IMG/VR virus record: IMGVR_UViG_3300003375_000020
Span: 1 to 64,000 of that record
Direction: 5' to 3' (one strand)
Length of the DNA stretch: 64,000 nt
Origin: a virus
Taxonomy: Duplodnaviria > Caudoviricetes
In this document: positions 1-64,000 of the stretch, one piece after another
How positions within the stretch are numbered: position 1 is the first letter of the stretch
Layout: each line of letters starts with the position of its first letter
Made by a program: the position numbers and the translations under genes
Notes under the pieces: model-generated
What the model was told of the DNA's origin: nothing
The model's database searches: none
The model's input: the letters and a program-made list of their open reading frames with translations, nothing else

Positions 1-216
1 AGAGCAAGTAAAGGAATAGTTATATGTGAGAATATAGAAACAGGAGACAAAATAGAAGCGGGATCTGCTCTTCAAATGTCTAAAAAATTAGGCAATATCC
101 ATTATTCAGTTATACACGAAGCTTTAAATGGATCTAACTATGCTAATTATAAACCTAGATCTAAACGCAGCAAATACTATAATTTCCTTCAGACCCATAA
201 AATATACTATAAATAA
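1..216 (+). CDS. Partial ORF (3' end), probable NUMOD1/HTH DNA-binding tail of a homing endonuclease
   Basis: Frame 1 is open from base 1 to TAA 214-216 (RASKGIVICENIETGDKIEAGSALQMSKKLG...), resembling C-terminal NUMOD-type domains. Confidence 0.45.
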   Translation, partial: RASKGIVICENIETGDKIEAGSALQMSKKLGNIHYSVIHEALNGSNYANYKPRSKRSKYYNFLQTHKIYYK

Positions 217-256
217 AAAAATTGTATTTGTATATTTATAATAAACAAAACAATTT

Positions 257-1018
257 ATGTCCGAATCAAAATTTATGGTGCCTACTGAAATGGTAGACTT
301 GCCAACAAAAGGATTATTATATCCTCCAACCAATCCATTAGCATCAGGAAGTGTAGAAATTAAATACATGACAGCTAAGGAAGAAGATATATTGACCAAT
401 GCGAACCTGTTACGTCAGGGCTTAGCTATTGAGAAGATGCTTAAGTCTGTTATTAAATCTCCAATCACTTACGAGGACCTCATTATGGGAGACAGAAACG
501 CTATCCTAATAGCAACAAGGATCATTGGATACGGTAAAGATTACCTTTTAGAGGTAACAAATCCAAACACAGGAGAACTAGAAAAAGTAAACGCTGATTT
601 ACAAACATTAAAATATAAGGAAATTGATTTTTCTGTATTTAATAATGGCGAAGTTACTTACGAATTACCTTACACTAAAAATACGGTAACTTTTAAAATG
701 TTAACTATAGCTGATGATAAAAGAATTGATGAAGATTTCAAATCCATTAAAAAAGTATTGGGCTATGAACCAGGAGCAAGTGAAAGATTAAAATATCAAA
801 TCACTTCAATAAATGGGGATAGAGCTCACAAAACAATTGTTGATTTTATCGATTCAGGTGCTTTATTAGCAAGAGACGCTAATCCCTTAAGAAGATACAT
901 AGCATCAGTTACTCCAGACGTAGATATGACAACTACGGTTACATTAAAGGATGGTACTCAATTAGAAGTCGATGTACCTATGACAGCAGAGTTCTTTTTT
1001 CCCGGATTTGGTTCTTAA
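257..1018 (+). CDS. T4 gp26-like baseplate hub / tail assembly chaperone
   Basis: VDLPTKGLLY and VEIKYMTAKEEDIL motifs; lies two genes upstream of the tape measure gene. Confidence 0.7.
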   Translation: MSESKFMVPTEMVDLPTKGLLYPPTNPLASGSVEIKYMTAKEEDILTNANLLRQGLAIEKMLKSVIKSPITYEDLIMGDRNAILIATRIIGYGKDYLLEVTNPNTGELEKVNADLQTLKYKEIDFSVFNNGEVTYELPYTKNTVTFKMLTIADDKRIDEDFKSIKKVLGYEPGASERLKYQITSINGDRAHKTIVDFIDSGALLARDANPLRRYIASVTPDVDMTTTVTLKDGTQLEVDVPMTAEFFFPGFGS

Positions 1019-1032
1019 TTAATCTAAGGAAT

Positions 1033-1341
1033 ATGGAAAAAATTAAACATTGTCCGTTATTCCCAGGCCCAGAATATAGACGAGTCTTTATGAATGAAGT
1101 CTTCGAACTTACTTATCATGGGGGAGGAGGTTTCAGTTACTCAGAGGTGTGGAATATGCCGGTTTCACACCGTCGTTACAATCTAAAAAAGATTAACGAA
1201 TACCTTGACAAAGTTGAGGAAATGAGAGAACGCGATAAAAAGTTGACGAATAAATCTGATCTAACGGAAGTTAAAATACCTGAACACGTGAATAAAGCTT
1301 CACAGAAAGAGCCCACGTACGTATCTAAGATCAAAAAATAA
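1033..1341 (+). CDS. T4 gp51-like baseplate assembly chaperone (possible frameshift extension of the upstream ORF)
   Basis: FELTYHGGGGFSYSEVWNMP motif; immediately upstream of the tape measure gene. Confidence 0.6.
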   Translation: MEKIKHCPLFPGPEYRRVFMNEVFELTYHGGGGFSYSEVWNMPVSHRRYNLKKINEYLDKVEEMRERDKKLTNKSDLTEVKIPEHVNKASQKEPTYVSKIKK

Positions 1342-1375
1342 TGGTTGATATTTATATCTAAGAAAATAACTTTAG

Positions 1376-3853
1376 ATGGCAGACACTACTCCAAATGAAC
1401 AATCAGGACAACCTGAATTTAATATTTCAGAAGCTAAAGTTCTTAAGACTCTTCTTAAAGACATAGCTAAAGATGGGGGATATTATAAAGATAGTTTAAA
1501 AGAATCTGTAAAAGAGTTAGATAAAGTACTAAAAAACTATTCTAAAATAGGAGCAAAATTATCTGCTATTAATGAGTCAGCTATCAATATAAAAGATTTA
1601 GAAAAAGAGATCAAATCTACTACTGAGAAAAGATGGGAAAATGATAAAAAATTATTATCATTAAGCGATAATTTAAAAACCTCAGAAAAAAAACAAGCTG
1701 AATCTTATTTAAAAAACATATCTGATAGAGCAATTGCTGAAGCAGCTTTTAATCAAGCTAGAATTAAAGATGATTTTTCTTTAATGGAATCTTTAAATAA
1801 AGCTATAAATAGATATGATAAAGTTATTGCAAAAAAAGAGGACATGATGTCCATCGACCAATTAGAATATGCGCAAGCTAAAAAAACTCAAGAGACATAT
1901 GATGAGACTCAAAAAAGATTATTGACTCAAAAAGTCATAGAAAAAGACATAGCGAATCAAATTGGTCTTTCTGGTGGAGCTGTTATGAAATTAGCTAAGA
2001 ATTTTGGTATTGGAGAACAGGCTGCAGAAGCTATGGTCAAAAAAGCCAGAGATCTAAATAAAGAAGGTAAAAAAATATCATTAGCTGATAAATTTAAAGT
2101 TCTTAAAGATGTAGGAAAAGATGCTATTAAAAAAACTTGGGAAGATCCTTTAGGAAGAGCAGCTATAGTTGCTGCAGGATTGGGTCTTGCTTTTAAAGGA
2201 ATTGGAAAAGCTGGGAATCTTGTAGGTTCAACTATAGGAAATGCAGGAAAAGCTATGGGTGGATTAAACGAAAATTCTACAGGTGTAGTATCTAATTTGA
2301 CAAGTGGATTTTCTGGAATGTTAAAATCTCTTCCTTTAGTAGGTGGATTAGTAGGAGGGATTGTAGATGGACTTTCTGGAGTTGCTGATTTATTATTGGG
2401 TGCAAATGATCAAATAATTAAGGCAGGAAGAAATTTAGGTCTAAGTAGGGGTGAGGCAGAAAAAATGGCCAATCACTTCCAAGACGTATCGTTTAGAAAT
2501 AACGATATATACGTTACTTCTAAAAAATTAATGGACACTCAAGTTTCTTTGGGCGCTCAATTGGGAATTAACAATCAATTAACAGACGAACAACTATCAA
2601 CTTTAACCAAATTAAAGGACATAGCAGGAATAGACGAACAAACTCAATTAAGCATAGCGGAGAGCTCTACTATTACGGGTAAAACTGCAAAAGAAACAAC
2701 TCAAGCAGTTTTAGCACAAGTAGTTGGATTACAAAAAGCAACAGGGATAAGTTTAAATCAAAAACAAATTTTAAAAGAAGCCTCTTCGTTGGGCGGTTAT
2801 TTAGGACTTTCTTTCGCTAAATACCCAGGTCAATTATCAAAAGCTTTAGTAACTGCAAAATCGTTTGGTTTAGAATTAAAACAATTGGATTCAATAGCCG
2901 ATTCGTTCTTAGATTTTGAATCAAGTATTTCAAACGAGTTTGAAGCACAATTATTGACAGGAAAGGACATTAATTTAACCAAAGCTAGGGAAGCATTTTT
3001 AAATAATGATTTGGCCACAGCTGCAGGAGAAATAAGTTCTCAAGTTGGTTCTTCTGCCGATTTCATGAAGATGAATAGAATCCAAGCAGAATCATTGGCA
3101 AAAGCCATGGGTATGTCAAGGGATCAATTAGGCGACATGCTTAAAAAACAAGAAATATTAGCCAATATTGGTGCAAAAGAAACTGATAGTTCTGCGAAAC
3201 AGTTCGAACTTGCAAAAAAGAAATACGCAACTCAAAAAGAATTTAATGCCGCTTTAGGAGATGAAGCTTTCCAAAATATGCAAAACGCTTCTACACAAGA
3301 AAAGATTGCTGCGTACATGGATAAATTAAAAACTTCCATCGTTGATTTTGTTGAAAGATCTGGTTTAATTGATAAAATAGAAAACTTTATAAATTATTTA
3401 TCGAATCCTCAAAATATGCAAGGAGTTTTAAATACAATCAAAGGAGTTATTGCTAGTGCAATAGAGTTCTTTGGTGGAGTAGCTTCTAATGTTGCTTCTT
3501 TAATAAGTCATATGCCATTTACTGATACTCAAAAATGGCAAAATATAGCAGATAAAATAGATCAAGGCACAAATATAGCAGCAGAATCAGTTAGAGGAGT
3601 TGGAGGAAATACTTCAATGGAAGGTGGTTCATCTATAACAGATAGAACCGCAAAAGCCATGGCCCTTTCTGGAATTTCATACATACCAAAAAATATTGCA
3701 AATGAAGGTAATTCTGTTGACAAAAGTATAAATTTTCAAATAATACAAAAACCTGGAAATAAACCAGGAGAAATGTTGTATAGAATAATTAATGAAGACG
3801 GAGGTGCAGTATTATATGATTGGCAATCTGGAGTTTACGGATTAACAAAATAA
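1376..3853 (+). CDS. Tail tape measure protein
   Basis: 825 aa, helical and A/K/E/G-rich; DFESSISNEFEAQLLTGKDINL motif; tail module context. Confidence 0.8.
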   Translation: MADTTPNEQSGQPEFNISEAKVLKTLLKDIAKDGGYYKDSLKESVKELDKVLKNYSKIGAKLSAINESAINIKDLEKEIKSTTEKRWENDKKLLSLSDNLKTSEKKQAESYLKNISDRAIAEAAFNQARIKDDFSLMESLNKAINRYDKVIAKKEDMMSIDQLEYAQAKKTQETYDETQKRLLTQKVIEKDIANQIGLSGGAVMKLAKNFGIGEQAAEAMVKKARDLNKEGKKISLADKFKVLKDVGKDAIKKTWEDPLGRAAIVAAGLGLAFKGIGKAGNLVGSTIGNAGKAMGGLNENSTGVVSNLTSGFSGMLKSLPLVGGLVGGIVDGLSGVADLLLGANDQIIKAGRNLGLSRGEAEKMANHFQDVSFRNNDIYVTSKKLMDTQVSLGAQLGINNQLTDEQLSTLTKLKDIAGIDEQTQLSIAESSTITGKTAKETTQAVLAQVVGLQKATGISLNQKQILKEASSLGGYLGLSFAKYPGQLSKALVTAKSFGLELKQLDSIADSFLDFESSISNEFEAQLLTGKDINLTKAREAFLNNDLATAAGEISSQVGSSADFMKMNRIQAESLAKAMGMSRDQLGDMLKKQEILANIGAKETDSSAKQFELAKKKYATQKEFNAALGDEAFQNMQNASTQEKIAAYMDKLKTSIVDFVERSGLIDKIENFINYLSNPQNMQGVLNTIKGVIASAIEFFGGVASNVASLISHMPFTDTQKWQNIADKIDQGTNIAAESVRGVGGNTSMEGGSSITDRTAKAMALSGISYIPKNIANEGNSVDKSINFQIIQKPGNKPGEMLYRIINEDGGAVLYDWQSGVYGLTK

Positions 3854-3864
3854 AAAATTAAAAA

Positions 3865-5766
3865 ATGCCATTAGTAGATTTAAAAACATCTCTAAAAAGT
3901 TTAAAATTTGGAAAAGATAGACGAGGTGGCGGAAATTCTGCACAACCGTATGAAAGATTCTCCATTCCAGATTTACTTGCTACACCACTAATAACAGATT
4001 TTTGGCAGAATAATGATACTAATATAGATTACCCACTTAGAGGAGGAGGATTATATAATGGTCAATCTTATACATTAAGTGGACAAATAGACAAAGATAG
4101 AATCAGTAAATTTTTTAAAGATTCTCCTAGAGGCACTGCTTTTATACAAAAACAAATTGGATTACAAAAATCTAATCCAAAAATGGAAACTGGTACCGCC
4201 AACGTAACTCTTTCTAATATACAAACTTTATTAGGTAGTTTTGGCGCAACATTTGGATTTCCTGCAGGATTGGGATCTACTTATGGTGCTGGAGGAAATA
4301 ATCAAGTTTATAATGATGGAAGAAATACGCTAGCTCAAGTTTTATCTTCAGGAACTGGAGTTCACATTCCAAGAGCAGGAGCAACTCCAATAAATTTATC
4401 TGCTAAATATTATACAGATATAGTTGGAAGTCAGATATACACTACTGATGACATAACAAAAGTTAATAGACTTCTTATTTTACAGAATTTAAAAGTTAGA
4501 TCAAATTTAAAAGCAAATCAAGCTGTTAGATTAACAAATACTAATATGTTGGCTACAGTAACTAATTTTGGAATATCAACTAGAGCTAGTATATTATTTG
4601 ATTATTTGGGTGGCCCCGGATCTACATATGGAGATGGATCTACTATTATTAGAAGATCAACAAATAGCTCTGATGGATATGATTTAACTCAAAGAAGAGT
4701 TGATTTATTTCCTGGAGTATTTACTATGGCCTATGATAAAATAGCGAATAATAAAGAATCTACAAAAAATCCTGGAGAAAGAACAGGATATTCTAGAAAT
4801 AATAGATCTTCTCTTATACAAGATTTTAGACAAGAAATTCCTGGAGTTGATTATTTAGCTTGGGATTCTACTAAAGGAGTTGATTATAGATTTTATGATA
4901 AAGGAACAGATAAATTAAATGCTCATTTAGCGTACGAATTAACATATAATGATCCTTTTACTCAGAATAATAATGAAACTGATGATATGATTAAATTTGG
5001 TTTCGAATGTATGAGTAATGATCAATTTGGATTTTCAACGCCTTTAATATTTAGAGCTTTTTTAAATAAAGGTATTAGCGATAGCAATACAGCTCAATTA
5101 AATCCCTTTAAATATATGGGTAGAGGAGAAACATTTTACACATATCAAGGATTTGAAAGATCAATTTCTTTTGGATTTAAAATAGTCGCGTTTTCAAAAG
5201 ACGAATTATTTCCTTTATATAGCAAATTAAATTATTTAGTTTCTCAAGTTTATCCGGATTACTCTACAACTACCGGAGTCATGAGAGCTCCTTTAATTAA
5301 ATTAACCATCGGTGATTATGTATATAGAATGCCAGGATTTTTATCATCAATAAATTTAAATATTGATGTTAATGCTCCATGGGATTTAAACGAGGATGCA
5401 GATAGCGCTCAATTACCTAAAATTATAGATGTAGATATAGATTTTAAACCAATATTTGATGAACTTCCTAGAAGATCTACTACGTTAGATGAATACGGAA
5501 ATATCAATCAAGCAGTATTAGTAGGAGATCTTTCTTCAAAATCTAAAGTTATTCCTAGAAGTCAAGAAAATGTAATCAGCACTCGTACTCCGATAAGCGG
5601 AGTTCCTCCTGCTGCTAGAACTGATACTAATTTTAATCCCGATTCTAAAAATATTTTAATAAGAAGTCGTAATTTGGGTAATATTGTTAATACTACTTTA
5701 ATTCCTCCAATTAAACCTGTAAATGTAACGCTTCCTTTTACTAATGCAATAATTCCTAATAAGTAA
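3865..5766 (+). CDS. Baseplate / tail-tube initiator-like protein (gp48/gp54-like C-terminal domain)
   Basis: YMGRGETFYTYQGFERSISFGFK...APLIKLTIGD...PWD pattern; follows the tape measure gene. Confidence 0.6.
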   Translation: MPLVDLKTSLKSLKFGKDRRGGGNSAQPYERFSIPDLLATPLITDFWQNNDTNIDYPLRGGGLYNGQSYTLSGQIDKDRISKFFKDSPRGTAFIQKQIGLQKSNPKMETGTANVTLSNIQTLLGSFGATFGFPAGLGSTYGAGGNNQVYNDGRNTLAQVLSSGTGVHIPRAGATPINLSAKYYTDIVGSQIYTTDDITKVNRLLILQNLKVRSNLKANQAVRLTNTNMLATVTNFGISTRASILFDYLGGPGSTYGDGSTIIRRSTNSSDGYDLTQRRVDLFPGVFTMAYDKIANNKESTKNPGERTGYSRNNRSSLIQDFRQEIPGVDYLAWDSTKGVDYRFYDKGTDKLNAHLAYELTYNDPFTQNNNETDDMIKFGFECMSNDQFGFSTPLIFRAFLNKGISDSNTAQLNPFKYMGRGETFYTYQGFERSISFGFKIVAFSKDELFPLYSKLNYLVSQVYPDYSTTTGVMRAPLIKLTIGDYVYRMPGFLSSINLNIDVNAPWDLNEDADSAQLPKIIDVDIDFKPIFDELPRRSTTLDEYGNINQAVLVGDLSSKSKVIPRSQENVISTRTPISGVPPAARTDTNFNPDSKNILIRSRNLGNIVNTTLIPPIKPVNVTLPFTNAIIPNK

Positions 5767-5768
5767 TT

Positions 5769-6077
5769 ATGTTTAATAGATATCAAAATACATACGCTAC
5801 AAAATCTCAATCTACTGGAAGTTTATATTTTGTTAATACTATATATCCCGATATCCCAGTTTCAGATAACGATAATTATGTTATAACAGTAATGGGTGAT
5901 AGATTAGATATACTTGCTCAAACATATTATCATGACTCTGATTTTTGGTGGATATTAGCGTCTGCGAATTCTTTAACTGGGGATTCTTTATATCCTCCAA
6001 TAGGAACTCAATTAAGAATACCTACTGATATATTATCAATAGTGACTAGTTATAATCAAATAAATTCTGTAAGATAG
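5769..6077 (+). CDS. LysM-like / gp53-like baseplate wedge protein
   Basis: GDRLDILAQTYYHDSDFWWILASAN...GTQLRIP motif. Confidence 0.75.
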   Translation: MFNRYQNTYATKSQSTGSLYFVNTIYPDIPVSDNDNYVITVMGDRLDILAQTYYHDSDFWWILASANSLTGDSLYPPIGTQLRIPTDILSIVTSYNQINSVR

Positions 6078-6078
6078 A

Positions 6079-9000
6079 ATGGATAATAAAATATCTAATA
6101 TAATAGGTGCTGCTCTACCTCAATGGTTAAAAAAACAATTGTGGACTAGATACACAGAAAATTCATTGAAAAATAGATCTGATGCTAATTTAATATATCT
6201 AGCTAATAAAACAGCATGGATAAGAGTTGTATCTTCAGTTAATATAAATGGAAGTATAATAGATTCATCTCAGAATAAAGATCTTTCTTTACTTGGAGAT
6301 ATTCAATATTTTAGAGATACTTTGGGACTTACTAATATAAAAGAACCACAAGATTTAGCAAAACAATATATTTTATTTGGCGGAACATCTAAATATCTAG
6401 GAGCAAATAATCAAACTGCAAATTATCAATTAAGATCAGGAATAGATAATGATGGTTCATATGCTATGTTGGGAGAAAATGAAGTTAGTCAATATGGATA
6501 TCGTCCAATGCCTGGAATAACTGGTGCTCAGATAGAAACTCAAGGTAGATTAGGATCAGTTAGAATGGCAACTATAAATTTTAAAGTGTGGGATAAAGTT
6601 CAATTAGATATTATAGACACGCTTTATTTTAAATTAGGATATACTATATTAATAGAATGGGCAAACACTATTTATCCAGTGAAAGATGAAAAAAACGGAA
6701 ACGTAGAATATAATTCATCAGAATTTTTTTCTATTGATCCATTTGCCTTTGGTGCTACTAAAGAATCTATAAATGCTCAGATAGGAATTAATATGAGGAA
6801 ATCTGAAGGGAATTATGATGGTATGTTAGGAATGGTAACTAATTTTAATTTTACTTTTAATCAAGAAGGCGGATATGATTGCTCGATTAAAGTTATAGGA
6901 TTGGGAAGTTTAGCAGATACTATAAAAATTAATCATGCATCATCTTTAGAAGAAGTCGCTAAAGATCAAATTAAAAATTATGTAAATTTAATAGATAAAC
7001 TAGATGCAGAAAAAGCTTATAAAGAAGCTAAAGAAAAACAAGATTTACAAAATAAAATAATTGAAATACAGAATAATCAAAAAGTAGAAGATTTAAAAAG
7101 TAAATCTCCTGATTATATATCTTTAATTAGTCAAAATGCGAGTGCATATACATATTATATAGATTCTTATGGATTTGCAAACAATAAATTTAATTATAAT
7201 ATAGCGCCTTTTTCAAATTATGGAGATGTATATACTGTAGAAAAATTAAAAGCTATAATTGCAACTAACGAAACTTATTTAAAGGGTACTTCTGTAAAAT
7301 TAGACATAGCAAAAGCAAATTCAATCTTTGATGTAATAGTACCAGGCGCAACTATCGCTGATGCATTTTTTACATATGATAAATCCCCTAATCCAGTAAA
7401 AAATAAAAATTTTGGAGTTTATTCTTCTGGAAGTATAGAAGTAAATAAAACTAGTGATAGTAGAGCATTTTCTAAAATTGAATATATTAGTAATAATATT
7501 ACAAAAAAACAATTAGAGTTCGTAAATTTTTCAAAAAATCCAACATTCGCAATAACTTTTGTAATTGCAGGACCTATAGAAATTCAATCTTCTAATAATC
7601 AACCACTATTTCAAAAATATGTAGATGATAGAAAAAATTATACTAAGATTAAAGATACTGAAACAGATCCTCTAAAACGCGGCGATCCTAAATCTTTTGT
7701 AAAATTTAAAGACGGAGATATAATAGCAAAAAAATTATATGATGATCCTGGAACTGTAGAATTTATAAATAAAAAATTTGATTCTGATTACAACAATGGA
7801 AGTTCTATTAAAGAAGTGATTTTTGAAGTAATTAATAATCCTAATACTGAATGGAAAATAAACAATGTTAGTATTTCTTATAATGATTCGCAATTACCAA
7901 ATTTTAGTTTAAAAACAGATATAAAAATAGATGTTCCAGTATTTGCTTTAACAACAATATCAGCCACAAATCAATCGGGATACGCTAATGAATTAAAAGT
8001 AAATAAACAATCAACATTTATAACAGTATTTATTATTATTAATGATGTTGGATTAATAGCTGATATAATTTTTAATAGCGAAAAGCCTCAACAAAGTATA
8101 GATTTTGAAAAAGTTAAAATACAACAAGAAAATCAAAATCAGATTACTCATACGGAAATAAAAATACAAATACCAGATGAAGCAACTAAAACGCAGCAAG
8201 TTGAATCAGCTTTAAAAAATCAATCTAATATAGAATTAGTTCTAAGAGCAATTGAAATGTATTCTCTTAGTAAAAATTTAGCGCAATCTAATCAATCCAT
8301 TGATAATCCACAAATGTCAGCATTTAAATTAACTAGCGCTGATAATCTACTGTTTTTAAAAAATATATTTTCTAATGGAATTTATAGAGAATTTTTTTAT
8401 GATTTAATTTCTTCTAATGGTATTACAATAGATAATGCTTGGGGAAGTGGAGAAACATACATACAAAATTATAAAAAAAGTCCTGATAATGAAAAAATGC
8501 AAGTTCTTGCAAAATATGGATTTGCTAGTGCTATATTAGGAGGAAATGAACAGGGCATAGCAGGAGGTACTGAAGGAGTGCCTAAAGTAGATTACGAAAA
8601 ATTATTAGTTTCTTATGTTATTCCATATAATCTAAATGATTCTACCGCTGGAGATATAAGAATCGTGTATCCTACATATATACAACTAGGATTTTTACTT
8701 ATGATAATAAATGATCTTTGTACTATTTATGAAGCTGGTGAAGATGGAATATCTAAGCATCCAAAACCAATAGTTTATATAGATTATAATCCTGAAACTA
8801 ATAGATGTTTGAGTCAACAAGCTCAATTTAGTACCAATCCATTTGATTTCATGATAAAAAATCAATGTCATGTTCAAAAATATGCAGAACTTTTTCCATC
8901 TTCTATCATAGATAAAAATAATAATCAAATAGCAAAATCAAGTGAAGCTAATTCTACTCCTACAGATTTATTTGATGTGTCTAAAGATGATTACTATTCA

Positions 9001-10404
9001 AGTCAAATGCCTAATTTTAGAGAAGATAACAATTATAGTGGAAAACACATGAGAGTTTTAGTTAGTATAGAATATATTTTAAATATAATAAAAGAGTATA
9101 CTAAAAATGATGGAACTAATAGCGTTTATTTAAAACCATTTCTAGAGAGATTATGTAAAGATATGAATAATTATTTGGGAGCAATAAACGTGTTTAGGGT
9201 TGCTTATTATGATTCTTCTAATACGTTGTGTATAGTTGATGATCAGGTTCAACCTCTACCAAAAGGTCAAACGTCAGTAGATATAAGTAATAAAAATAAT
9301 AACGGCCCTGATTCAGATGAATTACCTTTATATGGACTTACATCTATAGCAAGATCTATTAGTATTCAAACAGAAGTTAGTAGTAAATTAGGGAGTATGA
9401 TCGCTATATCAGCTAATTCTAAAAGTGAAGATCAAGCTTCTATGGGTAAAAATGCAGGAAGTTTTGGATTTTATAATACTGCATATAAAGATAGATATAT
9501 ACCTACAAAAACTACTGCTACAGATAAAACACTAGATGATAAAAAAAATAAAATTGATAATAAATTAGATTCTCTAATTTCAGCTGCGACTATGTTTAAT
9601 AATACTATAAAAAGTATTTATGGAAGTAGAAATCCATCAAAAGATAACATAACGCAAGCTACAAATTTTTATATTGATAGTATAAATAAAGTACAAAACA
9701 ATAATCCAGCTACTAGAGCATCAGTAATGATTCCAGTATCTGTAACATTCACAACTGATGGAATTTCAGGATTTCATATGGGATCAGCATTTACCATTCC
9801 TGAAAAAATGTTACCATATACTTATTCTACTAGAAAAACTCCTGAAATGAGAGAGGGTAAAAAAGTGGGATTTGCATCTGTAGGCGTAAGTCATACTATT
9901 GCGAATAACACTTGGGAAACTTCTATAAAAGGACAAATGATATTTTTAAAAGATCCAAATGAATTTTCTGGAGAAGTATCTCAAATACAATATACTACAA
10001 AAAAACTTCCTTCTACAACCACGAATAATATAATACCAGATACATATGTATCAGCTGGTAATAATGGTATTAGAGCATTAGCTACTGTATATGGATATCC
10101 TGGAGATACTACTGGTGATCCAAATTCTTTAAAAGCGATAGGAAATAGAAATAATAAACTTATAGAAGGATCCTCGGTAGCTTTAAAAGAATCAACAGCG
10201 AAATATTTAAATATACTTTTAGGAGGTAAAGTTAAAGTTACATTTAAAGATAATACTACTGGTATATTTAGTTACGATGATACAATTCCTGAATATGATG
10301 CTGGAGTTAGAGTAGATTTTTATCAACCTAAGATAAAAGCAAATGGTAATATACTTACTGGATTTAAATATAATGGAGATAGTATAATCGTAGAAAAAGT
10401 ATAA
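6079..10404 (+). CDS. Baseplate hub / central spike protein with C-terminal 3D (DPBB) cell-wall hydrolase-like domain
   Basis: 1441 aa; RPMPGIT, LGYTILIEWAN and YDGMLGMVTNF hub motifs; C-terminal ATVYG...YDDT...RVDFY. Confidence 0.6.
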   Translation: MDNKISNIIGAALPQWLKKQLWTRYTENSLKNRSDANLIYLANKTAWIRVVSSVNINGSIIDSSQNKDLSLLGDIQYFRDTLGLTNIKEPQDLAKQYILFGGTSKYLGANNQTANYQLRSGIDNDGSYAMLGENEVSQYGYRPMPGITGAQIETQGRLGSVRMATINFKVWDKVQLDIIDTLYFKLGYTILIEWANTIYPVKDEKNGNVEYNSSEFFSIDPFAFGATKESINAQIGINMRKSEGNYDGMLGMVTNFNFTFNQEGGYDCSIKVIGLGSLADTIKINHASSLEEVAKDQIKNYVNLIDKLDAEKAYKEAKEKQDLQNKIIEIQNNQKVEDLKSKSPDYISLISQNASAYTYYIDSYGFANNKFNYNIAPFSNYGDVYTVEKLKAIIATNETYLKGTSVKLDIAKANSIFDVIVPGATIADAFFTYDKSPNPVKNKNFGVYSSGSIEVNKTSDSRAFSKIEYISNNITKKQLEFVNFSKNPTFAITFVIAGPIEIQSSNNQPLFQKYVDDRKNYTKIKDTETDPLKRGDPKSFVKFKDGDIIAKKLYDDPGTVEFINKKFDSDYNNGSSIKEVIFEVINNPNTEWKINNVSISYNDSQLPNFSLKTDIKIDVPVFALTTISATNQSGYANELKVNKQSTFITVFIIINDVGLIADIIFNSEKPQQSIDFEKVKIQQENQNQITHTEIKIQIPDEATKTQQVESALKNQSNIELVLRAIEMYSLSKNLAQSNQSIDNPQMSAFKLTSADNLLFLKNIFSNGIYREFFYDLISSNGITIDNAWGSGETYIQNYKKSPDNEKMQVLAKYGFASAILGGNEQGIAGGTEGVPKVDYEKLLVSYVIPYNLNDSTAGDIRIVYPTYIQLGFLLMIINDLCTIYEAGEDGISKHPKPIVYIDYNPETNRCLSQQAQFSTNPFDFMIKNQCHVQKYAELFPSSIIDKNNNQIAKSSEANSTPTDLFDVSKDDYYSSQMPNFREDNNYSGKHMRVLVSIEYILNIIKEYTKNDGTNSVYLKPFLERLCKDMNNYLGAINVFRVAYYDSSNTLCIVDDQVQPLPKGQTSVDISNKNNNGPDSDELPLYGLTSIARSISIQTEVSSKLGSMIAISANSKSEDQASMGKNAGSFGFYNTAYKDRYIPTKTTATDKTLDDKKNKIDNKLDSLISAATMFNNTIKSIYGSRNPSKDNITQATNFYIDSINKVQNNNPATRASVMIPVSVTFTTDGISGFHMGSAFTIPEKMLPYTYSTRKTPEMREGKKVGFASVGVSHTIANNTWETSIKGQMIFLKDPNEFSGEVSQIQYTTKKLPSTTTNNIIPDTYVSAGNNGIRALATVYGYPGDTTGDPNSLKAIGNRNNKLIEGSSVALKESTAKYLNILLGGKVKVTFKDNTTGIFSYDDTIPEYDAGVRVDFYQPKIKANGNILTGFKYNGDSIIVEKV

Positions 10405-10407
10405 ATT

Positions 10408-11049
10408 ATGCCCATAAGATATTATCCTACATTTAGAGTTAAAACGAATCAAATTACACGAGGTAAAGAATTTTCCATTAATGGAAAGCCTTATGTTGGG
10501 CTTTATTATTCTACTTACGATGGTAAATTTTTTACAGGACCTAATCCTAATTTAGGACCTAATGAAGAGTTAAGTAAAATATCTTCTTATAATAATTCAA
10601 ATCAAGGATTACAGATTTTACAAAATTCACAAGGAAGTACAAAATTTGTTACTGGATTATCGGCGATTACTGATAACGCAAATAATGTACAAAAAAACAT
10701 TATTTCATTTTTTCCAAGACCAATTCAAAGCGATTATGATTTGGGTTATATAGATAGATTTTTTGTTAAGCAACAAAATAATAGCGGATATATAACAGAA
10801 ATATCTAATTTGCAATACACAGAAATAGTTAATGGCGCAGTTGGATATAATGTATCTTTATTACAAACTTTAAATATAAGATGGAAATTAACAGGACCAT
10901 TAAATTCAAAGAGACTAAGTCAATATGATGTTAGAGCAGGTATAATAGATACGAATAAAAGATTGGTAGAACAAGCTAATCCAAATTTTTTCGGTATAAC
11001 AGAATTTATAGGTGGAAATTACTCTAAATTCGCTAAACCTACTGAATAG
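10408..11049 (+). CDS. Hypothetical virion-associated protein
   Basis: 213-aa ORF ending the structural operon. Confidence 0.5.
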   Translation: MPIRYYPTFRVKTNQITRGKEFSINGKPYVGLYYSTYDGKFFTGPNPNLGPNEELSKISSYNNSNQGLQILQNSQGSTKFVTGLSAITDNANNVQKNIISFFPRPIQSDYDLGYIDRFFVKQQNNSGYITEISNLQYTEIVNGAVGYNVSLLQTLNIRWKLTGPLNSKRLSQYDVRAGIIDTNKRLVEQANPNFFGITEFIGGNYSKFAKPTE

Positions 11050-11078
11050 ATATATTTCTAACTATCATTATGATAGCT

Positions 11079-11086
11079 TATATTTG
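11079..11086 (+). promoter_or_regulatory. Bacteroidota-type -7 promoter box (TATATTTG)
   Basis: Exact TAnnTTTG match 22 nt upstream of the first replication gene. Confidence 0.5.
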
Positions 11087-11108
11087 AATTCAATAAAGGT
11101 TATATGGC

Positions 11109-12416
11109 ATGTATTTCATAGTAGAAACTATAGAACAATTTCAAAAAATGAGCCCAGTGGACGAATGTTTCGTTCACATAATTACGGGCAATGATAAATT
11201 CCACCCGAAATTATCGTATCCAAGTCTATTATATTATAATGATGGCAGTAAAGGATATATATTTCCATTAAAACATTCAGAAGCTTTTTCTCTTGATTTT
11301 AAATTAGTAGAAGATTTTTTATCTAAACATAAAATGATTTATCTTATAGATAAAAAATATCATTCTTATTATTTAAATTTAACTAATACAGTAGATATTA
11401 ATTTTATATATATTGATCAAACAAATAATTATGAAGCATTTGATTGTGAAACTTTATTGCAACATAATTATTATTCAAAATTTTCTAATCTATCTTATAT
11501 AAATGAGATTATTCCAATTTCAAAGCACTATGAAAAATGTCAATGTCTTTATGATATTGTAAAAATTTATTTCGGCTTAGAAGCTGATACGCACTTTCAA
11601 GATAGATTAGTATCTGCTTATAAAAAAGTTGAGCAAAATTCAATTAAAATAGATAAAGAAAAATTTTCTTTAAAATATGAAATAATTAATCCATTATTTT
11701 CAAAACATAAAGAAACAATCTATTCTTATTATAATTTATATAATTTAACTGGGCGTCCTACAAATTCTTTTAATGGAATTAATTTCTTAGCAATACCAAA
11801 AGAAAAGGAATTTAGAGAGTGTTTTATTCCAAAAAATAGTTATTTAGTAGAATTCGATTTTGATGCTTATCATTTAAGATTAATAGGAAAATTAATTGGT
11901 TATGAGTGGCATCAAGAATCCATACATACATTTTTAGGAAAGTTATATTTTAATAAAGAAGAATTAACAGATGAAGAATATTCTGAATCAAAAACTATAA
12001 CTTTTAAACAGCTATACGGTGGAGTTAATAAAAAATATAAGCATATTGAATTTTTTGCTAAAATAGATGCTTATATAGAAGATTTATGGGAAAATTACAA
12101 AAGACAGAGAGCCATATCTTTACCCACAGGAAGAATTTTAAAATACAATTCAGAAATGAATAAGCTTAAGCTATTTAACTACGTTATTCAAAACCAGGAG
12201 ACTCTGGCCAACGTATCTAAAATAGAGCGTATAAACCAATACTTAGAAGAAAAGAAGCTAAGGACGAAGCTCGTATTGATCACCTATGATTCTTTTTTAC
12301 TAGACTTTAGCGCTAATGATGGAAAAAAAACTTTACTAGCACTAAAAACTATTTTAGAAGAAGATGGCATGATCGTAAAACACAAACACGGATTGAATTA
12401 TTCATTTTTAAACTAA
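11109..12416 (+). CDS. Divergent family A DNA polymerase-like protein
   Basis: Motif A-like LVEFDFDAYHLR, motif B-like SKTITFKQLYG, motif C-like ITYDSFLLD. Confidence 0.65.
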   Translation: MYFIVETIEQFQKMSPVDECFVHIITGNDKFHPKLSYPSLLYYNDGSKGYIFPLKHSEAFSLDFKLVEDFLSKHKMIYLIDKKYHSYYLNLTNTVDINFIYIDQTNNYEAFDCETLLQHNYYSKFSNLSYINEIIPISKHYEKCQCLYDIVKIYFGLEADTHFQDRLVSAYKKVEQNSIKIDKEKFSLKYEIINPLFSKHKETIYSYYNLYNLTGRPTNSFNGINFLAIPKEKEFRECFIPKNSYLVEFDFDAYHLRLIGKLIGYEWHQESIHTFLGKLYFNKEELTDEEYSESKTITFKQLYGGVNKKYKHIEFFAKIDAYIEDLWENYKRQRAISLPTGRILKYNSEMNKLKLFNYVIQNQETLANVSKIERINQYLEEKKLRTKLVLITYDSFLLDFSANDGKKTLLALKTILEEDGMIVKHKHGLNYSFLN

Positions 12417-12434
12417 ACTTAATATTTATAAATA

Positions 12435-12881
12435 ATGGTTATGCACGGATTTAAAGACATAGAACTAACCCAAGAACTGCTGATGAACAAACTATTTTGT
12501 AGTTTTGCTACGAAAGATAACTTAGATGATAGGTTACAAGAGATAAATAAACAGTACAAAATAATGTACGGAAAAATATTCGTTTTAGAATCACCTGATT
12601 CAGATGAATACATGTGTACTTATAATATAGAATTAGAAGGATCCACTGCTAAAATTTTAAGTAATACTATTTTATTACATAGAAAAAAAGAATCTAATAC
12701 GCTGTATACAATTAATGCTTTAAATACATTAATCAAATCTTTAAATGGTGGTATTTTAGATACCAAATATGTAATCTCTTGGAAAGATTATAAAAATTCA
12801 ATTTTATTAACCCAAGGAGATGAATTAAGAAGACTAAATACTTCAATTTACAAAATAATAAATGTAGAACTCGAAAATTAG
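12435..12881 (+). CDS. Conserved hypothetical phage protein
   Basis: 148-aa ORF between the PolA-like gene and SSB. Confidence 0.55.
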   Translation: MVMHGFKDIELTQELLMNKLFCSFATKDNLDDRLQEINKQYKIMYGKIFVLESPDSDEYMCTYNIELEGSTAKILSNTILLHRKKESNTLYTINALNTLIKSLNGGILDTKYVISWKDYKNSILLTQGDELRRLNTSIYKIINVELEN

Positions 12882-12932
12882 ATTTTTTCTATATCCCAAT
12901 TAGTTTATATTTAATCAAAATAATATATAGTT

Positions 12933-13769
12933 ATGGACATTTCTGCTCTAAAGCAAAGACTTGCCACGCTTCAAAATCCAAGAGGCGGACAGTCATCAGG
13001 CCTAGCAAAAACGCTATGGTCACCTACAGTAGGTAAACACAATGTACGCATCGTTCCTTCGATGTACAGTAAATCAAACCCATTTAAAGAGTTATTATTT
13101 CATTATGGAATTGGTAACAAAAACACTATGATCTCTTTAAGCAATTTTGGAGAAAAAGATCCCATTGTTGAATTTTCTCAAGGCTTAAGAAAATCTTCTG
13201 TTAAAGAAGATTGGCAATTAGCTAAGAAATTAGAACCAAAAATGAGAATCTACGTTCCTGTAATTGTTAGAGGAGAAGAAGATAAAGGTGTACTTTTATG
13301 GGGATTTGGTAAGCAAGTTTACATGGATTTATTGGCTTTGATCGAAGATGAAGATGTAGGAGATTTTACAGATCCAGTTCAAGGTCGAGATATTATTATC
13401 GACGTGCAAGGAAAAGAAACTACTGGTTTATCTTACAATACATCTAGTGTACGTGTAAGAACAAAAATTAGCGCGTTATCTGATGATGCTGCAAAAGTTA
13501 AACAGTGGTTGACTACACAACCAGATCCAATGACGCAATTCAAAAAATACTCTTATGAAGAAATGAAGAGCGCATTGATGTCTCATTTAAATCCTGAAGA
13601 AGATCTTAAAGAAAACGTTGATTCGGTTGAAGTTAAGACTGAAACAGTCGGTGATTTACCTTGGGAAAAAGAGGAAACTCCAACTCAGGAAACTCCAACT
13701 CCTAAATTTTCACTGAGCACGAAGAAAACGGACGTCGATGCAAAAATCGATGAATTATTTTCATTTTAA
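12933..13769 (+). CDS. Single-stranded DNA-binding protein (gp32-like)
   Basis: LWGFGKQVY and DFTDPVQGRDI motifs; acidic C-terminal tail ending DELFSF. Confidence 0.8.
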   Translation: MDISALKQRLATLQNPRGGQSSGLAKTLWSPTVGKHNVRIVPSMYSKSNPFKELLFHYGIGNKNTMISLSNFGEKDPIVEFSQGLRKSSVKEDWQLAKKLEPKMRIYVPVIVRGEEDKGVLLWGFGKQVYMDLLALIEDEDVGDFTDPVQGRDIIIDVQGKETTGLSYNTSSVRVRTKISALSDDAAKVKQWLTTQPDPMTQFKKYSYEEMKSALMSHLNPEEDLKENVDSVEVKTETVGDLPWEKEETPTQETPTPKFSLSTKKTDVDAKIDELFSF

Positions 13770-13774
13770 TTACT

Positions 13775-13800
13775 AACCCTCCCTAAAAAGAGGGTTTTTT
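13775..13800 (+). terminator. Intrinsic terminator
   Basis: AACCCTC / GAGGGTT stem followed by a T-run after the SSB gene. Confidence 0.75.
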
Positions 13801-13814
13801 AAACACATTTAGTT

Positions 13815-14882
13815 ATGGCAAAAGCTTTAAACAGCAAAATATCATCTGCGATCAAGTCAGAGTTTAATTTGGATAAATTTAAAAAAGCAAAGAATTTATC
13901 TTCAACTTCTGTAAAATTTAAGGAACCTACATGGATTCCATTATCATCAGCATTTCAAGATTCATTACAAATTCCAGGAATTCCAATCGGTCATATTACT
14001 CTATTAAGAGGTCACTCAGATACTGGTAAAACTACCGCATTATTGGAAGCAGCAGTTAACGCACAAAAGATGGGCATATTACCAGTATTCATTATCACAG
14101 AGATGAAATGGAGTTGGGAACATGCTAGAGAAATGGGATTACAGTTCGAAGAAGTGGCAGACAAAGATGGAGTGGTTAGCGATTACAGTGGATTTTTTGT
14201 ATACATAGATAGGGAAAAATTAAATTGTATTGAAGATGTAGCATCTTTTGTATTGGACATTTTAGACGAACAAAAGAAGGGTAATTTACCATACGATCTT
14301 TGTTTCTTTTGGGATTCGGTTGGATCAATTCCTTGTAAGATGTCTATCGAAAAATCAACAAATAATAATGAATGGAACGCAGGAGCAATGTCCCAACAAT
14401 TTGGGAATTTCGTTAATCAAAAAATCGTAATGTCAAGAAAGGAAAGTCAACCTTATACTAACACTCTTGTTGCGATTAATAAAGTTTGGGTTGCAAAAGC
14501 AGAACATATTATGGGTCAACCAAAGATGAAGAACAAAGGTGGAGATACGATGTTCTTTGATTCTTCAATGATAATTACCTTTGGAAATGTAACAAATGCA
14601 GGAACTAATAAAATCAAAGCTAGTAAAAATGGCAAAGATGTTGAATTTGCAAAAAGAACGAAACTATCTTGTGATAAAAATCACATCACGGGTGTTACAG
14701 CCGCTGGTAAATTAATTATGACTGTGCACGGATTTATAGATGATAAACCTTCGGCATTAGAAAAATATAAGAAGCAGTATTCACATCAGTGGCTACAGGT
14801 ATTGGGTTCATCAGATTTTGACATCATTGAAGAACAAGATGCAGATGCAAAAGATATTTTCGAAACATCAGAAAATGAATAA
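13815..14882 (+). CDS. recA: RecA/UvsX recombinase
   Basis: Walker A GHSDTGKT; FFWDSVGS; GNVTN and KNH motifs. Confidence 0.85.
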   Translation: MAKALNSKISSAIKSEFNLDKFKKAKNLSSTSVKFKEPTWIPLSSAFQDSLQIPGIPIGHITLLRGHSDTGKTTALLEAAVNAQKMGILPVFIITEMKWSWEHAREMGLQFEEVADKDGVVSDYSGFFVYIDREKLNCIEDVASFVLDILDEQKKGNLPYDLCFFWDSVGSIPCKMSIEKSTNNNEWNAGAMSQQFGNFVNQKIVMSRKESQPYTNTLVAINKVWVAKAEHIMGQPKMKNKGGDTMFFDSSMIITFGNVTNAGTNKIKASKNGKDVEFAKRTKLSCDKNHITGVTAAGKLIMTVHGFIDDKPSALEKYKKQYSHQWLQVLGSSDFDIIEEQDADAKDIFETSENE

Positions 14883-14884
14883 AA

Positions 14885-15913
14885 TTGGAAGATAGATATA
14901 AACAAATGTTGGAGTCCCTTAGTGATACAAAAATAATAGAAAAGGAAACACCTTTAAAATTAAATGATAGGGTTTTAATCATAGATTCATTAAATGCTTT
15001 TATAAGATCATTTACTATCATTAATCATATAAATAAACATGGTCATCATATTGGAGGGCTTACAGGATACCTAAAATCTTTGGGTTACGCTATCAATCTA
15101 ATTAGACCTACCAGAGTGATTTTAGTGTTCGATGGGCAAGGTGGAAGTACTAATAAAAGGTATTTATTTCCTGAATATAAAGCTAATAGAGGGTATCGCA
15201 GAGTGACTAATTGGGATCTGTTTGAATCTCAAGAGCAGGAAGCAGAATCAATTACTAATCAAATTCTTAGACTAATAGACTATCTTAAGTGTTTACCAGT
15301 TGATTTATTGTCAATTGATAAGATTGAAGCGGATGATGTAATTGGATGTTTAGCGAATAAATTACATGGAGAAATTACGATTGTATCAAGCGACCGAGAC
15401 TATTTACAGCTTGTGAATGATAAGATTACTGTATATTCTCCTATCAAGAAAAAGTTTTATCAAGCAAAACAGATTTTAGAAGAGTATGGAGTTACACCTC
15501 AAAACTTTTTAAATCAAAAAATTCTTTTAGGTGATTCAGGAGATAATGTACCTGGAGTTAAAGGAGTTGGAATTAAAACGGTCACTAAATTATTTCCAGA
15601 ATTAGCTGATGAAGAAATATCTAAATTAGAAGATCTGATAATTAAATCACAAAATGGAAAAGGAAAAGCATTTAAAAGTATTGCAGAATTTGCGTATCAG
15701 TTAAGAATCAATGAAAAATTAATGGATCTAAAAAATCCAAATATTCCTGAAGATTCACTAATAGAAATAGAATATGTTTTGGAAAATCCTAATAAAATAT
15801 TTAGACCAAAAGAGTTTTCAGAATTATATGAAGAAGATGATTTAGGAAAAAGTATAAATAATCTTCAAATATGGTTGTTTGAAAAATTTTCACAACTTTC
15901 AAAATATAAATAA
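14885..15913 (+). CDS. 5'-3' exonuclease / RNase H (FEN, T4 rnh-like)
   Basis: VFDG, EYKANR, IEADD, SSDRDYLQL and GDSGDNVPGVKGVG motifs. Confidence 0.9.
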   Translation: MEDRYKQMLESLSDTKIIEKETPLKLNDRVLIIDSLNAFIRSFTIINHINKHGHHIGGLTGYLKSLGYAINLIRPTRVILVFDGQGGSTNKRYLFPEYKANRGYRRVTNWDLFESQEQEAESITNQILRLIDYLKCLPVDLLSIDKIEADDVIGCLANKLHGEITIVSSDRDYLQLVNDKITVYSPIKKKFYQAKQILEEYGVTPQNFLNQKILLGDSGDNVPGVKGVGIKTVTKLFPELADEEISKLEDLIIKSQNGKGKAFKSIAEFAYQLRINEKLMDLKNPNIPEDSLIEIEYVLENPNKIFRPKEFSELYEEDDLGKSINNLQIWLFEKFSQLSKYK

Positions 15914-15916
15914 GTT

Positions 15917-17317
15917 ATGGCAGTATTAAGTACATTACAGAGTTACGGAAACGGATTTCAAATAAAAGTTTTATCTAGTTTATTAAAGCACAAAGAATTT
16001 TTACAAAATATTAATGATGTATTATCCACAGAGATGTTCGATAATCCAGCTCATAAATGGATAGTGGCAGAAATTCTTAGGTACTATTATAAGTATCACA
16101 CAACACCTTCACCCGAGTCGTTACAAGTAGAAGTAAAGAAAATAGACAATGAAATATTAAAGGTTAGTATTGTAGAACAATTAAAAGAATCTTTAAAAGC
16201 TACTAATGATGATAGAGAATATGTTGAACAGGAATTTGCAAATTTTTGTAAGAATCAACAATTAAAAAACGCTATTTTAGAATCAGTTAAGTTACTAGAG
16301 AAAGGGGAATACGACGACATTAGACACATCATCAACACCGCATCAAAAGCAGGTCAAGACAAAACTATAGGTCACGAATATGAAAAAGATGTAGAGACTA
16401 GATATAGACAAGAACAAAGATCACCAGTTCTAACTCCATGGAATAATTTAAACGAGCTGTTAATGGGCGGTTTGGGTGTAGGAGATCTAGGATTAATATT
16501 CGGGAATCCTGGAGGAGGAAAATCTTGGATGCTAGTTAACTTAGGTGCTATTGCGGTAATGTCCGGATTTAATGTTGCTCATTATACATTAGAACTTTCT
16601 GAAGATTATGTAGGAAAAAGATACGACGCTTTATTTACAGGAATAGACGCTCAACAGATACATTTACACAGGGATAAAGTAGCAGAAGCTATATCTAAAT
16701 TAACGGGTAAATTGATTATTAAAGAATTTCCAATGGGAAAAGCATCGCCTAATACAATTGAATCTCACATTCAAAAATGTAGAGATTTAGGTTACCCTCC
16801 AGATTTAGTTATTATTGACTATGTTGATTTATTAAAAAGCAAAACAAGATCTATAGATCCTAAAGACGCCATTGATGATGTGTACACGGCTATTAAAGGT
16901 ATGGCAAGAGAATTAAAAGTTCCTGTATGGACTGTATCACAAGTAAATAGAATGGGCGCAAAAGACGATGTTATTGAAGGAGATAAAGCAGCAGGATCCT
17001 ATAATAAGATGATGATTGCAGATTTCGCAATGTCGCTATCTAGGAAGCGTCAGGATAAAGTTAATGGAACTGGGCGTATACATATTATGAAAAATAGATA
17101 CGGCGGAGATGGTATGACTTACAGCGCTAAAGTGAATACTCACTGTGGTAAGATTGAGATAGATAAAAATGAAATGGATGAAGATGACCTTGTATTTGAT
17201 AGTGGAATCAATCAAAATGGACCTCCTAGAACTCAATTGACCAATAAATCCTCATTTACACCAGAAGAAAGAAACCATTTAAATCAAAAATTTTATGAAT
17301 TATCTTCCAGTATTTAA
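15917..17317 (+). CDS. Replicative DnaB/gp41-like helicase
   Basis: Walker A GNPGGGKS; IIDYVDLL; SQVNR; MKNRYG. Confidence 0.9.
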   Translation: MAVLSTLQSYGNGFQIKVLSSLLKHKEFLQNINDVLSTEMFDNPAHKWIVAEILRYYYKYHTTPSPESLQVEVKKIDNEILKVSIVEQLKESLKATNDDREYVEQEFANFCKNQQLKNAILESVKLLEKGEYDDIRHIINTASKAGQDKTIGHEYEKDVETRYRQEQRSPVLTPWNNLNELLMGGLGVGDLGLIFGNPGGGKSWMLVNLGAIAVMSGFNVAHYTLELSEDYVGKRYDALFTGIDAQQIHLHRDKVAEAISKLTGKLIIKEFPMGKASPNTIESHIQKCRDLGYPPDLVIIDYVDLLKSKTRSIDPKDAIDDVYTAIKGMARELKVPVWTVSQVNRMGAKDDVIEGDKAAGSYNKMMIADFAMSLSRKRQDKVNGTGRIHIMKNRYGGDGMTYSAKVNTHCGKIEIDKNEMDEDDLVFDSGINQNGPPRTQLTNKSSFTPEERNHLNQKFYELSSSI

Positions 17318-17365
17318 TTGTATTTTATTAAAAGACATCATATTTATTAGAACAAAACAGACATT

Positions 17366-17584
17366 ATGAGTTTCTTTTTAATAGATTTATTTAAAAAAGC
17401 CAAAAAAGGCGACGCCTACAGAGCTCCTGAAACGCCTGATAGATATGCAGATAAGATAGCCGCAGCAAATGCTGGTGGTTTAAGTGCTAGTACAAATACT
17501 AAAGTTACTACCGCTAATTTATCTAAAATTACTGCAACATTTATTCCTGGAGATAATAATCTAGGTAAGATTCCTGGTGCTTAA
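17366..17584 (+). CDS. Hypothetical protein
   Basis: 72-aa ORF preceded by TATTTATT. Confidence 0.45.
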   Translation: MSFFLIDLFKKAKKGDAYRAPETPDRYADKIAAANAGGLSASTNTKVTTANLSKITATFIPGDNNLGKIPGA

Positions 17585-17674
17585 TTAAATTAGAAAATTT
17601 TATTGACTTTCCATTATAGAGTAGCATTATGTGCTCTAATGGCTAGTCTATTTTATAACCTTAAAACAAAAATA

Positions 17675-18649
17675 ATGTCTATATTTGATAAAAGAGTGGC
17701 ATTTAAACCATTCGAATACCCTGAACTTTACGACTTCGTCGACGCAATTAATCACAGTTATTGGATTCATACAGAGTATTCTTACGATTCAGATATACAA
17801 GACTTTAAAGTTAATTTAAATAAAGTAGAGAAAAATGCAGTTAAAAACGCAATGTTGGCCATTTCTCAAATAGAGGTTAATGTTAAAAGATTTTGGAGCA
17901 ATTTATATACGCAATTTCCTAAACCTGAATTTGATGCGTTAGGAAATACGTTTGGAGAATCTGAAGTTAGACATAGTAGGGCTTATAGTCATGTGTTAGA
18001 ATTACTAGGTTTCAATGACGCATTCGATAGTTTAATAGAAAATCCTGTAATTCAAGGAAGAATCGATTATCTTGCAAAATATTTAAAAAATGCAGGATCA
18101 AATAATAAAGAGCTTTATACACTTACACTGACACTATTTTCTCTCTTTGTAGAGAATTGTTCTTTATTTAGTCAATTTTACATTATTAAATCTTTCAATA
18201 AACAAAAAAATACTTTTAAAGGCATTGATAATGTTATTCAAGCTACAATGAAAGAAGAAAAATTACACGCTTTAGCTGGCGCTTATATTATTAATCTAAT
18301 TAAAAAAGAAAATCCGGATTGGTTCAACGAAGATTTTTATAAAACGATTGAAAGAGCATGTAAAAAAGCATACGCTGCTGAAGAAAATATTATTGATTGG
18401 ATCTTTGAACTCGGAGAATTAACTTTTTTATCTAAAGAAATTGTATTAGAATTCACTAAGAACAGATTTAATGAATCTTTAAAAATGATAGGCGCGAATC
18501 CTATATTTGAAATTAATAAAGAGTTATTAAAAGATTCTGAATGGTTTAATTTAGAAGTAGATAGTGAAACTCATACAGATTTCTTTCATAAAACTCCAAC
18601 AGCTTATCAAAAGAAAGCGCAAGCCATCACAGAAGAGGATATTTTTTAA
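17675..18649 (+). CDS. nrdB: Ribonucleotide reductase class Ia beta subunit
   Basis: KPFEYP, SEVRHSRAY and EEKLH di-iron motifs; start taken at ATG 17675 rather than TTG 17603. Confidence 0.93.
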   Translation: MSIFDKRVAFKPFEYPELYDFVDAINHSYWIHTEYSYDSDIQDFKVNLNKVEKNAVKNAMLAISQIEVNVKRFWSNLYTQFPKPEFDALGNTFGESEVRHSRAYSHVLELLGFNDAFDSLIENPVIQGRIDYLAKYLKNAGSNNKELYTLTLTLFSLFVENCSLFSQFYIIKSFNKQKNTFKGIDNVIQATMKEEKLHALAGAYIINLIKKENPDWFNEDFYKTIERACKKAYAAEENIIDWIFELGELTFLSKEIVLEFTKNRFNESLKMIGANPIFEINKELLKDSEWFNLEVDSETHTDFFHKTPTAYQKKAQAITEEDIF

Positions 18650-18671
18650 CATAATATAAACAATAAAGTAA

Positions 18672-20312
18672 ATGAAGATTAGGTGGCTAAACAAGTACTC
18701 TAAATCATTTCTGGAAAAGGATTATCTCCTTCCAGGACAAACAGTACAAGAAAGATTAAAAGTAATTGGGGATGCAGCTCAAAACATTTTGGGAATAGAC
18801 GGATATAGTGAAAAATTACAACAGTACATAGCCAATGGTTGGATTAGTTTAAGTACTCCTATGTGGACTAATTTTGGCACAGATAGAGGATTGCCAATTA
18901 GTTGTTTTGGTGTTTATGTGGATGATAGTGTTGAAAGCATTTTGTCATCAGTTGCAGAAATTGGAACTATGAGCAAATATGGTGGTGGAACTTCTGGTTA
19001 TTTTGGGGCTTTAAGAGGTAGAGGAAGTGCTATTACAAATAATGGCCATAGTAATGGATCTAAAGCATTTTTGGAATTATTTCAATCGTGTGCTCAATCA
19101 ATGAATCAAGGTTCGGTTAGACGTGGATATTTTTCTGCTTACCAAGATATTGATCACCCAGATTTCGAAGAGTGGTTAAATATTAGAGCAGAAGGAGATC
19201 CAATTCAGCATATTACTTGGGGAGTTTGTGTTTCTGATGCTTGGTTGGAAGCAATGAAAAGCGGAGATGCTAAAAAAAGAAAAATTTGGGCAAAAGTAAT
19301 TCAAAAGAAATTTGAAACTGGTTTACCATATATTTTCTTTACAGACAATGCAAATAATCACGAGTCAACTCCTGAGGTATATAGGGGTCAAAATAAGCTT
19401 AAAGCTTCTCAAATGTGCACAGAAATTATGTTACCATCAGATAATGAAAATTCTTTTGTTTGTGATTTAGGTTCTATGAACGATTTCTATTTTGAAGAAT
19501 GGAAAGATACTGACTGTGTAGAGGTTTTAACTTTCTTATTGGACGCTGCAATGACAGAATTTATTGATAAAGCTTCTAAAGTAAAATTTTTATCAAGAGC
19601 TGTTAATTTTTCAAAAAAACATAGAGCATTAGGAATTGGAAGATTAGGATATCATTCTTTATTACAGGGTAAAATGATTCCTTTTGAAAGTTTAGAAGCA
19701 AGGAATTTAAACATCGCGATTCAAAAAAATATACAAGAGAATTCATTAAAAGCCTCAGAAAAATTAGCAAAATTATTTGGTGAATGCGAAATGACAAAAG
19801 GATTGGGTAGAAGAAATACAACAACTCAAGCAATTGCACCAACGACTTCTTCAGCATTTATTATGCAAGTTTCTCAAAGCATAGAACCTTGGATGAGTAA
19901 TTATATGATCAAAGATTTATCTAAAGGAAAGTACATTATTAAAAATGTGTTTTTAGAAAAATTATTAGAATCAAAAGGTAAAAATACTGACGAAATTTGG
20001 GAAAGCATTCAAAAACAGCAGGGAAGTATTTTACATTTAGATTGTTTAACAGAAGAAGAAAAATTAGTATTTAAGACTGCTAGAGAAATTTCTCAAACAG
20101 AAATTATTATACAAGCATCTCAAAGACAAAAATACATAGATCAAGGTCAATCTTTAAATTTATTTATTACAGCTGACACAAAAGCAAAAGAAGTAAATGA
20201 ATTGATGTTATTGGCACATAAAATGGGAATAAAATCTTTGTACTATCAACATAATATTTCAAGCGCGTCGGAATTTGCTAAAAAATTTACTTATTGTGTG
20301 TCCTGTGAATAG
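18672..20312 (+). CDS. nrdA: Ribonucleotide reductase class Ia alpha subunit (no ATP cone)
   Basis: PISCF, SQMCTEI and IAPTTSS motifs; C-terminal CVSCE. Confidence 0.93.
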   Translation: MKIRWLNKYSKSFLEKDYLLPGQTVQERLKVIGDAAQNILGIDGYSEKLQQYIANGWISLSTPMWTNFGTDRGLPISCFGVYVDDSVESILSSVAEIGTMSKYGGGTSGYFGALRGRGSAITNNGHSNGSKAFLELFQSCAQSMNQGSVRRGYFSAYQDIDHPDFEEWLNIRAEGDPIQHITWGVCVSDAWLEAMKSGDAKKRKIWAKVIQKKFETGLPYIFFTDNANNHESTPEVYRGQNKLKASQMCTEIMLPSDNENSFVCDLGSMNDFYFEEWKDTDCVEVLTFLLDAAMTEFIDKASKVKFLSRAVNFSKKHRALGIGRLGYHSLLQGKMIPFESLEARNLNIAIQKNIQENSLKASEKLAKLFGECEMTKGLGRRNTTTQAIAPTTSSAFIMQVSQSIEPWMSNYMIKDLSKGKYIIKNVFLEKLLESKGKNTDEIWESIQKQQGSILHLDCLTEEEKLVFKTAREISQTEIIIQASQRQKYIDQGQSLNLFITADTKAKEVNELMLLAHKMGIKSLYYQHNISSASEFAKKFTYCVSCE

Positions 20313-20364
20313 TCACAGAAATTAAAAATAGCAATCGTATTCAAGTTTTATTTATATTACAGTT

Positions 20365-20571
20365 ATGACATTAGAAAATTTTTATTTGATAATTATTGTG
20401 GCACTTATGATGTTACAAATATACCAATTTAAATTAATTGGTGAAATTAAAAAAGATGCCAACCAAATTTGGGATCAGATGGCAATAATTAGCATGATTA
20501 TGTCTAAAGTTTTAGGTGACACTGTTAATAAGAAAAAACAAGAATCAAATGCAGAAGATACAAAAATCTAA
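20365..20571 (+). CDS. Small membrane protein
   Basis: N-terminal hydrophobic helix. Confidence 0.45.
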   Translation: MTLENFYLIIIVALMMLQIYQFKLIGEIKKDANQIWDQMAIISMIMSKVLGDTVNKKKQESNAEDTKI

Positions 20572-20722
20572 AGGTCTTGGCGATACAGTCGCTAAAGTCA
20601 CTAAATTTTTTAAGTTAGATATTTTAGCAGAAAAAATAGCGCATTTATTTGGAAAAGAAGATTGTGGCTGCACAAGAAGAAAGGACACACTAAATAAGTT
20701 GGTTCCTTATAAGAAAAAATAG
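20549..20722 (+). CDS. Small conserved hypothetical protein
   Basis: SKGLGDTV...DCGC..RK..LN pattern; ATG 20549 preferred as start. Confidence 0.5.
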   Translation: MQKIQKSKGLGDTVAKVTKFFKLDILAEKIAHLFGKEDCGCTRRKDTLNKLVPYKKK

Positions 20723-20725
20723 TTT

Positions 20726-23029
20726 ATGGAAAAAAGTTATGTTTTAGTTAATACAAAGGAACTCGTGCAAGAAATGGCACGACATATATTAGAGAATGAT
20801 CTAATAGCATTCGATACAGAGACCACATCCTTAAATCCAAGAAAAGGAGAAATTATAGGTTGGTCAGTTTCAGCCCAAATTGGTAAAGGTTATTATCTTC
20901 CTACAAAATTATTCGAAAATAACGAATTAATAGATCACGTAATAGATTCAACATCTACATATTTCATTTCTCAAAAAATGATTAGCATGTTAGTTGGTAA
21001 AAAACTAATTATGCACAATGCTTCATTTGACTGTAGATTTACAAAAAATTATTTTAATGTAGATTTACTGCCTTCTTTATATGCTGATACAATGTTATTA
21101 GTGCACACAGTAAATGAAGAAGGCGCTGGATTTGGATCCAATTCTCCGTTTGGTTTAAAAAGTATAGCCAAATCAATTCAAACAGAACTTGGATTAGACA
21201 TAGAGAAAGCGGCCAATGAAGAACAGATTATATTGAAAGAATCCATCAAAAAAAATGGCGGATCAATTACAAGAGATAATTATGAAATTTGGAAAGCAGA
21301 TATAGAAATTTTGTCTGAATATGCAGCGGCCGATACAGATTTAACACTTAGAGTATACAATCACTTTATAAAAGATCTTTATGATCAAGAACTTGATAAA
21401 TTCTTTTTTGAAGATGAAGTAATGCCTTTGTACAAAGAAGTTACAATTCCTATGGAAGAAAAGGGTGTAAGATTGGATATGGATTTAATTCTCAAAACCC
21501 AAGAAGAAGTTACCCAAGCTCTTGAGGATCACAAGAAGAAGGTCGTTGATGAATTGCTTAGTAATGCTGAGGTTAAGTATTGGATCATGCTAAAAGCTGC
21601 CGATGCGTTCCCTGCGAATAACCGAGGCACATTTGCAGTAGAATTAATTAATAGAAGTGGAATAGATTTTCCAAAGTCAGAAAAAACGGGTAAATATAAC
21701 ATCACCAATTCTAACATTCTTAAAATAGAAGCGGGACCTTTAAAAGAATTCTTATTACACGGAGATAAACAAATCTTAGATCCTGATGATGTTACTAAAA
21801 TTCAATTAAAACTTTGGAAAGAGTCCAATGATGGGGATTGGTTTAACATACAATCTAAAGATCAGATGGGTGAAATTGCTTTTGGAGCTTTGGGCATAAA
21901 ACACAAATCGACCACAAAAACAGGAAAGCCACAATTTGACGACGATGTAATTCAAATTATCGGAGACACTGAAGAATGGGCAAAGAATTTAAGAATATAT
22001 AATAAGTTATTAAAAATTAAGTCTACATACGTAGAAAGATTTTTGGGTAATCAAGAAAACGGTCGATACTATTTTAGTTATAAGCAACACGGTACTGTAT
22101 CAGGAAGATACGGATCAGATGCACAACAATTACCTCGACCAAAAGAAGAGGGCGATGACGATCCAATAGTTATCGAATACAATAATAGAGTAAGAGCGTT
22201 CTTTATTCCTGACGAACATAACGTATTCATTGACGATGACTACGAATCATTGGAACCGCATGTATTTGCTCACGTTTCCGGAGACGAAGGCTTAAAAGAT
22301 ATTTTTAGAAATGGATGGGATTTTTATTCAACCATTGCGATAAAGACAGAAAAACTAAATGAATATTCTCCAGATAAAAAAGCAGATAACTATCTAAGAA
22401 AGCTAGCACCAAAATTAAGAAATAAAGCTAAAGCTTACGCTCTCGGTATACCTTATGGTATGGGCGCGTATGCATTAGGAAAAAATATAGAAGTGCCTAC
22501 GAAAGAAGCTAAAAAATTAGTTGAAGGTTATTTGTCTGGATTTCCTGAATTAGAGAAGTGGATGAGACGATCAGAAGATGATGCAAGAACTTTGGGATAC
22601 GTTAAAACACAGGTTGGTAGAATTAGACATTTACCAAAAGTAAAAGCCATCTATGAACAAATTGGAGATGCTATGTTGGATTACAACACAAAAAAACAAA
22701 TGTCTTATTCTCATGGTGAAGATTTTATTAAAAGCATTTCTAGGGATTTTATAAATGGATTAAACAATAGTAAAAATTATCAGATACAAAGTTTATCTGC
22801 TTCTATCGTAAACAGAGCAGCTATACAAATTAATAGAAGATTTAAACAGAATAATATAGTTGGATGGGTTTGCGCGCAAATACACGATCAGCTTATAATC
22901 GAAGTAGAAATTTCAAGATCAGAAGAAGCGATGTTTATAGTTCAAGATTGTATGGAAAATACTACAAAATTAACATTAGATTTAAAAGCAGTTCCTGTAT
23001 TGGCTAAGAACTTCAGAGATGGACACTAA
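20726..23029 (+). CDS. polA: DNA polymerase I-family replicative polymerase with 3'-5' exonuclease
   Basis: Exo I FDTETT; motif A DDDYESLEPH; motif B RNKAKAYALGIPYG; motif C QIHDQ. Confidence 0.92.
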   Translation: MEKSYVLVNTKELVQEMARHILENDLIAFDTETTSLNPRKGEIIGWSVSAQIGKGYYLPTKLFENNELIDHVIDSTSTYFISQKMISMLVGKKLIMHNASFDCRFTKNYFNVDLLPSLYADTMLLVHTVNEEGAGFGSNSPFGLKSIAKSIQTELGLDIEKAANEEQIILKESIKKNGGSITRDNYEIWKADIEILSEYAAADTDLTLRVYNHFIKDLYDQELDKFFFEDEVMPLYKEVTIPMEEKGVRLDMDLILKTQEEVTQALEDHKKKVVDELLSNAEVKYWIMLKAADAFPANNRGTFAVELINRSGIDFPKSEKTGKYNITNSNILKIEAGPLKEFLLHGDKQILDPDDVTKIQLKLWKESNDGDWFNIQSKDQMGEIAFGALGIKHKSTTKTGKPQFDDDVIQIIGDTEEWAKNLRIYNKLLKIKSTYVERFLGNQENGRYYFSYKQHGTVSGRYGSDAQQLPRPKEEGDDDPIVIEYNNRVRAFFIPDEHNVFIDDDYESLEPHVFAHVSGDEGLKDIFRNGWDFYSTIAIKTEKLNEYSPDKKADNYLRKLAPKLRNKAKAYALGIPYGMGAYALGKNIEVPTKEAKKLVEGYLSGFPELEKWMRRSEDDARTLGYVKTQVGRIRHLPKVKAIYEQIGDAMLDYNTKKQMSYSHGEDFIKSISRDFINGLNNSKNYQIQSLSASIVNRAAIQINRRFKQNNIVGWVCAQIHDQLIIEVEISRSEEAMFIVQDCMENTTKLTLDLKAVPVLAKNFRDGH

Positions 23030-23154
23030 AAAATTAAATTTTTTTATAAATGCTAGTTTGCGTATATTTATTAGAAATAATAGGTACTTAGTAGGCCTTT
23101 AGTTATAAAAAATAAACATAAACCGTTCACCAAAAGGGAACACAAAACTAAACC

Positions 23155-23736
23155 ATGGCGATAGTATATCAGCATAAAAGAAAAGATACTGGAGAGATAT
23201 TCTATGTGGGAATAGGAAAAGAAGAGAGTAGAGCTTATGAATATGGTAGAAATTATCTATGGCAAAAAATTGTAGATGAAACTGAATATGATATTGAAAT
23301 AACTCATAGAGATATTATTTATGAAGAGGCTTGTTCAATAGAAAAATATATCATAGCTTTTTGGGGAAGAAAAAATTTAGGACTCGGTCCATTAACCAAT
23401 TTAACGGATGGCGGAGATACAACAGAGGGATATAGACATACAGAAAACACAAAAGAAAAAATAAGCAATACATTAATTGGCTTTAAACACTCTCAAGAAT
23501 CAATTCAAAAAATTGCGGATTCTCATAAAGAAGCGCCATTATCTAATTATCATAGATACAAAATAAGTATCGGAAATTCAAATAAGCCAAAATCAAACGA
23601 ACATAGAAAATCATTAAGTTTTGCTAAATTAGGAGTAAAACATAAGATTGTGATTTGCCCGTGTTGTAATAAAAGCGGGGGAATAGTTAATATGCATAGA
23701 TATCATTTTGAAAATTGTAAATACATAAAAAAATGA
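23155..23736 (+). mobile_element. Free-standing GIY-YIG-like homing endonuclease with NUMOD3 repeats
   Basis: IVYQH...EIFYVGIG; LTNLTDGG; HTENTKEKIS and HSQESIQKI repeats. Confidence 0.8.
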
Positions 23737-23811
23737 CACGTAAATCGGTCACTAGTTATATAATAATTATTTATTAATCGCTCACTAAAAAGGAGCACAA
23801 ATTTTAAAACT

Positions 23812-24243
23812 ATGATAATACAAAAATCATTTGAATTGGACAATTTTGACCTATTATGGCGAGATCTTTTCGACACACAATCAAATTTCTCTGCAATTAC
23901 GCAGAAAGTAACACACCCAGTAGACATTTACGAAACCGAAGACGGAATTCAATTTGAAGTTGCCGCTGTAGGACTTAATCAAGAAGACATAGAAATTTTA
24001 ACCGAAGGAGATTTACTTCGTATTCGTTATGATGGTAAACAAAATAATGATAAATCCCCCATTTATAAGGGAATTAAAAGATCAGGATTCGACCTTAGTT
24101 GGAAAATTTCTAGTAAATTTGAATTATCTAAACTAACTGCTTCTTTAGATAAAGGATTGTTGATTCTAAACATTCCTATTGCAGAAGGTAAAGCAACAAA
24201 GAGAATAGAAATTACAACTCCAAAACAATTATTAAAAGGTTAA
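23812..24243 (+). CDS. Small heat-shock protein (Hsp20/IbpA family)
   Basis: HPVDIYET...EVAAVG and ASLDKGLLILNIP alpha-crystallin motifs. Confidence 0.9.
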   Translation: MIIQKSFELDNFDLLWRDLFDTQSNFSAITQKVTHPVDIYETEDGIQFEVAAVGLNQEDIEILTEGDLLRIRYDGKQNNDKSPIYKGIKRSGFDLSWKISSKFELSKLTASLDKGLLILNIPIAEGKATKRIEITTPKQLLKG

Positions 24244-24268
24244 AATAAGCCTACTAAGTACCTAAGTT

Positions 24269-24460
24269 ATGTTTTCAATTTGCAAAAATTTCATTAAAGT
24301 AAATGATGATCTTTTTCTTGTAAAAAGAACGTTTAAAGAAGAAGACATTAAAAATCTCGATTTAGCTAAAGAACTATTAGGAACTCCTCACGTTTTTAGA
24401 AATAACGGATTATTTTATTTTACTGAAAAAATAGAAGAACTAGAATTAATCACAGAATAA
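24269..24460 (+). CDS. Hypothetical protein
   Basis: 63-aa ORF within the chaperone operon. Confidence 0.5.
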   Translation: MFSICKNFIKVNDDLFLVKRTFKEEDIKNLDLAKELLGTPHVFRNNGLFYFTEKIEELELITE

Positions 24461-24465
24461 ATAAT

Positions 24466-24759
24466 ATGAGTAAATTAAATCCAAAAAATGGTTTCGCTAT
24501 ATTGAAACCGATAGAAGAACAAGAACAGACTTACGGAAATATCGTAATTCCTGATCTTGGAAAAGAACGTCCTGAAATGGGGGAAGTTATAGCAGTAAGC
24601 CAAACTTATAATTGGCACCGTGGAGAATACGTAGATTCTCAATTTGAAATTGGACAAAAAGTTCTAATTCCAAAAATGGGAACTATGAAAACCACAGTAG
24701 AAGGAGAAGATTATTTTATCACAAAAGACACAGAAATTCTATCTGTAATAGAAGACTAA
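24466..24759 (+). CDS. groES: Co-chaperonin GroES
   Basis: GNIVIPDLGKERPEMGEVIAV; adjacent to groEL. Confidence 0.92.
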   Translation: MSKLNPKNGFAILKPIEEQEQTYGNIVIPDLGKERPEMGEVIAVSQTYNWHRGEYVDSQFEIGQKVLIPKMGTMKTTVEGEDYFITKDTEILSVIED

Positions 24760-24763
24760 AATT

Positions 24764-26410
24764 ATGAGTAAAACACAATTCATTAAAGGACAAGAATTAA
24801 AAGAAAAATTATTCGCAGGAATTGAAAAATTAAATACTGCAGTTAGCTCTACATTAGGACCAGGAGGTAGAACTGTTTTAATTAAAGATTCAAACGGAGA
24901 AATTAAAGCTACAAAAGATGGAGTTTCCGTTGCAAAATCATTTGGAGAGTTGGAAGATCCAATTGAAACTATTGGTGCGACTTTAGTGAAACAAGTATCT
25001 ATTAAATCTGCAGACGAAGCAGGAGATGGTACAACAACATCTACTTTATTAGCAACTAAAATTGTTGAAGAAGGATTAAAAAATATCCGTCAGGGTACTA
25101 ATGCGGTTGAGATTAAATCAGGTATTGATGAAGCAGTAGAATTTATTATTAACGAAATTAAAAATAAAGCAGAAGACGTTTCATCTCAAGCACAAATTAA
25201 GCAAGTAGCAACTATTTCAGGAAACAATGATGAAGAAATTGGTAATTTAATTTCTACTGCGATTGAAAAAGTTGGTCGTGAAGGAGTTGTTACTATCGAA
25301 GAATCTAAAACTGGAGAAACTAGTTTGGAAGTCGTTGAAGGTATGCAATTTGATAGAGGATTTAAATCACCTTATTTTGTTACAAACAATACCGATATGA
25401 CTGCTGGCTTAGAAAGTCCATATATTTTATTGTATGATGGAAGAATCTCTTCGGCGCAAGAATTATTACAAGTATTAACTATTGCTAATGCTGAAAATAA
25501 ATCTTTATTGATCATCTCAGAAGACATTGGAGACGAAGCTTTAGCAACTCTTATCGTTAATAAAATGAGAGGAATCGTTAAAGTAGCCGCAGTTAAAGCT
25601 CCTGATTTTGGACCAAGAAAAACATTAATTTTAGAAGATATAGCAATTTTAACAGGTGGTACAGTTATTTCTAAAGATAAAGGACACAAATTAGATAAAT
25701 TAACAGCTGCTCAAATTTCAAGTTTTTTAGGTAATGCGAGAATGGCTACAATTTCTAAAGAAGAAACAACAATCGTAGATGGTAAAGGTAGTGCAGATGC
25801 AATTGAACAGAGAGCTGAAGAAATTAAAGAGCAAATTGAAAAAGCAACCTCTTTCTATGAAAAAGAAAAATTACAAGAAAGACTTGGTAAATTAATTGGC
25901 GGGGTTGCAATCATTAATGTTGGAGGAAATTCAGACATTGAAATTAAAGAAAAGAAAGACAGAGTAGAAGATGCTCTATACGCAACTAAAGCAGCATTGG
26001 CCGACGGTATTGTTGTTGGAGGTGGTGTGGCTCTTTATAAAGCAGCTCAAAAATTAAAATCAACTGGATTATCTTTATCTTCTGAAATCGCCTACGGAAT
26101 TGTAAAGAAAGCATGCGAAGCTCCATTTAAAACTATCTTAGCTAATACTGGAAAAGAAAATTGGTATGAAATTGCTCAAGAAGTAATGACATCGTCGAAT
26201 CTTAACGCTACGTATGATGCAAAAGTTGGTAAAGTAGTAGATGCTATTGAGCACGGATTAATTGATCCGGCTAAAGTAGTAATTACTGCACTTAAAAATG
26301 CGTCTTCAGTTGCCGGAACAATTCTTACTACAGAATCGGTGATCTTTGAAAAGAAAGCAAAAGACGAAACTACCTCAGATCCGATGATGGGTATGGGTGG
26401 AATGATGTAA
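24764..26410 (+). CDS. groEL: Chaperonin GroEL
   Basis: [15 protein letters not shown] and GMQFDRG motifs; GGM tail. Confidence 0.97.
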
Positions 26411-26477
26411 GTTTTAAGTGGAAAGATAAATTTCCTTAATTGAAAATAAGTAGTTATATTAGTATAAATAATAAGTT

Positions 26478-27413
26478 ATGAAAATAGGATTAATTAGCAT
26501 GCTAGGAAATGTTGGTACCACACTAAACTCTCAAGGTGGAGCGTATGGATTAATAGTAACTAGAATGCTTAAAGATAATCATCCGCAAGATGAAGTTATA
26601 GCGAACCCCGATCCAAAAGATTGGGGTTCTTTTGATATACTATACGATTGTGAAGGAGTCAATTTTGTAGCAGGATCTTTTAATATTCCTGGTGGACCAC
26701 GACCCATTCACAAAGAAAAAATGCAAGCCATTGCAGACTTTAAAGGAGTGCTTAGATTCTCTGATATTATATTTGACTATAACAAATTTAATGCTAGATT
26801 AAAAATAGAAAATGTGCAATATCCAGATGTTAATCATATCTCGTGGTATAATACTTTTTTATCACAAGGATTTAAATCTAAAAAAGCAGTGATTGGAGAT
26901 TCTCATGCATTATCAGTGTGGAGACCAAAACATACACTAGACTTTACTCCTGGTAGAACATTGTATGGATTTCTAAAAAGAGAATCTCCAGAATCGTATA
27001 ACGAAACATTCGATGATGTTACACTATATTTTGGAAATATTGATTTAAGATTTCATTTATATAGACAACAAAATCCAGAAGGCGCAACAAAAGAATTATT
27101 TGAAAGATACATTGATTTTGCAAGACAATTAAAAAATCCTACTTTAGTAGAACCTTTACCAATCGAGCATGAATCAAGAAAAATTCCTGGTACAGGATTA
27201 TATAAAAAGCAACCATTCTTTGGATCAAGAAATGAAAGAATGCGATTAAGACAAGTTGCAGTAGACGTATTAAGAAATTCTGGTTTTCCATTAATACAAT
27301 GGCCAGAAGAATGGATAGACGAAGATGGTACTAAAATGCTAGATATTCTAGAGTCTAAAAGTTCAGTGCATTTAAAACCGAAGAATTATCCATTTTTAAA
27401 AGAAATACTATGA
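26478..27413 (+). CDS. T4 beta-glucosyltransferase N-domain-like / SGNH-fold fusion, putative DNA base-modifying transferase
   Basis: N-terminus MKIGLISMLGNV...SFNIPGG resembles T4 BGT; C-half has VIGDSH, YFGNID and a terminal SVH (SGNH-like blocks). Confidence 0.5.
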   Translation: MKIGLISMLGNVGTTLNSQGGAYGLIVTRMLKDNHPQDEVIANPDPKDWGSFDILYDCEGVNFVAGSFNIPGGPRPIHKEKMQAIADFKGVLRFSDIIFDYNKFNARLKIENVQYPDVNHISWYNTFLSQGFKSKKAVIGDSHALSVWRPKHTLDFTPGRTLYGFLKRESPESYNETFDDVTLYFGNIDLRFHLYRQQNPEGATKELFERYIDFARQLKNPTLVEPLPIEHESRKIPGTGLYKKQPFFGSRNERMRLRQVAVDVLRNSGFPLIQWPEEWIDEDGTKMLDILESKSSVHLKPKNYPFLKEIL

Positions 27414-28318
27414 CATTTGAAATTACAACAGATGTAAGAAATAAAGACATTCCAGAAGGAATGAGTGTAGAACAGGCTAAACAATATTATTTAGATATGT
27501 ACGGAACAGGATTTGTTTCGAGAATGCCTAAAGTAATAATAGAACCATTTGAAGATAAGTTTATTGTTCGATGTGATTTATCTTTAGCAGGATTTAAAGC
27601 GTTTGCTGCAGAAAAAGTAATCGCAGAATGTCCTAAAGATACGTTTGTTTACGTAGCACCAAGAGTTGGTCACGCACCCGAAGCAATTGCGAATTTAGCT
27701 CAATTATATGGTAAAAAATGTGTATTCTTTGCTCCTGCTTCAAAAGAAGTTTCAAAGCATCAAGCAGTTGTAATGGCTTACGGAGCTGATCTAAGATTTG
27801 TTAAAACTCCTGCGATGCCGACAATTAATATTTACGCTAAAAGATGGGCAGAAAAAAATAATGCTCAATATTTAAATTTTGGTTTATCAGGAATTCCAGC
27901 AGTAACAGCCGGAATTGTAAATTTTGCTAATGGTATTCCAGAACCACCAGAATTTTGGTGTGCAGTATCAACAGGAACTATGATCAGAGGTTTACAAATT
28001 GGTTGGCCAAATGCTAAACCTTACGGTGTTGCGGTTGCAAGAAATATAAAGAAAGGCGAAATTGGTAGAGCGATTTTAGAAAGCGCAACAATACCATTTT
28101 TAAAACCGCTTAAAGCAGAATTACTTCCTCCGTTTCAAACAACTGCCACCTATGATGCCAAAGCATTCGATGTATTCAGAAGAAAAGCAAAAGCGGGTGC
28201 TTATTTTATTAATGTTGGTGCTGACGCTCAAATAGAAAAAAGAGTTAAAGAAGTAGATATGAAATCAGTAGATTCTCAAAGGGCTTGGGGAGATATGAGA
28301 GATTTAGAAAGAGCATAA
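27410..28318 (+). CDS. PLP-dependent fold-type II (PALP) enzyme
   Basis: AGFK Schiff-base Lys; VSTGT phosphate loop; TYDAKAF. Confidence 0.75.
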   Translation: MTFEITTDVRNKDIPEGMSVEQAKQYYLDMYGTGFVSRMPKVIIEPFEDKFIVRCDLSLAGFKAFAAEKVIAECPKDTFVYVAPRVGHAPEAIANLAQLYGKKCVFFAPASKEVSKHQAVVMAYGADLRFVKTPAMPTINIYAKRWAEKNNAQYLNFGLSGIPAVTAGIVNFANGIPEPPEFWCAVSTGTMIRGLQIGWPNAKPYGVAVARNIKKGEIGRAILESATIPFLKPLKAELLPPFQTTATYDAKAFDVFRRKAKAGAYFINVGADAQIEKRVKEVDMKSVDSQRAWGDMRDLERA

Positions 28319-28329
28319 AATAATGTAAT

Positions 28330-28512
28330 ATGCAAATAGGAACTATAATAATATCTGAACCATACATACAATCTGACTATGATGTATCTAAAAAAGTTTT
28401 ATATATAATGGAATCTAATATTAGAAGAATGAAGCATATGATAGATAATGGATTTTATGTAAGTGAATATTCAGAAAAAGCATGGCAACAATTTAAAGCA
28501 TTAAACGTATAA
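28330..28512 (+). CDS. Hypothetical protein
   Basis: 60-aa ORF, tightly packed with neighbours. Confidence 0.45.
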   Translation: MQIGTIIISEPYIQSDYDVSKKVLYIMESNIRRMKHMIDNGFYVSEYSEKAWQQFKALNV

Positions 28513-28513
28513 T

Positions 28514-28807
28514 ATGGCAACAGTAAAAAAACAAAGTATTTTACAACAAGCGCATGAAATAGTTTTTGAAAGAAATGAAGAGAAAGAACGCATGTACGGT
28601 GACTTTATAGAAGGCATGGAACAAACCGCCAGAATCGCATCAGAGATGTCCAGGAAAGAAATAACTACACAAGATGCTTATAATGTATTAATAGCATTAA
28701 AGCTATCCAGAGCGTCTTGGAATTACAAACAGGATAACTATTTAGACGCTTTAGCATACATGGCGTCATTAGATCAGTATTTAAACACAAAAAATAAAAT
28801 AAAATGA
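28514..28807 (+). CDS. DUF6378-like (nucleotide diphosphohydrolase-related) protein
   Basis: ILQQAHEIV...RMYGD...LKLSR...DNYLDALAY pattern. Confidence 0.7.
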   Translation: MATVKKQSILQQAHEIVFERNEEKERMYGDFIEGMEQTARIASEMSRKEITTQDAYNVLIALKLSRASWNYKQDNYLDALAYMASLDQYLNTKNKIK

Positions 28808-28956
28808 CAGTAGAAGAAAAAGCAGCAATTTATGATCAAATAGATCAATTTTTATCAGAATGTTATGAAGTAGATGAACAAGGAAATCCACTTGATGAAG
28901 ATATGGATTTAATTGTAATTGGTGAAGGAGTTGCTAATATAATGGGATATCTTTAA
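28804..28956 (+). CDS. Small acidic hypothetical protein (not in ORF track)
   Basis: ATGA overlap with upstream stop; 50 aa MTVEEKAAIYDQ...MGYL. Confidence 0.45.
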   Translation: MTVEEKAAIYDQIDQFLSECYEVDEQGNPLDEDMDLIVIGEGVANIMGYL

Positions 28957-28966
28957 AATAAATAAT

Positions 28967-29242
28967 ATGTGCGTAGTATCAATGATAGGTGATCATTATA
29001 ATCATAAATGGAATCAGCCTAATTATCAACAATATTTTACAAATATACATAACATTAGCAGAGAAGAATTTAATACTCTTAAAAAAGAAGTTGAAGAAAT
29101 GAAACAGCTTCTTATAAAAGCTAAAATTTATGATGAAAAAAATAATGAACCTAATTGTGAAATAGAGAACAAAATTGCAACTCTAAAAAAAATAGCGGAA
29201 TTAATGGGTGTAAATCTTAATGATGTTTTTAAAGAAAAATAA
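28967..29242 (+). CDS. Hypothetical coiled-coil protein
   Basis: 91-aa ORF. Confidence 0.5.
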   Translation: MCVVSMIGDHYNHKWNQPNYQQYFTNIHNISREEFNTLKKEVEEMKQLLIKAKIYDEKNNEPNCEIENKIATLKKIAELMGVNLNDVFKEK

Positions 29243-29247
29243 ATAAT

Positions 29248-29484
29248 ATGAATGAATTAGTTTCAAATGATGGTCAACTATTTGTTAAATTAGACCGAAC
29301 AGATGTATTACACATCGATGCCGGAAATTCTCCAGGTATGACTACGTATAAAGGAAAATTAAATTGGGAAGTAGAATATAATTATTTTTTAAAACCTGGT
29401 ACAGGATCTTTGGTTTTAAAAGTACCATTAACAGTATCTGATGAAGATATGATGAATAACTATACAAATTATATAATACACTAA
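29248..29484 (+). CDS. Hypothetical protein
   Basis: 78-aa ORF. Confidence 0.45.
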   Translation: MNELVSNDGQLFVKLDRTDVLHIDAGNSPGMTTYKGKLNWEVEYNYFLKPGTGSLVLKVPLTVSDEDMMNNYTNYIIH

Positions 29485-29485
29485 T

Positions 29486-30040
29486 ATGGAAATAAAACCA
29501 AAAGAAAGGACTTTGCATTTCGCAAAACAAGTAGATCAAGATAGTATTAATCTTTTAACTAAATCTATTTTAGAAATTAATGAAGACGATGAGTATTTAA
29601 TAAAGTTAGCAGGTATTAACGATTTAGTATACATTCCAAAACCCATTAAGATTTATATTGATTCTTACGGTGGAGCAGTGTATCAAATGTTTGGTTTATT
29701 GGGTGTGATAGAAAAATCAAAAGTACCAATACACACAATTGTAACAGGTTGCGCAATGAGTTGTGGATTCATGATCTCTATAACTGGACATAGACGTTTT
29801 GCTTATGATAAAGCTACTTTCTTATATCATCAAGTAAGTACAGGTTTTTGGGGAAAAGCTAAAGACATGGAAGAAGACTTAGCTGAAATGCTTCGTTTAC
29901 AAAAAATGATCGAAGATCAAACATTAGCAAAAACAAAATTAACAAAAAAACAATTAAAAGAGTGTTACGATGGTAAGAAAGATTGGTCTTTCAATGCAGA
30001 AGAAGCATTATCATATCAAATAATTGATGAAATAATATAA
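29486..30040 (+). CDS. clpP: ClpP-like serine protease subunit
   Basis: IYIDSYGG, AMSCG (catalytic Ser) and FLYHQ (His) motifs. Confidence 0.85.
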   Translation: MEIKPKERTLHFAKQVDQDSINLLTKSILEINEDDEYLIKLAGINDLVYIPKPIKIYIDSYGGAVYQMFGLLGVIEKSKVPIHTIVTGCAMSCGFMISITGHRRFAYDKATFLYHQVSTGFWGKAKDMEEDLAEMLRLQKMIEDQTLAKTKLTKKQLKECYDGKKDWSFNAEEALSYQIIDEII

Positions 30041-30041
30041 T

Positions 30042-30434
30042 ATGGAAATTTTAATTATTATTGGATATTTCTTTTTTACAACTTTTGCAATTTTTGGATT
30101 AATTAATTTTTTACATAATAGAAAAATAGACATGAATTTAACAAACGAATTTTACTCAATTAGAGAATGGGCACAAGATAAAGGCATTTATGATAAAGGA
30201 GATGCAAAGACTCAATACATTAAATTATTAGAAGAAACAGGTGAATTGGCGAAAGCAATTCTAAAAGAAGACGAAGAAGAATTTGTAGACGCTATTGGTG
30301 ATTGTGTGGTAGTACTTACCAATCTTGCTAAATTAAAAGGGTATAATATTGAAGATTGCATTAACTCTGCTTACGAAGTTATTGCTAAGAGAAAAGGAAC
30401 CATGCAAAACGGAAGTTTTGTTAAAGAATCTTAA
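30042..30434 (+). CDS. MazG-like nucleotide pyrophosphohydrolase
   Basis: KLLEETGELAKA...DAIGD motif; alternative start at ATG 30132. Confidence 0.85.
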   Translation: MEILIIIGYFFFTTFAIFGLINFLHNRKIDMNLTNEFYSIREWAQDKGIYDKGDAKTQYIKLLEETGELAKAILKEDEEEFVDAIGDCVVVLTNLAKLKGYNIEDCINSAYEVIAKRKGTMQNGSFVKES

Positions 30435-30435
30435 T

Positions 30436-30939
30436 ATGACAAAACAAAAAAGATTAGACATTGTTTTTTTAAACATAGCGAAAGAAGTATCTGCTCTATC
30501 TCACTGTGTTAGAGCTAAAGTTGGTTGCGTTATTGTTAAAGACGGTAACGTAATTAGCTTTGGTTATAACGGCACTCCTACTGGAATGGATAATTGTTGC
30601 GAAGATAAGTTGCGTATGAATGGCGATGAAGGAGGTTGGATCGATCCAGAAACCATTGAAGCTCAATACCCTTTTGAAGATGATCATGGAAGGTACAGAT
30701 TATTTTCTAAACCCGAAGTATTACACGCAGAATCAAATGCAATTCTTAAAGCAGCAAAAATGGGGTTTTCTACTAACGAAGCCACTATGTATTTAACTCT
30801 TTCTCCATGTATTGATTGCGCGAAACTTATTCTGCAATCGGGAATAAAAAAAGTTATATATTCTGAATTATTCTATCGAGATAATGGTAGTGTAGAATTT
30901 TTAAAACAATTTATTGAAGTAGAACACTATGAATTTTAG
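30436..30939 (+). CDS. dCMP deaminase
   Basis: HCVRAKVG, GYNG, HAESNA and SPCIDC motifs; ATG 30436 preferred as start. Confidence 0.92.
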   Translation: MTKQKRLDIVFLNIAKEVSALSHCVRAKVGCVIVKDGNVISFGYNGTPTGMDNCCEDKLRMNGDEGGWIDPETIEAQYPFEDDHGRYRLFSKPEVLHAESNAILKAAKMGFSTNEATMYLTLSPCIDCAKLILQSGIKKVIYSELFYRDNGSVEFLKQFIEVEHYEF

Positions 30940-31570
30940 TAACGCAACAGAAGCATTCGAATGGTTATTTCATCACATAGATATAGCTGGAGAAAGTTTC
31001 GCAGGCACAAAAGCAGTATTTAATCAATCTTTCATTTTATTAGATCCTCAAGATAAAATCATTACTACTCCTGAAAGAAAGTTCAATTTAGAATACGCAG
31101 AGTTTGAATGGAATTGGTATTTAAAAGGCAATCGCGATGCATCAGAAATTGCAGAAAGAGCAAAGATATGGAAACAGATGATGATTCCTGGCACCACAGA
31201 AGTCAATTCTAATTACGGATATTTTTGGAATTATAACGATCAACTAAAAAGAGTCGTAGAAGATCTTAAATCTAATCCAGAAACAAGAAGAGCAATCGTA
31301 GTACATTATTTGCCACACGAAATAGATCGGTACAAATACGATACTCCTTGCAACGATGTATTAAATTTCTACATTAGAAATAATAGATTAGATCTAACAG
31401 TATTCGCAAGAAGCATAGATTTAGTTTTTGGTTTTTGTAATGACCAATTTACTTTTGCAAAATTAATGGAGAAAGTAGCTTATGAATTAAAAATCCCGGT
31501 TGGAGAAATGAATTGGCTGATTACCAATCTCCATGTATACCCAAGACATTATAACTTACTAGAAAAATAA
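30929..31570 (+). CDS. Thymidylate-synthase-family enzyme, dCMP hydroxymethylase type (T4 gp42-like)
   Basis: Catalytic Cys in TPCN; RSIDLVFGFCND has Asp at the nucleotide-specificity position, as in T4 gp42 GFRND. Confidence 0.75.
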   Translation: MNFSNATEAFEWLFHHIDIAGESFAGTKAVFNQSFILLDPQDKIITTPERKFNLEYAEFEWNWYLKGNRDASEIAERAKIWKQMMIPGTTEVNSNYGYFWNYNDQLKRVVEDLKSNPETRRAIVVHYLPHEIDRYKYDTPCNDVLNFYIRNNRLDLTVFARSIDLVFGFCNDQFTFAKLMEKVAYELKIPVGEMNWLITNLHVYPRHYNLLEK

Positions 31571-31620
31571 ATTTTTTTAGCATACTATTATTGAGTATAT
31601 TTAACATATAAATAAAAGTT

Positions 31621-32079
31621 ATGCAAGCATTCTGCGACCGAGAATTTCTCGAAGATCAATTATCACGTCTTACCCAAAAGAGTTACAATAAATTTCATTG
31701 GTGGCGCAGATACGAAATTAGAAAAGAACTAGACAAAAAAACTCCCCTTTACGAAAAGATTAGAAATGGTGATTACGATCATTCTGATTACCTTTATCAA
31801 ATGGAACACGAATTCTATTTGATGAAGGATAAACTAGTTGGTATTATCTATCCTGATGAGAGACATGATATTACTGGACTTTGTTTAGAACGTGCAAGAA
31901 GATTAAACGAAGATTATCAAAAGCACGAAAAGGAGCTCATGGCTAAGATCTATTCTGACTTTCGTAAAACATTCAACATTCAAAAAGAAGAACTAACCAA
32001 GATAATGGAAGACTTCGATGGCACACTATTGGACTTATACGATCACGTTAAAAAACTAAGTAAACATGAAAAAATATAG
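31621..32079 (+). CDS. Hypothetical protein
   Basis: 152-aa ORF. Confidence 0.55.
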   Translation: MQAFCDREFLEDQLSRLTQKSYNKFHWWRRYEIRKELDKKTPLYEKIRNGDYDHSDYLYQMEHEFYLMKDKLVGIIYPDERHDITGLCLERARRLNEDYQKHEKELMAKIYSDFRKTFNIQKEELTKIMEDFDGTLLDLYDHVKKLSKHEKI

Positions 32080-32650
32080 CAAATTAATTGTGCCCAAAGA
32101 TTCTGCGTGGGACAATACTAGATTTCAATGGGGAAGATATGTTAATTGGAGAATTAGATATTTTTTTCAAGGAGTTTGGAACATTATTAGATGGATCCCA
32201 ACAATATACAAAGATAAAGATTGGGATGATGCTTTCATTCTTATGATCTTACAAAAGAAGATAGAACACCAAAGAGCAGAATTGGTAAATGCTAATAGGC
32301 ACACTGATATCGACAATGATAATTTTTGGATGACAGTGGTTCTTAATTTGATAGACAAGGAACTTAACAGTTATTACGAAACGGAAAAATATAATTTTTG
32401 TAAAATTGAAGATAGTTTCGGTGAGCCTGATCAATACGGATCAAGAGAATGGAACATGATACTTACTGAAAATCGTTTGGATGAATATCTAAATTTATAT
32501 CCATCTGCTACAAGAAAAGTGATAAAAAAACACGGTAGAGAAAATGATACTGATTATCTTTCTTTATGTGTATGCATTTATAATCAAAGAAGGTGCAGAG
32601 ATTTAATATTTGAAATTTTAAAACAAAAATCAGCCAATTGGTGGGATTAA
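32066..32650 (+). CDS. Hypothetical protein
   Basis: 194-aa ORF ending in WWD. Confidence 0.55.
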   Translation: MKKYSKLIVPKDSAWDNTRFQWGRYVNWRIRYFFQGVWNIIRWIPTIYKDKDWDDAFILMILQKKIEHQRAELVNANRHTDIDNDNFWMTVVLNLIDKELNSYYETEKYNFCKIEDSFGEPDQYGSREWNMILTENRLDEYLNLYPSATRKVIKKHGRENDTDYLSLCVCIYNQRRCRDLIFEILKQKSANWWD

Positions 32651-32841
32651 AAAATAAGTTATGAAAAAAGAAATCAAAAAAGGAAATCTAAATTACGACG
32701 GATCAGGTAGAGCATACCCCGATAATCCACAAATAAAAAAATTGGAGTTGTATTTGGGAAAATAATGGTAAGTACGAAAACTATCAATCACACCCAGCAA
32801 TTAAAGCACAATTATCTAATTAGGACATATTTATATGTACT

Positions 32842-33093
32842 ATGATAAGATTTGCTAGACATAATAACAAAGACTATGTGATAGTAGATACCAATTTCAT
32901 AATTAATGAATGTGACGAGACCATTGAAGTACCAATTCATATTAGAGTAGATACAACAAATATATCCAAAGATCAAAATTCGTTAGTATTTAAAAAAGCA
33001 GCATTGCTTTTTAATAGATCAATCATAATTAAAAAACAATTAAATAATACGCCAGAAAAATCATGGTGGAATAAAATTTTTAAAAACAATTAA
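32842..33093 (+). CDS. Hypothetical protein
   Basis: 83-aa ORF after TATTTATA. Confidence 0.45.
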   Translation: MIRFARHNNKDYVIVDTNFIINECDETIEVPIHIRVDTTNISKDQNSLVFKKAALLFNRSIIIKKQLNNTPEKSWWNKIFKNN

Positions 33094-33095
33094 GT

Positions 33096-33356
33096 ATGTC
33101 AGTGTTATATTTTTCGGCCACTTGGTGTGGTCCTTGTCGGTCATTTAAACCACTATTACAACAAACTTCAGCAGAACTGGGAATTCCAATAAGTTACATA
33201 GATGTAGACGCAAATGGATCTATGGCTCAAAAATACAACGTTAGTTCAGTACCAACATTATTAATAACAGACACAACAGGAAACGTAGTAAAACGCCAGA
33301 TTGGAGCTAGTTCAGGAAAACACGCACTTATACAATTTCTTTCTAGTGCTAAATAA
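33096..33356 (+). CDS. trxA: Thioredoxin
   Basis: WCGPC active site; VPTL cis-Pro loop. Confidence 0.92.
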   Translation: MSVLYFSATWCGPCRSFKPLLQQTSAELGIPISYIDVDANGSMAQKYNVSSVPTLLITDTTGNVVKRQIGASSGKHALIQFLSSAK

Positions 33357-33412
33357 CTGTATATTTATATAAGACACAATATTACTAACCATAAAGGTTT
33401 ATATGAACGCCG

Positions 33413-33625
33413 ATGACTATAAAACAACTAAATATCCTAAAAGAGATATCACTTATGTTGGCCATGTTCTTCTTGCCATTTGGTTACGATGCCTTATTCA
33501 AATGGATTATGGATATAACTGGTTCATATTGGATCGCAGATATCGTTTTTTATTGTATTTCGGGTCTTTTCTTTACATTTTATATTTTCTCAAAATGGCT
33601 TTTAAATAAAAGATCTACAAATTAA
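33413..33625 (+). CDS. Small two-TM membrane protein
   Basis: Two hydrophobic segments. Confidence 0.5.
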   Translation: MTIKQLNILKEISLMLAMFFLPFGYDALFKWIMDITGSYWIADIVFYCISGLFFTFYIFSKWLLNKRSTN

Positions 33626-33648
33626 GATATTTATATAAAACTATTTAT

Positions 33649-33873
33649 ATGCAATTTGGTATTAAACAATATTGGAGTCCTACTCCAAAGTCTGTAAGAA
33701 AAGTAGCAGATTCTTTATCTGCAGCAGCAATCGCTGTAGGTGCATTTTCATTTGTTAGTGATAATAAAACAGTAGCAGTAGCCGTTTTAATAATGGCAGG
33801 AATTGGAAAATTTATTTCTAATTTATTTGCAGAAGATCCAACTACTATTACTACTGATAGTACTACCAAATAA
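33649..33873 (+). CDS. Holin-like two-TM membrane protein
   Basis: YWSPTPK..RKVAD followed by two hydrophobic helices; preceded by TATTTATA. Confidence 0.45.
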   Translation: MQFGIKQYWSPTPKSVRKVADSLSAAAIAVGAFSFVSDNKTVAVAVLIMAGIGKFISNLFAEDPTTITTDSTTK

Positions 33874-33934
33874 TCATTAAACGGAGCTCCTTTTAGTTAA
33901 AGTTTATATACAATTTAAATACGCAAAATAAATC

Positions 33935-34276
33935 ATGATAAATTTACAAGATTTATTAAAAGAGGAGTTAGAAAAGAGTGAAACTTTTTTAGAATTTTCT
34001 GGTAAAAGATTGAAGGGCGCTACAAAAATAGCAGAAGACGCAAAGAAAAAAGGTGGTCCTTCTATGTTAACTTACCAACATTTTTCTGTAAAATTGCCGT
34101 ACTATAAAAAAGCAGAATCAGGAAAACTTGATATAGAAATAGCAAAAAAAGAGTACGAAAAATTAATTAAAGAATTGTCAAAAACTTCTAAAAATATAAA
34201 ACTCACTCAAACTGAATTTCAGAAATTGGTAGGTAGAATAGAAGTATTGGGAGAATTAATCATTAAAAGTAAATAA
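33935..34276 (+). CDS. Hypothetical protein
   Basis: 113-aa ORF. Confidence 0.5.
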   Translation: MINLQDLLKEELEKSETFLEFSGKRLKGATKIAEDAKKKGGPSMLTYQHFSVKLPYYKKAESGKLDIEIAKKEYEKLIKELSKTSKNIKLTQTEFQKLVGRIEVLGELIIKSK

Positions 34277-34277
34277 C

Positions 34278-34559
34278 ATGAAAAAGATTTTATTTTTATT
34301 ATTTGTAATCTTATTTATTGGATGCGATATGCCTTATAAAATTATTGAAACTTATAAAACAGATACTAACGGAATTACTACAAAAACCGTAGAAAAAATT
34401 TATAGCTCAGGAGAAACATCTATACAAAGTACTATAGTATTAGGATACGATCCATTTTTATTTCCAAGACCTTATTATTTCGGTAGACCATATTATGGTC
34501 CTAGACCAATAATGGTAACACCTACGCCACGAATATACTCTCCAAGAGGAAAACACTAA
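34278..34559 (+). CDS. Putative lipoprotein
   Basis: Signal peptide with lipobox FIGC; Pro/Tyr/Arg-rich tail. Confidence 0.55.
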   Translation: MKKILFLLFVILFIGCDMPYKIIETYKTDTNGITTKTVEKIYSSGETSIQSTIVLGYDPFLFPRPYYFGRPYYGPRPIMVTPTPRIYSPRGKH

Positions 34560-34575
34560 TCTGATATTTATAGGT

Positions 34576-35094
34576 GTGAAAACATTATACGCATTCGACT
34601 TGGATGATACGCTAATAACTTCTAAATCATTAGTGATTGTTAGAAATAATACTACGGGAAAGACTAAAAAATTGAATGCTGCGCAATATGCTACGTACGA
34701 ACCAAAATTGGGAGATAAAGTAGATTTCAGCCAATTCGACAATTTGAATGATCCAGAGATCATAAAAAAGAATTTTGATCTTTTCTCACAGATATTAAAA
34801 AAGACAGTTACATTAAAGAACTCGAAAACTATTATCTTAACAGCAAGGACACCTAAAATAAAGAGCGATGTGTACTCTTTACTTAAATCTAAAGGTTTAC
34901 CATCTTTAAAAATACACGCTGTAGAGAGCTCAGATCCCATGGCTAAAGTAAACATTATCCAGCAATATATAGACTCAGGATATGATCGGGTGCGTTTTTA
35001 TGACGATTCCCCAAAGAACATACAGGCCGTGAATGCGATGAAGAAAGAAAATCCCAGTGTAAATCTTACCTCAAAATTGATATCATCTCACTAA
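34576..35094 (+). CDS. HAD-family phosphatase (RNA-repair/PNK-phosphatase-like)
   Basis: AFDLDDTL, ILTAR and FYDDSPKN motifs; GTG start. Confidence 0.75.
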   Translation: MKTLYAFDLDDTLITSKSLVIVRNNTTGKTKKLNAAQYATYEPKLGDKVDFSQFDNLNDPEIIKKNFDLFSQILKKTVTLKNSKTIILTARTPKIKSDVYSLLKSKGLPSLKIHAVESSDPMAKVNIIQQYIDSGYDRVRFYDDSPKNIQAVNAMKKENPSVNLTSKLISSH

Positions 35095-35168
35095 AAATGT
35101 ATATTTCTCTATCTCAAAAAAGAGTCTTATATTTATATCCTATTAATTATTAATCAAAACAAATAGTC

Positions 35169-35351
35169 ATGAAAAAAGTAGTATTAGCGCTTGCTTTCGT
35201 AGTAGTTTTAATTTCTTGTGGAAGCAATACCAATACTGGTTCTACAACAACAGTAGATACCACAAAAAAAGTAGTAGATACAGTTAAAGTAGACACAACC
35301 TTAAATCCATCCCAAAGTGGCGGTGGAAAATTAAATCAGCCATTGAAGTAA
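35169..35351 (+). CDS. Small lipoprotein
   Basis: MKK signal with LISC lipobox; VDT repeats typical of Bacteroidota. Confidence 0.6.
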   Translation: MKKVVLALAFVVVLISCGSNTNTGSTTTVDTTKKVVDTVKVDTTLNPSQSGGGKLNQPLK

Positions 35352-35433
35352 GCTGACCCCAGCGTCAGAGAGTCTGTCTGCTAAGACTACGTATTTCGAA
35401 AGGTCTTTTATTATATATTTATTATAACATAAC

Positions 35434-35931
35434 GGGGATGCCAGGCATTTGATCTAGATGCGAATGGTAGTATCACATGCAAGACGAGAGAGCGTCAAAA
35501 AACTCTTGAAAAATAAACGCAAACAAAACTGCAAACTTCGACTTCGCAAACAACGTTATCAACATGGCATTTGCTAATGCTCCTGTTGCTTTAGCAGCTT
35601 AGTCTACGGGTTGGTAACTGACCTAGGAACATAATAGTTACAAATCGTGTGAAGACGAGGCGGACTTTGGCCCGTAATTTTAGAGCTTACACAGTAGTAT
35701 GCCAATGCTACAAGTTCTTGGACTTAAACCAAGTGGTGGATTCAAAACTCGTATACCAATACGACCCGTACTAATCAGTTATTGAGCGAAGCATCGGAAC
35801 AGGAACGATAAGATCACACGTAGCCTGATGATAGCAGATTAACTCTTGTCACTGTGTACAGTATGACTAAGCATGTAAGTACGGTATTATGATTACTTTT
35901 AGAGACGTCGGTTCGAATCCGACCATCTCCA
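35434..35931 (+). ncRNA. ssrA: tmRNA
   Basis: GGGGATG / CATCTCC-A acceptor stem with G3:U70; T-arm GTCGG-TTCGAAT-CCGAC; tag ORF 35519-35602 ANKTANFDFANNVINMAFANAPVALAA*. Confidence 0.93.
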
Positions 35932-35977
35932 CTGTCACTTTTTTGTACCTTGAGCATATTTATAATAAACTATAGAT

Positions 35978-36583
35978 ATGCCAAGAGTACAACATAAATA
36001 TCATTTTATATATAAAACTACTAATTTAAAAAATGGTAAATTTTATATAGGAATGCATTCAACTTCTAATTTAGATGATGGATATTTGGGTTCTGGAGAT
36101 AAATTAAGAAGATCTATAAGAAAATACGGAAAAGAAAATTTTAAATTAGAAATTTTAGAGTATTTTGAAAATAGAGAGTTATTATCTAAAAGAGAAAAAG
36201 AATTAATTAATGAAGATGTATTGAAAGATCCAATGTGCATGAATTTAAAAGTTGGTGGAGAAGGTGGATGGCATGTATATGCTAATAAAGCATTTAAAGA
36301 AAAATTAAAAGATATAAAATATAAAGAAAATTTTTCTAGAATATGTATAGAAAGAAATAAAAAATGTTTTGAACTAGGTATTATTAAATCCTGGAATAAA
36401 ACATATGATTGGACTGATAAGTATCATACACCAGAGACCATTAAAAAAATGAAAAATTCTAAAATAGGTCATGGTAAAGGAGAATTGAATTCTCAGTTTG
36501 GAACTTTTTGGATAACTGATGGAAAGTATAATAAAAAAACAAAATATGAAATTCCTGAAGGGTGGTACAAAGGTCGCGTATAA
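35978..36583 (+). mobile_element. Free-standing Seg-like GIY-YIG homing endonuclease
   Basis: FIYKTTNLKNGKFYIGMH, YLGSG and YNLKVGGEG-like motifs; NUMOD3-like HTPETIKKM. Confidence 0.85.
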
Positions 36584-36592
36584 AAATTCTTT

Positions 36593-36658
36593 ATTGATTA
36601 TCAACTAGTTATGGTAATTGGAAACCAACTAGTTATGCTTAACTGGTTGATAACCAAT
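36593..36658. repeat. 18-bp imperfect inverted repeat
   Basis: ATTGATTATCAACTAGTT (36593-36610) vs AACTGGTTGATAACCAAT (36641-36658). Confidence 0.6.
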
Positions 36659-36762
36659 ACTGAGACTTTAAAAATAAATTTTTTTATATCAAAAATTAGT
36701 AGTAAGTTTACTATATCACAATTACAAAAAGCGTTTTATTATAAATGCACATAATTATTAGC

Positions 36763-36906
36763 ATGAAACAACATTTATTACATACAGCGACATGGCAAAT
36801 AGAACGTAGACATACGTTATCCCTAGGCTATTGTTTTATGTCGATTAATGATGTGCAAGGAAAACCTAGTAATTCACCGGGGCTTAATGATACAAATTGG
36901 GGATGA
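36763..36906 (+). CDS. Candidate attenuator leader peptide (47 aa, not in ORF track)
   Basis: MKQHLLHTATWQIERRHTLSLGYCFMSINDVQGKPSNSPGLNDTNWG*; all 20 amino acids; overlaps the antiterminator arm. Confidence 0.7.
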   Translation: MKQHLLHTATWQIERRHTLSLGYCFMSINDVQGKPSNSPGLNDTNWG

Positions 36907-36940
36907 AAAATCTCTAAATAAAAATCAAAAATTAAGCCTC
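36879..36940 (+). promoter_or_regulatory. Antiterminator helix
   Basis: GGGGCTTAAT (36879-36888) pairs over 10 bp with ATTAAGCCTC (36931-36940), which overlaps the terminator 5' arm. Confidence 0.7.
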
Positions 36941-36970
36941 AACTCAAAAAAAGTTGAGGTTTTTTATTTT
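36934..36970 (+). terminator. Intrinsic terminator immediately upstream of the tRNA array
   Basis: CCTCAACT / AGTTGAGG stem, 7-nt loop, long T-run; first tRNA starts at 36972. Confidence 0.85.
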
Positions 36971-36971
36971 T

Positions 36972-37043
36972 GGTAACATAGCTGAGATGGATTAGCGTAA
37001 GTCTGAAAAACTTGAGGACTCAGCTCGGAACTGAGAAGTACCA
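36972..37043 (+). pseudogene. Degenerate tRNA-Phe(GAA)
   Basis: D and anticodon arms intact; T-loop CTCGGAA; only 4 acceptor pairs. Confidence 0.6.
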
Positions 37044-37059
37044 CATAAATAAAGCATAA

Positions 37060-37200
37060 ATGACAAATAAACAAATTGAAGAACAAATAGCAATTATTAA
37101 AAAAGTTACAGCTGAAGCTTGTAAAAGCAAAAAAACAGCTAGAAAGTTTTTAACAGATGCAGGAATAATAAAAACAAATATGAAGAAAAATAAAAGATGA
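37060..37200 (+). CDS. Small basic protein (not in ORF track)
   Basis: 46 aa MTNKQIEEQIAIIKK...KNKR. Confidence 0.45.
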   Translation: MTNKQIEEQIAIIKKVTAEACKSKKTARKFLTDAGIIKTNMKKNKR

Positions 37201-37228
37201 AGATCTCTCTGAAGCAGGAGGGACATAT

Positions 37229-37302
37229 TCCCTCTTAGCTCAATTGGTAGATGTACGTGGCTTTTAACCATGGGGTTGTGAGTTCGAATCTCACAGGGGG
37301 CA
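37229..37302 (+). tRNA. tRNA-Lys(TTT), imperfect D stem and 1:72 mismatch
   Basis: CGTGG-CTTTTAA-CCATG; GTGAG-TTCGAAT-CTCAC. Confidence 0.7.
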
Positions 37303-37323
37303 CATAAAAATAAAATAAATAGT

Positions 37324-37548
37324 ATGTCAATTTACGCAACAAATTACATAATTGATGAAGAAACACGTGAACCAAAACTTGTTAAACATTTAAATCAAAC
37401 AAGAATTGATAGAGGTACCGCAAAAAGACCACCTGGAAAGTGGAATAAAAATGGTGCTAATCAAAAAGAAAGAAAACGTTGGAGTAAAGGAGATTCAAAA
37501 AAAGAATTTAAATTAGACAAAATGAAAAAAGACTTTGAAGGATTGTAA
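37324..37548 (+). CDS. Small basic hypothetical protein inside the tRNA array
   Basis: 74-aa K/R-rich ORF. Confidence 0.5.
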   Translation: MSIYATNYIIDEETREPKLVKHLNQTRIDRGTAKRPPGKWNKNGANQKERKRWSKGDSKKEFKLDKMKKDFEGL

Positions 37549-37567
37549 GGACTAAAACCTTACAACA

Positions 37568-37879
37568 ATGACAAACACAAGAGAATATCGTACAACAACA
37601 AACAGAAGTGTTTATAACAAACTGTATAAAGAATATAATGCTCACTGTTCTTACTGCAAATGGCATGGACCATCATCTGAAAATGATAGATATAAATGTT
37701 ATTATATAAGAGAATGGAATAATAAAAAGAAAGCTAAATATCCTAACTGGAAATTAGTATCAAAAAATCAAAAACAGTGGATGAAAAAACCATTGATTTT
37801 TAAATCAAGTATTAATCCATACAGTCCTTGGACTTATTGGATTGATATTGAATGGCCTAGTAAAATTAGACCAAAATAG
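37568..37879 (+). CDS. Basic, aromatic-rich hypothetical protein with CxxC..H
   Basis: 103 aa; CSYCKWH. Confidence 0.5.
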   Translation: MTNTREYRTTTNRSVYNKLYKEYNAHCSYCKWHGPSSENDRYKCYYIREWNNKKKAKYPNWKLVSKNQKQWMKKPLIFKSSINPYSPWTYWIDIEWPSKIRPK

Positions 37880-37885
37880 AAAAAC

Positions 37886-37954
37886 GTCGAGTTGGTGCAA
37901 TGGTAGCATACCTGATTCCAAACCAGTTGATGAGGGTTCGAATCCTACGGTGGG
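37886..37954 (+). pseudogene. Degenerate tRNA-Trp(CCA)
   Basis: TTCCAAA loop and TTCGAAT T-loop; several stem mismatches. Confidence 0.55.
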
Positions 37955-37962
37955 TGCAAAAT

Positions 37963-38034
37963 AGACTTGTAGTTTAACGGATAGAATGATTGGCTACGGA
38001 CCAATTGGTGGGAGTTCGATTCTCTCCAAGTCTA
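37963..38034 (+). tRNA. tRNA-Arg(ACG)
   Basis: AGACTTG / CAAGTCT acceptor; ATTGG-CTACGGA-CCAAT. Confidence 0.9.
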
Positions 38035-38060
38035 CAATTAAAAAATTAAAAATTAAAGTT

Positions 38061-38603
38061 ATGAGAAAGAAAATTATTTTTATTGATGTTGATGGGCCAT
38101 TGGCTTGGGCAACATGGTACGATGGTAAAGTGAAGATAAACGAAAATACTATGAATGAGTTTACAATACCTTACCCATTAGTAAAAGAGGATTGTGAAGC
38201 ATTGCAAGAAATTTGTGACAAGACTAATGCAGAATTAGTATTATCATCAGATTGGAAGTTACACTTTACTCTTAGACAAATGAGTGATACATTTATTGAG
38301 TTTGGTATTCATGCTCCATTGATTGATATCACAACACATATGAGTAGTAGAAAGCTGGGAATTTGGAATAAGATGAGTAATCCATCCTTAGAGTTTGAAA
38401 GAGCACATCAGATTGTAAAATGGGTTAAAGATAATAAGATTAGTAACTGGATTGCAATTGATGATATGAAATTAAGTGCAGAGTTCAAATGGATGAAACA
38501 TCGTATCCCAATGTGGAGGCATGTACAAGTTGATGGAGATTTTGGACGTGGTGGAAGATTGAGAGATAAGGTAGATGAATGTATTAATAAACTAAACCGA
38601 TAA
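38061..38603 (+). CDS. HAD domain protein of the Swiss-Army-knife RNA-repair type
   Basis: FIDVDG, VLSSDW and WIAIDD motifs; ATG 38061 used because the longer ORF overlaps tRNA-Arg. Confidence 0.75.
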   Translation: MRKKIIFIDVDGPLAWATWYDGKVKINENTMNEFTIPYPLVKEDCEALQEICDKTNAELVLSSDWKLHFTLRQMSDTFIEFGIHAPLIDITTHMSSRKLGIWNKMSNPSLEFERAHQIVKWVKDNKISNWIAIDDMKLSAEFKWMKHRIPMWRHVQVDGDFGRGGRLRDKVDECINKLNR

Positions 38604-38676
38604 GGCGAGTTGTCCGAGTGGATAAAGGCACAGCACTGCAAACGCTGTTACGTGAGTTCAATTCTCACCTTAACCT
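38604..38676 (+). pseudogene. Degenerate tRNA-Cys(GCA)
   Basis: CTGCAAA loop; T arm intact; 3 acceptor mismatches. Confidence 0.6.
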
Positions 38677-38705
38677 CTTTTGGATCTTTGACATATGGAA
38701 TTTAT

Positions 38706-38781
38706 CGAGATGTGGACCAATTGGCTAGGTCGCTTCATTTGGGATGAAGACATCGTGCAAGTTCGACCCTTGTCATCTCGA
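38706..38781 (+). tRNA. tRNA-Pro(TGG)
   Basis: CGAGATG / CATCTCG; CTTCA-TTTGGGA-TGAAG. Confidence 0.9.
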
Positions 38782-38872
38782 CTAAAGCTAATTTAATTCT
38801 TTTATCCCTGCTTGGAGTAAAAGTATGAAATAAACATAGTGCTTTATAACATAAAAGATAGAATTAGTATTT

Positions 38873-38947
38873 GGGGAGTCATGTACCAAGGCTTGGCGAT
38901 GCTGCTTTGCAAGCAGCGTGTGGACGGTTCGATACCGTTACTCTCCA
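38873..38947 (+). tRNA. tRNA-Ala(TGC)
   Basis: GGGGAGT / ACTCTCC with G3:U70; GCTGC-TTTGCAA-GCAGC. Confidence 0.85.
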
Positions 38948-38976
38948 CTATAGGGTGTAATTATACCTACAACAAA

Positions 38977-39027
38977 GGGAAGTTTCAGAGATGGTTCCTA
39001 ATCGCACTCTTTCAAATGCGATGGATA
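38977..39027 (+). pseudogene. Truncated tRNA remnant (TTC loop, no T arm)
   Basis: GGGAAGT...TGGTT...CGCACT-CTTTCAA-ATGCG running directly into tRNA-Val. Confidence 0.35.
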
Positions 39028-39028
39028 T

Positions 39029-39104
39029 GGGCGCTTCGCTTAGCTGGTTTTAAAGCGTCACTCTTACAAAGTGAAGATCATCCGTTCGACTCGGATAGTG
39101 CCTA
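39029..39104 (+). tRNA. tRNA-Val(TAC)
   Basis: TCACT-CTTACAA-AGTGA; ATCCG-TTCGACT-CGGAT. Confidence 0.9.
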
Positions 39105-39159
39105 CAAAGAGGACAAAATGTATAGTAGCCTCAAGGATGATATCTCCTACTATACTCAT

Positions 39160-39231
39160 GCAGCAGTAGCTCAAAGGAAGAGCGTCACATTGCCAATGTG
39201 AAGGTTGAGATTTCGAAATTCTTTTGCTGCT
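39160..39231 (+). tRNA. tRNA-Gly(GCC)
   Basis: GCAGCAG / TTGCTGC-T; TCACA-TTGCCAA-TGTGA. Confidence 0.85.
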
Positions 39232-39236
39232 CATAT

Positions 39237-39308
39237 TGCTTATTAGTATAACGGCTAGTACATTTGGTTTTGGTCCAAATAGTTGGGGTTCGAATCCCTG
39301 ATAAGCAT
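39237..39308 (+). tRNA. tRNA-Gln(TTG)
   Basis: TGCTTAT / ATAAGCA; TTTGG-TTTTGGT-CCAAA. Confidence 0.88.
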
Positions 39309-39313
39309 CATAA

Positions 39314-39395
39314 GGAGAGTCCTAAAGGAGTAGTTAGCTGTCTTGAAAACAGTGAAGAGGTAACACTTGTGAGGGTTCGAGTCCGTCACTCTCCG
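39314..39395 (+). tRNA. tRNA-Ser(TGA), poor D arm
   Basis: GGAGAGT / ACTCTCC-G; CTTGAAA loop; long variable arm. Confidence 0.7.
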
Positions 39396-39499
39396 CTAAA
39401 ACATTCCGAAACCCAGGCACAAATTGTTGGTGGAGTATGATACGTAAAGTATCCCGAGACAGCAGGGGAAATAACGTTAAGAGGAATGTTTTTTAATAT

Positions 39500-39571
39500 G
39501 GGTCTTGAAGCTTTAAGGTGAAGTGCATGTTTGTGGCACATGAGAACTCGGTTCGATACCGTGCTAGACCC
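39500..39571 (+). tRNA. tRNA-His(GTG) with encoded G-1
   Basis: G-1:C73; CATGT-TTGTGGC-ACATG. Confidence 0.85.
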
Positions 39572-39654
39572 CGGCACCATGATAAAACTTGGTACGTAAC
39601 AAGTGGATAGAAGATTATGTCTAGGCTAGATAGGTTTTGCTTTTATCAAATTTT

Positions 39655-39739
39655 GGAAGTTTGCTCGAAAGGTAAGAGGCCAGTTTGCTAAACTGAAGCC
39701 TGGGTAAAACCAGAAGTGGCTCGGTACCACTAACTTCCG
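39655..39739 (+). tRNA. tRNA-Ser(GCT), non-canonical T loop
   Basis: GGAAGTT / AACTTCC-G; TTGCTAA loop; variable arm; T loop CTCGGTA. Confidence 0.78.
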
Positions 39740-39811
39740 CTACTTTACACAAAGTGTATGGTGCTGGCAAGACTTAAAAATGGTCTCGAAGACAATGCCT
39801 AAAGTTGTCCT

Positions 39812-39836
39812 CTCTACCTACGGGGTAGAGTTTTTT
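39812..39836 (+). terminator. Terminator-like hairpin inside the tRNA array
   Basis: CTCTACC / GGTAGAG followed by TTTTTT, directly before tRNA-Ile. Confidence 0.65.
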
Positions 39837-39908
39837 GGAGATATAGTAGAATGGTAAGCACACATGACTGATACTCATGGAATCCAAGTTCGAGCCTTGG
39901 TATCTCCA
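39837..39908 (+). tRNA. tRNA-Ile(GAT)
   Basis: GGAGATA / TATCTCC-A; CATGA-CTGATAC-TCATG; weak D stem. Confidence 0.78.
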
Positions 39909-39918
39909 CACAATATAA

Positions 39919-40006
39919 GGACGGGTTGCTTTAGAGGCCGAAAAGTCTAGACTGTTAATCTAGTGTCGAAAGACCATCGTGAGTTCGAATCTCACCTCGT
40001 CCTCCA
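39919..40006 (+). tRNA. tRNA with Asn anticodon (GTT), long variable arm and encoded CCA
   Basis: CTAGA-CTGTTAA-TCTAG; variable arm GTC-GAAA-GAC. Confidence 0.85.
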
Positions 40007-40015
40007 CATTTATAA

Positions 40016-40097
40016 GCCAACGTCGCATAGTGGCAATTGCAGCAGACTGTAAATTTGTTCTCTTCGGAGTTCGAAGGTTCGAGTCCTTCCGGTGGCA
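40016..40097 (+). tRNA. tRNA-Tyr(GTA)
   Basis: CTGTAAA loop; variable arm CTC-TTCG-GAG; A73. Confidence 0.88.
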
Positions 40098-40134
40098 CAT
40101 TAAAAATATAGTTTTTATATACAGCTTAATGTAG

Positions 40135-40142
40135 TATATTTA
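40135..40142 (+). promoter_or_regulatory. Possible internal promoter (-7-like TATATTTA) within the tRNA array
   Basis: AT-rich 60-nt spacer with a TAnnTTTA box 16 nt before tRNA-Glu. Confidence 0.4.
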
Positions 40143-40158
40143 CTATATATTAAACAAT

Positions 40159-40230
40159 GCTCTTGTCATCTAATGGTTAGGATGTCAAATTTTCGATTTG
40201 AAAATGAGGGTTCGATTCCCTTCAAGAGTA
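40159..40230 (+). tRNA. tRNA-Glu(TTC)
   Basis: GCTCTTG / CAAGAGT; TCAAA-TTTTCGA-TTTGA. Confidence 0.88.
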
Positions 40231-40256
40231 CTTTTAAATCACTATACAATAAATAA

Positions 40257-40333
40257 CGAAAGTGGGGCTGCTAGGCTGTGGCCGCTGGATTGTCACTCCA
40301 GATATCAGGCGAGTTCGAATCTCGTACTTTCGG
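40257..40333 (+). tRNA. tRNA-Asp(GTC)
   Basis: CGAAAGT / ACTTTCG-G73; CTGGA-TTGTCAC-TCCAG. Confidence 0.85.
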
Positions 40334-40407
40334 CAGAATGTTACCTATTGGAATAACCAGCGCATGACGTGGTTGGCGTCCGACTTGGAGAGTAGGTAAT
40401 TTTTCAT

Positions 40408-40481
40408 TGATCCTTAGCTCATCAGGTTAGAGCAAGTGACTCATAATCATTAGGTGACCAGTTCGAGTCTGGTAGGATCAA
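40408..40481 (+). tRNA. tRNA(CAT): Met or Ile2
   Basis: TGATCCT / AGGATCA; AGTGA-CTCATAA-TCATT. Confidence 0.88.
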
Positions 40482-40490
40482 CTTTAATAT

Positions 40491-40560
40491 TGCGAGGAAG
40501 TGAATAGGTATCACGCTAGTCTCATAAGCTAGAGAACCGGATCAATACCGGCGATCGCAA
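40491..40560 (+). tRNA. Atypical tRNA(CAT), fMet-like body
   Basis: CTAGT-CTCATAA-GCTAG; T loop ATCAATA; two acceptor mismatches. Confidence 0.6.
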
Positions 40561-40783
40561 CTAAAATTTTGCTAGAAAGTAAATGAGTGATGTAGTTATA
40601 GAAGTGTAAAGACTATCGCATTACAGTAGTATCAGCTACGTTCATTTATTAGTATAGGTAGTTAGCTTGGGCGGTTGGCTGAAACGAAGTAATTCGTAGT
40701 CATATTAATATAAGGATAGGTTAAATTCCTATACGGTTCTTTCTAACTTACTACACTCTGATAAGTGTACAAAATTTTAAAAT

Positions 40784-40855
40784 CGCATTATGGTGAAAAG
40801 GCTATCACAGAGTCCTCATAAGGCTTTATTCCAATTTCGAGTATTGGTAATGCGA
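40784..40855 (+). tRNA. tRNA(CAT): Met
   Basis: CGCATTA / TAATGCG-A; GAGTC-CTCATAA-GGCTT. Confidence 0.85.
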
Positions 40856-40860
40856 CATTT

Positions 40861-40935
40861 GGTTGATTAGTTCAGCTGGTTTAAGAACACTTGCCTTGTA
40901 AGCATGAGACTTCGGTTCGAATCCGAAATTGACCT
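40861..40935 (+). tRNA. tRNA-Thr(TGT)
   Basis: GGTTGAT / ATTGACC; CTTGTAA loop; TTCGG-TTCGAAT-CCGAA. Confidence 0.85.
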
Positions 40936-41028
40936 CCCTAGTTATACCAGAGAAGTTAGGTAGTATAAACAGCCCTCCTGTCCACAGGTCACCGCGAGGA
41001 GGTTGGTTGGTGACGAGGCTTCTCAAAT

Positions 41029-41100
41029 GCAGATATCGTATAATGGCTATTACTCCATCCTTCCAAGTTGGAGATGTAGGTTCGATTCCTATTATCTGCT
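41029..41100 (+). tRNA. tRNA-Gly(TCC)
   Basis: GCAGATA / TATCTGC-T; CTTCCAA loop. Confidence 0.88.
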
Positions 41101-41320
41101 CACGAGCTGGTTATAAATAATCAACAGCTAGTTCCATCCTGAATGATGAGAAGCGGAGGTGATGCCCGTATGGATTCCTAGAGTGTAGTAGGGGAACACT
41201 TAAAGCTCATCAAGCTTGTACCTAATAAAGTCAAATTGATTATTCCTAACTTATTCGGTTTGGAACCGGGTAAGGACAGCTAAGACACCTGTGAGTTGGA
41301 TAAATAAAGGTGTCACTTTT

Positions 41321-41396
41321 GGTCCTGTAGCATAACGGATTAATGCAACAATCTTCTAAATTGTTTTTTATAAGAGTTCGAATCTCTTCAGGACCT
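41321..41396 (+). tRNA. tRNA-Arg(TCT)
   Basis: GGTCCTG / CAGGACC; ACAAT-CTTCTAA-ATTGT. Confidence 0.9.
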
Positions 41397-41412
41397 CTAA
41401 AAATGAAAGAAT

Positions 41413-41616
41413 ATGATTTGGTTAATTGAACTGATTTGGTTATTAAGTATTGTATATGTCATTCATAGAATGATAGGAAGTAATAATAAAAAATCTTTAG
41501 ATGGTGTTATAGGAAACACGCCAGGATTTGATGCAATAATATTTGTATGGGGAGCACCATTTTTTGCATTAGTTGATTTAGGTGCAAGATGGATTTCACA
41601 CATGAAGCATAAATAA
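41413..41616 (+). CDS. Small two-TM membrane protein
   Basis: Two hydrophobic helices. Confidence 0.5.
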   Translation: MIWLIELIWLLSIVYVIHRMIGSNNKKSLDGVIGNTPGFDAIIFVWGAPFFALVDLGARWISHMKHK

Positions 41617-41620
41617 AAAT

Positions 41621-41650
41621 TGTTGAGTGGCGAAATTGGCAGACGCACCT
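41621..41650 (+). pseudogene. Orphan 5' third (acceptor strand + D arm) of a tRNA-like gene
   Basis: TGTTGAG-TG-GCG-AAATTGGCAGA-CGC-ACC, then the endonuclease ORF. Confidence 0.7.
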
Positions 41651-41684
41651 TTTTGTTAATTTATAATATTTATCATAAAGAGGT

Positions 41685-42350
41685 ATGAGTGCTATAATTT
41701 ATGAAACGGTAAATTTATTTAACAAAAAGAATAACATACTTCCTTATAGGTATATTGGAAGTGATCAACACAACAAACCTAGCTATTTAGGAAGCAGTAA
41801 AGAACTATGTGTAGATATAAAAAAACTAGGAGTAGATCAATTTGAAAAAAGAACTCTTTGTGAATTTAAAGAGGAGATTTCTAATATACTGCTAAGAAAA
41901 ATAGAATCTCAAATTCAAACCTATTTAGGAGTAGCAAAAGATGAAACTTATTACAACAGGACAAATAGCTCTCTTAGAGGTTATGAGGAAACTGATGAAC
42001 AGAGAGAAGCTAGAAAAGTTAACTTGTTAAAGAATAGAAAAATTTGGTGGGAATCTCTAACTGAAGAACAAAGGGAAGAAGAAAAAAAGAAAAGTGGAAA
42101 GTTTTTAGCCGCTTATAATAGATCAACTAAAGGAAAAACTTATGAGGAGATTTTTGGAGCAGAAAAAGCAAAGCTTAAAAAAGAGAAACACTCAGGAGGC
42201 AACAACAGTAATGCTAAAAAAGTATTACATAAGCCTTCAAATAAAATTTTTAATTCTGCTTTGGAGGCAATGAACTTTTTTAGCATAAAAAGATATGGAA
42301 GTTTGTATACAAGAATTAAAAAAGGTGAATTTGAATTTTTAAAAAGCTAA
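41685..42350 (+). mobile_element. Seg-like GIY-YIG homing endonuclease
   Basis: IIYETVN...RYIGSD...YLGSS; YYNRTN; KGKTYEEIFG; C-terminal HTH-like region. Confidence 0.8.
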
Positions 42351-42354
42351 ACAC

Positions 42355-42509
42355 TGTTTCCTGGCGAAACGCTGAAAAGCTTGGCAGACGCGCTCCTCTT
42401 GTCTCGAGGGTGTGGAGCAACTAATAAAGATTGGATAATGGGTTGACCACAAAGCGCGCAATGTCCTCTTCCTAAAGTCCACGTCATGGTTCGAATCCAT
42501 GGGAAACAG
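42355..42509 (+). ncRNA. 155-nt tRNA-like RNA with extra D-loop hairpin and about 74-nt variable arm
   Basis: TGTTTCC / GGAAACA acceptor; GCG/CGC D stem; TCCTC-TTGTCTC-GAGGG; CATGG-TTCGAAT-CCATG. Confidence 0.75.
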
Positions 42510-42588
42510 CAATAGTACGTTCGTAAGTAGCCGGTTTAAAACTATTCAAATAAGGAAACACGGCCTCCCTAAAAATGGGGGACATCAA

Positions 42589-42661
42589 GCACCTGTAGCC
42601 CAACGGGAGAGGCAATAGACTTAGGATCTATTCAGTGTCGGTTCGAATCCGACTAGGTGTA
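42589..42661 (+). tRNA. tRNA-Leu(TAG), short variable loop
   Basis: ATAGA-CTTAGGA-TCTAT; 5-nt variable loop; A73. Confidence 0.88.
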
Positions 42662-42769
42662 CAAAAGAAACAGAAGTGTTTAATGAATGTAGTTTTCTCA
42701 TTATGTTTCTTCCGGCCGTAGTTAGACTTCAAGATAAACTCATTCAAAGCTGGGTCGCTCCCAGTGCAT

Positions 42770-42844
42770 GCCTGTGTGACGTAAATGGCATACCGTATCA
42801 GACTTAAAATCTGAGTCATGTGGGTTCGAATCCCATCACTGGTA
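42770..42844 (+). tRNA. tRNA-Leu(TAA), short variable loop
   Basis: TCAGA-CTTAAAA-TCTGA; 5-nt variable loop; A73. Confidence 0.85.
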
Positions 42845-42876
42845 CTTTTAATATTTATTAAAAAAAGGAGGTTTAC

Positions 42877-43341
42877 ATGGAAAGGCAATTTAGAACATTA
42901 GAAAAGCGCCAACCAATTGATTTGATTCCGTATGTTAAAGATCATTTAATAAAATTCCCAGATTCTGAGATTTTAGTTGGATGTGATTCTCAAAATCAAG
43001 GAAGAAAAACTATTTACGCAGTAGTAATTGGTATGTACAACCCAGGTAAAGGAGCTCATGTATTATTTGCGATGTTCGACGAACCAAGAGTAAGATTGAC
43101 TGAAAACTCAGTTAGATTATTAAATGAAGTTTGGTATTCAGTAGAAGTAGCAGAAAAATTAAAATCAGAATTAGGAATAATTGCAAAATGGATTGATATA
43201 GATTTAAATCCAGATCCTAAATGGCAGTCTAATAAAGCATTAACTAACGCAGTTGGTATCGTAACTAGCATGGGTTACCATGTTAGACACAAAGGACTTT
43301 CTCCAGTTATGACTTATGCTGCTGACAAATTAGTTAAATAA
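42877..43341 (+). CDS. YkuK/DUF458-like RNase H-fold protein
   Basis: ILVGCDSQ, RLLNEVWYS, IDIDLN and YAADK motifs. Confidence 0.8.
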   Translation: MERQFRTLEKRQPIDLIPYVKDHLIKFPDSEILVGCDSQNQGRKTIYAVVIGMYNPGKGAHVLFAMFDEPRVRLTENSVRLLNEVWYSVEVAEKLKSELGIIAKWIDIDLNPDPKWQSNKALTNAVGIVTSMGYHVRHKGLSPVMTYAADKLVK

Positions 43342-43422
43342 TTTAAATGAATATTAATGTATCTTAAAAAATAGTACTATATTTATAAAGGAACCTTCCC
43401 TAAAAATATAGTACTATTTTTT

Positions 43423-44481
43423 ATGTCAGAAAATAAAATCCTTTTTATCTTAAAAAGAAAAGAAGACTATCATTCGGTTATAGACTCTCACATTGGCCTA
43501 AGTACAGGTCTTTATAATTCAGCAAATTTTATGAATGAAATGCTCCAAAAAGCAGGACGTAATAGTAAATTAGTTGTTGTTATAGATAATAATGATATAG
43601 ATAGAGAAGTTAATTTATTTAAGCCAACTCACGTTATTATAGAAGCTCTTTGGGTTGTTCCTAGTAAATTTAGTGTACTTTGTAAATTGCATCCTAATGT
43701 TAAATGGATTATCAGATTGCATAGTGAAGTTCCATTTTTAGCAAATGAAGGTATCGCATTTGATTGGATTGCAGACTATGCTAGATTTAACAATATTGTT
43801 ATTGCTGCTAATGCTCCAAGAGCTTTAAAAGAAGTAAGAATGTATGTTAAAAGAGTATTAGATTTAACTACTCAAGAAGTTGAAGATAAAATTATATACC
43901 TTCCAAATTTTTATCCACAAGAATATAAATCTAAGATTCTTGATAAGAAAAAAGATACTATAGATATAGGTTGTTTTGGAGCGGTAAGACCTTTAAAAAA
44001 TCACATGCTACAAGCAATTGCTGCAGTTAAATTTGCAGATAAAATAGGAAAGAAATTAAACTTCCATATAAACGCAGGTAGAATTGAAATGAAAGGAGAA
44101 CCTGTTCTTCATAATTTAAAAGGATTTTTTACTCAGTTATACCCAACTGGTCATAGATTAATAAATCATGATTGGCAACCTAGAGAAGAGTTTATTAAAA
44201 CATGTGCAGCGATGGATCTAGGAATGCAATGTTCATTTTCTGAAACTTTTAATATAGTTGGTGCTGATTTAATAAGTCAAGGCGTTCCTTTAATTGGATC
44301 AACAGAAATTCCATGGATAGATTCTACATGGTGTGCGAATCCTGTAGAAGTAGATGAGATATATGATGCTTTATTAAAAAGCTATAATATTTATAAGCTG
44401 AATGTATTTTTTAACAGATGGTATTTAAAAATGTACACTTCTAAAACTAGAAGAATCTGGAAAAGATACTTTAAAAAATAA
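43423..44481 (+). CDS. GT-B glycosyltransferase-like protein
   Basis: GCFGAVRPLKN; SFSETFNIVGADLISQGVPLI (GT4-like E-x7-E variant). Confidence 0.7.
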   Translation: MSENKILFILKRKEDYHSVIDSHIGLSTGLYNSANFMNEMLQKAGRNSKLVVVIDNNDIDREVNLFKPTHVIIEALWVVPSKFSVLCKLHPNVKWIIRLHSEVPFLANEGIAFDWIADYARFNNIVIAANAPRALKEVRMYVKRVLDLTTQEVEDKIIYLPNFYPQEYKSKILDKKKDTIDIGCFGAVRPLKNHMLQAIAAVKFADKIGKKLNFHINAGRIEMKGEPVLHNLKGFFTQLYPTGHRLINHDWQPREEFIKTCAAMDLGMQCSFSETFNIVGADLISQGVPLIGSTEIPWIDSTWCANPVEVDEIYDALLKSYNIYKLNVFFNRWYLKMYTSKTRRIWKRYFKK

Positions 44482-44492
44482 AATATTAAAAA

Positions 44493-44699
44493 ATGGCACA
44501 TCACAATCACAAATTACAGATCTCTTTTTGGGAAAATGGACACTTAGTACATGAAGTATTTGAACATCCTACCCAAGATGGTGTATATCGTAAATTAGAA
44601 GAGTTTCAAAAACGTACTACTCAATACACATTTAAAGTTTATAATGGTGAAGATGAATTATTAGAATCTAAAGGAGTAGAAATAGACACTTACGCATAG
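44493..44699 (+). CDS. Hypothetical protein
   Basis: 68-aa ORF. Confidence 0.45.
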   Translation: MAHHNHKLQISFWENGHLVHEVFEHPTQDGVYRKLEEFQKRTTQYTFKVYNGEDELLESKGVEIDTYA

Positions 44700-44752
44700 T
44701 AGTATCTTATTTACATATATACTAAGTATATTTATTAGAAATAATAATTTAC

Positions 44753-46669
44753 ATGGCTCAATTCAACATTTCCAATCCAAATTATGGATTTAGTGGTACA
44801 TCATTAGCTGATGGAGGATATTCTCTTCATACACAACCTTCTGAAAAAACTGCTGATAATTTCGGTCGTCAAAAAGTAACTATACATCAAAATGTATATG
44901 AAGCTGATTTTGAATACGGATCCCAACCACTACGTTGGGAAGCTTTATTATATGGATCAGCTTCAATTCAACAAGTTCCAAGTTTAGGAGGTGTTGTAAT
45001 GCAAGTTGGTACAGGTTCTAATGATACTGCTATTCGACAATCTAGACCATATCATAGATATCAGCCAGGAAAGACAATGTATATGGCTGCAAATGCTAAC
45101 TTTGGTGGTCCTATTAATGGCAACTATCAAAGAGTTGGTTTTTTTGATGATTCAAATGGTGCATATTTTGAACAAGGTTTACCTTCTGTAAATAATCCAT
45201 ATGGAATGTATGCGTGTGTTAGATCTGATGCTAGTTTAACAGGTAGTTTACCAACATCAATTAAAATTCCTTTAAATCTATGGAATGGAGATCAATCTTA
45301 TATATCTACAATTAATTGGTTGAACGTTCAAATGATTTGGATTGAGTATGCATGGTATGGTGCAGGAACTATTAGATTTGGAGTTACAGCTAATAGTGAA
45401 CAATACATTTTACATACATACAACACTGCAAATATAGGTCAGGGGCCATGGTCAAGAACTGGTAATTTACCTGTTAGATATGAAGTAAGAAATAGTGGAT
45501 CTTTTTTATCAGCTAATACAATAGTTACATCGTCTTTTACAAATGGATCTTCTTTCCAATTATCAGGCTCAATTAGTGGAACATTTTTTACAACATCTAG
45601 TACTGGATTAGTTGCAAGTGGTAGTGTCCCTCCAAGATATTATGTTGCAACCGGATCATCTTTATACGCTACTTATCAAAATATAGCTACAGCAATCAAT
45701 GCGTCTTCATCTGCATTTGGAATAATAGCCTCTGCATCATCTACAACTCCATCATTATTATTATCAGCGAGTCTTCCTTTATCTAATAATGGAGCAGTTT
45801 CAGCTAGTTATGGATTAAATTTTTCTTATGTAACAGGAAGCGTATCTCAATCTTTTGTTGGTATTACAGCAGGTACCACATTTGTGCATTATGGAGTATC
45901 AGTAGTTGTAGAAGGCGGAAGAGATGCTCAAAGAGGTTTTACTTATGCTTATGGAATTAATCCACAACAGCCTAGAAGATTAGTAAATGCAGGAGCTTTT
46001 AGATTTCCAGTATTGTCTATTCAAAATAGACCTATGGGAACTCAAGAATACACTCAAGCTTCTGCAGCAATAACTTCAGCTACGACTTCAAGTATTACTG
46101 TTTCAGGTACTCCATGGACAAATAATCAATGGCTTGGAAAATCAATTTATTTTCCTACAGGATCACAAGTTGGACGTATATTAAGTAATACAAATAATAC
46201 TATTAATTTCGTAGATCAAGTTATAGGATTACCTATGACTCAATCTGCTCAAAGTGCAGGAAATGTTTATACAATAGGATTAATTAATAGAGGTCAAATT
46301 TTACCTTTAAACTTAGTAATTTCTTCTGACCAATTATGCGTAGTTGAATTAATAGCAAGTATACCTAATAATCCTATAATATTAACTGGATCATCTTTTG
46401 TTCCAATGAATACTTTAGGATCACCTAACTCATTCGTAACAAGAGATATATCAGCTACGCAATTAAATTCAGGATCTGGAGAAGTAGTATATGCGTTCGT
46501 ATCGCCTGCTGGTGGATCTGGATTACAAACAATTGATTTAAGTAATTTCTTCCCTTTATATAATACAATTAGAGGTAATTTACCTGATATTTTAACTGTA
46601 GCTGTTACAACTTCTACTACTGGTTCAAGTGTAGGAGCTCATTTAATTGGACAAGAAGCGATGTCTTAA
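44753..46669 (+). CDS. Putative virion structural / fibre protein with lectin-like beta-sandwich and S/T-rich insert
   Basis: RQSRPYHRYQPGK, GFFDDSNGAYFEQ and YAWYGAGTIRFG motifs; preceded by TATTTATT. Confidence 0.55.
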   Translation: MAQFNISNPNYGFSGTSLADGGYSLHTQPSEKTADNFGRQKVTIHQNVYEADFEYGSQPLRWEALLYGSASIQQVPSLGGVVMQVGTGSNDTAIRQSRPYHRYQPGKTMYMAANANFGGPINGNYQRVGFFDDSNGAYFEQGLPSVNNPYGMYACVRSDASLTGSLPTSIKIPLNLWNGDQSYISTINWLNVQMIWIEYAWYGAGTIRFGVTANSEQYILHTYNTANIGQGPWSRTGNLPVRYEVRNSGSFLSANTIVTSSFTNGSSFQLSGSISGTFFTTSSTGLVASGSVPPRYYVATGSSLYATYQNIATAINASSSAFGIIASASSTTPSLLLSASLPLSNNGAVSASYGLNFSYVTGSVSQSFVGITAGTTFVHYGVSVVVEGGRDAQRGFTYAYGINPQQPRRLVNAGAFRFPVLSIQNRPMGTQEYTQASAAITSATTSSITVSGTPWTNNQWLGKSIYFPTGSQVGRILSNTNNTINFVDQVIGLPMTQSAQSAGNVYTIGLINRGQILPLNLVISSDQLCVVELIASIPNNPIILTGSSFVPMNTLGSPNSFVTRDISATQLNSGSGEVVYAFVSPAGGSGLQTIDLSNFFPLYNTIRGNLPDILTVAVTTSTTGSSVGAHLIGQEAMS

Positions 46670-46699
46670 TCACATAGATTTTATATTTTATACTTTAAT

Positions 46700-46753
46700 A
46701 GGTATACCTTATATTAGTAGAATATCTACAATATTTGGTATACCTTTTTTTTA
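46700..46753 (+). terminator. Long-hairpin intrinsic terminator
   Basis: AGGTATACC..ATATT.GTAGA / TCTAC-AATAT..GGTATACCT followed by a T-run. Confidence 0.7.
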
Positions 46754-46767
46754 TTTAAATTTAAATT

Positions 46768-47028
46768 ATGCAACAAACAAGATCACAAGTAAGTGTATCC
46801 ATTGACAAAACAACACCAATAGTTTGTGAAGAATGTAAAAATCAAGCTTTTTCTGAAGCAGTAATGATTAGAAAAGTTAGTAAGTTTTTAATTCCAGGCG
46901 GCTCTGCTCAAGACGCTATATCTTCAATTCAAGTTTTTGTGTGCTCTAAATGTGGTCACCTTAATAAAGAATTACTACCACCAGAATTATCATCACAATT
47001 AAAAGTAGAAGCAGAAGATGGCAACTAG
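46768..47028 (+). CDS. Small Zn-ribbon protein
   Basis: CEEC...CSKCGH. Confidence 0.6.
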   Translation: MQQTRSQVSVSIDKTTPIVCEECKNQAFSEAVMIRKVSKFLIPGGSAQDAISSIQVFVCSKCGHLNKELLPPELSSQLKVEAEDGN

Positions 47029-47278
47029 AGATTTTGATGATAAAGTGATTGTTTATGATGAAAAAAATTCTAGAACTATTTTAAAAACTGATTCTATAGT
47101 TGATTCTATAGTTGATTCTTTTATCGATAGAGCTAAATTTGGAAAATTAAAATATAATACAGATTTAGATAGGTTAGATTTATCTTTATCAGATTGGCTA
47201 CAACACGCAATAGAGGAACACATGGATGCAATACTATACTTAAAAAAAATTAAGAGTATAGTAGATGGAAAAAAATAA
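47018..47278 (+). CDS. Conserved phage protein, MazG-like helical fold
   Basis: GKLKYNTDLDR.DL...WLQHAIEEHMDAILY. Confidence 0.55.
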   Translation: MATRDFDDKVIVYDEKNSRTILKTDSIVDSIVDSFIDRAKFGKLKYNTDLDRLDLSLSDWLQHAIEEHMDAILYLKKIKSIVDGKK

Positions 47279-47281
47279 GTT

Positions 47282-48181
47282 ATGGCAAAAAGGGAATCCA
47301 CTATAAATTATGCTTACCAAAAGTCTGTTTCGTATTCTCAGTATTCAATGTATAAACAGTGTAACTTTAGATGGTATTTAAACTATGTAAAGAAACAAAA
47401 AGTATTTAAACCAAGTATTCATACATTATTTGGTACTAGTTTCCATGAAACAATACAAGAATATTTAAGACTAATGTACGAAGAGTCTGTAAAAAAATCC
47501 GAAGAATTTGATTATGAAGCTTTCTTGAAAGAAAGAATGATAGTCAATTACTCAGAAGAAAAAGAAAAAAATAAGAGTGAACACTACGTAAGTAAAGAAG
47601 ATTTTATGGCCTTCATACAAGATGGTGTTAACATTCTTTCTTGGCTAAAAAAACATAGAAAAAAATATTTTACTACAAAGAGAGTAAAGCTAATTGGAAT
47701 CGAAATTCCAATGGAACAATATATTGTTGATGATATTCCAAATGTCATTATGCAAGGATATATAGACATTATTTTTTACGATGAAGATTTAAAGAAATAT
47801 AAAATTATTGATTTTAAAACAAGCACAGGTGGATGGAAAGATTCTGATAAAAAGGATGATCTAAAATTAAGTCAAATACTATTGTACAAGCATTTCTATT
47901 CAAGAGCTTTAAAAATAACTCCTGAAGAAGTCGATGTTTTATTCATGATAGTAAAAAGACGCCCATTTATTAGTGAAGAATTTCCAACTCACTGGGTTCA
48001 AGAAATTATACCCGCTCAAGGAAAATCAAAATTAAAAAAGTCTGTAGAAGAATTTGAATCTTTTGTTAGAGAGTGTTTTACTAAAGACGCAAAATATATA
48101 GACAAAGAGTACCAGAAAAATTTCAATGGATGTAAATGGTGTGAATTTAAAGATCGACCTGATCTTTGTTCAAAATCTTAA
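47282..48181 (+). CDS. PD-(D/E)XK (RecB/Cas4-like) nuclease
   Basis: SYSQ...C, GYIDII, IIDFKT, QILLYK and CKWCEF...C motifs. Confidence 0.85.
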   Translation: MAKRESTINYAYQKSVSYSQYSMYKQCNFRWYLNYVKKQKVFKPSIHTLFGTSFHETIQEYLRLMYEESVKKSEEFDYEAFLKERMIVNYSEEKEKNKSEHYVSKEDFMAFIQDGVNILSWLKKHRKKYFTTKRVKLIGIEIPMEQYIVDDIPNVIMQGYIDIIFYDEDLKKYKIIDFKTSTGGWKDSDKKDDLKLSQILLYKHFYSRALKITPEEVDVLFMIVKRRPFISEEFPTHWVQEIIPAQGKSKLKKSVEEFESFVRECFTKDAKYIDKEYQKNFNGCKWCEFKDRPDLCSKS

Positions 48182-48242
48182 ATTATTTTTATATATATAG
48201 ATATTTAACTTGTATATGTAGATATTTATAGAAAAGAATACG

Positions 48243-48461
48243 ATGACACAAAAACCAAAAAGATCTACAACGTCTCTGAAGATACCAGAGACTCTATACG
48301 AGGACTTCAAAGTAACCTGTATAAAATCTAAGATGAACTTACAAGAGGTGGTAGAAAGAGCTCTATATCTCTACATGACAGATGAGGCATTTAGAAAGAC
48401 AATATACAATCAAATAAACACACATTACACTGGATCAGAAAACCCAGGATTAGTAAAATAA
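48243..48461 (+). CDS. Ribbon-helix-helix DNA-binding protein
   Basis: TTSLKIPETLYEDFK...LQEVVERAL. Confidence 0.6.
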   Translation: MTQKPKRSTTSLKIPETLYEDFKVTCIKSKMNLQEVVERALYLYMTDEAFRKTIYNQINTHYTGSENPGLVK

Positions 48462-48474
48462 ATTAAAGCTCGTT

Positions 48475-49956
48475 ATGATAGAAGGTTATATACCACAAAA
48501 GGACAGAAAAAAAATTCTGTTATTATGCGATGATATTAGAATGACAAGTGGAATTTCCACTATGGCAAGAGAAATTGTAGTTAATACTGCGCACGTTTTT
48601 AATTGGGCAAATTTAGGCGGCGCAATCAATCACCCAGATCAAGGAAAAAGATTAGATATCTGTGAAGATACTAATAAAATATTAGGAATTAATGATGCTT
48701 ATGTGTTCGTTTATCCAATCAATGGTTATGGTAGTCAAGAATTGGTTAGAAATCTAATCGAAATAGAAAAGCCAGATGCATTGATGATGTTCACTGATCC
48801 AAGGTATTGGACATGGTTATTTCAAATGGAGAACGAGATTAGAAAAATGATTCCTATGATCTATTTAAATATCTGGGATGATTTACCTGCGCCACTATAT
48901 AATAAAGCATATTATGAATCATGCGATGCTTTGTTAGCAATTTCAAAACAAACTAAAAATATCAATGATCTTGTTTTAGGAGAAAAAGCAAAAGATAAAG
49001 TAATTAAGTACATTCCACACGGAATTAACGAAAAACATTTTTATCCCATCGATCCAGAATATATGTTAGAAGACTATTTAAAAGTTCAAGACATGAAAAA
49101 AGATCTTTTTAAAGGAAAAGAGTACGAGTTTGTTTTATTCTATAATGCAAGAAACATTAGAAGAAAATGTGTTTCTGATTTAATTGCTGCATGGTCACAT
49201 TTTTGTGATGAGATTGGAGAAGAAAATGCTGCTAAATGCGCTTTATTGTTGCACACTCAAGCTTTAGATGAAAATGGCACAGATTTACCTGCAGTGATAA
49301 ATTTACTTTGTTCAGAAGATCATAAGAACGTCATTATTAATGATAGTAGACTTCCAGTAGATCAAATGAATTTAATGTATAATCTTTCTGACGCGGTGGC
49401 TTTAATATCTTCTAATGAAGGTTGGGGATTGAGTTTAACAGAAGGCATGATGTGTGGAAAACCAATCATTGCTACTGTAACTGGTGGAATGCAAGATCAA
49501 ATGAGATTTGAAGATGAAGATGGAAATTGGTTTACGCCGTCAAAAGAAATTCCTTCTAATCATTTTGGTACCTATAAAAAACACGGCAAATGGGCATTCC
49601 CAGTATTTCCTAGCAATATGAGTTTGGTAGGATCAATTCCAACTCCTTACATTTGGGATGATAGAGCAGATTTTAGAGATATTACTATTCAAATTCAAGA
49701 AGTGTATGCATTAAAAACTGATCAACCTAAATATGGTTCCTTAACTAGAGGTTTTGAAACATATGAAGATGTCTGTAAAGCTGCTAGAGAATGGGTTACA
49801 TCAGATGAATCAATGATGAGTGCGCGATTAATGGCTAAAAATGTAATTGAAGGCATCAACGAAACTTTTGATAGATGTAAACCAAGAAATAAATTCGAAT
49901 TCAATAAAATAGAAGATTTAAAACCAAAAAGTATACCACACCCTTTAACATATTAA
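48475..49956 (+). CDS. GT4-family glycosyltransferase
   Basis: YIPHGIN, RNIRRK and NEGWGLSLTEGMMCGKPII motifs. Confidence 0.85.
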   Translation: MIEGYIPQKDRKKILLLCDDIRMTSGISTMAREIVVNTAHVFNWANLGGAINHPDQGKRLDICEDTNKILGINDAYVFVYPINGYGSQELVRNLIEIEKPDALMMFTDPRYWTWLFQMENEIRKMIPMIYLNIWDDLPAPLYNKAYYESCDALLAISKQTKNINDLVLGEKAKDKVIKYIPHGINEKHFYPIDPEYMLEDYLKVQDMKKDLFKGKEYEFVLFYNARNIRRKCVSDLIAAWSHFCDEIGEENAAKCALLLHTQALDENGTDLPAVINLLCSEDHKNVIINDSRLPVDQMNLMYNLSDAVALISSNEGWGLSLTEGMMCGKPIIATVTGGMQDQMRFEDEDGNWFTPSKEIPSNHFGTYKKHGKWAFPVFPSNMSLVGSIPTPYIWDDRADFRDITIQIQEVYALKTDQPKYGSLTRGFETYEDVCKAAREWVTSDESMMSARLMAKNVIEGINETFDRCKPRNKFEFNKIEDLKPKSIPHPLTY

Positions 49957-49962
49957 TAGTCT

Positions 49963-51270
49963 ATGAAGCAGTACGCAGTTATATCGTGTCCAATTGATAC
50001 ATACTCAGGATACGGAGCAAGAAGTAGAGATTTTGTAAAAGCTCTTTACGAATTAAAAAAAGATGAATGGGAAATTGAAATTTTGCCTCAAAGATGGGGA
50101 TCAACTCCATGGGGATATATAGCAGACAATAAAAATGAATGGGGATGGATGATTCCTTTATTTAATAACTCAGGACAAATGAAAAAACAACCTGATTTTT
50201 GGTGTCAAATTACTGTTCCCAACGAATTTCAACCTGTTGGAAAGTACAATTTAGGACTAACGGCTGGTATAGAAACAACTATTTGTCACGCTAGTTGGAT
50301 TGATGGAATCAATCGAATGAATTTAACTTTAGTGTCTTCTGAACATGCAAAAAATGTTTTTAAACAAACAACCTTTCAAGAAAAAAATCCTCAAGGTCAA
50401 ATAACAAGAGAGATTAAATTAGAAAAGCCAGTAGATGTATTATTTGAAGGCGCAGATTTAAACAAATACTTTTTTATAGAAGACGACGCAATAGAAGGTA
50501 CTGATTTAGTTTTAAAGCTAGACGAAATTAAAGAGAGTTTTTGTTATTTAGTCGTAGGTCATTGGTTACAGGGAGATTTAGGAGAAGATAGAAAAAATAT
50601 AGGGTTAACAATTAAAACATTCTTAGAAACTTTTAAGAATAAAAAGAATAAACCCGCTATGGTACTTAAGATCTCAAGTGGCGGCGCAAGTATAATGGAT
50701 AGAGAAGCAATTTTAGAAAAGATTGATTCAATTAGAAAATCAATTGATTCTAAAGATTTACCAAGTCTATATTTACTTCATGGAGAATTAGATGATCAAG
50801 ATATGAATTATCTTTATAATCATGGAAAAATTAAAGCCATGGTTAGTTTAACTAAAGGCGAAGGATTTGGTAGACCTTTATTAGAGTTCAGCTTATCAAA
50901 GAAACCTATTATAGCAACAGCATACTCAGGTCATACAGATTTTTTATTTATGGAATACACAGCAATGGTAGGAGGTCAAGTAACTCAAATTCATCCATCC
51001 GCAGTAGTAGAAAATATGTTAATTCCAGAATCAGGATGGTTTTCTGCTGATATTAAACAAGCAGAATTTTATCTTAGAGATGTTTTTGAAAAATATCCTA
51101 AATATGTAGAGAAAGCAAAACAACAAGCTCATAAATCAAAAACAATGTTTTCTTTTGAAGAAATGAAAAATAAATTAGGTTTATATCTAGATAAAGTTCC
51201 TAAACAAGTTGGATTAAAATTACCAACCTTAAAAAAGATAGAACTTCCCACAATTAAAAAAGACGAATAA
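49963..51270 (+). CDS. GT4-like glycosyltransferase
   Basis: TYSGYG; KGEGFGRPLLEFSLSKKPIIAT. Confidence 0.85.
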   Translation: MKQYAVISCPIDTYSGYGARSRDFVKALYELKKDEWEIEILPQRWGSTPWGYIADNKNEWGWMIPLFNNSGQMKKQPDFWCQITVPNEFQPVGKYNLGLTAGIETTICHASWIDGINRMNLTLVSSEHAKNVFKQTTFQEKNPQGQITREIKLEKPVDVLFEGADLNKYFFIEDDAIEGTDLVLKLDEIKESFCYLVVGHWLQGDLGEDRKNIGLTIKTFLETFKNKKNKPAMVLKISSGGASIMDREAILEKIDSIRKSIDSKDLPSLYLLHGELDDQDMNYLYNHGKIKAMVSLTKGEGFGRPLLEFSLSKKPIIATAYSGHTDFLFMEYTAMVGGQVTQIHPSAVVENMLIPESGWFSADIKQAEFYLRDVFEKYPKYVEKAKQQAHKSKTMFSFEEMKNKLGLYLDKVPKQVGLKLPTLKKIELPTIKKDE

Positions 51271-51722
51271 TGATAGACACTACTTTAATGCTATGTCCTC
51301 TTTGTAAACAAGATGAATGTTGCAACATAGAACCAATAAATGAATTTCATAACAAGTATTCTTGTATTGCGTGTGGATTTGAAACAACCGATTTAATGAG
51401 AGAAGGTGAGTTTGATTTTTTTGCTTATGAAGAAGATGATGCTTTTCCCATGTTATATAAAGATATTAAACAAACAGATGAAATTAAAAGAGTTTGGTAT
51501 CCAATGACAATAAACATCAAAGGCAAAGGTACTGTTTATCCATTTGGAAAATTTGCAGATGATTGGCAATGGAGAGCAACTAAAAGTATTAGGTTAACAG
51601 AAGAAGAATTAAAATTACCTAAATACAAAGGACAATCACATAAGTCTGATGCATCTTCTACTCAAGATTTTGGAAGAGATTTTTACGCTGCGTGTGATTA
51701 TATAAATTTATTTGATATATGA
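51270..51722 (+). CDS. Hypothetical protein with N-terminal Zn ribbon
   Basis: CPLC...CIACG. Confidence 0.5.
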   Translation: MIDTTLMLCPLCKQDECCNIEPINEFHNKYSCIACGFETTDLMREGEFDFFAYEEDDAFPMLYKDIKQTDEIKRVWYPMTINIKGKGTVYPFGKFADDWQWRATKSIRLTEEELKLPKYKGQSHKSDASSTQDFGRDFYAACDYINLFDI

Positions 51723-52345
51723 ATAGAGTAAGTATCAGTTATGCTATTACAGCATGTAATGAACACATAGAATTAAAAAGATTATTAGATCAATTATTAT
51801 CTTATATTGAGGATAATGATGAAATAGTTGTACAATTAGATACAACAGCTACAGATGAAGTTATATCTACGGTGAAAGAATATTTTGATAGGGTTACATT
51901 TACTCAATATTCTTTGAATAATGATTTTGCATCATTTAAAAATAATTTAAAATCTAATTGTTCAAAAGAGTATATTTTCTTTATCGACGCAGATGAGTAT
52001 TTATCAAGTTCATTAATATCTCACTTAAAAACTATTTTAACAGAAAATAGGCCAATAGAATGTGTACACGTTCCAAGAGTTAATACTGTAACTGGATTGA
52101 CCAAAGAACACATCGAAAAGTGGAGATGGAATGTAAATAAAAAAGGGTACATCAATTGGCCAGATTATCAGACAAGGATAATTAAAAATCAACCATCTCT
52201 AAAATGGGAAGGTAAAGTTCATGAAAGAATTTGTGGTTGTCAAATTTATACTTACTTACCAGATTCTGATGAAACATGGGCATTATATCATCCTAAAGAT
52301 ATTAAACGACAAGAAAAACAAAACAGTTTATACGATACAATATGA
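51719..52345 (+). CDS. GT2-family glycosyltransferase
   Basis: ISYAITACNE, FIDADE and WPDYQTRI motifs. Confidence 0.85.
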   Translation: MNRVSISYAITACNEHIELKRLLDQLLSYIEDNDEIVVQLDTTATDEVISTVKEYFDRVTFTQYSLNNDFASFKNNLKSNCSKEYIFFIDADEYLSSSLISHLKTILTENRPIECVHVPRVNTVTGLTKEHIEKWRWNVNKKGYINWPDYQTRIIKNQPSLKWEGKVHERICGCQIYTYLPDSDETWALYHPKDIKRQEKQNSLYDTI

Positions 52346-53325
52346 GTGAAAAAGTTGCGTTAATAACAGGAATAAATGGACAAGACGGATCTTATTTGAC
52401 TGAATATCTTATTGGCTTAGGGTATGAAGTTCATGGTACTTTAAAAAGAAATTCTGTCGCTGAAAATCAAACTTCAAGAATAGAAGATGATTATCCATAC
52501 ATTAAAAACAATTTGCACTATGCAGATATGACTGATCTTTCTTCTTTAATTAGAGTAATTAATAAAGTTGAACCAGACGAGATATATAATTTAGCAGCGC
52601 AGTCTCATGTTAGAATTTCTTTTGATCAACCTATATATACAGCTAACGCAACAGGTTTAGGTGTTCTAAACATGTTAGAAGCAATAAAAGAAATTAATCC
52701 TAAAATAAAATTGTATCAAGCTTCTTCATCTGAAATGTTTGGTAACTCAATAGATTCAGACGGATTTCAAAGAGAGACCACTCCAATGAATCCTGTATCA
52801 CCATATGGATGCGCTAAATTATTTGGTTATAACATAGCAAGAAATTATAGAAATTCTTATGGATTGTTCGTGTCTAATGGAATTTTATTTAATCATGAAT
52901 CTCCAAGAAGAGGTACTAATTTTGTAACAAATAAAGTTTGTAAAGAAGCTGCTAAAATTAAATATATATCGTCAAATAAATTACTATTAGGAAATTTAGA
53001 TGCCGCAAGAGATTGGGGCCACGCTAAGGATTATGTAAAAGCAATGCATATGATTTTACAGTTAGATCAACCAGACGATTTTGTATGTGCTACAGGAATT
53101 TCCCATACAGTAAGAGAATTATGTGAATTAGCATTTAATGAAATTGGATTAGATTATAGAAAATGGGTTGATATTGATGAAAAATTTCTAAGACCCGAAG
53201 AACTTAAATCTTTAAAAGGTGATGCTTCAAAATTAAAAGCCGCCACAGGATGGGAACCAAAATACGATTTTGAAAGTATGATAAAAGAAATGATCGATTA
53301 TTGGGTAAGAGAATATGCATTTTAA
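52342..53325 (+). CDS. gmd: GDP-mannose 4,6-dehydratase
   Basis: GINGQDGSY, NLAAQSHV, SSSEMFG and FNHESPRRG motifs. Confidence 0.95.
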   Translation: MSEKVALITGINGQDGSYLTEYLIGLGYEVHGTLKRNSVAENQTSRIEDDYPYIKNNLHYADMTDLSSLIRVINKVEPDEIYNLAAQSHVRISFDQPIYTANATGLGVLNMLEAIKEINPKIKLYQASSSEMFGNSIDSDGFQRETTPMNPVSPYGCAKLFGYNIARNYRNSYGLFVSNGILFNHESPRRGTNFVTNKVCKEAAKIKYISSNKLLLGNLDAARDWGHAKDYVKAMHMILQLDQPDDFVCATGISHTVRELCELAFNEIGLDYRKWVDIDEKFLRPEELKSLKGDASKLKAATGWEPKYDFESMIKEMIDYWVREYAF

Positions 53326-53326
53326 T

Positions 53327-54226
53327 ATGAAAAAATTAATTACTGGTGGAACTGGATTAATAGGATCTGCTTTTGAAGAAGGAGAAAAAGTTGGATCTAA
53401 ATATAATTTAGTTAGTTTATTTGATACTGGATTAATGTTTAGAGATTACAAACCAGACGTTGTAATTCACTGCGCGGCCAAAGTAGGTGGTGTAGGCGCA
53501 AATATGAATTATCCAGCAGAATTCTATTATAAAAATATTATGATGAATACAAACATCATAGATACGTGCTATAGAAGAGAAGTAAAAAAATTAGTTTGCT
53601 TTTTATCAACTTGTGTATTTCCAAATGATGTTGAATATCCTTTAGATGAAACTAAAATACATTTAGGAGAACCACATTTTACTAATGCTCCTTATGCTTA
53701 TGCTAAGAGAATGGCTGATGTACAAATTCAAGCTTACAATAAACAATATGATACCAAATATTTTTCTGTTATTCCTTGCAATGTTTATGGTCCAAACGAT
53801 AATTACAATTTAGATAACGGTCACGTTATACCAACATTAATTCACAAGTGTTATTTAGCGAAACAAAATAATACACCATTTGAAGTTTGGGGTGATGGAA
53901 CACCATTAAGAGAATTTATATTTTCTAAAGACGTTGCGAATATTGTGGATTTATTACTAGAAAAGTATGAGGGAACTGATCCTGTCATTATTTCTAATCC
54001 TACTGAGTATACTATCAAACAAGTTGTAGATCTTATTGTTGAGCATCTGGGCTTCGATGGAGAAGTAAAATGGTTAACTGATAAACCAAATGGACAATAT
54101 AGAAAACCTTCAAGCAATAAAAAATTATTAAGCATAATAGGTGAATATAATTTTACCACCCTAGAAATAGGTTTAAAAGAATCAATAGATTGGTTTATAT
54201 TAAATTATCCAAAGATTAGAAAATAA
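53327..54226 (+). CDS. fcl: GDP-L-fucose synthase
   Basis: HCAAKVGG, STCVFP, YAYAKR, NVYGPNDN and WGDGTPLREF motifs. Confidence 0.93.
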   Translation: MKKLITGGTGLIGSAFEEGEKVGSKYNLVSLFDTGLMFRDYKPDVVIHCAAKVGGVGANMNYPAEFYYKNIMMNTNIIDTCYRREVKKLVCFLSTCVFPNDVEYPLDETKIHLGEPHFTNAPYAYAKRMADVQIQAYNKQYDTKYFSVIPCNVYGPNDNYNLDNGHVIPTLIHKCYLAKQNNTPFEVWGDGTPLREFIFSKDVANIVDLLLEKYEGTDPVIISNPTEYTIKQVVDLIVEHLGFDGEVKWLTDKPNGQYRKPSSNKKLLSIIGEYNFTTLEIGLKESIDWFILNYPKIRK

Positions 54227-54897
54227 TGACTAGAGAATTGGTTATAGCAGCATACGATAATTATCTAGATTGGTTAGATAAAATAAATTCTAACATTAAA
54301 ATAACAGTATATAGAAAAGGAGATGAAGCATCTCAAAGAGACGCAGAAATTAAATTACCCGTAAATAAAGGAAGGTGCGTACATACATTTTTTAATCATC
54401 TATATTTAAATTATGATAATTTATCAGACATCACTTTCTTTGCACAAGATTATCCCTTTGATCATTGGCAAAATATAGTAGAAGTTATTAATAATAAAAC
54501 TGAAGATGAAGAATGTCAATTAAAAATAGGTGGGTATTATGGATTTCACTTTAATACCATAACAATACCAGGGCCTAAGGGAGGTAGAATGTGGAATTTA
54601 AAAAAATCAAATCAACATGGAAACGGAAATGTATTAATCTGTCAAAGTAATGGTCAACCACAAGACGCAAATCCTAATATAAATGTTGATAAGTATTGGT
54701 TTAAATTCTTTGAATCACTTCATCCACAAGAATATGAGTTTATGCCAGGAGGACATTTCGGAATTACTAAAGAACATGCTCAATTAAGATCTAAAGATTT
54801 TTATAAAAAAGTGTGTGATCTTTTATTAGAAGAAGAATCTGCTCCATGGAATATAGAAAGATTAGAATGTTACATATTTAACCCAAAAATAAAATGA
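54226..54897 (+). CDS. DUF3431-like protein
   Basis: LVIAAY, KGRCVHTFFNH and ITFFAQDYPFDH motifs. Confidence 0.6.
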   Translation: MTRELVIAAYDNYLDWLDKINSNIKITVYRKGDEASQRDAEIKLPVNKGRCVHTFFNHLYLNYDNLSDITFFAQDYPFDHWQNIVEVINNKTEDEECQLKIGGYYGFHFNTITIPGPKGGRMWNLKKSNQHGNGNVLICQSNGQPQDANPNINVDKYWFKFFESLHPQEYEFMPGGHFGITKEHAQLRSKDFYKKVCDLLLEEESAPWNIERLECYIFNPKIK

Positions 54898-56180
54898 TAC
54901 AATTAGAAAATATACAATCATTAGTAGGAAACCACGTAGCACCCTACATATATAATGCTAAAAACTTTGAACCCGGTAAAACACCAGTTTATTATTCTGG
55001 ACCTTATTGGGACAATAAAGAAACTGAAGCCGCTATAGAATCTTTTTTAAATGGTAAATGGATTACCGCTGGAGAAAAAGTATACAAATTCGAAAATGCT
55101 TTTAGTAAGCGCTTTAATACTAAGCATTCTCACATGGTAAATTCTGGTAGTTCCGCTAACTTAGTACTTATTGCGGCGTTGAAGAAAAGATTTGCTTGGA
55201 AAGACGACGATGAAATAATTGTATCTCCGGTAGGTTTTGCAACAACTATATCGGTGCTTCACCAAAATAGATTAAAACCTGTATTTGTTGACATTGAATG
55301 GGACACATTGAATTTTGATGTTGATCAAATTGAATCAAAAATTACAGATAAAACAAAAGGTATTTTTGTATCTCCTGTGTTAGGAAATCCTCCTGACATG
55401 GATAAGTTAAAAGCGCTTGCACTAAAATACGATTTAAAATTAATTGGAGATAATTGTGATAGTTTAGGAACTGTATGGGGACAACAATTATTAACTGATT
55501 ATTATGTGGCCTATTCTAATTCATTTTATCCTGCTCACCATATTTCTACTGGAGAAGGCGGAATGATCTGTACTAATGATGATGAATTAAAAAAATTATT
55601 TGTTAGCTTAAGTTGGTGGGGTAGAGATTGCTATTGTATAGGATCTGCTAATTTACTTGCTTGTGGAACGTGTGGAAATAGATTTGATAAATGGTTAGAA
55701 AACTATGATGGAATAATTGATCACAAGTACGTATTTAGTGAAATGGGATATAATTTAAAACCATTAGATTTACAAGGCGCAATCGGTTTAGTTCAATTAG
55801 ATAAACTATCAGAAATAGAAACTAATAGAAGAAGATCTAATCACATTATATCTAAAATATTTACAGACAATATTCCAGGATTAAGAACTCCGCTAACATT
55901 AGAACACGCAAAACCTTGTTGGTTCGGTACACCATTCATTTGTGATGAACCAGGATTAAAACATAGATTAGTTGCTTTTTTAGAAGAGAATAAAATTCAA
56001 ACTAGAAACTATTTTGCAGGAAATATTTTATTACACCCAGGATACGAATTATTAGGAGATTATAGAGATTTTCCTGAAGCAAATAAAGTATTGGATAAAG
56101 TATTTTTTATTGGAGCTGCTCCTCATTATACAGAGCCAGTATTCAATTATATAGAAGAAACTGTTAAAAAATTTAAATAA
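54894..56180 (+). CDS. rfbH: CDP-4-keto-6-deoxyglucose 3-dehydrase (RfbH/DdhC-type, DegT fold)
   Basis: SFYPAHHISTGEGG (His in place of the Schiff-base Lys); GRDCYC...CGTC Fe-S motif. Confidence 0.85.
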   Translation: MIQLENIQSLVGNHVAPYIYNAKNFEPGKTPVYYSGPYWDNKETEAAIESFLNGKWITAGEKVYKFENAFSKRFNTKHSHMVNSGSSANLVLIAALKKRFAWKDDDEIIVSPVGFATTISVLHQNRLKPVFVDIEWDTLNFDVDQIESKITDKTKGIFVSPVLGNPPDMDKLKALALKYDLKLIGDNCDSLGTVWGQQLLTDYYVAYSNSFYPAHHISTGEGGMICTNDDELKKLFVSLSWWGRDCYCIGSANLLACGTCGNRFDKWLENYDGIIDHKYVFSEMGYNLKPLDLQGAIGLVQLDKLSEIETNRRRSNHIISKIFTDNIPGLRTPLTLEHAKPCWFGTPFICDEPGLKHRLVAFLEENKIQTRNYFAGNILLHPGYELLGDYRDFPEANKVLDKVFFIGAAPHYTEPVFNYIEETVKKFK

Positions 56181-56998
56181 TGATAGAAGTATTTGGAGGA
56201 ACTGGATTTATAGGTTCGGAATTTTGTAAAAAATATCAATCAGAATGTCATATAGTTCCTAGAGAATCTTTAGAAGTACCACAAGATTCAGCTATATTAT
56301 ATTTAATTAGTACAGTTGATAATTATAATGTTTTAGATAATCCATTTATTGATATTGAAACTAATTTAATTCATCTAATGAAAGTGTTAAATGCTAACAA
56401 AAATAAAAATGTAACATTTCATTTTGTTAGTTCGTGGTTTGTATATGGAAATGTAAGATTACCGGCAACTGAAACATCTAAATGTAAACCTAAAGGGTTT
56501 TATTCTATCACAAAATTGGCGGCAGAACAACTAATAGAGTCTTATTGTAAAACTTTTAAAATTAATTATACAATAATTAGATTAGCAAATGTGGTTGGAA
56601 AAAGCGATAGCAAAGTATCAAAAAAGAAAAATGCATTACAATTTTTAATAGAAGAAATGAGAGAGCATCGTGATATTAAGCTATATCATTCAGGAAAATT
56701 TTATAGAGATTTTATACATGTTCAAGACGTTATAGATGGTCTTAGATTTATAATAGATAATGGAATTAGTGGAGAAATATATAATTTAGGATCTACAGCG
56801 AAACCAACTGCATTTATTGATGTTATAAATTATGTGCATAAAAAATTAAATTCTAAAAGTAAAATTGGTAGCATGAAACCTACTGAGTTTCATAGTATAG
56901 TACAAGTAAAAGATATGTATTTAGAATGTAGTAAATTAACTAATTTAGGATTTACACCTTCAAAAACAGTCTACGAAACTATAGATACATTAATATGA
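56180..56998 (+). CDS. NAD-dependent epimerase/dehydratase
   Basis: GGTGFIG; YSITK. Confidence 0.85.
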   Translation: MIEVFGGTGFIGSEFCKKYQSECHIVPRESLEVPQDSAILYLISTVDNYNVLDNPFIDIETNLIHLMKVLNANKNKNVTFHFVSSWFVYGNVRLPATETSKCKPKGFYSITKLAAEQLIESYCKTFKINYTIIRLANVVGKSDSKVSKKKNALQFLIEEMREHRDIKLYHSGKFYRDFIHVQDVIDGLRFIIDNGISGEIYNLGSTAKPTAFIDVINYVHKKLNSKSKIGSMKPTEFHSIVQVKDMYLECSKLTNLGFTPSKTVYETIDTLI

Positions 56999-57051
56999 TA
57001 ACGTATAAAGAAATAGGACATTTTGGTCAGTAGATTAAAATTTAAAACAAA

Positions 57052-57900
57052 ATGATTTCATTCAAGTACATAGGAAAGCATGGCCGACTCGGAAATCAAA
57101 TGTTTCAATTCGCTGCAACAGTTGGTATCGCTAGAAAAATAAACAAAGGCTTCGCATTTCCAAAAGAGAACACAGAAATACCAAGCGTAGAAGATTTTAA
57201 AGACGGAGTTACGAGAGAAGTATATTTTGATTTACCAAAATATTTTCCCAATGTAGCAATGACCTTAGCTCCACTAAATCAGATAGAAACAAATTATGTA
57301 GCGCAAGAACCAGGGTTTCATTTCTTTCCAGAATTTTTTGCTATACCTAATCAGACCAATTTGATGGGATACTTTCAGACTGAAAAGTACTTCGAACACT
57401 GCTCTGATTTAATATTAGAATTTTTTCAATTCGATAGAGAGATAAAGAAAAAAGCAGAGAATGTATTACCAAAAATACCTGGAAACCCTGAACTAGTATC
57501 GGTTCACGTTAGAGTGGGAGATTACAAAGCACTACAACAGTTTCACCCAGTAATGAATGCAAATTATTATTTCAGCGCAATGATGGAATTCAGTGACGAA
57601 GATCATAACACAGACAAGTACTTTGTAGTATTCTCAGACGATATAGAATACGCCAAGAGCTTATTCGGAGAATCGGAATGCATAATCTATATGGAAAATA
57701 ACGAACCCGAAGTAGATATGTGTGCAATGAGTATGTGCCATCATAACATAATAGCGAACAGTTCATTTAGTTGGTGGGCTGCATGGTTAAATAAAAATCC
57801 TAATAAAAAAGTAGTAGCTCCTAAAAATTGGTTTGGTCCAGCGTATGAAGGAGTTCACAATACAAAAGACTTATACCCAGAATCATGGATAATAGTTTAA
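57052..57900 (+). CDS. GT11 alpha-1,2-fucosyltransferase
   Basis: GRLGNQMFQ, HVRVGDY and NSSFSWW motifs. Confidence 0.9.
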   Translation: MISFKYIGKHGRLGNQMFQFAATVGIARKINKGFAFPKENTEIPSVEDFKDGVTREVYFDLPKYFPNVAMTLAPLNQIETNYVAQEPGFHFFPEFFAIPNQTNLMGYFQTEKYFEHCSDLILEFFQFDREIKKKAENVLPKIPGNPELVSVHVRVGDYKALQQFHPVMNANYYFSAMMEFSDEDHNTDKYFVVFSDDIEYAKSLFGESECIIYMENNEPEVDMCAMSMCHHNIIANSSFSWWAAWLNKNPNKKVVAPKNWFGPAYEGVHNTKDLYPESWIIV

Positions 57901-58607
57901 AACCACTTTTTAGTATTGCTATCCCTACGTGGGAAATCAATGGTAAAGGAGCAGAATATTTAGAACATTCTTTCAATATATTAGCTCAACAAACATTTCA
58001 ATACTTTGAAATAGTTATTTCAGATCATAGTTTAAATGATGATATAAAAGATGTGTGTGAAAAATGGCATCATCCAACATATCTTCTAAATATAGTTTAT
58101 CTAAGAAATGATATTGGTAGAGGTAGAATAGCACCAAATATAAATAATGCTATAAAAAATTGTAATGGAGAATATATTAAAATCTTATTTCAAGACGATT
58201 TTCTATATAATGTAGATTCTTTAGAAATAATATTTAATAGCATAGTTCTTAATTTAAATCAAAAATGGTTTATTACAGGATGTGCTCATACAAAAAATTG
58301 TATTGATCTTTATGATCCTATGGTACCTTATTATCATGATAGAATTTATGCAGGCGTAAACACTATTAGTTGTCCGTCTGTATTAACTATCAAGAATGAA
58401 GATCCACTACTGTTTAATGAGACTCTGAATTGGTTGGTTGATGTAGAATACTATAAACGATTGTATGATAAGCACGGGTACCCGACAGTGATAGAGAGCA
58501 TTTGTACTGTAAATAGAGATTCAGATGTGAGAACTACTACAATGATAACTGAACAACAGAAAATAGAAGAAACACAAAGAGTAATAAGTTGGTATGAAAA
58601 TAAATAA
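57885..58607 (+). CDS. GT2-family glycosyltransferase
   Basis: SIAIPTWE, ISDHS and LFQDDF motifs. Confidence 0.8.
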   Translation: MDNSLKPLFSIAIPTWEINGKGAEYLEHSFNILAQQTFQYFEIVISDHSLNDDIKDVCEKWHHPTYLLNIVYLRNDIGRGRIAPNINNAIKNCNGEYIKILFQDDFLYNVDSLEIIFNSIVLNLNQKWFITGCAHTKNCIDLYDPMVPYYHDRIYAGVNTISCPSVLTIKNEDPLLFNETLNWLVDVEYYKRLYDKHGYPTVIESICTVNRDSDVRTTTMITEQQKIEETQRVISWYENK

Positions 58608-59250
58608 TGTTACAATTGCTGGTGTAGCAGGCACAAAAGCTTTAGAAACTTTAAAAGCTATCAAGTATTCAATGAGAGAGTTAGAGTTCAACAGAGCAAT
58701 TCTAATCACTCCAGAAGAAGTACAAGATGATGAAGTAGAAATAATAAAATGTGAACCTTTAAACTATGAACAATACAATCATTTTATAGTGTACAGATTG
58801 CATGAGTATATTAACACTACTCATTGCTTATTAGTTCAAAACGATGGATATGTAGTCAATCCTGATATGTGGAAAGATGAATGGTTAGAATACGATTATA
58901 TAGGCGCTGCGTGGCCTTTACCTCAAGACGATTTTTCTTTCAGGGATTCTGAAGGTAATTTACAAAGAGTGGGTAATGGAGGATTTACACTAAGAAGTAA
59001 AAAATTATTGGAACTTGCAAATATATTAAATTTAGAATGGAAACAATATTATGGGTATTATCATGAAGACGGATTTTTTTGTTGCCACAATAGAAAGGCA
59101 TACGAATTAGAAGGTTGTAAATTTGCACCACTAGAAGTAGCAATAGAATTCAGTCACGAAGAAATGATTCCAGAAAACTATGGAAATATACCATTTGGTT
59201 TTCATGGCAAAAATAATTTTTATTACAAGTTAACACAAAAAAGTTTATAA
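58594..59250 (+). CDS. DUF5672-like glycosyltransferase-associated protein
   Basis: VQNDGY, YDYIGAAW, GNGGFTLRSKK and EDGFF motifs. Confidence 0.7.
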   Translation: MKINNVTIAGVAGTKALETLKAIKYSMRELEFNRAILITPEEVQDDEVEIIKCEPLNYEQYNHFIVYRLHEYINTTHCLLVQNDGYVVNPDMWKDEWLEYDYIGAAWPLPQDDFSFRDSEGNLQRVGNGGFTLRSKKLLELANILNLEWKQYYGYYHEDGFFCCHNRKAYELEGCKFAPLEVAIEFSHEEMIPENYGNIPFGFHGKNNFYYKLTQKSL

Positions 59251-59828
59251 TGATAAAAGAAGAAAGATTACAAGAGTTATTTAAAATACCAAGAATGGGA
59301 CACGCTGCGCTAGAAGATCATAACAGTGTAAGAGGATTATATGAATTAGTAAAAATTCACGTTAATGAAAATACAGAAATGGTAGAAATTGGATCTTTTC
59401 AAGGAGTTTCTACGATGTTATTTTCTATGTTTGCTAAAGTAGTATACAGTGTTGATTGTTATGATTACGTAGTACCTGCAACAGGAAGAATTCCTTCTCA
59501 TGATCAATTATTTGTTGACGCAGAAAAATTATTTTTAGAAAGAACATCTCACATAGAAAATATTATTAAAATCAGAAAATCTAGTGTAGAAGCATCGAAT
59601 GATTTTAAAGATGAATCATTAGATTTGGTATATGTAGATGCAGAACATGATCCAATTAGTGTTAGATCAGATATTAATGCGTGGAAAAATAAAATTAAAA
59701 GTGGAGGTATTTTATGTGGTCATGATTTTTATCTTCCACACATATACACAATTTTATACGAAGAAAATCTAATAAATGATTTAGTAACTTACCCAGACAG
59801 TTCATGGTCTGTAATAATAAAAAGATAG
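59250..59828 (+). CDS. Class I SAM-dependent methyltransferase
   Basis: VEIGSFQG, YVDAEH and GILCGHDF motifs. Confidence 0.85.
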   Translation: MIKEERLQELFKIPRMGHAALEDHNSVRGLYELVKIHVNENTEMVEIGSFQGVSTMLFSMFAKVVYSVDCYDYVVPATGRIPSHDQLFVDAEKLFLERTSHIENIIKIRKSSVEASNDFKDESLDLVYVDAEHDPISVRSDINAWKNKIKSGGILCGHDFYLPHIYTILYEENLINDLVTYPDSSWSVIIKR

Positions 59829-59835
59829 TAATTAT

Positions 59836-60831
59836 ATGAAAGTATTAATAACAGGAGTAGCAGGATTATTAGGATCTAGATTAGCAGATTGGATTTTATT
59901 ATATCATCCAGAAGTTGAAGTAATCGGTATTGATGATTTGTCTGGAGGATACATAGAAAATATAAATCCTAAAGTAAAATTTTGGAAACGTAATTTAGTA
60001 GATTCTGAATTAGATTCTATTTTTAAAGAGGGCATAGACTACGTATTTCATTTCGCTGCATACGCGGCTGAAGGATTATCACCATTTATAAGAAGCTATA
60101 ATTATCAAAATAATTTAGTTGCGACTGCAAAAATAGTAAATAATTGTATTAAGTACGATGTAAAAAGATTAATTTTTACTTCTACATTAGCAGTATATGG
60201 TCATGGATATGGAGGAGTATTTGATGAAACTCAAATTCCGGCCCCAATAGATCCTTATGGAGTTGCAAAATATGCATGTGAAATGGATATTCAAATCGCA
60301 GGTGAACAACATGGATTAGACTGGTGTATTATTCGTCCTCATAATGTGTATGGTAAAAATCAAAATATTTGGGATAAATATAGAAATGTATTGGGTATTT
60401 GGATGTATCAGCATTTAAATGGATTACCAACAACAATATTTGGAGATGGCTCTCAAACTAGAGCATTTAGTCATATATTTGATATTTTACAACCACTGTG
60501 GAATTCAGCTATATCTTCAAAAGCGTCAAAACAAATCATTAATTTAGGAGGTATAGAAGAATGGACTATAAATGATGCTAATATACTTTTAAGACAGGTG
60601 ATAAATGAAAATGAATACACTGTAGAATATAAAGAAGGAAGACACGAAGTTAAACATGCAATTCCTACATGGAAAAAATCAATGGGTATCCTTGGATTCG
60701 AACATAGAATTTCATTAGAAGACGGATTGCGAGATATGTGGCGTTGGGCAAAAGAACAACCAAAAAGATCTCAGTTTGTTTGGGAAAATTACGAAATAGA
60801 TAACGGTATTTATTCATTTTGGAAAAAATAA
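59836..60831 (+). CDS. NAD-dependent sugar epimerase
   Basis: GVAGLLG, YGVAK and HNVYG motifs. Confidence 0.88.
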   Translation: MKVLITGVAGLLGSRLADWILLYHPEVEVIGIDDLSGGYIENINPKVKFWKRNLVDSELDSIFKEGIDYVFHFAAYAAEGLSPFIRSYNYQNNLVATAKIVNNCIKYDVKRLIFTSTLAVYGHGYGGVFDETQIPAPIDPYGVAKYACEMDIQIAGEQHGLDWCIIRPHNVYGKNQNIWDKYRNVLGIWMYQHLNGLPTTIFGDGSQTRAFSHIFDILQPLWNSAISSKASKQIINLGGIEEWTINDANILLRQVINENEYTVEYKEGRHEVKHAIPTWKKSMGILGFEHRISLEDGLRDMWRWAKEQPKRSQFVWENYEIDNGIYSFWKK

Positions 60832-60833
60832 TT

Positions 60834-61727
60834 ATGATTTATACATCTTTTCTTTTCGGTCAAGGATTTGGAAATCAATTAGCATGTTATGTAACTACTA
60901 GAGCTATAGCTAAAAAAAATGGTTATGAATTTGGTTATATGGGTTTAGAAAATTTTGGAGATAGAAGATACAATGATAAAGGCGTGTATTTCATGGATAT
61001 AAATTTAGGTAAAGAAGTAAAAGAATTATATCATGATACATACACAGAAAAAGAAATAAGAATTAAATTTAACCATTCTGAACATGATCGTACTCATGGT
61101 TGTGATATAAGATTGATCGATCAAAATTTATTAAATGTACCTGATAATACAAAAATTATGGGTATTATGCAAGGAGAAGATTATTTTTGGGATTATAAAG
61201 AAGAAATTAAAGATTGGTTAAAAGTAAAAGAAGAATTTGATTGTAAAGATTTTAGAAGCGATGATATATGCGTTTTAAATATTAGAGACTATGAAGCTGA
61301 TCCTATTTTATTTTTATCAAGAGATTATTGGGTTAGATCGATATACCACATGTTGAATATCAATCCTAATATGCAGTTTTTAATTATCACAGAGAATCCT
61401 GATACCGCAAAAAGATTATTGCCAGAATTAGCTGATAATGTATATCATTTTGATTTAGCAAAGGATTATTCAATCATTAAAAATGCAAAGTGGTTAGTTA
61501 TATCTAATTCAAGTTTTGCATATTTTCCTACATTTTGTTCTGACGCTAATTTAATCATAGCACCTAAATATTGGTCAAGGCATAACGTAAGTAATGGATA
61601 TTGGTCTTGTGGATACAATATTTCTCGTAAATTTACTTATATGGATAGAGAAGGAAAATTACAAACTTATAATGAGTGTTTAAGAGAATTTGAATTATAT
61701 AAACAGCAATCAAAAATATATGGCTAA
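60834..61727 (+). CDS. GT11-like glycosyltransferase
   Basis: GQGFGNQ and ISNSSF motifs; ATG 60834 preferred as start. Confidence 0.7.
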   Translation: MIYTSFLFGQGFGNQLACYVTTRAIAKKNGYEFGYMGLENFGDRRYNDKGVYFMDINLGKEVKELYHDTYTEKEIRIKFNHSEHDRTHGCDIRLIDQNLLNVPDNTKIMGIMQGEDYFWDYKEEIKDWLKVKEEFDCKDFRSDDICVLNIRDYEADPILFLSRDYWVRSIYHMLNINPNMQFLIITENPDTAKRLLPELADNVYHFDLAKDYSIIKNAKWLVISNSSFAYFPTFCSDANLIIAPKYWSRHNVSNGYWSCGYNISRKFTYMDREGKLQTYNECLREFELYKQQSKIYG

Positions 61728-62577
61728 AATATATGATATTTTTACTTTCTATAATGAATTAGATCTATTAGAATTAAGATTGGAAATGCTTAATGATTAT
61801 GTTGATAAATTTGTTTTAATTGAATGTGTACAAACTTTTTCAAGAAAACCAAAAGAACTTTATTTTGAAAAAAATAAGAACAGATTTGAAAAATATAAAG
61901 ATAAAATAATTCATCATATTACATACGATCCTCCTCAATCATACGATGATTTAAGACAGAGGATTTTAAATCCTGATATAGACGATTTAACTAAACAAAT
62001 TTGTATGCAGGCTTTGACAACTTCAAATGTGCCTCCAGGAGAATTACATTGGTTAAACGAATTTTATCAAAAAGAAAGTATTCGTAAAGCTTTAGTTGGA
62101 TTAGAAGATGATGATTTATGTTTTATAACTGATTTAGATGAATACTGGAATCCAGAAATTTCTTACAACATAGAAGATAATAAGATATACAAATTAAAAC
62201 AATTAGTATATTCTACTTATATGAATGTAAGATCTAATGAACCATGGGCAGGAACTTTGTTGACTAAATATAAAAATATTAAAAATGCGTGTTTAAATCA
62301 TTTAAGAACTCCGTCAAAAACGCAGTATGAGTATATTGATAATGGAGGTTGGCACTTTACATTCATGGGTGGAGTAGATCAAATAAAATTAAAATTAGAA
62401 GCTTATGGACATCAAGAATACAATAATGATAATATTAAAAATCAAATAGGTAATAACTTATCTGCTACTAAAGATGTATTAGGAAGATCAGAATTTAAAT
62501 TTTGGTTAGATGCATCTAATTTACCTACTTATATATTAAATAATAAGCAAAAATATAAACAATTTTTTAAATGCTAA
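61720..62577 (+). CDS. GT17-family GlcNAc transferase
   Basis: FTFYNELDLL, FITDLDE and GGWHFTF motifs; ATG 61720 preferred as start. Confidence 0.85.
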   Translation: MAKIYDIFTFYNELDLLELRLEMLNDYVDKFVLIECVQTFSRKPKELYFEKNKNRFEKYKDKIIHHITYDPPQSYDDLRQRILNPDIDDLTKQICMQALTTSNVPPGELHWLNEFYQKESIRKALVGLEDDDLCFITDLDEYWNPEISYNIEDNKIYKLKQLVYSTYMNVRSNEPWAGTLLTKYKNIKNACLNHLRTPSKTQYEYIDNGGWHFTFMGGVDQIKLKLEAYGHQEYNNDNIKNQIGNNLSATKDVLGRSEFKFWLDASNLPTYILNNKQKYKQFFKC

Positions 62578-63713
62578 CATTTTGCATCCCTTCGAAAAAT
62601 AATTTAAGGTATTTAAAACCTTGTATACAATCTATTAAAGATAATTCTTATTATAAAGATAATGAGATACTTGTTTACGTAGATCAAGACAATGATGGAA
62701 CTTGTGATTGGTTAAAGGATCAAAGAATTAGATTCATTAAAAATGAATACATTGATCCATTGGGAATCGGGCATGCTTATGATGAAATGTTTTTAGAAGC
62801 TAAATACGATTACGTAATCGCATTCCACGCAGACATGATATTAGGTCCAAATGCAGATAAACATTTACTAGATTTAAAAACTAATAACAATGTCGTATGC
62901 GCTACACGAATAGAACCACCTCTCCATCCAGAAGGAATAGAAAAAATAGTTAAAGATTTTGGTATGTGGCCAGAAGATTTAAAGATTGAAGAATTTAATC
63001 AATTTGTAAAAGAGAATGGAAGTGATAAGATAACTAAAAGTATCTTTGCTCCATGGCTAATACATCGTGATCAGCATTTAGGGCACGATCCCATATTTTT
63101 ATCTGTTTTTGAAGACGCAGACTTATTTAGAAGAATGAAGTTAGCGGGATACGATCTAATTCAATCTTGGAAAGCCATGGTATACCATCTAACTTGTAGA
63201 GGAGGTCAATTTGCTCACGCAGAAAAAATGGAAGATTTTCAAAATAAAAGTGAAGATTGGAATAAAAACAATGCAATTTCAATGTACGAATACATTAGAA
63301 AATGGGGAGCATTTATTCAACATTCTAGTACATTGGATCCAATACCAAATATTAAATACAATATAGGTATCGAAATAAATAATTGTAAGAGCGAACAGAT
63401 ATTAAGTGTAGAACCTTATTTTGATCACATTAAAATTGATAACATTGATATTAAATCTTATTGTGATTATATTCAACCTTATACATCGTTTGATATAGCA
63501 TCTAAATTTGTAAATGAATTAACCGATGATATTATATTAATTGTTGATTATAATGATATGATCAAACCTGAAAATATGTTTCAAGCTTTAATAGGAAACT
63601 TACAAAGTCTAATTCATCATGATGCAGACGATTTAGGAATATATGAATTAGGACCATTTAAATTAAACATAAAGAAAAAAGAACCACAACAACCAAGATT
63701 AAAATTATGTTAA
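62571..63713 (+). CDS. GT2-family glycosyltransferase
   Basis: FCIPSKNN, FHADM and FEDADLF motifs. Confidence 0.8.
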   Translation: MLTFCIPSKNNLRYLKPCIQSIKDNSYYKDNEILVYVDQDNDGTCDWLKDQRIRFIKNEYIDPLGIGHAYDEMFLEAKYDYVIAFHADMILGPNADKHLLDLKTNNNVVCATRIEPPLHPEGIEKIVKDFGMWPEDLKIEEFNQFVKENGSDKITKSIFAPWLIHRDQHLGHDPIFLSVFEDADLFRRMKLAGYDLIQSWKAMVYHLTCRGGQFAHAEKMEDFQNKSEDWNKNNAISMYEYIRKWGAFIQHSSTLDPIPNIKYNIGIEINNCKSEQILSVEPYFDHIKIDNIDIKSYCDYIQPYTSFDIASKFVNELTDDIILIVDYNDMIKPENMFQALIGNLQSLIHHDADDLGIYELGPFKLNIKKKEPQQPRLKLC

Positions 63714-64000
63714 CACAAAAAGACGTTACATTGGTTATACCTGCTTACAATAATTTAAGACATTTAAAAAATGCGTATGATAGTATTAAAAGAAACGCAC
63801 CAGAAGTAAAAGTAATTTTATTAGATGATGGATCTACAGACGATACATTTGAATGGTTAAAATCTTTAGAACTCGATAAACAAATCAGTGTAATTTATAG
63901 ATCAGAAGAAAGAGTAGGTCACACAATTTTATACGATAAAGGTATGGCATTAGCTAGAACTTTAATTGTAGGAGTATTACATGCAGATATGATCATAGGT
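63707..64000 (+). CDS. GT2-family glycosyltransferase (partial, runs off the window)
   Basis: LVIPAYNN...LDDGSTD...LHADM. Confidence 0.8.
   Translation, partial: MLTQKDVTLVIPAYNNLRHLKNAYDSIKRNAPEVKVILLDDGSTDDTFEWLKSLELDKQISVIYRSEERVGHTILYDKGMALARTLIVGVLHADMIIG

What the first reader, a model, noticed from the sequence alone, without database searches (positions are those of the whole stretch)
26478..31570. Candidate new cytosine hypermodification pathway: dCMP hydroxymethylase + PLP enzyme + BGT-like/SGNH transferase + nucleotide-pool sanitisers
Seen: one operon-like run encodes a BGT-N/SGNH fusion, a fold-II PLP enzyme, a DUF6378-like protein, MazG, dCMP deaminase and a TS-family enzyme with Asp at the specificity site. 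Established: T4 makes 5hmC with gp42 and glucosylates it. In ViI and M6 phages, PLP enzymes decarboxylate amino acids attached to 5hmU, using a 5hmU kinase and aGPT-PPlase. No such kinase or aGPT-PPlase is recognisable in this window. Inference: 5hmC is acylated or aminoacylated by the SGNH-fold enzyme and then tailored by the PLP enzyme, giving an amine-bearing cytosine.
Basis: partly seen in the sequence, partly recalled or inferred. Interest (0 to 1): 0.82.

Follow-up and report, generated by a model that had tools for sequence, protein, structure and literature searches.

The report
Phage kit for decorating hydroxymethylcytosine DNA
An uncultured large phage carries the T4-type enzyme that makes hydroxymethylcytosine, next to an unstudied two-part enzyme and a vitamin-B6 enzyme related to those that trim amino acids hung on thymine in other phages, so its DNA probably carries a decorated cytosine that nobody has described chemically.

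Summary
Bases 26478-31570 form one co-oriented run with six relevant genes:
- a 311-aa protein (ORF1) with a T4 beta-glucosyltransferase-like N-domain and an SGNH-fold C-domain
- a fold-II PLP enzyme
- DUF6378
- MazG
- dCMP deaminase
- a thymidylate-synthase homologue with the Asp143/Cys146/Asp169/Asp177 signature of T4 gp42

What the tools added:
- The PLP enzyme falls in the same PHROG as M6 gp52, a proven decarboxylase of amino-acid:base conjugates in DNA.
- ORF1 always sits with a gp42-type gene: 40 of 40 relatives with enough sequence, several unrelated phage backbones, and Aeromonas phages 44RR/31/25, which have gp42 but no glucosyltransferase.
- A third gene, "X", looks like an amino-acid:DNA transferase and keeps a Glu...Cys pair. 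Elsewhere it is fused to ORF1 or to the gp42-type enzyme. A near-complete relative encodes it 115 kb from the run. It is absent from this 53%-complete contig.

Best reading: a kinase-free, amino-acid-type hypermodification of 5-hydroxymethylcytosine. ORF1 probably takes the place of the 5-hmdU DNA kinase. The chemistry is inferred, not shown. This scan flagged the same cassette in at least 20 other genomes. I found no published description.

The parts
26478..27413 (+). ORF1, 311 aa. An N-domain like that of T4 beta-glucosyltransferase (BGT, residues 1-130, invariant Asp100) is joined to an SGNH-fold C-domain (130-309) with Ser142, Gly159, Asn187 and His298. Proposed role: the enzyme that acts on the 5-hydroxymethyl group of cytosine in DNA.
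   Evidence: Model pLDDT 88. SGNH fold at Z 10-12 and by Foldseek. Conserved residues. hhalign to T4 BGT residues 1-124, E 6e-5, standing alone among 95 controls. phrog_13881, function unknown. Structural family members include Aeromonas phage 31 ORF233c and Tenacibaculum phage PTm1 ORF-050.
27410..28318 (+). Fold-II PLP enzyme, 302 aa, of the M6 gp52 family (phrog_7093). Lys63 is the likely Schiff-base lysine. Proposed role: decarboxylase of an amino acid attached to the modified base.
   Evidence: Foldseek E 1e-11 to fold-II PLP enzymes. phrog_7093 E 1.9e-46, and M6 gp52 itself scores 2e-159 to that PHROG. Lys63 aligns with gp52 Lys36, and the C-terminal PF..YDxKAW..FWN motif is shared. hhalign to gp52 E 2.9e-4. 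The start overlaps the ORF1 stop by 4 bases.
28514..28807 (+). DUF6378 protein, 97 aa, present in 39 of 40 relatives. Function unknown. Possibly a nucleotide-pool protein such as a partner or form of a dCTP-removing pyrophosphatase.
   Evidence: Pfam PF19905 at 48 bits, above its cut-off of 27. Conservation. In locus L093 the syntenic position holds a PRA-PH/MazG-like plus dGTP_diPhyd_N protein.
29486..30040 (+). ClpP-like protease, 184 aa. It is interspersed in the run but is probably not part of the pathway, since few relatives have it here.
   Evidence: Pfam CLP_protease E 4e-24. Present at this position only in a minority of loci.
30042..30434 (+). MazG-type nucleoside-triphosphate pyrophosphohydrolase, 130 aa. 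Proposed role: dCTP/dUTP clearance, analogous to T4 gp56.
   Evidence: Pfam MazG at 33 bits, above its cut-off of 22. PHROG MazG-like pyrophosphatase E 5e-32. Present in 19 of 40 relatives, and some others carry a dUTPase here instead.
30436..30939 (+). dCMP deaminase, 167 aa counted from the ATG at 30436. The mechanical ORF starts at a TTG at 30349 and overlaps MazG.
   Evidence: Pfam dCMP_cyt_deam_1 E 1e-24. Translation shows the Met at codon 30. Present in 40 of 40 relatives.
30929..31570 (+). Thymidylate-synthase homologue, 213 aa. Predicted 5-hydroxymethyl-dCMP synthase of the T4 gp42 type.
   Evidence: Best solved relative is T4 gp42 (1b49), E 1.7e-17. Residues at E. coli ThyA positions 143/146/169/177 are D/C/D/D, as in T4 gp42. 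Controls: M6 dUMP hydroxymethylase is D/C/D/N and 44RR td has N at 177. All 72 TS genes found next to ORF1 homologues share the signature. The rule for these residues comes from PMC13326640.

Best explanation
The run is the core of a system that replaces cytosine with 5-hydroxymethylcytosine (5hmC) and then converts 5hmC in DNA into an amino-acid-derived, probably amine-bearing base.

Before replication (inferred from family membership):
- MazG, and perhaps DUF6378, remove dCTP.
- The gp42-type enzyme turns dCMP into 5-hydroxymethyl-dCMP. Kinases then make the triphosphate, and the phage family-A polymerase incorporates it.
- The dCMP deaminase feeds the thymidylate branch.

After replication (inferred from homology, gene linkage and fusions):
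- ORF1 binds 5hmC in DNA through its glucosyltransferase-like N-domain. The invariant Asp100 lies next to the position of the BGT catalytic base.
- ORF1 then uses its SGNH Ser-His site on the hydroxymethyl group. The most likely reaction is O-acylation, which turns the hydroxyl into a leaving group. The 5-hmdU DNA kinase does this job in thymidine pathways.
- The AADT-like protein X, with its Glu...Cys pair, replaces that group with an amino acid. X is encoded elsewhere in the genome, in the part this contig lacks.
- The PLP enzyme removes the alpha-carboxyl and leaves an amine.

Shown here: the folds, the conserved residues, the homologies, the co-occurrence and the gene fusions. Not shown: any enzymatic step, the donor, the amino acid, or the final base.
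For: 1. TS specificity. The residue signature is D143/C146/D169/D177, the same as T4 gp42, and the control enzymes behave as expected. PMC13326640 gives the rule: Asp177 means dCMP, an acidic residue at 143 means a hydroxymethyl product, and Asn169 marks 5-hydroxy-dCMP synthases.

2. PLP enzyme. It has the fold-II structure and falls in the same PHROG as M6 gp52. Its Lys63 aligns with gp52 Lys36. gp52 and ViI gp226 are purified, proven decarboxylases of amino-acid:nucleobase conjugates in DNA (PMC8989533). A homologous PLP domain is fused to a ParB-DNA methylase in Erythrobacter phage R6L.

3. ORF1. It has the SGNH fold with an intact Ser/Gly/Asn/His set. Its N-domain matches the BGT N-domain well above 95 control proteins.

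4. Linkage within the lineage. Of 40 related loci with at least 6 kb downstream of ORF1, the gp42-type TS is present in 40, dCMP deaminase in 40, DUF6378 in 39 and PLP in 34. Some of these loci come from the same contig, so they are not all independent.

5. Linkage across backbones.
- A complete 43-kb T7-like genome reads TS, dNMP kinase, deaminase, primase-helicase, ORF1, X, PLP, ThyX, PolA.
- Loci L092-L094 read TS, ORF1, PLP, X.
- T4-like Aeromonas phages 44RR, 31 and 25 also carry ORF1. Petrov et al. list them as having gene 42 but no glucosyltransferase (PMC2993671).

6. Fusions.
- Eight cluster representatives are ORF1-X fusions. ORF1 aligns over its full length in seven of them and over its SGNH half (134-304) in the eighth, with E from 1e-25 to 5e-47.
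- The clade that lacks PLP has TS-X fusions of 595-604 aa.
- In 44RR, ORF1 is fused to a C-terminal domain with a weak match to the helical domain of the 5-hmdU DNA kinase (E 7e-4).

7. Protein X.
- Glu301 and Cys305 are nearly invariant. This matches the essential Glu and Cys of AADT M6 gp51 and ViI gp247.
- hhalign places that motif on the corresponding motifs of M6 gp51 and gp55.
- The nearest ESM-Atlas clusters carry HMUDK_hel or ADDT domains (score 0.96).
- In the 174-kb relative, X lies beside an HhH-GPD protein and a probable paralogue.
Against: - No chemistry is shown. No virion DNA from any carrier of this cassette has been analysed, as far as I could find.
- X is absent from the window and from the whole 83-kb contig. 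Its presence in this phage is inferred from one near-complete relative.
- The link between X and AADT is weak by sequence. Pfam ADDT hits 1 of 73 members at E 1e-3, and HMUDK_hel and ADDT models hit no X gene directly. hhalign gives only E 0.09 and 0.005.
- The BGT N-domain match is moderate, at 59-64% probability.
- SGNH enzymes are mostly hydrolases, and the Asp of the usual DxxH block is missing (Ser or Gln at position -3).
- Acetate as a leaving group on DNA has no precedent.
- TS-X fusions could instead mean that X works on the mononucleotide.
- Tenacibaculum phage PTm1 has an ORF1 homologue but no clear gp42-type gene.
- The PLP enzyme scores below the Pfam PALP cut-off.
Confidence: 0.55

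Rival explanations
1. ORF1 alone puts an acyl or aminoacyl ester on 5hmC as the lasting modification, the PLP enzyme tailors that ester, and no amino-acid:DNA transferase is needed.
For: The window and its 83-kb contig have ORF1 and PLP but no X. Most relatives keep ORF1 and PLP adjacent without X between them. SGNH domains such as OatA and PatB do work as O-acyltransferases through an acyl-serine intermediate, and both appear among the fold matches. An amino acid linked through a side-chain carboxyl (Asp or Glu) would still offer a free alpha-carboxyl and amine to a PLP decarboxylase.
Against: ORF1-X and TS-X fusions tie X to the pathway. A near-complete relative does encode X, and this contig is only 53% complete. 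An alpha-carboxyl ester cannot be decarboxylated. Esters on DNA would be labile.
Confidence: 0.15
2. The pathway works on free nucleotides rather than on DNA. ORF1, X and PLP would remodel 5-hydroxymethyl-dCMP or its triphosphate before polymerisation, as phage SP15 does for its uracil derivative.
For: X is fused directly to the mononucleotide enzyme (TS) in one clade. The genes sit among nucleotide-pool genes (MazG, deaminase, and a dNMP kinase in the T7-like genome).
Against: The characterised relatives (M6 gp52, ViI gp226 and the AADTs) all act on polymeric DNA. The ORF1 N-domain resembles a DNA-acting enzyme. A homologous PLP domain is fused to a ParB-DNA methylase.
Confidence: 0.1
3. Only the gp42-type pathway concerns DNA, and the virion DNA carries plain 5hmC or a sugar from the glycosyltransferases elsewhere in the window. 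ORF1 would be an esterase and the PLP protein an amino-acid enzyme used for host metabolism or surface-glycan remodelling. Their position would reflect an early-gene hot-spot.
For: The run is a variable region that also takes up a ClpP-like protease, a homing endonuclease, a lipoprotein, a dUTPase and a flavodoxin-like gene. SGNH proteins are usually esterases. The window holds a large sugar-nucleotide and glycosyltransferase cluster at 48-64 kb.
Against: ORF1 stays with a gp42-type TS in several unrelated backbones and in different gene orders. ORF1-X and TS-X fusions exist. The PLP enzyme belongs to the DNA-hypermodification family rather than a metabolic one. ORF1 resembles the BGT N-domain.
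Confidence: 0.12
4. The TS homologue makes something other than 5-hydroxymethyl-dCMP, such as 5-methyl-dCMP or 5-hydroxy-dCMP, and the downstream enzymes act on that base.
For: RB69 gp48 was long annotated as a dCMP hydroxymethylase but in fact makes 5-hydroxy-dCMP. Signature residues are correlative. The window protein is short, at 213 aa against 246 for gp42.
Against: Asp169 is kept. All tested 5-hydroxy-dCMP synthases have Asn there. Position 143 is acidic, as in hydroxymethylases, not bulky and hydrophobic as in methyl-forming enzymes.
Confidence: 0.08

Closest known systems
Thymidine hypermodification pathways of phages M6, ViI, PaMx11, SP10 and PhiW-14: dUMP hydroxymethylase, 5-hmdU DNA kinase, amino-acid:DNA transferase (AADT, also called aGPT-PPlase) and PLP decarboxylase (PMC8989533, PMC5889632)
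   Same: Both start from a TS-family hydroxymethylase that supplies a hydroxymethyl-pyrimidine. The PLP enzyme is in the same PHROG as M6 gp52, with the aldimine lysine aligned. An AADT-like protein with the Glu...Cys pair is genetically tied to the system. dCMP deaminase and NTP pyrophosphatases lie alongside.
   Different: The base is cytosine (Asp177 TS) rather than uracil. No P-loop 5-hmdU DNA kinase was found. A BGT-N/SGNH chimera sits where the kinase would be, and it is fused to X, or in 44RR to a domain that weakly matches HMUDK_hel, much as the kinase is fused to its helical domain. X is too diverged to reach the Pfam ADDT or HMUDK_hel cut-offs. The product is unknown.
T-even phage 5hmC pathway: T4 gp42, gp56 dCTPase, cd deaminase and alpha/beta-glucosyltransferases
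   Same: The TS homologue has gp42-type residues. A dCMP deaminase and an all-alpha NTP pyrophosphatase are present. The ORF1 N-domain aligns with residues 1-124 of T4 beta-glucosyltransferase, with an invariant Asp beside the catalytic Asp100.
   Different: The phage is not T4-like. It has a family-A polymerase, a DnaB-type helicase and GroES/GroEL. The UDP-glucose-binding half of the glucosyltransferase is replaced by an SGNH domain, so glucosylation by ORF1 is not expected.
SGNH/GDSL O-acyltransferases and esterases, such as the OatA C-domain, PatB, Ape1 and E. coli TesA
   Same: The fold matches (Z 10-12), and the block I Ser, block II Gly, block III Asn and block V His are present.
   Different: The Asp of the DxxH block is absent. 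The domain is fused to a DNA-glucosyltransferase-like N-domain. It sits in a nucleotide and DNA-modification context. No SGNH enzyme is known to act on DNA.
5-hydroxy-dCMP synthase plus arabinosyltransferase systems of RB69 and DLP3 (PMC13326640)
   Same: A TS homologue with Asp177 and an acidic residue at 143 makes a modified dCMP that is then decorated after replication.
   Different: Those enzymes have Asn at position 169, whereas this one keeps Asp. Their decoration is glycosyl, not amino-acid-type.

Membership tests
T4 gp42-type 5-hydroxymethyl-dCMP synthase (TS family) | TS fold with the catalytic Cys (ThyA Cys146) | tested here: met
   Pfam Thymidylat_synt E 3e-26. Cys141 aligns with gp42 Cys148.
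T4 gp42-type 5-hydroxymethyl-dCMP synthase (TS family) | Asp at ThyA position 177, giving dCMP rather than dUMP specificity | tested here: met
   The GFCND motif aligns with GFRND of gp42. The control dUMP enzymes M6 gp58 and 44RR td have Asn.
T4 gp42-type 5-hydroxymethyl-dCMP synthase (TS family) | Acidic residue at ThyA position 143 (hydroxymethyl rather than methyl product) and Asp kept at 169 (Asn marks 5-hydroxy-dCMP synthases) | tested here: met
   Asp at both positions. The rule comes from PMC13326640.
T4 gp42-type 5-hydroxymethyl-dCMP synthase (TS family) | Produces 5-hydroxymethyl-dCMP | not testable with these tools
   Needs expression and LC-MS.
SGNH/GDSL hydrolase superfamily (ORF1 C-domain) | Flavodoxin-like SGNH fold | tested here: met
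   VIA Z 10-12, rmsd about 3 A, 140-163 residues aligned over model residues 130-309. Foldseek probability 1.00.
SGNH/GDSL hydrolase superfamily (ORF1 C-domain) | Block I Ser, block II Gly, block III Asn and block V His | tested here: met
   Ser142, Gly159 and His298 are invariant and Asn187 is at least 90% conserved across 25 sequences down to 27% identity. Their positions relative to strands and helices fit the blocks.
SGNH/GDSL hydrolase superfamily (ORF1 C-domain) | Asp three residues before the block V His (DxxH) | tested here: not met
   Position 295 is Ser or Gln. The invariant Glu292 might substitute for it.
T4 beta-glucosyltransferase (GT-B DNA glucosyltransferase) | N-terminal acceptor-side domain with the catalytic Asp100 | tested here: inconclusive
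   hhalign probability 59-64%, E 6e-5 to 9e-5, over ORF1 1-131 against BGT 1-124. It was the only outlier among 95 control proteins. The invariant ORF1 Asp100 falls one column from BGT Asp100. Asp100 as catalytic residue is cited in bioRxiv 10.1101/2023.12.21.572611. The whole-protein structural match is weak (Foldseek E 4e-3).
T4 beta-glucosyltransferase (GT-B DNA glucosyltransferase) | C-terminal Rossmann domain that binds UDP-glucose | tested here: not met
   The C-terminal half is SGNH-fold, so ORF1 is not a member of this family.
M6 gp52 / ViI gp226 PLP-dependent decarboxylases of amino-acid:nucleobase conjugates | Fold-type II (tryptophan-synthase-beta-like) PLP fold | tested here: met
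   Foldseek E 1e-11 to 1e-9, TM 0.6-0.67. Pfam PALP scores 22.6 bits, below its cut-off of 35.
M6 gp52 / ViI gp226 PLP-dependent decarboxylases of amino-acid:nucleobase conjugates | Sequence membership and the Schiff-base lysine | tested here: met
   phrog_7093 E 1.9e-46, and M6 gp52 scores 2e-159 to the same PHROG. Invariant Lys63 aligns with gp52 Lys36. The STG loop aligns with SSG, and the C-terminal motif is shared.
M6 gp52 / ViI gp226 PLP-dependent decarboxylases of amino-acid:nucleobase conjugates | Decarboxylates a base-linked amino acid in DNA | not testable with these tools
   Needs a defined substrate and enzyme assay.
Amino-acid:DNA transferase (AADT, aGPT-PPlase; Pfam ADDT) | A member encoded in this window or contig | tested here: not met
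   The X profile, PF18723 and PF18724 find nothing in the 83-kb contig. The contig is 53% complete.
Amino-acid:DNA transferase (AADT, aGPT-PPlase; Pfam ADDT) | Protein X of relatives matches the family model and has the essential Glu and Cys | tested here: inconclusive
   Glu301 and Cys305 are nearly invariant and are placed on the gp51 and gp55 motifs by hhalign, at E 0.09 and 0.005. Pfam ADDT hits 1 of 73 members. ESM-Atlas neighbours carry HMUDK_hel or ADDT.
5-hmdU DNA kinase (P-loop kinase plus HMUDK_hel) | P-loop kinase domain near the modification genes | tested here: not met
   PF18723 has no hit in the contig. The genes around X in the 174-kb relative have no Walker A motif. The two ORFs downstream of the TS have no P-loop.
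MazG / dCMP deaminase | Pfam models above their cut-offs | tested here: met
   MazG 33.2 bits against a cut-off of 22. dCMP_cyt_deam_1 86.6 bits against a cut-off of 25.

The most novel reading that the evidence does not exclude
ORF1 is the first SGNH-fold enzyme that works on DNA. In this reading it is a glucosyltransferase-derived, base-recognising module that O-acylates 5-hydroxymethylcytosine. That step replaces the ATP-dependent kinase of thymidine pathways, and an AADT-like enzyme and a PLP decarboxylase then build a previously unknown amine-bearing cytosine. The system would be widespread in aquatic phages of several unrelated lineages.
Probability: 0.3. Interest if true: 0.85.

Novelty: new variant of a known kind. 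Interest (0 to 1): 0.72.

Why it matters
All known amino-acid or polyamine hypermodifications of phage DNA sit on thymine, and the known decorations of hydroxymethylcytosine are sugars. A cytosine version would add a new natural DNA base. If ORF1 activates the hydroxymethyl group by acyl transfer, it would also add a new way to activate a base for group transfer and a new job for the SGNH fold.

Such bases determine which restriction, CRISPR and glycosylase defences a phage escapes. They also interfere with sequencing and cloning of environmental phage DNA. Enzymes that act specifically on 5hmC are useful reagents for epigenetic mapping.

The cassette is testable now. Cultured Aeromonas phages 44RR, 31 and 25 carry the ORF1 family together with gene 42.

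Tried and rejected
- Sequence searches of ORF1, the PLP protein and X against PDB chains, as single sequences and as profiles, gave nothing useful.
- The ESM Atlas search with the ORF1 N-domain gave no usable hit.
- Pfam scans of the ORF1 N-domain, of X and of the two ORFs downstream of the TS found nothing even at lax thresholds.
- hhalign of X against the C-terminal domain of 44RR ORF233c showed no similarity. The two fused domains are therefore not demonstrably the same family.
- Pfam HMUDK_hel and ADDT models did not hit X in four genomes that contain it.
- The search for longer, fused relatives of ORF1 in the word-indexed database found only one Aeromonas-phage-type protein. The ORF1-X fusions came only from the exhaustive profile search with X.
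- The 174-kb relative at first seemed to lack the TS gene. This is a contig-end effect: the contig stops 264 bases after DUF6378 and its ends do not overlap.
- Tenacibaculum phage PTm1 has an ORF1 homologue. Its only TS-like match is very weak and has an internal stop. This is unresolved.
- The promoter and terminator scan found no more sites than expected and nothing that splits the run.
- No complex prediction was run, because I make no binding claim.

Full report
**Setting**

The window is the first 64 kb of an 83-kb IMG/VR viral contig that CheckV rates as about 53% complete. G+C is about 30%. The phage is not T4-like. Upstream of the finding it encodes a RecA-like protein, a 5'-3' exonuclease, a DnaB-type helicase, both ribonucleotide reductase subunits, a family-A DNA polymerase, a NUMOD3 homing endonuclease, Hsp20, GroES and GroEL. 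Downstream lie a tRNA/tmRNA region and a large sugar-nucleotide and glycosyltransferase cluster.

**Observation**

- The TS-family protein (30929-31570) is closest to T4 gp42 among solved structures (E 1.7e-17).
- MazG and the dCMP deaminase pass their Pfam cut-offs, and so does DUF6378.
- The deaminase probably starts at the ATG at 30436, two bases after the MazG stop.
- A ClpP-like protease and several small ORFs are interspersed in the run.

**What the TS homologue makes**

Lee et al. (NAR 2026, PMC13326640) summarise and extend the residue rules for this family, in E. coli ThyA numbering:

- Asp at 177 selects dCMP.
- An acidic residue at 143 goes with a hydroxymethyl product rather than a methyl product.
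- Asn at 169 marks the newly found 5-hydroxy-dCMP synthases.

The window protein reads D143/C146/D169/D177, exactly as T4 gp42 does. In the same alignment the M6 dUMP hydroxymethylase reads D/C/D/N, and the 44RR thymidylate synthase has Asn at 177. All 72 TS genes I found beside ORF1 homologues share the gp42 signature. I therefore read the protein as a 5-hydroxymethyl-dCMP synthase. This rests on residues, not on an assay.

**ORF1**

ORF1 has no Pfam family and belongs to a PHROG of unknown function. A model built on 25 homologues has mean pLDDT 88.

- Residues 130-309 match SGNH esterases and acyltransferases at Z 10-12 (Foldseek agrees).
- The four name-giving residues are conserved down to 27% identity: Ser142 in GDSH, Gly159, Asn187 in GNID, and His298 in SVH.
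- The Asp of the usual DxxH block is missing.
- Residues 1-131 align with residues 1-124 of T4 beta-glucosyltransferase (hhalign E 6e-5, probability 64%).
- In a control against 95 proteins from T4, 44RR, R6L and the window, that enzyme was the only non-family protein above 4% probability.
- The invariant Asp100 of ORF1 falls one column from Asp100 of the glucosyltransferase. That residue is treated as its catalytic residue in bioRxiv 10.1101/2023.12.21.572611, citing Lariviere 2003.

The SGNH half is firm and the BGT half is moderately supported.

**PLP enzyme**

The model (pLDDT 90) matches fold-II PLP enzymes. The decisive point is family membership.

- The protein hits phrog_7093 at E 1.9e-46.
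- M6 gp52 hits the same PHROG over its full length at E 2e-159.
- In a joint alignment the invariant Lys63 falls on gp52 Lys36. Lee et al. propose that lysine as the one forming the internal aldimine.
- The C-terminal motif PF..YDxKAW..FWN is shared. hhalign to gp52 gives E 2.9e-4.
- M6 gp52 and ViI gp226 were purified and shown to decarboxylate amino acids attached to the base in DNA (PMC8989533).
- A homologous PLP domain sits inside a ParB-DNA-methylase fusion protein in Erythrobacter phage R6L.

**Linkage**

More than 80 viral contigs share the order GroEL, ORF1, PLP, DUF6378, (MazG or dUTPase), deaminase, TS. Among the 40 loci with at least 6 kb downstream of ORF1, counts are TS 40, deaminase 40, DUF6378 39, PLP 34 and MazG 19. 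Some loci come from the same contig, so these are not 40 independent cases.

The stronger evidence comes from unrelated phage backbones:

- A complete 43-kb T7-like genome reads TS(D177), dNMP kinase, deaminase, T7-type primase-helicase, ORF1, X, PLP, ThyX, PolA. Its separate ThyX shows that the TS homologue is not needed for dTMP.
- Loci L092-L094 read TS, ORF1, PLP, X, in a different setting.
- T4-like Aeromonas phages 44RR, 31 and 25 and their relatives carry ORF1 as the first third of a 795-aa protein. Petrov et al. single out exactly these phages as having genes 42 and 56 but no glucosyltransferase (PMC2993671). 44RR does have a gp42-type gene with the D/C/D/D signature.

**The third gene, X**

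A protein of about 340-390 aa with no Pfam or PHROG family co-occurs with ORF1 and PLP in L090-L094, L045 and L054. In the six-locus clade that lacks PLP, X forms the C-terminal half of a 595-604-aa protein whose N-terminal half is the TS enzyme.

An exhaustive profile search found 168 cluster representatives. Eight of the long ones are ORF1-X fusions. ORF1 aligns over its whole length in seven of them and over its SGNH half (134-304) in the eighth, with E from 1e-25 to 5e-47.

Evidence on what X is:

- Glu301 and Cys305 are nearly invariant. Clade-2 aGPT-PPlases (AADTs) have a conserved Cys with a neighbouring Glu, both essential in M6 gp51 and ViI gp247.
- hhalign places this motif on the corresponding motifs of M6 gp51 and gp55, though weakly (E 0.09 and 0.005).
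- The nearest ESM-Atlas clusters carry HMUDK_hel or ADDT domains (score 0.96).
- Pfam ADDT hits only 1 of 73 members.

X is absent from the window's contig. The 174-kb near-complete relative encodes it about 115 kb from ORF1 and PLP, beside an HhH-GPD protein and a likely paralogue. That region has no counterpart in the 83 kb available here. It probably lies in the missing half of this genome, but that is an inference.

**Mechanism**

The parts list parallels the thymidine pathways: a hydroxymethylase, an activating enzyme, an AADT and a PLP decarboxylase. The one missing part is the P-loop 5-hmdU DNA kinase, for which I found no candidate.

ORF1 is the one constant partner. It is fused to X, or in 44RR to a domain with a weak HMUDK_hel match (E 7e-4). 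This mirrors the way the kinase domain is fused to its helical domain.

My best reading is that ORF1 recognises 5hmC in DNA through the BGT-like half and acylates the hydroxyl through the SGNH Ser-His site, making a leaving group. X then installs an amino acid through the exocyclic-methylene route described for AADTs. The PLP enzyme decarboxylates it. Clades without PLP would stop at the amino-acid adduct.

This reading is inferred. The donor, the amino acid and the final base are all unknown, and acyl activation of a DNA base has no precedent.

**Novelty**

Full-text searches that paired hydroxymethylcytosine with SGNH, GDSL, PLP/hypermodification or aGPT-PPlase found no description of such a system. 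Notes from this scan show the same cassette flagged in at least 20 other genomes, and follow-up readings there are similar to mine. I treat those as leads only.

I class the finding as a new variant of a known kind: pyrimidine hypermodification through a hydroxymethyl intermediate.

Noticed in passing
window 48475-63713: A large co-oriented sugar cluster: two GT1-family glycosyltransferases, GDP-mannose 4,6-dehydratase, three epimerase/reductase genes, a DegT-type aminotransferase and a GT11 fucosyltransferase-like gene. A weak glycosyltransferase PHROG hit lies at 43423-44481. The cluster could remodel host surface glycans, or it could glycosylate DNA as a second decoration of 5hmC.
   Followed up: no
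window 26478-27413 compared with L052, L053, L075 and L082: In the closest relatives the flanking genes (GroEL, PLP, ClpP, MazG, deaminase, TS) are 95-99% identical to the window, but ORF1 is only 64% identical. ORF1 alone appears to have been swapped by recombination. The PLP gene likewise comes in two deeply diverged lineages (84-98% and 37-40% identity) within otherwise syntenic genomes.
   Followed up: partly
L112 7667-13087 (G001, contig positions about 115.7-121.1 kb): In the 174-kb relative, X lies in a minus-strand run with a 413-aa acidic protein, a 281-aa HhH-GPD protein, a 165-aa protein and a 334-aa protein that shares X-like motifs and is a probable paralogue. This resembles the paired aGPT-PPlase genes of thymidine-modifying phages.
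   Followed up: partly
L096 4399-8379 (Aeromonas phage 44RR ORF234c and ORF233c): The ORF1-containing 795-aa protein of 44RR lies directly after a sodium:solute symporter family gene (Pfam SSF E 6e-53). A phage-encoded importer beside the putative DNA-modifying enzyme might supply the group that gets attached.
   Followed up: no
L097 3819-6239 (Erythrobacter phage vB_EliS_R6L gp1): An 807-aa fusion protein combines a ParB-like domain, an N6/N4 DNA methylase, a gp52-type PLP domain (Pfam PALP 40.6 bits, phrog_7093 E 1e-37) and a C-terminal phrog_12517 domain. A PAPS-reductase-like gene lies nearby. It may be another uncharacterised DNA-modification enzyme.
   Followed up: no
L102 6560-7579 (Tenacibaculum phage PTm1 ORF-050): A full-length ORF1 homologue (TM 0.78) sits among ribonucleotide reductase genes, one of them annotated with an intein splicing domain. 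No clear gp42-type TS was found in the 225-kb genome. This may be an exception to the ORF1-gp42 rule.
   Followed up: partly
window 23155-23736; L034-L036 about 9342; L009 8955-11853: The run is a hot-spot for insertions. A NUMOD3 homing endonuclease lies upstream in the window, and one sits between ORF1 and PLP in some relatives. Other relatives carry a lipoprotein gene between ORF1 and PLP, and a dUTPase plus a flavodoxin-like NAD(P)H dehydrogenase before the deaminase.
   Followed up: no
window 26603-26629: An 11-bp G+C-rich hairpin followed by a T-run, resembling a terminator, lies on the + strand inside the ORF1 coding sequence. It may be chance or an internal attenuator.
   Followed up: no
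window 31621-32650: Two conserved ORFs (152 and 194 aa) directly follow the TS gene in many relatives. They have no Pfam or PHROG family and no P-loop. Their function is unknown, and they could belong to the same module.
   Followed up: partly

Follow-up and report, generated by a model that had tools for sequence, protein, structure and literature searches.

The protein described here (hereafter the target protein) is encoded in a window of viral DNA of 64,000 nucleotides, and it is an undescribed two-part enzyme that is probably the core of a widespread decoration of 5-hydroxymethylcytosine (5hmC, or hmC) in phage DNA. On the fuller reading, to which we give about even chances, it acts post-replicatively on hmC in DNA, its Ser142/His298 centre adding an ester-linked group that a PLP enzyme and helical partner proteins tailor or replace. 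The hypermodification of hydroxymethylpyrimidines by phages is already known; what is new is the architecture of this protein and the chemistry that it probably performs. The earlier note regarded the joining of a beta-glucosyltransferase half to an SGNH half as an undescribed architecture, and in the literature searched no description was found of the family, of its architecture or of any link between SGNH/GDSL proteins and hmC or DNA hypermodification, in agreement with that statement.

Gene organization and overall structure

The ATG-started open reading frame spans exactly 26478-27413 on the plus strand and its 311-residue product carries every motif quoted in the earlier note, namely MKIGLISMLGNV (residues 1-12), SFNIPGG (67-73), GDSH (140-143), GNID (186-189) and SVH (296-298). 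The start at 26478 is backed by the conserved N-terminus of the family, where Lys2 is nearly invariant in the alignment; one database gene call places the start 7 codons downstream, giving 304 residues. At the junction with the next gene, the stop and start codons overlap in the sequence ATGA (27410-27413). The surrounding region has a low GC content (~31%), with all genes on the plus strand, and encodes RNR, family A DNA polymerase, Hsp20, GroES/GroEL, ClpP, MazG, dCMP deaminase and a TS-like enzyme. A scan for promoters and terminators gave no signal exceeding the shuffled expectation. The AlphaFold model of the full-length protein, obtained from a 60-sequence alignment, has a pLDDT of 93.1 and a pTM of 0.90 and consists of two alpha/beta domains connected by a linker. 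The features are collected in Table 1.

Table 1. Domains and motifs of the target protein and neighbouring genes of the cassette, with positions in the window
Feature	Positions	Strand	Basis
Target gene; 311-aa product with two domains (N-terminal BGT-like, C-terminal SGNH fold)	26478..27413	+	ORF list; AlphaFold model
N-domain, residues 1-~124, alpha/beta, like the T4 BGT N-terminal domain	26478..26849	+	hhalign, Foldseek, VIA-align
NIPGG, aligns with BGT N70-F-F-G73-G74	26682..26696	+	family alignments, hhalign
Interdomain linker, residues ~125-132, low confidence	26850..26873	+	pLDDT <50 for residues 125-130
SGNH/GDSL-hydrolase-fold domain, residues ~133-311	26874..27410	+	Foldseek, VIA-align
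GDSH (140-143), SGNH block I, putative nucleophile Ser142	26895..26906	+	invariant (60 homologs); ends first strand E136-140
GNID (186-189), variant SGNH block III (GxND)	27033..27044	+	>=90% conserved; after third strand E180-184
SVH (296-298), block V-like, His298 invariant	27363..27371	+	alignment, numbering check
Divergent fold-type-II PLP enzyme, 302 aa, translationally coupled to the target gene	27410..28318	+	Pfam PALP 22.6 bits (below cutoff); phrog_7093 1.9e-46
DUF6378 protein, 97 aa	28514..28807	+	Pfam 48.1 bits
MazG-type nucleotide pyrophosphohydrolase	30042..30434	+	Pfam; co-occurrence
dCMP deaminase; start probably downstream of the listed TTG	30349..30939	+	Pfam dCMP_cyt_deam_1, 86.6 bits
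TS-family enzyme, predicted dCMP hydroxymethylase	30929..31570	+	BLASTP vs T4 gp42 2e-22; alignments

The N-terminal domain and T4 beta-glucosyltransferase

The kinship with T4 beta-glucosyltransferase (BGT) had been proposed from parallel motifs, and the BGT motifs given in the earlier note are correct, as the BGT of NC_000866 starts with MKIAIINMGNNV and bears SINFFGG at residues 68-74. At the level of pairwise comparison this kinship is hidden: BLASTP of the target protein against T4 BGT gave no match, HMMER (phmmer and hmmsearch) of the protein or its family profile did not find BGT among PDB sequences, and the identity is 16%. Comparing profiles by hhalign, the full-family profile matches BGT with 89.3% probability (E 2.1e-6), residues 1-96 lying on BGT 1-98, and an independently built profile of the N-domain matches it with 90.1% (E 1.6e-6) over BGT 1-128. 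When 51 ORFs taken from loci of T4, E. coli and Aeromonas phages served as background, a member of the family reached 97-100%, BGT 89% and the next ORF at most 2.2%, the BGT match standing four orders of magnitude above the 49 unrelated controls.

Structural comparisons point in the same direction. The N-domain folded alone has a pLDDT of 87, and a Foldseek search of the PDB with the isolated domain places T4 BGT at ranks 1, 2, 7, 14 and 27 (TMq 0.59), while a Foldseek-independent aligner gives BGT a Z of 8.0 and the next match 6.2. In a second run of that aligner, VIA-align, four BGT entries lead with Z 8.0-8.6 over 110-120 aligned residues, covering BGT 1-164/173 and thus its whole N-domain, followed by the T4 alpha-glucosyltransferase (alpha-GT, Z 5.9) and then generic flavodoxin-like folds (at most 5.7), although a Z of about 8 is moderate and belongs to the level where the aligner cautions that a match may reflect a common arrangement. 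The BGT fold that the earlier note expected of this half was thus recovered by the AlphaFold and Foldseek check, and it is supported that the N-half has the fold of, and a detectable sequence signal with, the N-terminal acceptor or DNA-side domain of T4 BGT.

The few residues of the N-domain that are invariant or nearly so in the family, N69, G72 and G73, fall on BGT N70, G73 and G74, in a loop that we take to contact DNA in BGT. The column of BGT Asp100, the catalytic base (D100A mutant entry 1NZD), lies in a gapped part of the alignment, where the target protein has D100 nearby and much of the family has Q or another residue. It is distinctly unlikely, in our estimate, that the likeness to BGT reflects nothing but a generic three-layer alpha/beta fold, ancestry and role being separate, so that the protein would be an SGNH enzyme whose N-terminal accessory domain is unrelated to BGT. 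The cautionary Z, the low identity and the blindness of BLASTP and HMMER speak for that reading; however, two independently built profiles agree at a level far above the controls, the invariant residues land on those of the BGT loop, the alignment begins at residue 1 of both proteins and spans the entire N-domain of BGT, and the biological context is hmC, BGT's own substrate.

Besides the N-terminal alpha/beta domain, BGT (GT-B fold; PDB entries 1BGT, 1C3J, 1QKJ and 1J39) shares with the target protein the MKIxxI start, the NxxGG loop and a gene position close to the dCMP hydroxymethylase in the phage genome. In contrast, Asp100 seems to have no conserved counterpart in the target family, and the N-domain of the target protein is acidic, with a pI of 5.8 compared to 8.9 for that of BGT, its SGNH domain being basic (pI 9.0). 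The main difference lies in the second half, as the C-terminal UDP-glucose Rossmann domain of BGT gives way to an SGNH Ser/His domain, and the BGT alignments stop by BGT residue ~128 (profile) or ~173 (structure), none of them reaching the Rossmann domain. The chemistry of the target protein cannot be glycosyl transfer.

The C-terminal SGNH domain

In a Foldseek search of the PDB, all leading matches were SGNH/GDSL proteins with E ~1e-4, 42 matches having E <=1e-3, and in the wide VIA-align search SGNH folds reached Z 10-13 over residues ~133-311, with 148-168 residues aligned. Among these structures are esterases, TesA, which is a thioesterase, and two O-acetyltransferases of peptidoglycan, PatB and OatA. 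With the conserved Ser and His, this fold bears out the proposal that an SGNH-like half with GDSH, GNID and SVH stands in place of the Rossmann domain. In sequence searches this relationship is faint: Pfam returned no match for the target protein at E <=1, GDSL models included, one homolog matches Lipase_GDSL at E 0.02, below the cutoff, and in an hhalign comparison of the family with E. coli TesA only the GDS block was aligned (GDSH on GDSL), with 1% probability. Thus, the equivalence of the blocks beyond block I rests on position and conservation.

Among 60 diverse homologs, GDSH (140-143), H193, R234, R254, E292 and H298 are invariant, conservation reaches 90% or more at G186, N187, I188, D189, S296 and V297, and the nearly invariant positions of the 60-sequence alignment are N69, G72, G73, G159, G186-N187-I188-D189, R191 and R196. 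GDSH, GNID and SVH sit where SGNH blocks I, III and V are expected. In the region of blocks II and III, G159 and GNID (both >=90% conserved) follow the second and third strands, the Asn being shifted by one position relative to GxND, while in block V Ser295 occupies the place three residues before the His where Asp is usual, and the invariant Glu292 is a possible acid. The target protein therefore shares with the SGNH/GDSL superfamily (PatB, OatA, TesA) the fold, a block I GDS with an invariant Ser and an invariant C-terminal His, but it departs from the consensus in having GNID instead of GxND and Ser instead of Asp three residues before the His, in leaving the Pfam GDSL models unmatched, in the additional invariant residues H143, H193, R234 and R254, and in its fusion to a BGT-type domain.

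SGNH enzymes for the most part hydrolyse small esters and thioesters, so that transfer is not the default expectation for the target protein. The presence of PatB and OatA among the matches indicates that the SGNH fold is able to carry out O-acyl transfer onto the hydroxyl of a polymer. The literature searched yielded no SGNH enzyme that acts on nucleic-acid bases.

The protein could in principle be a cell-envelope or polysaccharide esterase unrelated to nucleic acids, like the SGNH domains of phage tail fibres, and many of the viral SGNH-domain matches in BFVD are indeed tail-spike or tail-fibre proteins. However, such matches cover the SGNH half alone (E ~1e-3), and the whole-length structure matches in BFVD are confined to uncharacterised members of the target family; in addition, the gene lies in a block of replication and nucleotide metabolism and not in a structural module, and the cassette is conserved with hydroxymethylase, MazG and deaminase, which makes this role very improbable.

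The cassette and its probable link to hydroxymethylcytosine

The connection with hmC comes from the neighbouring genes, above all that of the TS-like enzyme, whose closest annotated relatives are dCMP hydroxymethylases. Its residues D138, C141, D164 and D172 correspond to L143D, C146, D169 and N177D of E. coli ThyA, and Asp at the positions of ThyA L143, D169 and N177 is found in the TS-like enzyme of every cassette examined, as well as in the gp42 homologs of Aeromonas phages. Experimentally grounded rules for the diagnostic residues of TS homologs are available (PMC13326640), and according to them these three Asp residues indicate dCMP as the substrate and a hydroxymethyl product, neither methyl nor 5-hydroxy. 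A 5-hydroxy-dCMP synthase was rejected, as Asp is retained at the ThyA-169 position, and a dUMP hydroxymethylase, with Asn at the ThyA-177 position, is not the case, as Asp is there in every cassette examined. A TS-like gene lies near the target gene in 39 of the 40 loci with adequate flanks, and its dCMP-hydroxymethylase type gives the link between the target protein and hmC strong contextual support.

The cassette, made up of DUF6378 protein, target protein, PLP enzyme, TS-like enzyme, MazG and optionally dCMP deaminase, recurs across 80 viral loci, down to 33% identity, and is kept even where the GroEL/PolA context is gone. DUF6378 is a near-constant member (77 of the 80 viral loci), and the PLP enzyme accompanies the target protein in 79 of 99 loci. 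Lys63 of the PLP enzyme is invariant and falls on the PLP lysine known from cysteine synthases, as seen by alignment and by a PDB profile search; the closest relatives of the enzyme, the O-acetylserine sulfhydrylases, use an ester as substrate, and relatives of the enzyme reach 40-46 bits against PALP. In Erythrobacter phage R6L the PLP subfamily occurs joined to an N6/N4 DNA methylase, and in a Microcystis phage it adjoins one.

Two further proteins, called here partners A and B, complete the accessory set in different combinations: in the 40 well-flanked loci, PLP enzyme plus partner A occurs 26 times, the PLP enzyme alone (as in the window) 5 times, partner A alone 5 times and partner B alone 3 times. 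Partner A has 300-347 residues (~330) and is also found as a C-terminal fusion to the target domain in proteins of 640-790 residues; it has no match in Pfam, PHROG, NCBIfam or PDB sequences. Partner B is a P-loop-less protein with the PF18723 domain HMUDK_hel (the helical domain of 5-hmdU DNA kinase, 37-61 bits), which is fused to the target domain in the 795-residue ORF233c of an Aeromonas phage and also in P0258, there in reverse order and along with an FkbM methyltransferase. None of the fused or adjacent partners of the target protein has a Walker A motif. The assignment of partner A itself as an HMUDK_hel/AADT protein was not adopted, as the HMMs PF18723 and PF18724 did not match it in five viral records and its comparison with the HMUDK_hel-type partners by hhalign reached 0.2-0.3% probability, with no detectable relationship; an atlas embedding sets it near PF18723 clusters, as no other method does. 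A gap gene of ~229 residues, whose Walker-A-like string in 4 members had suggested a kinase, was likewise discarded, as it is an insert resembling a lipoprotein, in which a signal peptide and Cys are present. Neither partner A nor partner B was found in the record of the window phage (83 kb, 53% complete), and PF18723 is likewise absent there.

The cassette also bears on whether the target protein works on DNA at all. It may belong to the same pathway as an esterase or acyltransferase of small molecules or nucleotides, for example making or trimming the donor of the PLP enzyme or acting on 5-hm-dCMP, with the N-domain as a nucleotide-binding module of flavodoxin-like fold. The usual small-ester and thioester hydrolysis by SGNH enzymes is in line with this, as are the acidic N-domain, the ester substrate of the PLP partner's nearest relatives and the lower-ranked structure matches of the N-domain, which are nucleoside 2'-deoxyribosyltransferases, DNPH1 and a CMP N-glycosidase. 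Nevertheless, BGT scores ~2.5-3 Z units above the nucleotide-binding folds, the profile-level sequence signal is for BGT alone, and there are fusions to HMUDK_hel, the helical domain of a kinase that acts on 5-hmdU in DNA post-replicatively (PMC8989533, PMC11472151). Weighing both sides, we regard such a role away from DNA as unlikely.

Distribution and cultured carriers

The target protein matches PHROG 13881, a group of no known function, over its full length, and searches of NCBIfam, Pfam and PDB sequences gave no match. The family has 531 matches in a word-indexed protein collection, falls into 377 clusters when grouped at 50% identity and is present on at least 594 viral contigs; meanwhile, the genomes of 185,579 species hold 19 loci only, all of them on MAG contigs, and the clusters neighbouring it in a protein atlas are all viral and all unnamed. 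The family is thus almost purely viral, abundant and present in several phage lineages.

In a collection of 50,697 phage records, 43 carry the family, always annotated as hypothetical: 38 Aeromonas T4-like phages (of the 44RR, 31 and 25 types), 2 records of Stenotrophomonas phage IME13 and 3 of Tenacibaculum jumbo phages, one of which, PTm1, has a weak TS-like match that is devoid of the RS.D motif. The 44RR-type phages possess gp42 homologs with 55-56% identity, and no BGT is detectable in them by sequence. As described by Petrov et al. in 2010, genes 42 and 56 are present in phages 44RR, 31 and 25 and a glucosyltransferase is lacking, and those authors left open another modification of Hm-dCMP in such phages, naming RB69 and JS98 (PMC2993671). 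For RB69, arabosylated 5-hydroxycytosine has since provided the explanation (PMC13326640), and no comparable explanation for 44RR, 31 and 25 of Aeromonas was found in the literature searched.

Proposed mode of action

In the preferred reading, that of an enzyme acting on hmC in DNA, the TS-like enzyme of the phage would produce 5-hm-dCMP, which would be incorporated into DNA. Then, the BGT-like N-domain and the basic SGNH domain would hold the DNA and present the hydroxymethyl group of hmC at the interdomain cleft, where the Ser142/His298 centre would attach to it, in ester linkage, an acyl or aminoacyl group via an acyl-enzyme intermediate. Finally, the ester-linked group may be tailored or replaced by the PLP enzyme coupled to the target and also, in most of the relatives, by a helical partner. 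The analysis establishes the two folds, the conserved residues, the viral range of the family, the linkage to genes of dCMP-hydroxymethylase type and the fusions. That the enzyme works on hmC in DNA and that it transfers and does not hydrolyse is what we infer, together with its donor and product, and the base flipping, the acyl transfer onto hmC and the acyl-CoA or aminoacyl donors envisaged in the earlier note are likewise proposals.

This reading is favoured by the ranking of the N-domain matches, where BGT comes first and the T4 alpha-GT, the other hmC-DNA transferase, second; by the SGNH fold with its invariant GDSH and His298; by the TS-like gene of dCMP-hydroxymethylase type nearby; by the fusion or adjacency to modules of DNA-base modification (HMUDK_hel and partner A); by the methylase fusion of the PLP subfamily; by the cultured 44RR-type carriers, with gp42 but no BGT; and, as hints at the gene level, by the ATGA overlap with the PLP gene and the essentially viral nature of the family. 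Against it stand the moderate Z of the N-domain, the failure of HMMER to find BGT, the acidity of the N-domain and the apparent lack of a conserved counterpart of Asp100, together with blocks III and V off the SGNH consensus and a window phage record devoid of both helical partners.

Relation to known hypermodification pathways

Thymidine hypermodification, known from phages ViI, M6 and PaMx11, employs the 5-HMUDK kinase, amino-acid:DNA transferases and PLP enzymes (PMC5889632, PMC8989533, PMC11472151). It follows the same logic as proposed here, where a TS homolog provides a hydroxymethylpyrimidine that enters DNA and is changed post-replicatively, and it shares with the target cassettes the HMUDK_hel helical domain and a PLP enzyme, the HMUDK_hel protein being significant in the cassettes or fusions of relatives and absent from the window and its record. 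Besides these similarities, the base differs, being uracil in thymidine hypermodification and cytosine in the target cassettes, as given by the Asp at ThyA-177. The target cassettes also differ from the thymidine pathways in having no P-loop kinase among fused or adjacent partners, a constant BGT-N/SGNH protein and a divergent fold-type-II PLP enzyme that is cysteine-synthase-like.

From this comparison arises a narrower and more tentative version, which seems possible although we rather doubt it, where the SGNH domain would be the cytosine-pathway counterpart of the 5-hmdU DNA kinase. It would esterify 5hmC in DNA to make a leaving group, partner B or A would put an amino acid or an amine in the place of the ester, and this group would be supplied or tailored by the PLP enzyme. 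An ester in the role of the phosphate installed by 5-HMUDK would explain the occurrence here of HMUDK-type helical modules with no kinase domain.

A precedent with 5hmC as the base is 5-carbamoyloxymethylcytosine, formed by a carbamoyltransferase along with dCMP hydroxymethylase and described in the MetaGPA study (PMC8670742). In that pathway, found through co-occurrence with TS homologs in metaviromes, a non-sugar group is placed on the hydroxyl of 5hmC in phage DNA; its enzyme differs from the target protein, as it is a carbamoyltransferase using carbamoyl phosphate and has neither a BGT-like nor an SGNH domain.

Significance

Hypermodifications of phage DNA defeat restriction and CRISPR defences and are a source of useful enzymes, such as T4 BGT, a standard reagent for mapping 5hmC. 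To our knowledge, the decorations of 5hmC known so far are sugars and a carbamoyl group. If the ester-based reading is true, an ester-forming Ser/His enzyme built on a BGT acceptor domain would be a new class of DNA-base-modification enzyme and would imply a new modified cytosine; if the leaving-group version is true, undescribed amino-acid- or amine-substituted 5-methylcytosines would exist in aquatic phages and in 44RR, 31 and 25 of Aeromonas. The target protein is a concrete candidate for the decoration of Hm-dCMP, if any, in these three phages, a question left since 2010, and as they are in culture, this prediction is directly testable.

Domain fusions and gene neighbourhood

The unit formed by the BGT-like N-domain and the SGNH-fold C-domain (BGT-N/SGNH) is also found joined to other domains, as in the metagenomic protein P0258 (981 aa), a triple fusion where an FkbM-type methyltransferase is followed by HMUDK_hel, the helical domain of 5-hmdU DNA kinase (43 bits), and, C-terminally, by the BGT-N/SGNH unit. 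The Aeromonas phage fusion has the last two in the reverse order. In T4-like Aeromonas phages, the fused BGT-N/SGNH-HMUDK_hel gene is immediately preceded by a gene, ORF234c in phage 44RR2.8t, that encodes a member of the sodium:solute symporter family (Pfam SSF, 180 bits), which could act as an importer of the donor or a precursor. In Tenacibaculum phage PTm1, the homolog (ORF-050) is flanked by ribonucleotide reductase genes, one of them bearing an intein, and the weak TS-like match in this phage showed no clear dCMP-hydroxymethylase signature.

Within the cassette, the DUF6378 protein is a neighbour in 77 of the 80 related loci, being nearly as constant as the predicted hydroxymethylase, and its gene lies downstream of the BGT-N/SGNH gene in close relatives; in distant relatives it comes immediately before that gene. 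Its families are labelled 'phosphofructokinase' in PHROGs, which looks like a mis-annotation. Regarding insertions, close relatives of the window's phage carry a lipoprotein-like gene of about 229 aa (signal peptide and Cys) between the BGT-N/SGNH and PLP-enzyme genes, at locus L009 and about 19 further viral loci; this gene is not present in the window. Homing endonuclease genes of HNH/NUMOD type are also inserted in or close to the cassette of relatives.

The dCMP deaminase ORF, as listed, has a TTG start and shares about 85 bases with the MazG gene; since its Pfam match starts only at residue 39, translation probably begins at a later codon. A terminator-like hairpin (11-bp stem followed by a T-run) lies within the BGT-N/SGNH coding region, and is probably due to chance, as the region has just as many sites of this type as shuffling leads one to expect.

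Coordinates of the features discussed
Feature	Sequence	Position
HNH/NUMOD-type homing endonuclease gene, upstream of hsp20	window	23155-23736
Terminator-like hairpin	window	26603-26629
DUF6378 gene	window	28514-28807
dCMP deaminase ORF, as listed	window	30349-30939
44RR2.8t ORF234c	L002	3399-4922
PTm1 ORF-050	L003	4560-5579
Lipoprotein-like gene	L009	8954-9649
HNH/NUMOD-type homing endonuclease gene	L018	9042-9722
vB_EliS_R6L gp1	L089	2819-5239
Mae-JY30 locus with the PLP-subfamily gene	L090	3132-4720

Association of the PLP enzyme with DNA methylases

In Erythrobacter phage vB_EliS_R6L, gp1 combines an N6/N4 DNA methyltransferase domain and a divergent PLP enzyme in one protein, while in Microcystis phage Mae-JY30 the PLP gene lies directly 3' of a DNA methylase gene, with ParB-like genes adjoining. 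Both proteins belong to the same divergent subfamily as the window's PLP enzyme (32% identity, E 9e-23), and the sole annotation of both entries is 'DNA modification methylase'. This fusion and this adjacency suggest that the PLP enzyme of this subfamily is DNA-directed.

Follow-up and report, generated by a model that had tools for sequence, protein, structure and literature searches.

A candidate ribosome-operated attenuator at the head of a phage tRNA array, with a leader peptide that spans all 20 amino acids

Leader-peptide attenuators head amino-acid operons, with trpL, hisL, leuL, thrL, pheL and ilvL as the described examples, and their kinetics have been analysed (PMC1183508). In these systems a short translated leader is followed by an intrinsic terminator and a competing antiterminator; an early stall of the ribosome gives read-through, arrival at the end of the leader gives termination, and the product of the operon relieves the shortage that was sensed. 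An additional anti-antiterminator, formed by segments 1 and 2, is a feature of the trp type and is not common to all attenuators. T-box RNAs likewise sense tRNA charging and choose between a terminator and an antiterminator ahead of translation-related genes. A broader input has been described for the uORF of mycobacterial whiB7, where, as reported (PMC10274678), stalling on the uORF leads to antitermination, many amino-acid, tRNA and synthetase defects act as triggers, and the composition of the uORF sets what it senses.

To our knowledge, little is known about how the tRNA genes of phages are regulated. Three recent reports (PMC10264068, PMC11464382, PMC11555353) treat phage tRNAs as substitutes for host tRNAs that are cut by defence nucleases. 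A full-text literature search found no published account of tRNA genes controlled by a leader that contains all amino acids. Here we analyse a locus for which we consider such control probable: a putative ribosome-operated transcription attenuator that heads a tRNA operon and whose leader would test the decoding of every amino acid.

The leader unit and its place before tRNA arrays

The stretch of DNA that was analysed (the window) covers 64 kb from the start of an IMG/VR virus record of 83 kb that has a G+C content of 31% and carries every long ORF on the plus strand. As the GroEL of this record shares 53% identity with its counterpart in Flavobacterium phage vB_FspM_immuto and roughly 50% with those of Bacteroides phages, the host is likely a member of the Bacteroidota. 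The gene order is tmRNA, endonuclease, leader region, terminator, tRNA-Phe-like gene and then 22 tRNA genes up to position 42845 (Table 1). The endonuclease gene is missing from two contigs that are near-identical to the window (L004 and L005), in which the leader directly follows the tmRNA.

Table 1. Positions of the features at and around the leader (numbering of the window)
Feature	Position	Strand	Basis or remark
tmRNA gene	35434-35934		70.7 bits
GIY-YIG segB-like endonuclease gene	35978-36583		between tmRNA and leader region
Inverted-repeat element CAACTAGTTA...TAACTGGTTG	36617-36692	+	second copy upstream of another TATATTTA box; conserved in L004/L005
Promoter -7 box TAAGTTTA (putative)	36703-36710	+	consensus match only
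Sensing part of leader ORF (putative), codons 1-35, all 20 amino acids, last codon the invariant Pro	36763-36867	+	dN/dS 0.39; synonymous-only change in 12 invariant columns
Small hairpin AACGU-N6-ACGUU, codons 14-19	36803-36818	+	predicted in all relatives; weak support
Hairpin H1, CTAGG...CCTAG around TTGYTTT/AARGMAA, ending just before the antiterminator strand	36823-36869	+	RNAalifold consensus
Leader ORF tail, codons 36-47 plus TGA, peptide unconserved	36868-36906	+	amino-acid saturation; complementarity to terminator arm kept
Antiterminator 5' strand (region 2), codons 39-42	36879-36888	+	duplex energy, covariation, predicted fold
Nested hairpin across the stop codon	36897-36917 (arms 36897-36904 and 36910-36917)	+	predicted fold; sequence unconserved
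Antiterminator 3' strand (region 3), 7-nt overlap with terminator 5' arm	36931-36940	+	duplex energy, covariation, predicted fold
Intrinsic terminator, 11-bp stem, 7-nt loop, U tract	36934-36971 (hairpin 36934-36962, U tract to 36971)	+	-14.1 kcal/mol, z -5.0; covariation
tRNA-Phe(GAA)-like gene, first behind the switch, chimeric	36972-37043	+	halves resemble different relatives; 4/7 acceptor pairs
tRNA array, 22 ARAGORN calls, broken by ORFs, internal terminator and promoter box	37229-42845	+	

The first-pass annotation of this stretch had proposed a 47-codon ORF in which all 20 amino acids are present by codon 35, and this is confirmed in the sequence: the ORF runs from an ATG at 36763 to a TGA at 36904-36906, has 47 sense codons with 31 different codons among them, and completes the amino-acid set at codon 35. 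A second in-frame ATG is located upstream at 36745, and the family alignment sets the start at 36763. Each of the isoacceptor codon pairs that had been listed (CGT/AGA, GGC/GGA, TTA/CTA, TCN/AGT and ATT/ATA) is indeed found in the leader, with AGT as codon 36. Rare codons account for 8 of 34 in the leader, which places it in the top 1.5% of windows across the genes of the phage. Within the 64 kb, all 20 amino acids are reached by 1.5% of the stop-free 47-residue stretches and by 0.13% of the 35-residue stretches (7 places); judged on this one sequence alone, the presence of all 20 residues in 35 codons could be luck.

Relatives were sought by protein searches in which the peptide or alignments served as query, by locus scans and by an HMM search of 1.8 billion representatives. 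The resulting leader family holds 50 distinct peptides of 41 to 51 residues, with DNA for 28 distinct loci. All stem from uncultured freshwater phages, mostly of lake samples, whose relatives are phages of Bacteroidota. At each of the 28 loci a promoter box of the TATATTTA type, the ORF, a strong intrinsic terminator, tRNA-Phe and a large tRNA array follow one another in that order (in L042-L046 another GAA tRNA stands where tRNA-Phe would be), and the genes upstream vary by locus and include tmRNA, DUF4494 genes and others. Because the order is constant in all loci and the upstream genes are variable, the leader unit belongs to the tRNA array, and locus scans found no leader away from the head of such an array. 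In most loci the distance from the stop codon to the tRNA is 55-68 nt, which leaves no room for a promoter, so that an intact tRNA-Phe would be made only via read-through of the terminator; in L037 a promoter-like box is located between terminator and tRNA-Phe.

Among isolate phages, 0 records of the phage collection encode the leader. Blastn with the tRNAs of the relatives returned unrelated tRNA matches only, and in a DNA search with the leader region tRNA-Phe was the sole matching part. PHROG and Pfam gave no match to the leader peptide, and no covariance-model match was obtained with the Rfam Trp, His, Leu, Thr and Phe leader families or with T-box. Rfam cmscan of positions 30000-46000 at E up to 1 yielded only the tmRNA, tRNAs and chance matches, with nothing at 36590-36971. 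The leader element is outside every curated RNA or protein family.

Upstream of the ORF lies the box TAAGTTTA, which we take to be a Bacteroidota-type -7 promoter element (TAnnTTTG-like). Together with its flanks it reads gtagTAAGTTTActatat, a match to the box gtagTATATTTActatat that lies between genes at 40135, and TATATTTA repeats at intergenic sites in the window and is positioned 17-27 nt before the start codon in most relatives. The inverted repeat ahead of this box, whose second copy is 83% identical (G000:C1:75502-75575), is a possible operator of the leader promoter.

Signs of translation in the leader and two competing helices at its end

Several features that emerge from comparing the loci indicate that the leader ORF looks translated. 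First, 12 residues are invariant in 16 DNA sequences and their codons differ synonymously only, including TTR/CTN exchanges at Leu. Second, the start codon is ATG, GTG or TTG, all at one aligned position, and alignment gaps within the leader measure 3, 6 or 9 nt. Third, the entropy at the three codon positions is 0.49, 0.58 and 0.88 bits, highest at the third position. Finally, the median dN/dS is 0.39 as far as the invariant Pro, a value indicative of purifying selection, and the peptide past this Pro is unconstrained. The earlier expectation that homologues conserve codon diversity and helices rather than the peptide therefore holds for the tail and fails for the first 35 residues, which are conserved as amino acids.

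Between residues 6 and 35 the order of the residues is conserved. A pure composition sensor would not need this order. Duplicates are conserved as well (Leu19/Leu21, Gln12/Gln32 and Gly22/Gly33). Part of the conservation of residue order follows from singletons being hard to move, and the conserved duplicates hint at other constraints. These may act on the peptide, perhaps as a nascent chain, or on the small hairpin and H1, two predicted hairpins that use the conserved ACG, CGT, GG and CC bases. The small hairpin shows one A-U to G-C compensation (L029) and is broken in L018 and L035; it may account for the conservation of CGT and ACG. In H1, which is of modest energy, pair 75-104 is C-G in 12, U-G in 4 and U-A in 2 sequences, and a role of H1 as a pause site would be a guess. 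H1 was also considered as an anti-antiterminator and rejected, since it stops short of region 2, and predicted folds contain it together with the antiterminator.

The terminator is present in every locus as a hairpin of -12 to -18 kcal/mol followed by a U tract. Its stem covaries, with 95.8% of the cells paired and double compensatory changes at 8 of the 11 pairs, and none of 500 shuffles scored as high. The competing antiterminator had been proposed as a 10-bp pairing of GGGGCTTAAT with ATTAAGCCTC, and this pairing can be drawn with nine Watson-Crick pairs and one G-U pair. The duplex has an energy of -14.6 kcal/mol in the window versus -6.4 for shuffles, and the two alternative folds of the window are near-equal, with -24.3 kcal/mol for the antiterminator and -23.8 for the terminator form. 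In 28 of 28 loci the ORF tail shows complementarity to the terminator 5' arm and its flank, and in 27 of these the tail/arm duplex amounts to -12 to -24 kcal/mol versus -6 to -9 for shuffled tails; the pairing in L037, CCAGGGC/GCCCTGG, was identified by eye.

The paired words are TCAGGGTTTAAA with TTTAAGCCCTGA in L006, CCAAGGCT with AGCCTTGG in L034, ACCAGAGC with GCTCTGGT in L035 and AACCAGGA with TCCTGGTT in L018, and the tail words fall in differing reading frames between lineages (CCA GGG versus AAC CAG GAT). That the tail words covary with the arm across reading frames shows the constraint to be on the RNA and not on the peptide. In alignment A4 the covariation of the antiterminator is 0.268 versus 0.199 ± 0.019 for shuffles and 0.06-0.10 when the pairing is slid. 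A further helix that had been claimed to nest across the stop codon (TTGGGGAT with ATCTCTAA) is present in the predicted fold of the window, and relatives have some nested helix at the same place with a sequence that is not that of the window.

Across the loci the comparison thus reveals two helices predicted to compete for the same arm, and no third helix that would mask region 2: in a search for an anti-antiterminator (segment 1:2), the upstream partner of region 2 was no better than chance (mean z -0.2). On the basis that region 2 has no upstream partner, an untranslated leader should form the antiterminator and termination should need a ribosome on the tail, and the comparison in this way supports the logic put forward at first pass, in which it is the ribosome on the tail that brings about termination.

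Pairing in region 2 starts 8-14 nt after the invariant Pro codon's first base, the antiterminator helix ends 2-17 nt before the stop codon, the stop codon precedes the terminator arm by 20-30 nt, and the U tract abuts tRNA-Phe. The usual bacterial toeprint is about +16 from the P site. With this value and the spacing given above, a ribosome whose A site holds the Pro codon would extend just to region 2, and we infer that stalls up to and including the invariant Pro, and no further, keep the antiterminator free. Taken as a whole, the anatomy of an attenuator is very likely real at these loci.

Amino-acid make-up of the leader and the tRNAs behind it

The presence of all 20 amino acids is found in 43 of the 50 leaders versus 24.7 ± 3.0 in column shuffles, a kind of null that ignores or only approximates relatedness and draws its column frequencies from the same sequences. 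The core members are complete without exception (27 of 27), 25 of them by the invariant Pro and 2 by Pro+1, and in 5,000 column shuffles of the core 13.3-13.8 ± 2.1 of 26 were complete, with a maximum of 20, against 24-26 observed. Relatedness was taken into account in a phylogeny-aware simulation on the family tree, with site-specific frequencies and a complete ancestor, which was calibrated on nearest-neighbour identity, the mean pairwise identity being uninformative. At scale 2.0, 0 of 1,500 runs kept 27 of 27 tips complete by Pro+1; the nearest-neighbour identity at this scale is 0.77 in the simulation versus 0.75 observed, so the test is lenient if anything. At the lenient scale of 0.5 the probability was 0.007. 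In a divergent set that was found afterwards, 16 of 23 leaders are complete versus 7.7 ± 2.1 expected (maximum 14).

The columns that supply Ala, Val and Glu differ between lineages, and a lost Glu14 is often regained at another column (P0027, P0040 and P0043). The seven incomplete leaders lack 1-5 residues: Glu is missing from three, Val, Cys and Leu from one each, and one member is degenerate. A similar excess is seen at the level of codons. Both codon classes of Arg (CGN/AGR), Leu (TTR/CTN), Ser (TCN/AGY), Gly (GGY/GGR) and Ile (ATY/ATA) occur in the sensing part in 80 of 85 cases versus 42 ± 4.3 expected (maximum 57) from the window's own synonymous usage, counts that share ancestry and are not independent. 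CGN, which makes up 11% of the Arg codons of the genome, is found in 17 of 17 leaders, and AGA lost at position 16 is regained elsewhere in 4 of 6 cases. These comparisons support selection for amino-acid completeness: the presence of all amino acids and of both isoacceptor codon classes exceeds what the column, phylogeny-aware and synonymous-codon nulls give. Completeness is not absolute.

The leader faces an array whose tRNAs cover nearly all residues. In the window, a tRNA-like gene follows the U tract as had been annotated, with its start directly after the tract at 36972 instead of 2 nt further on. This tRNA-Phe-like gene receives 28.9 bits from Rfam, where the cut-off is 29, and no ARAGORN call; 4 of the 7 acceptor-stem pairs form, compared to 5-7 of 7 in relatives (same script), and its 5' half is identical to L004 and its 3' half like the rest of the family. 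The first tRNA of the window is chimeric and probably defective. Several ORFs have invaded the array behind it. The caveat raised earlier about an internal terminator and promoter proved justified, as the array probably falls into two units, divided by a terminator at 39812-39830 and the TATATTTA box at 40135, and the switch in the window most likely governs only the first part. L006 and L039 have the unit in a compact form, which is probably ancestral.

Leaders without Glu before the Pro are those of L039 and of the clade L043/L046, L047 and L048, and the arrays behind them are without tRNA-Glu. The L039 array is densely packed and offers no space for a missed tRNA gene; in the L043 array Rfam detects no extra tRNA, and an odd tRNA at 11629 is not tRNA-Glu. 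L043 and L048 do have a tRNA-Glu some distance downstream (about 3 kb), where it follows a tmRNA gene. Conversely, where leaders contain Glu and the arrays are readable, tRNA-Glu is in the array in 6 of 6 cases. The joint loss of Glu codon and tRNA-Glu is seen in two lineages and is therefore suggestive only. L040 is a counter-example, with a leader without Cys and an array that has tRNA-Cys. The comparison does not extend to two other incomplete leaders, as the sequence of L041 (no Leu) ends before the Leu tRNAs and P0023 (no Val) is a peptide only.

Proposed mechanism, alternatives and known systems

In the mechanism that we regard as probable, transcription would begin at the box just upstream of the leader and a ribosome would load on the 47-codon ORF. 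If the tail is bare, the antiterminator would form once the arm is made and the polymerase would continue into tRNA-Phe and the array. A ribosome keeping pace would be on the tail or the stop codon as the arm emerges, the terminator would form and the transcript would end at 36971. Codons 1-35 offer each of the 20 amino acids one codon or a few, so that, whenever any one charged tRNA is short, the ribosome would be delayed upstream of the tail and the array would be opened, and the outcome would be a negative feedback on tRNA supply. The model assumes coupling of transcription and translation in the host; in it we infer the race in timing, the geometry of the footprint, the direction in which regulation would run in vivo and, if there is one, a connection with host tRNA nucleases. 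That the leader senses all tRNAs is likely. More tentatively, the leader might serve as a test strip for the whole decoding set that co-evolves with the array: every tRNA species of the array would be matched by a codon ahead of the Pro, and a tRNA that disappears from the array would take its codon with it (as for Glu). The switch would then act as a feedback homeostat, bringing back whichever single tRNA has been depleted, for instance by a host anticodon nuclease.

Alternatively, a real attenuator could report only the general status of translation or the timing of infection, its amino-acid make-up being a by-product of constraints on a conserved peptide or RNA. We consider this unlikely, even though it would be served by the best-supported part of the evidence, the switch anatomy, and would agree with the conserved residue order and duplicates, the overlap of the hairpins with conserved ACG, CGT, GG and CC codons, the 7 incomplete leaders of 50 and the Cys counter-example in L040. 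Leaders that sense stalling in general are known from bmrB (PMC4191407), vmlR (PMC9226507) and the whiB7 uORF (PMC10274678). However, such a device leaves several observations unpredicted: completeness beyond the column and phylogeny nulls, seen in each of two sets, the shifts of Ala, Val and Glu to other columns, the surplus of both codon classes, and the joint loss of Glu codon and tRNA-Glu.

It is improbable that the ORF encodes a small phage protein with a job of its own, followed by a terminator that is a leaky gene end and by a tail/arm pairing that serves, for example, RNA stability. Purifying selection on residues 6-35 would fit a protein, as would a unit with its own promoter and terminator and the label of hypothetical protein given to the ORF by gene callers. 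Yet the tail, whose peptide is free, covaries with the terminator arm across reading frames, the leader always stands at the head of a tRNA array and nowhere else, and tRNA-Phe needs read-through; moreover, the peptide has no family match and no fold is predicted for it by AlphaFold2 (pLDDT 61, pTM 0.25).

Very little probability attaches to an arrest-peptide switch, in which a ligand or factor would cause the conserved nascent chain to halt the ribosome on the invariant Pro, so exposing the antiterminator. The motif [GD][KNQ] before this Pro, aromatic residues 10-12 positions upstream and the tight spacing of 8-14 nt from Pro to region 2 would fit such a peptide, but none of the known arrest motifs is matched, the GG and CC bases have pairing partners in H1 as well, and completeness and the excess of codon classes would go unexplained; the low-confidence AlphaFold2 model is silent on tunnel contacts. 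An untranslated RNA element of the riboswitch or T-box kind with an incidental ORF, to which the terminator/antiterminator pair and some invariant synonymous sites (ACG, CGT) would be suited, was rejected on the coding periodicity and the absence of an Rfam match (E up to 1) and is hardly conceivable given the three-base periodicity, the in-frame gaps, the conserved start and stop positions, the dN/dS of 0.39 and the weak conserved structure inside the ORF (-5.3 kcal/mol).

The favoured reading, an attenuator whose leader tests every amino acid, places the phage locus close to the amino-acid operons, with which it shares the short translated leader, the intrinsic terminator with its competing antiterminator, the read-through upon an early stall and a product that would relieve the shortage sensed. 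The phage leader differs from theirs in several ways. It has no runs of a single codon and instead about one codon per amino acid in 34-37 codons, it would regulate tRNAs and not enzymes, it is built of three segments and not four, so that an untranslated leader should read through, and its ORF extends through the antiterminator strand. Regulatory codons cognate to the regulated product are present in an unusual form, namely as all 20 residues, and both codon classes of five families, facing a tRNA array.

We know of no report of compositional completeness for the leaders of bmrB or vmlR. These two systems, bmrB-bmrCD (PMC4191407) and vmlR (PMC9226507), resemble the phage locus in that ribosome-mediated attenuation answers generally slowed translation, and differ from it in being triggered by antibiotics and in controlling transporters or ABCF factors. 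The uORF of whiB7 (PMC10274678) is unrelated in sequence, has an excess of Ala and acts on the gene of a transcription factor, whereas the phage leader is balanced and would control tRNAs. T-box RNAs, unlike the phage leader, bind one uncharged tRNA directly and are untranslated; the phage leader has a coding signature and no T-box match.

Relative to the literature that we found, what is new is the nature of the regulated genes, which are tRNAs, the leader that is complete rather than enriched in one residue, and the arrangement in three segments with read-through as the default. If it operates as proposed, an all-20 leader that gates a full set of tRNAs would amount to demand-driven control of tRNA supply and to a natural sensor of translation speed at any codon, which leads to predictions that can be tested and offers synthetic biology a compact part. 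It would extend leader-peptide attenuation, in phages of Bacteroidota-like hosts, from one amino acid and the genes of enzymes to all amino acids and the genes of tRNAs.

Surroundings of the leader

In the DNA upstream of the leader ORF lie a phage tmRNA gene, a homing endonuclease gene and an operator-like element (see table). The tmRNA gene received no ARAGORN call and has a TATATTTA promoter box at 35414. Its position varies among relatives, being directly 5' of the leader in L004, L005 and L007 or several kb past the array in L006, L043 and L048. The endonuclease gene is, judging by its absence from L004 and L005 (contigs near-identical to the window), a recent insertion. The inverted-repeat element is present in two copies in this phage, each lying 45-75 nt upstream of a promoter box.

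Features upstream of the leader, and the second copy of the operator-like element
Feature	Coordinates	Remarks
tmRNA gene, phage	window 35434-35934	Rfam 70.7 bits
GIY-YIG (SegE/segB-like) homing endonuclease gene	window 35978-36583	between tmRNA and leader
Operator-like element, inverted repeat CAACTAGTTA/TAACTGRTTG	window 36617-36692	
Operator-like element, second copy	G000:C1:75502-75575 (= L002:1501-1575)	outside the window, same phage

The tRNA array and its first gene

The tRNA-Phe-like gene behind the switch (36972-37043) is chimeric, with a 5' half that equals L004 exactly and a 3' half that is closer to the rest of the family (0.83) than to L004 (0.58); only four of the seven acceptor-stem pairs form, and the gene looks like a recombination scar. 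It is followed by a different small ORF (37060-37200). Within the array, a strong terminator-like hairpin (39812-39830) precedes tRNA-Ile and a TATATTTA promoter box (40135-40142) precedes tRNA-Glu, and the array probably comprises at least two transcription units. An ORF in the array (37986-38603) has an E 9e-20 match to HAD_SAK_2, a HAD domain known from the 'Swiss Army Knife' proteins of RNA repair, a hint that tRNA damage may also be repaired by the phage.

Reading of the stop codon and departures in relatives

The database copy of the leader ORF (P0001, window 36763-36921) is 52 residues long because the gene caller took the TGA stop for Trp. With the standard code the long ORFs of the window stay open, and no sign of recoding was seen. 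In one relative, L040, the array includes a tRNA (11324-11396) that ARAGORN calls SeC and that is opal-reading on the basis of its anticodon TCA. The same locus carries a 510-residue gene (L040:12586-14118) with a faint match to TROVE (Ro60-like). Another relative has a well-scoring tRNA (L043:11629-11704, 61 bits) with an anticodon loop of 8 nt, read by ARAGORN as the 4-base anticodon CCTA; possible roles are CUA suppression and decoding of the frameshift type. In the L037 lineage the leader has lost Glu and, at L037:4776-4900, where the stop lies 127 nt from tRNA-Phe, a TATATTTAC box is found downstream of the terminator, a possible bypass of the switch.
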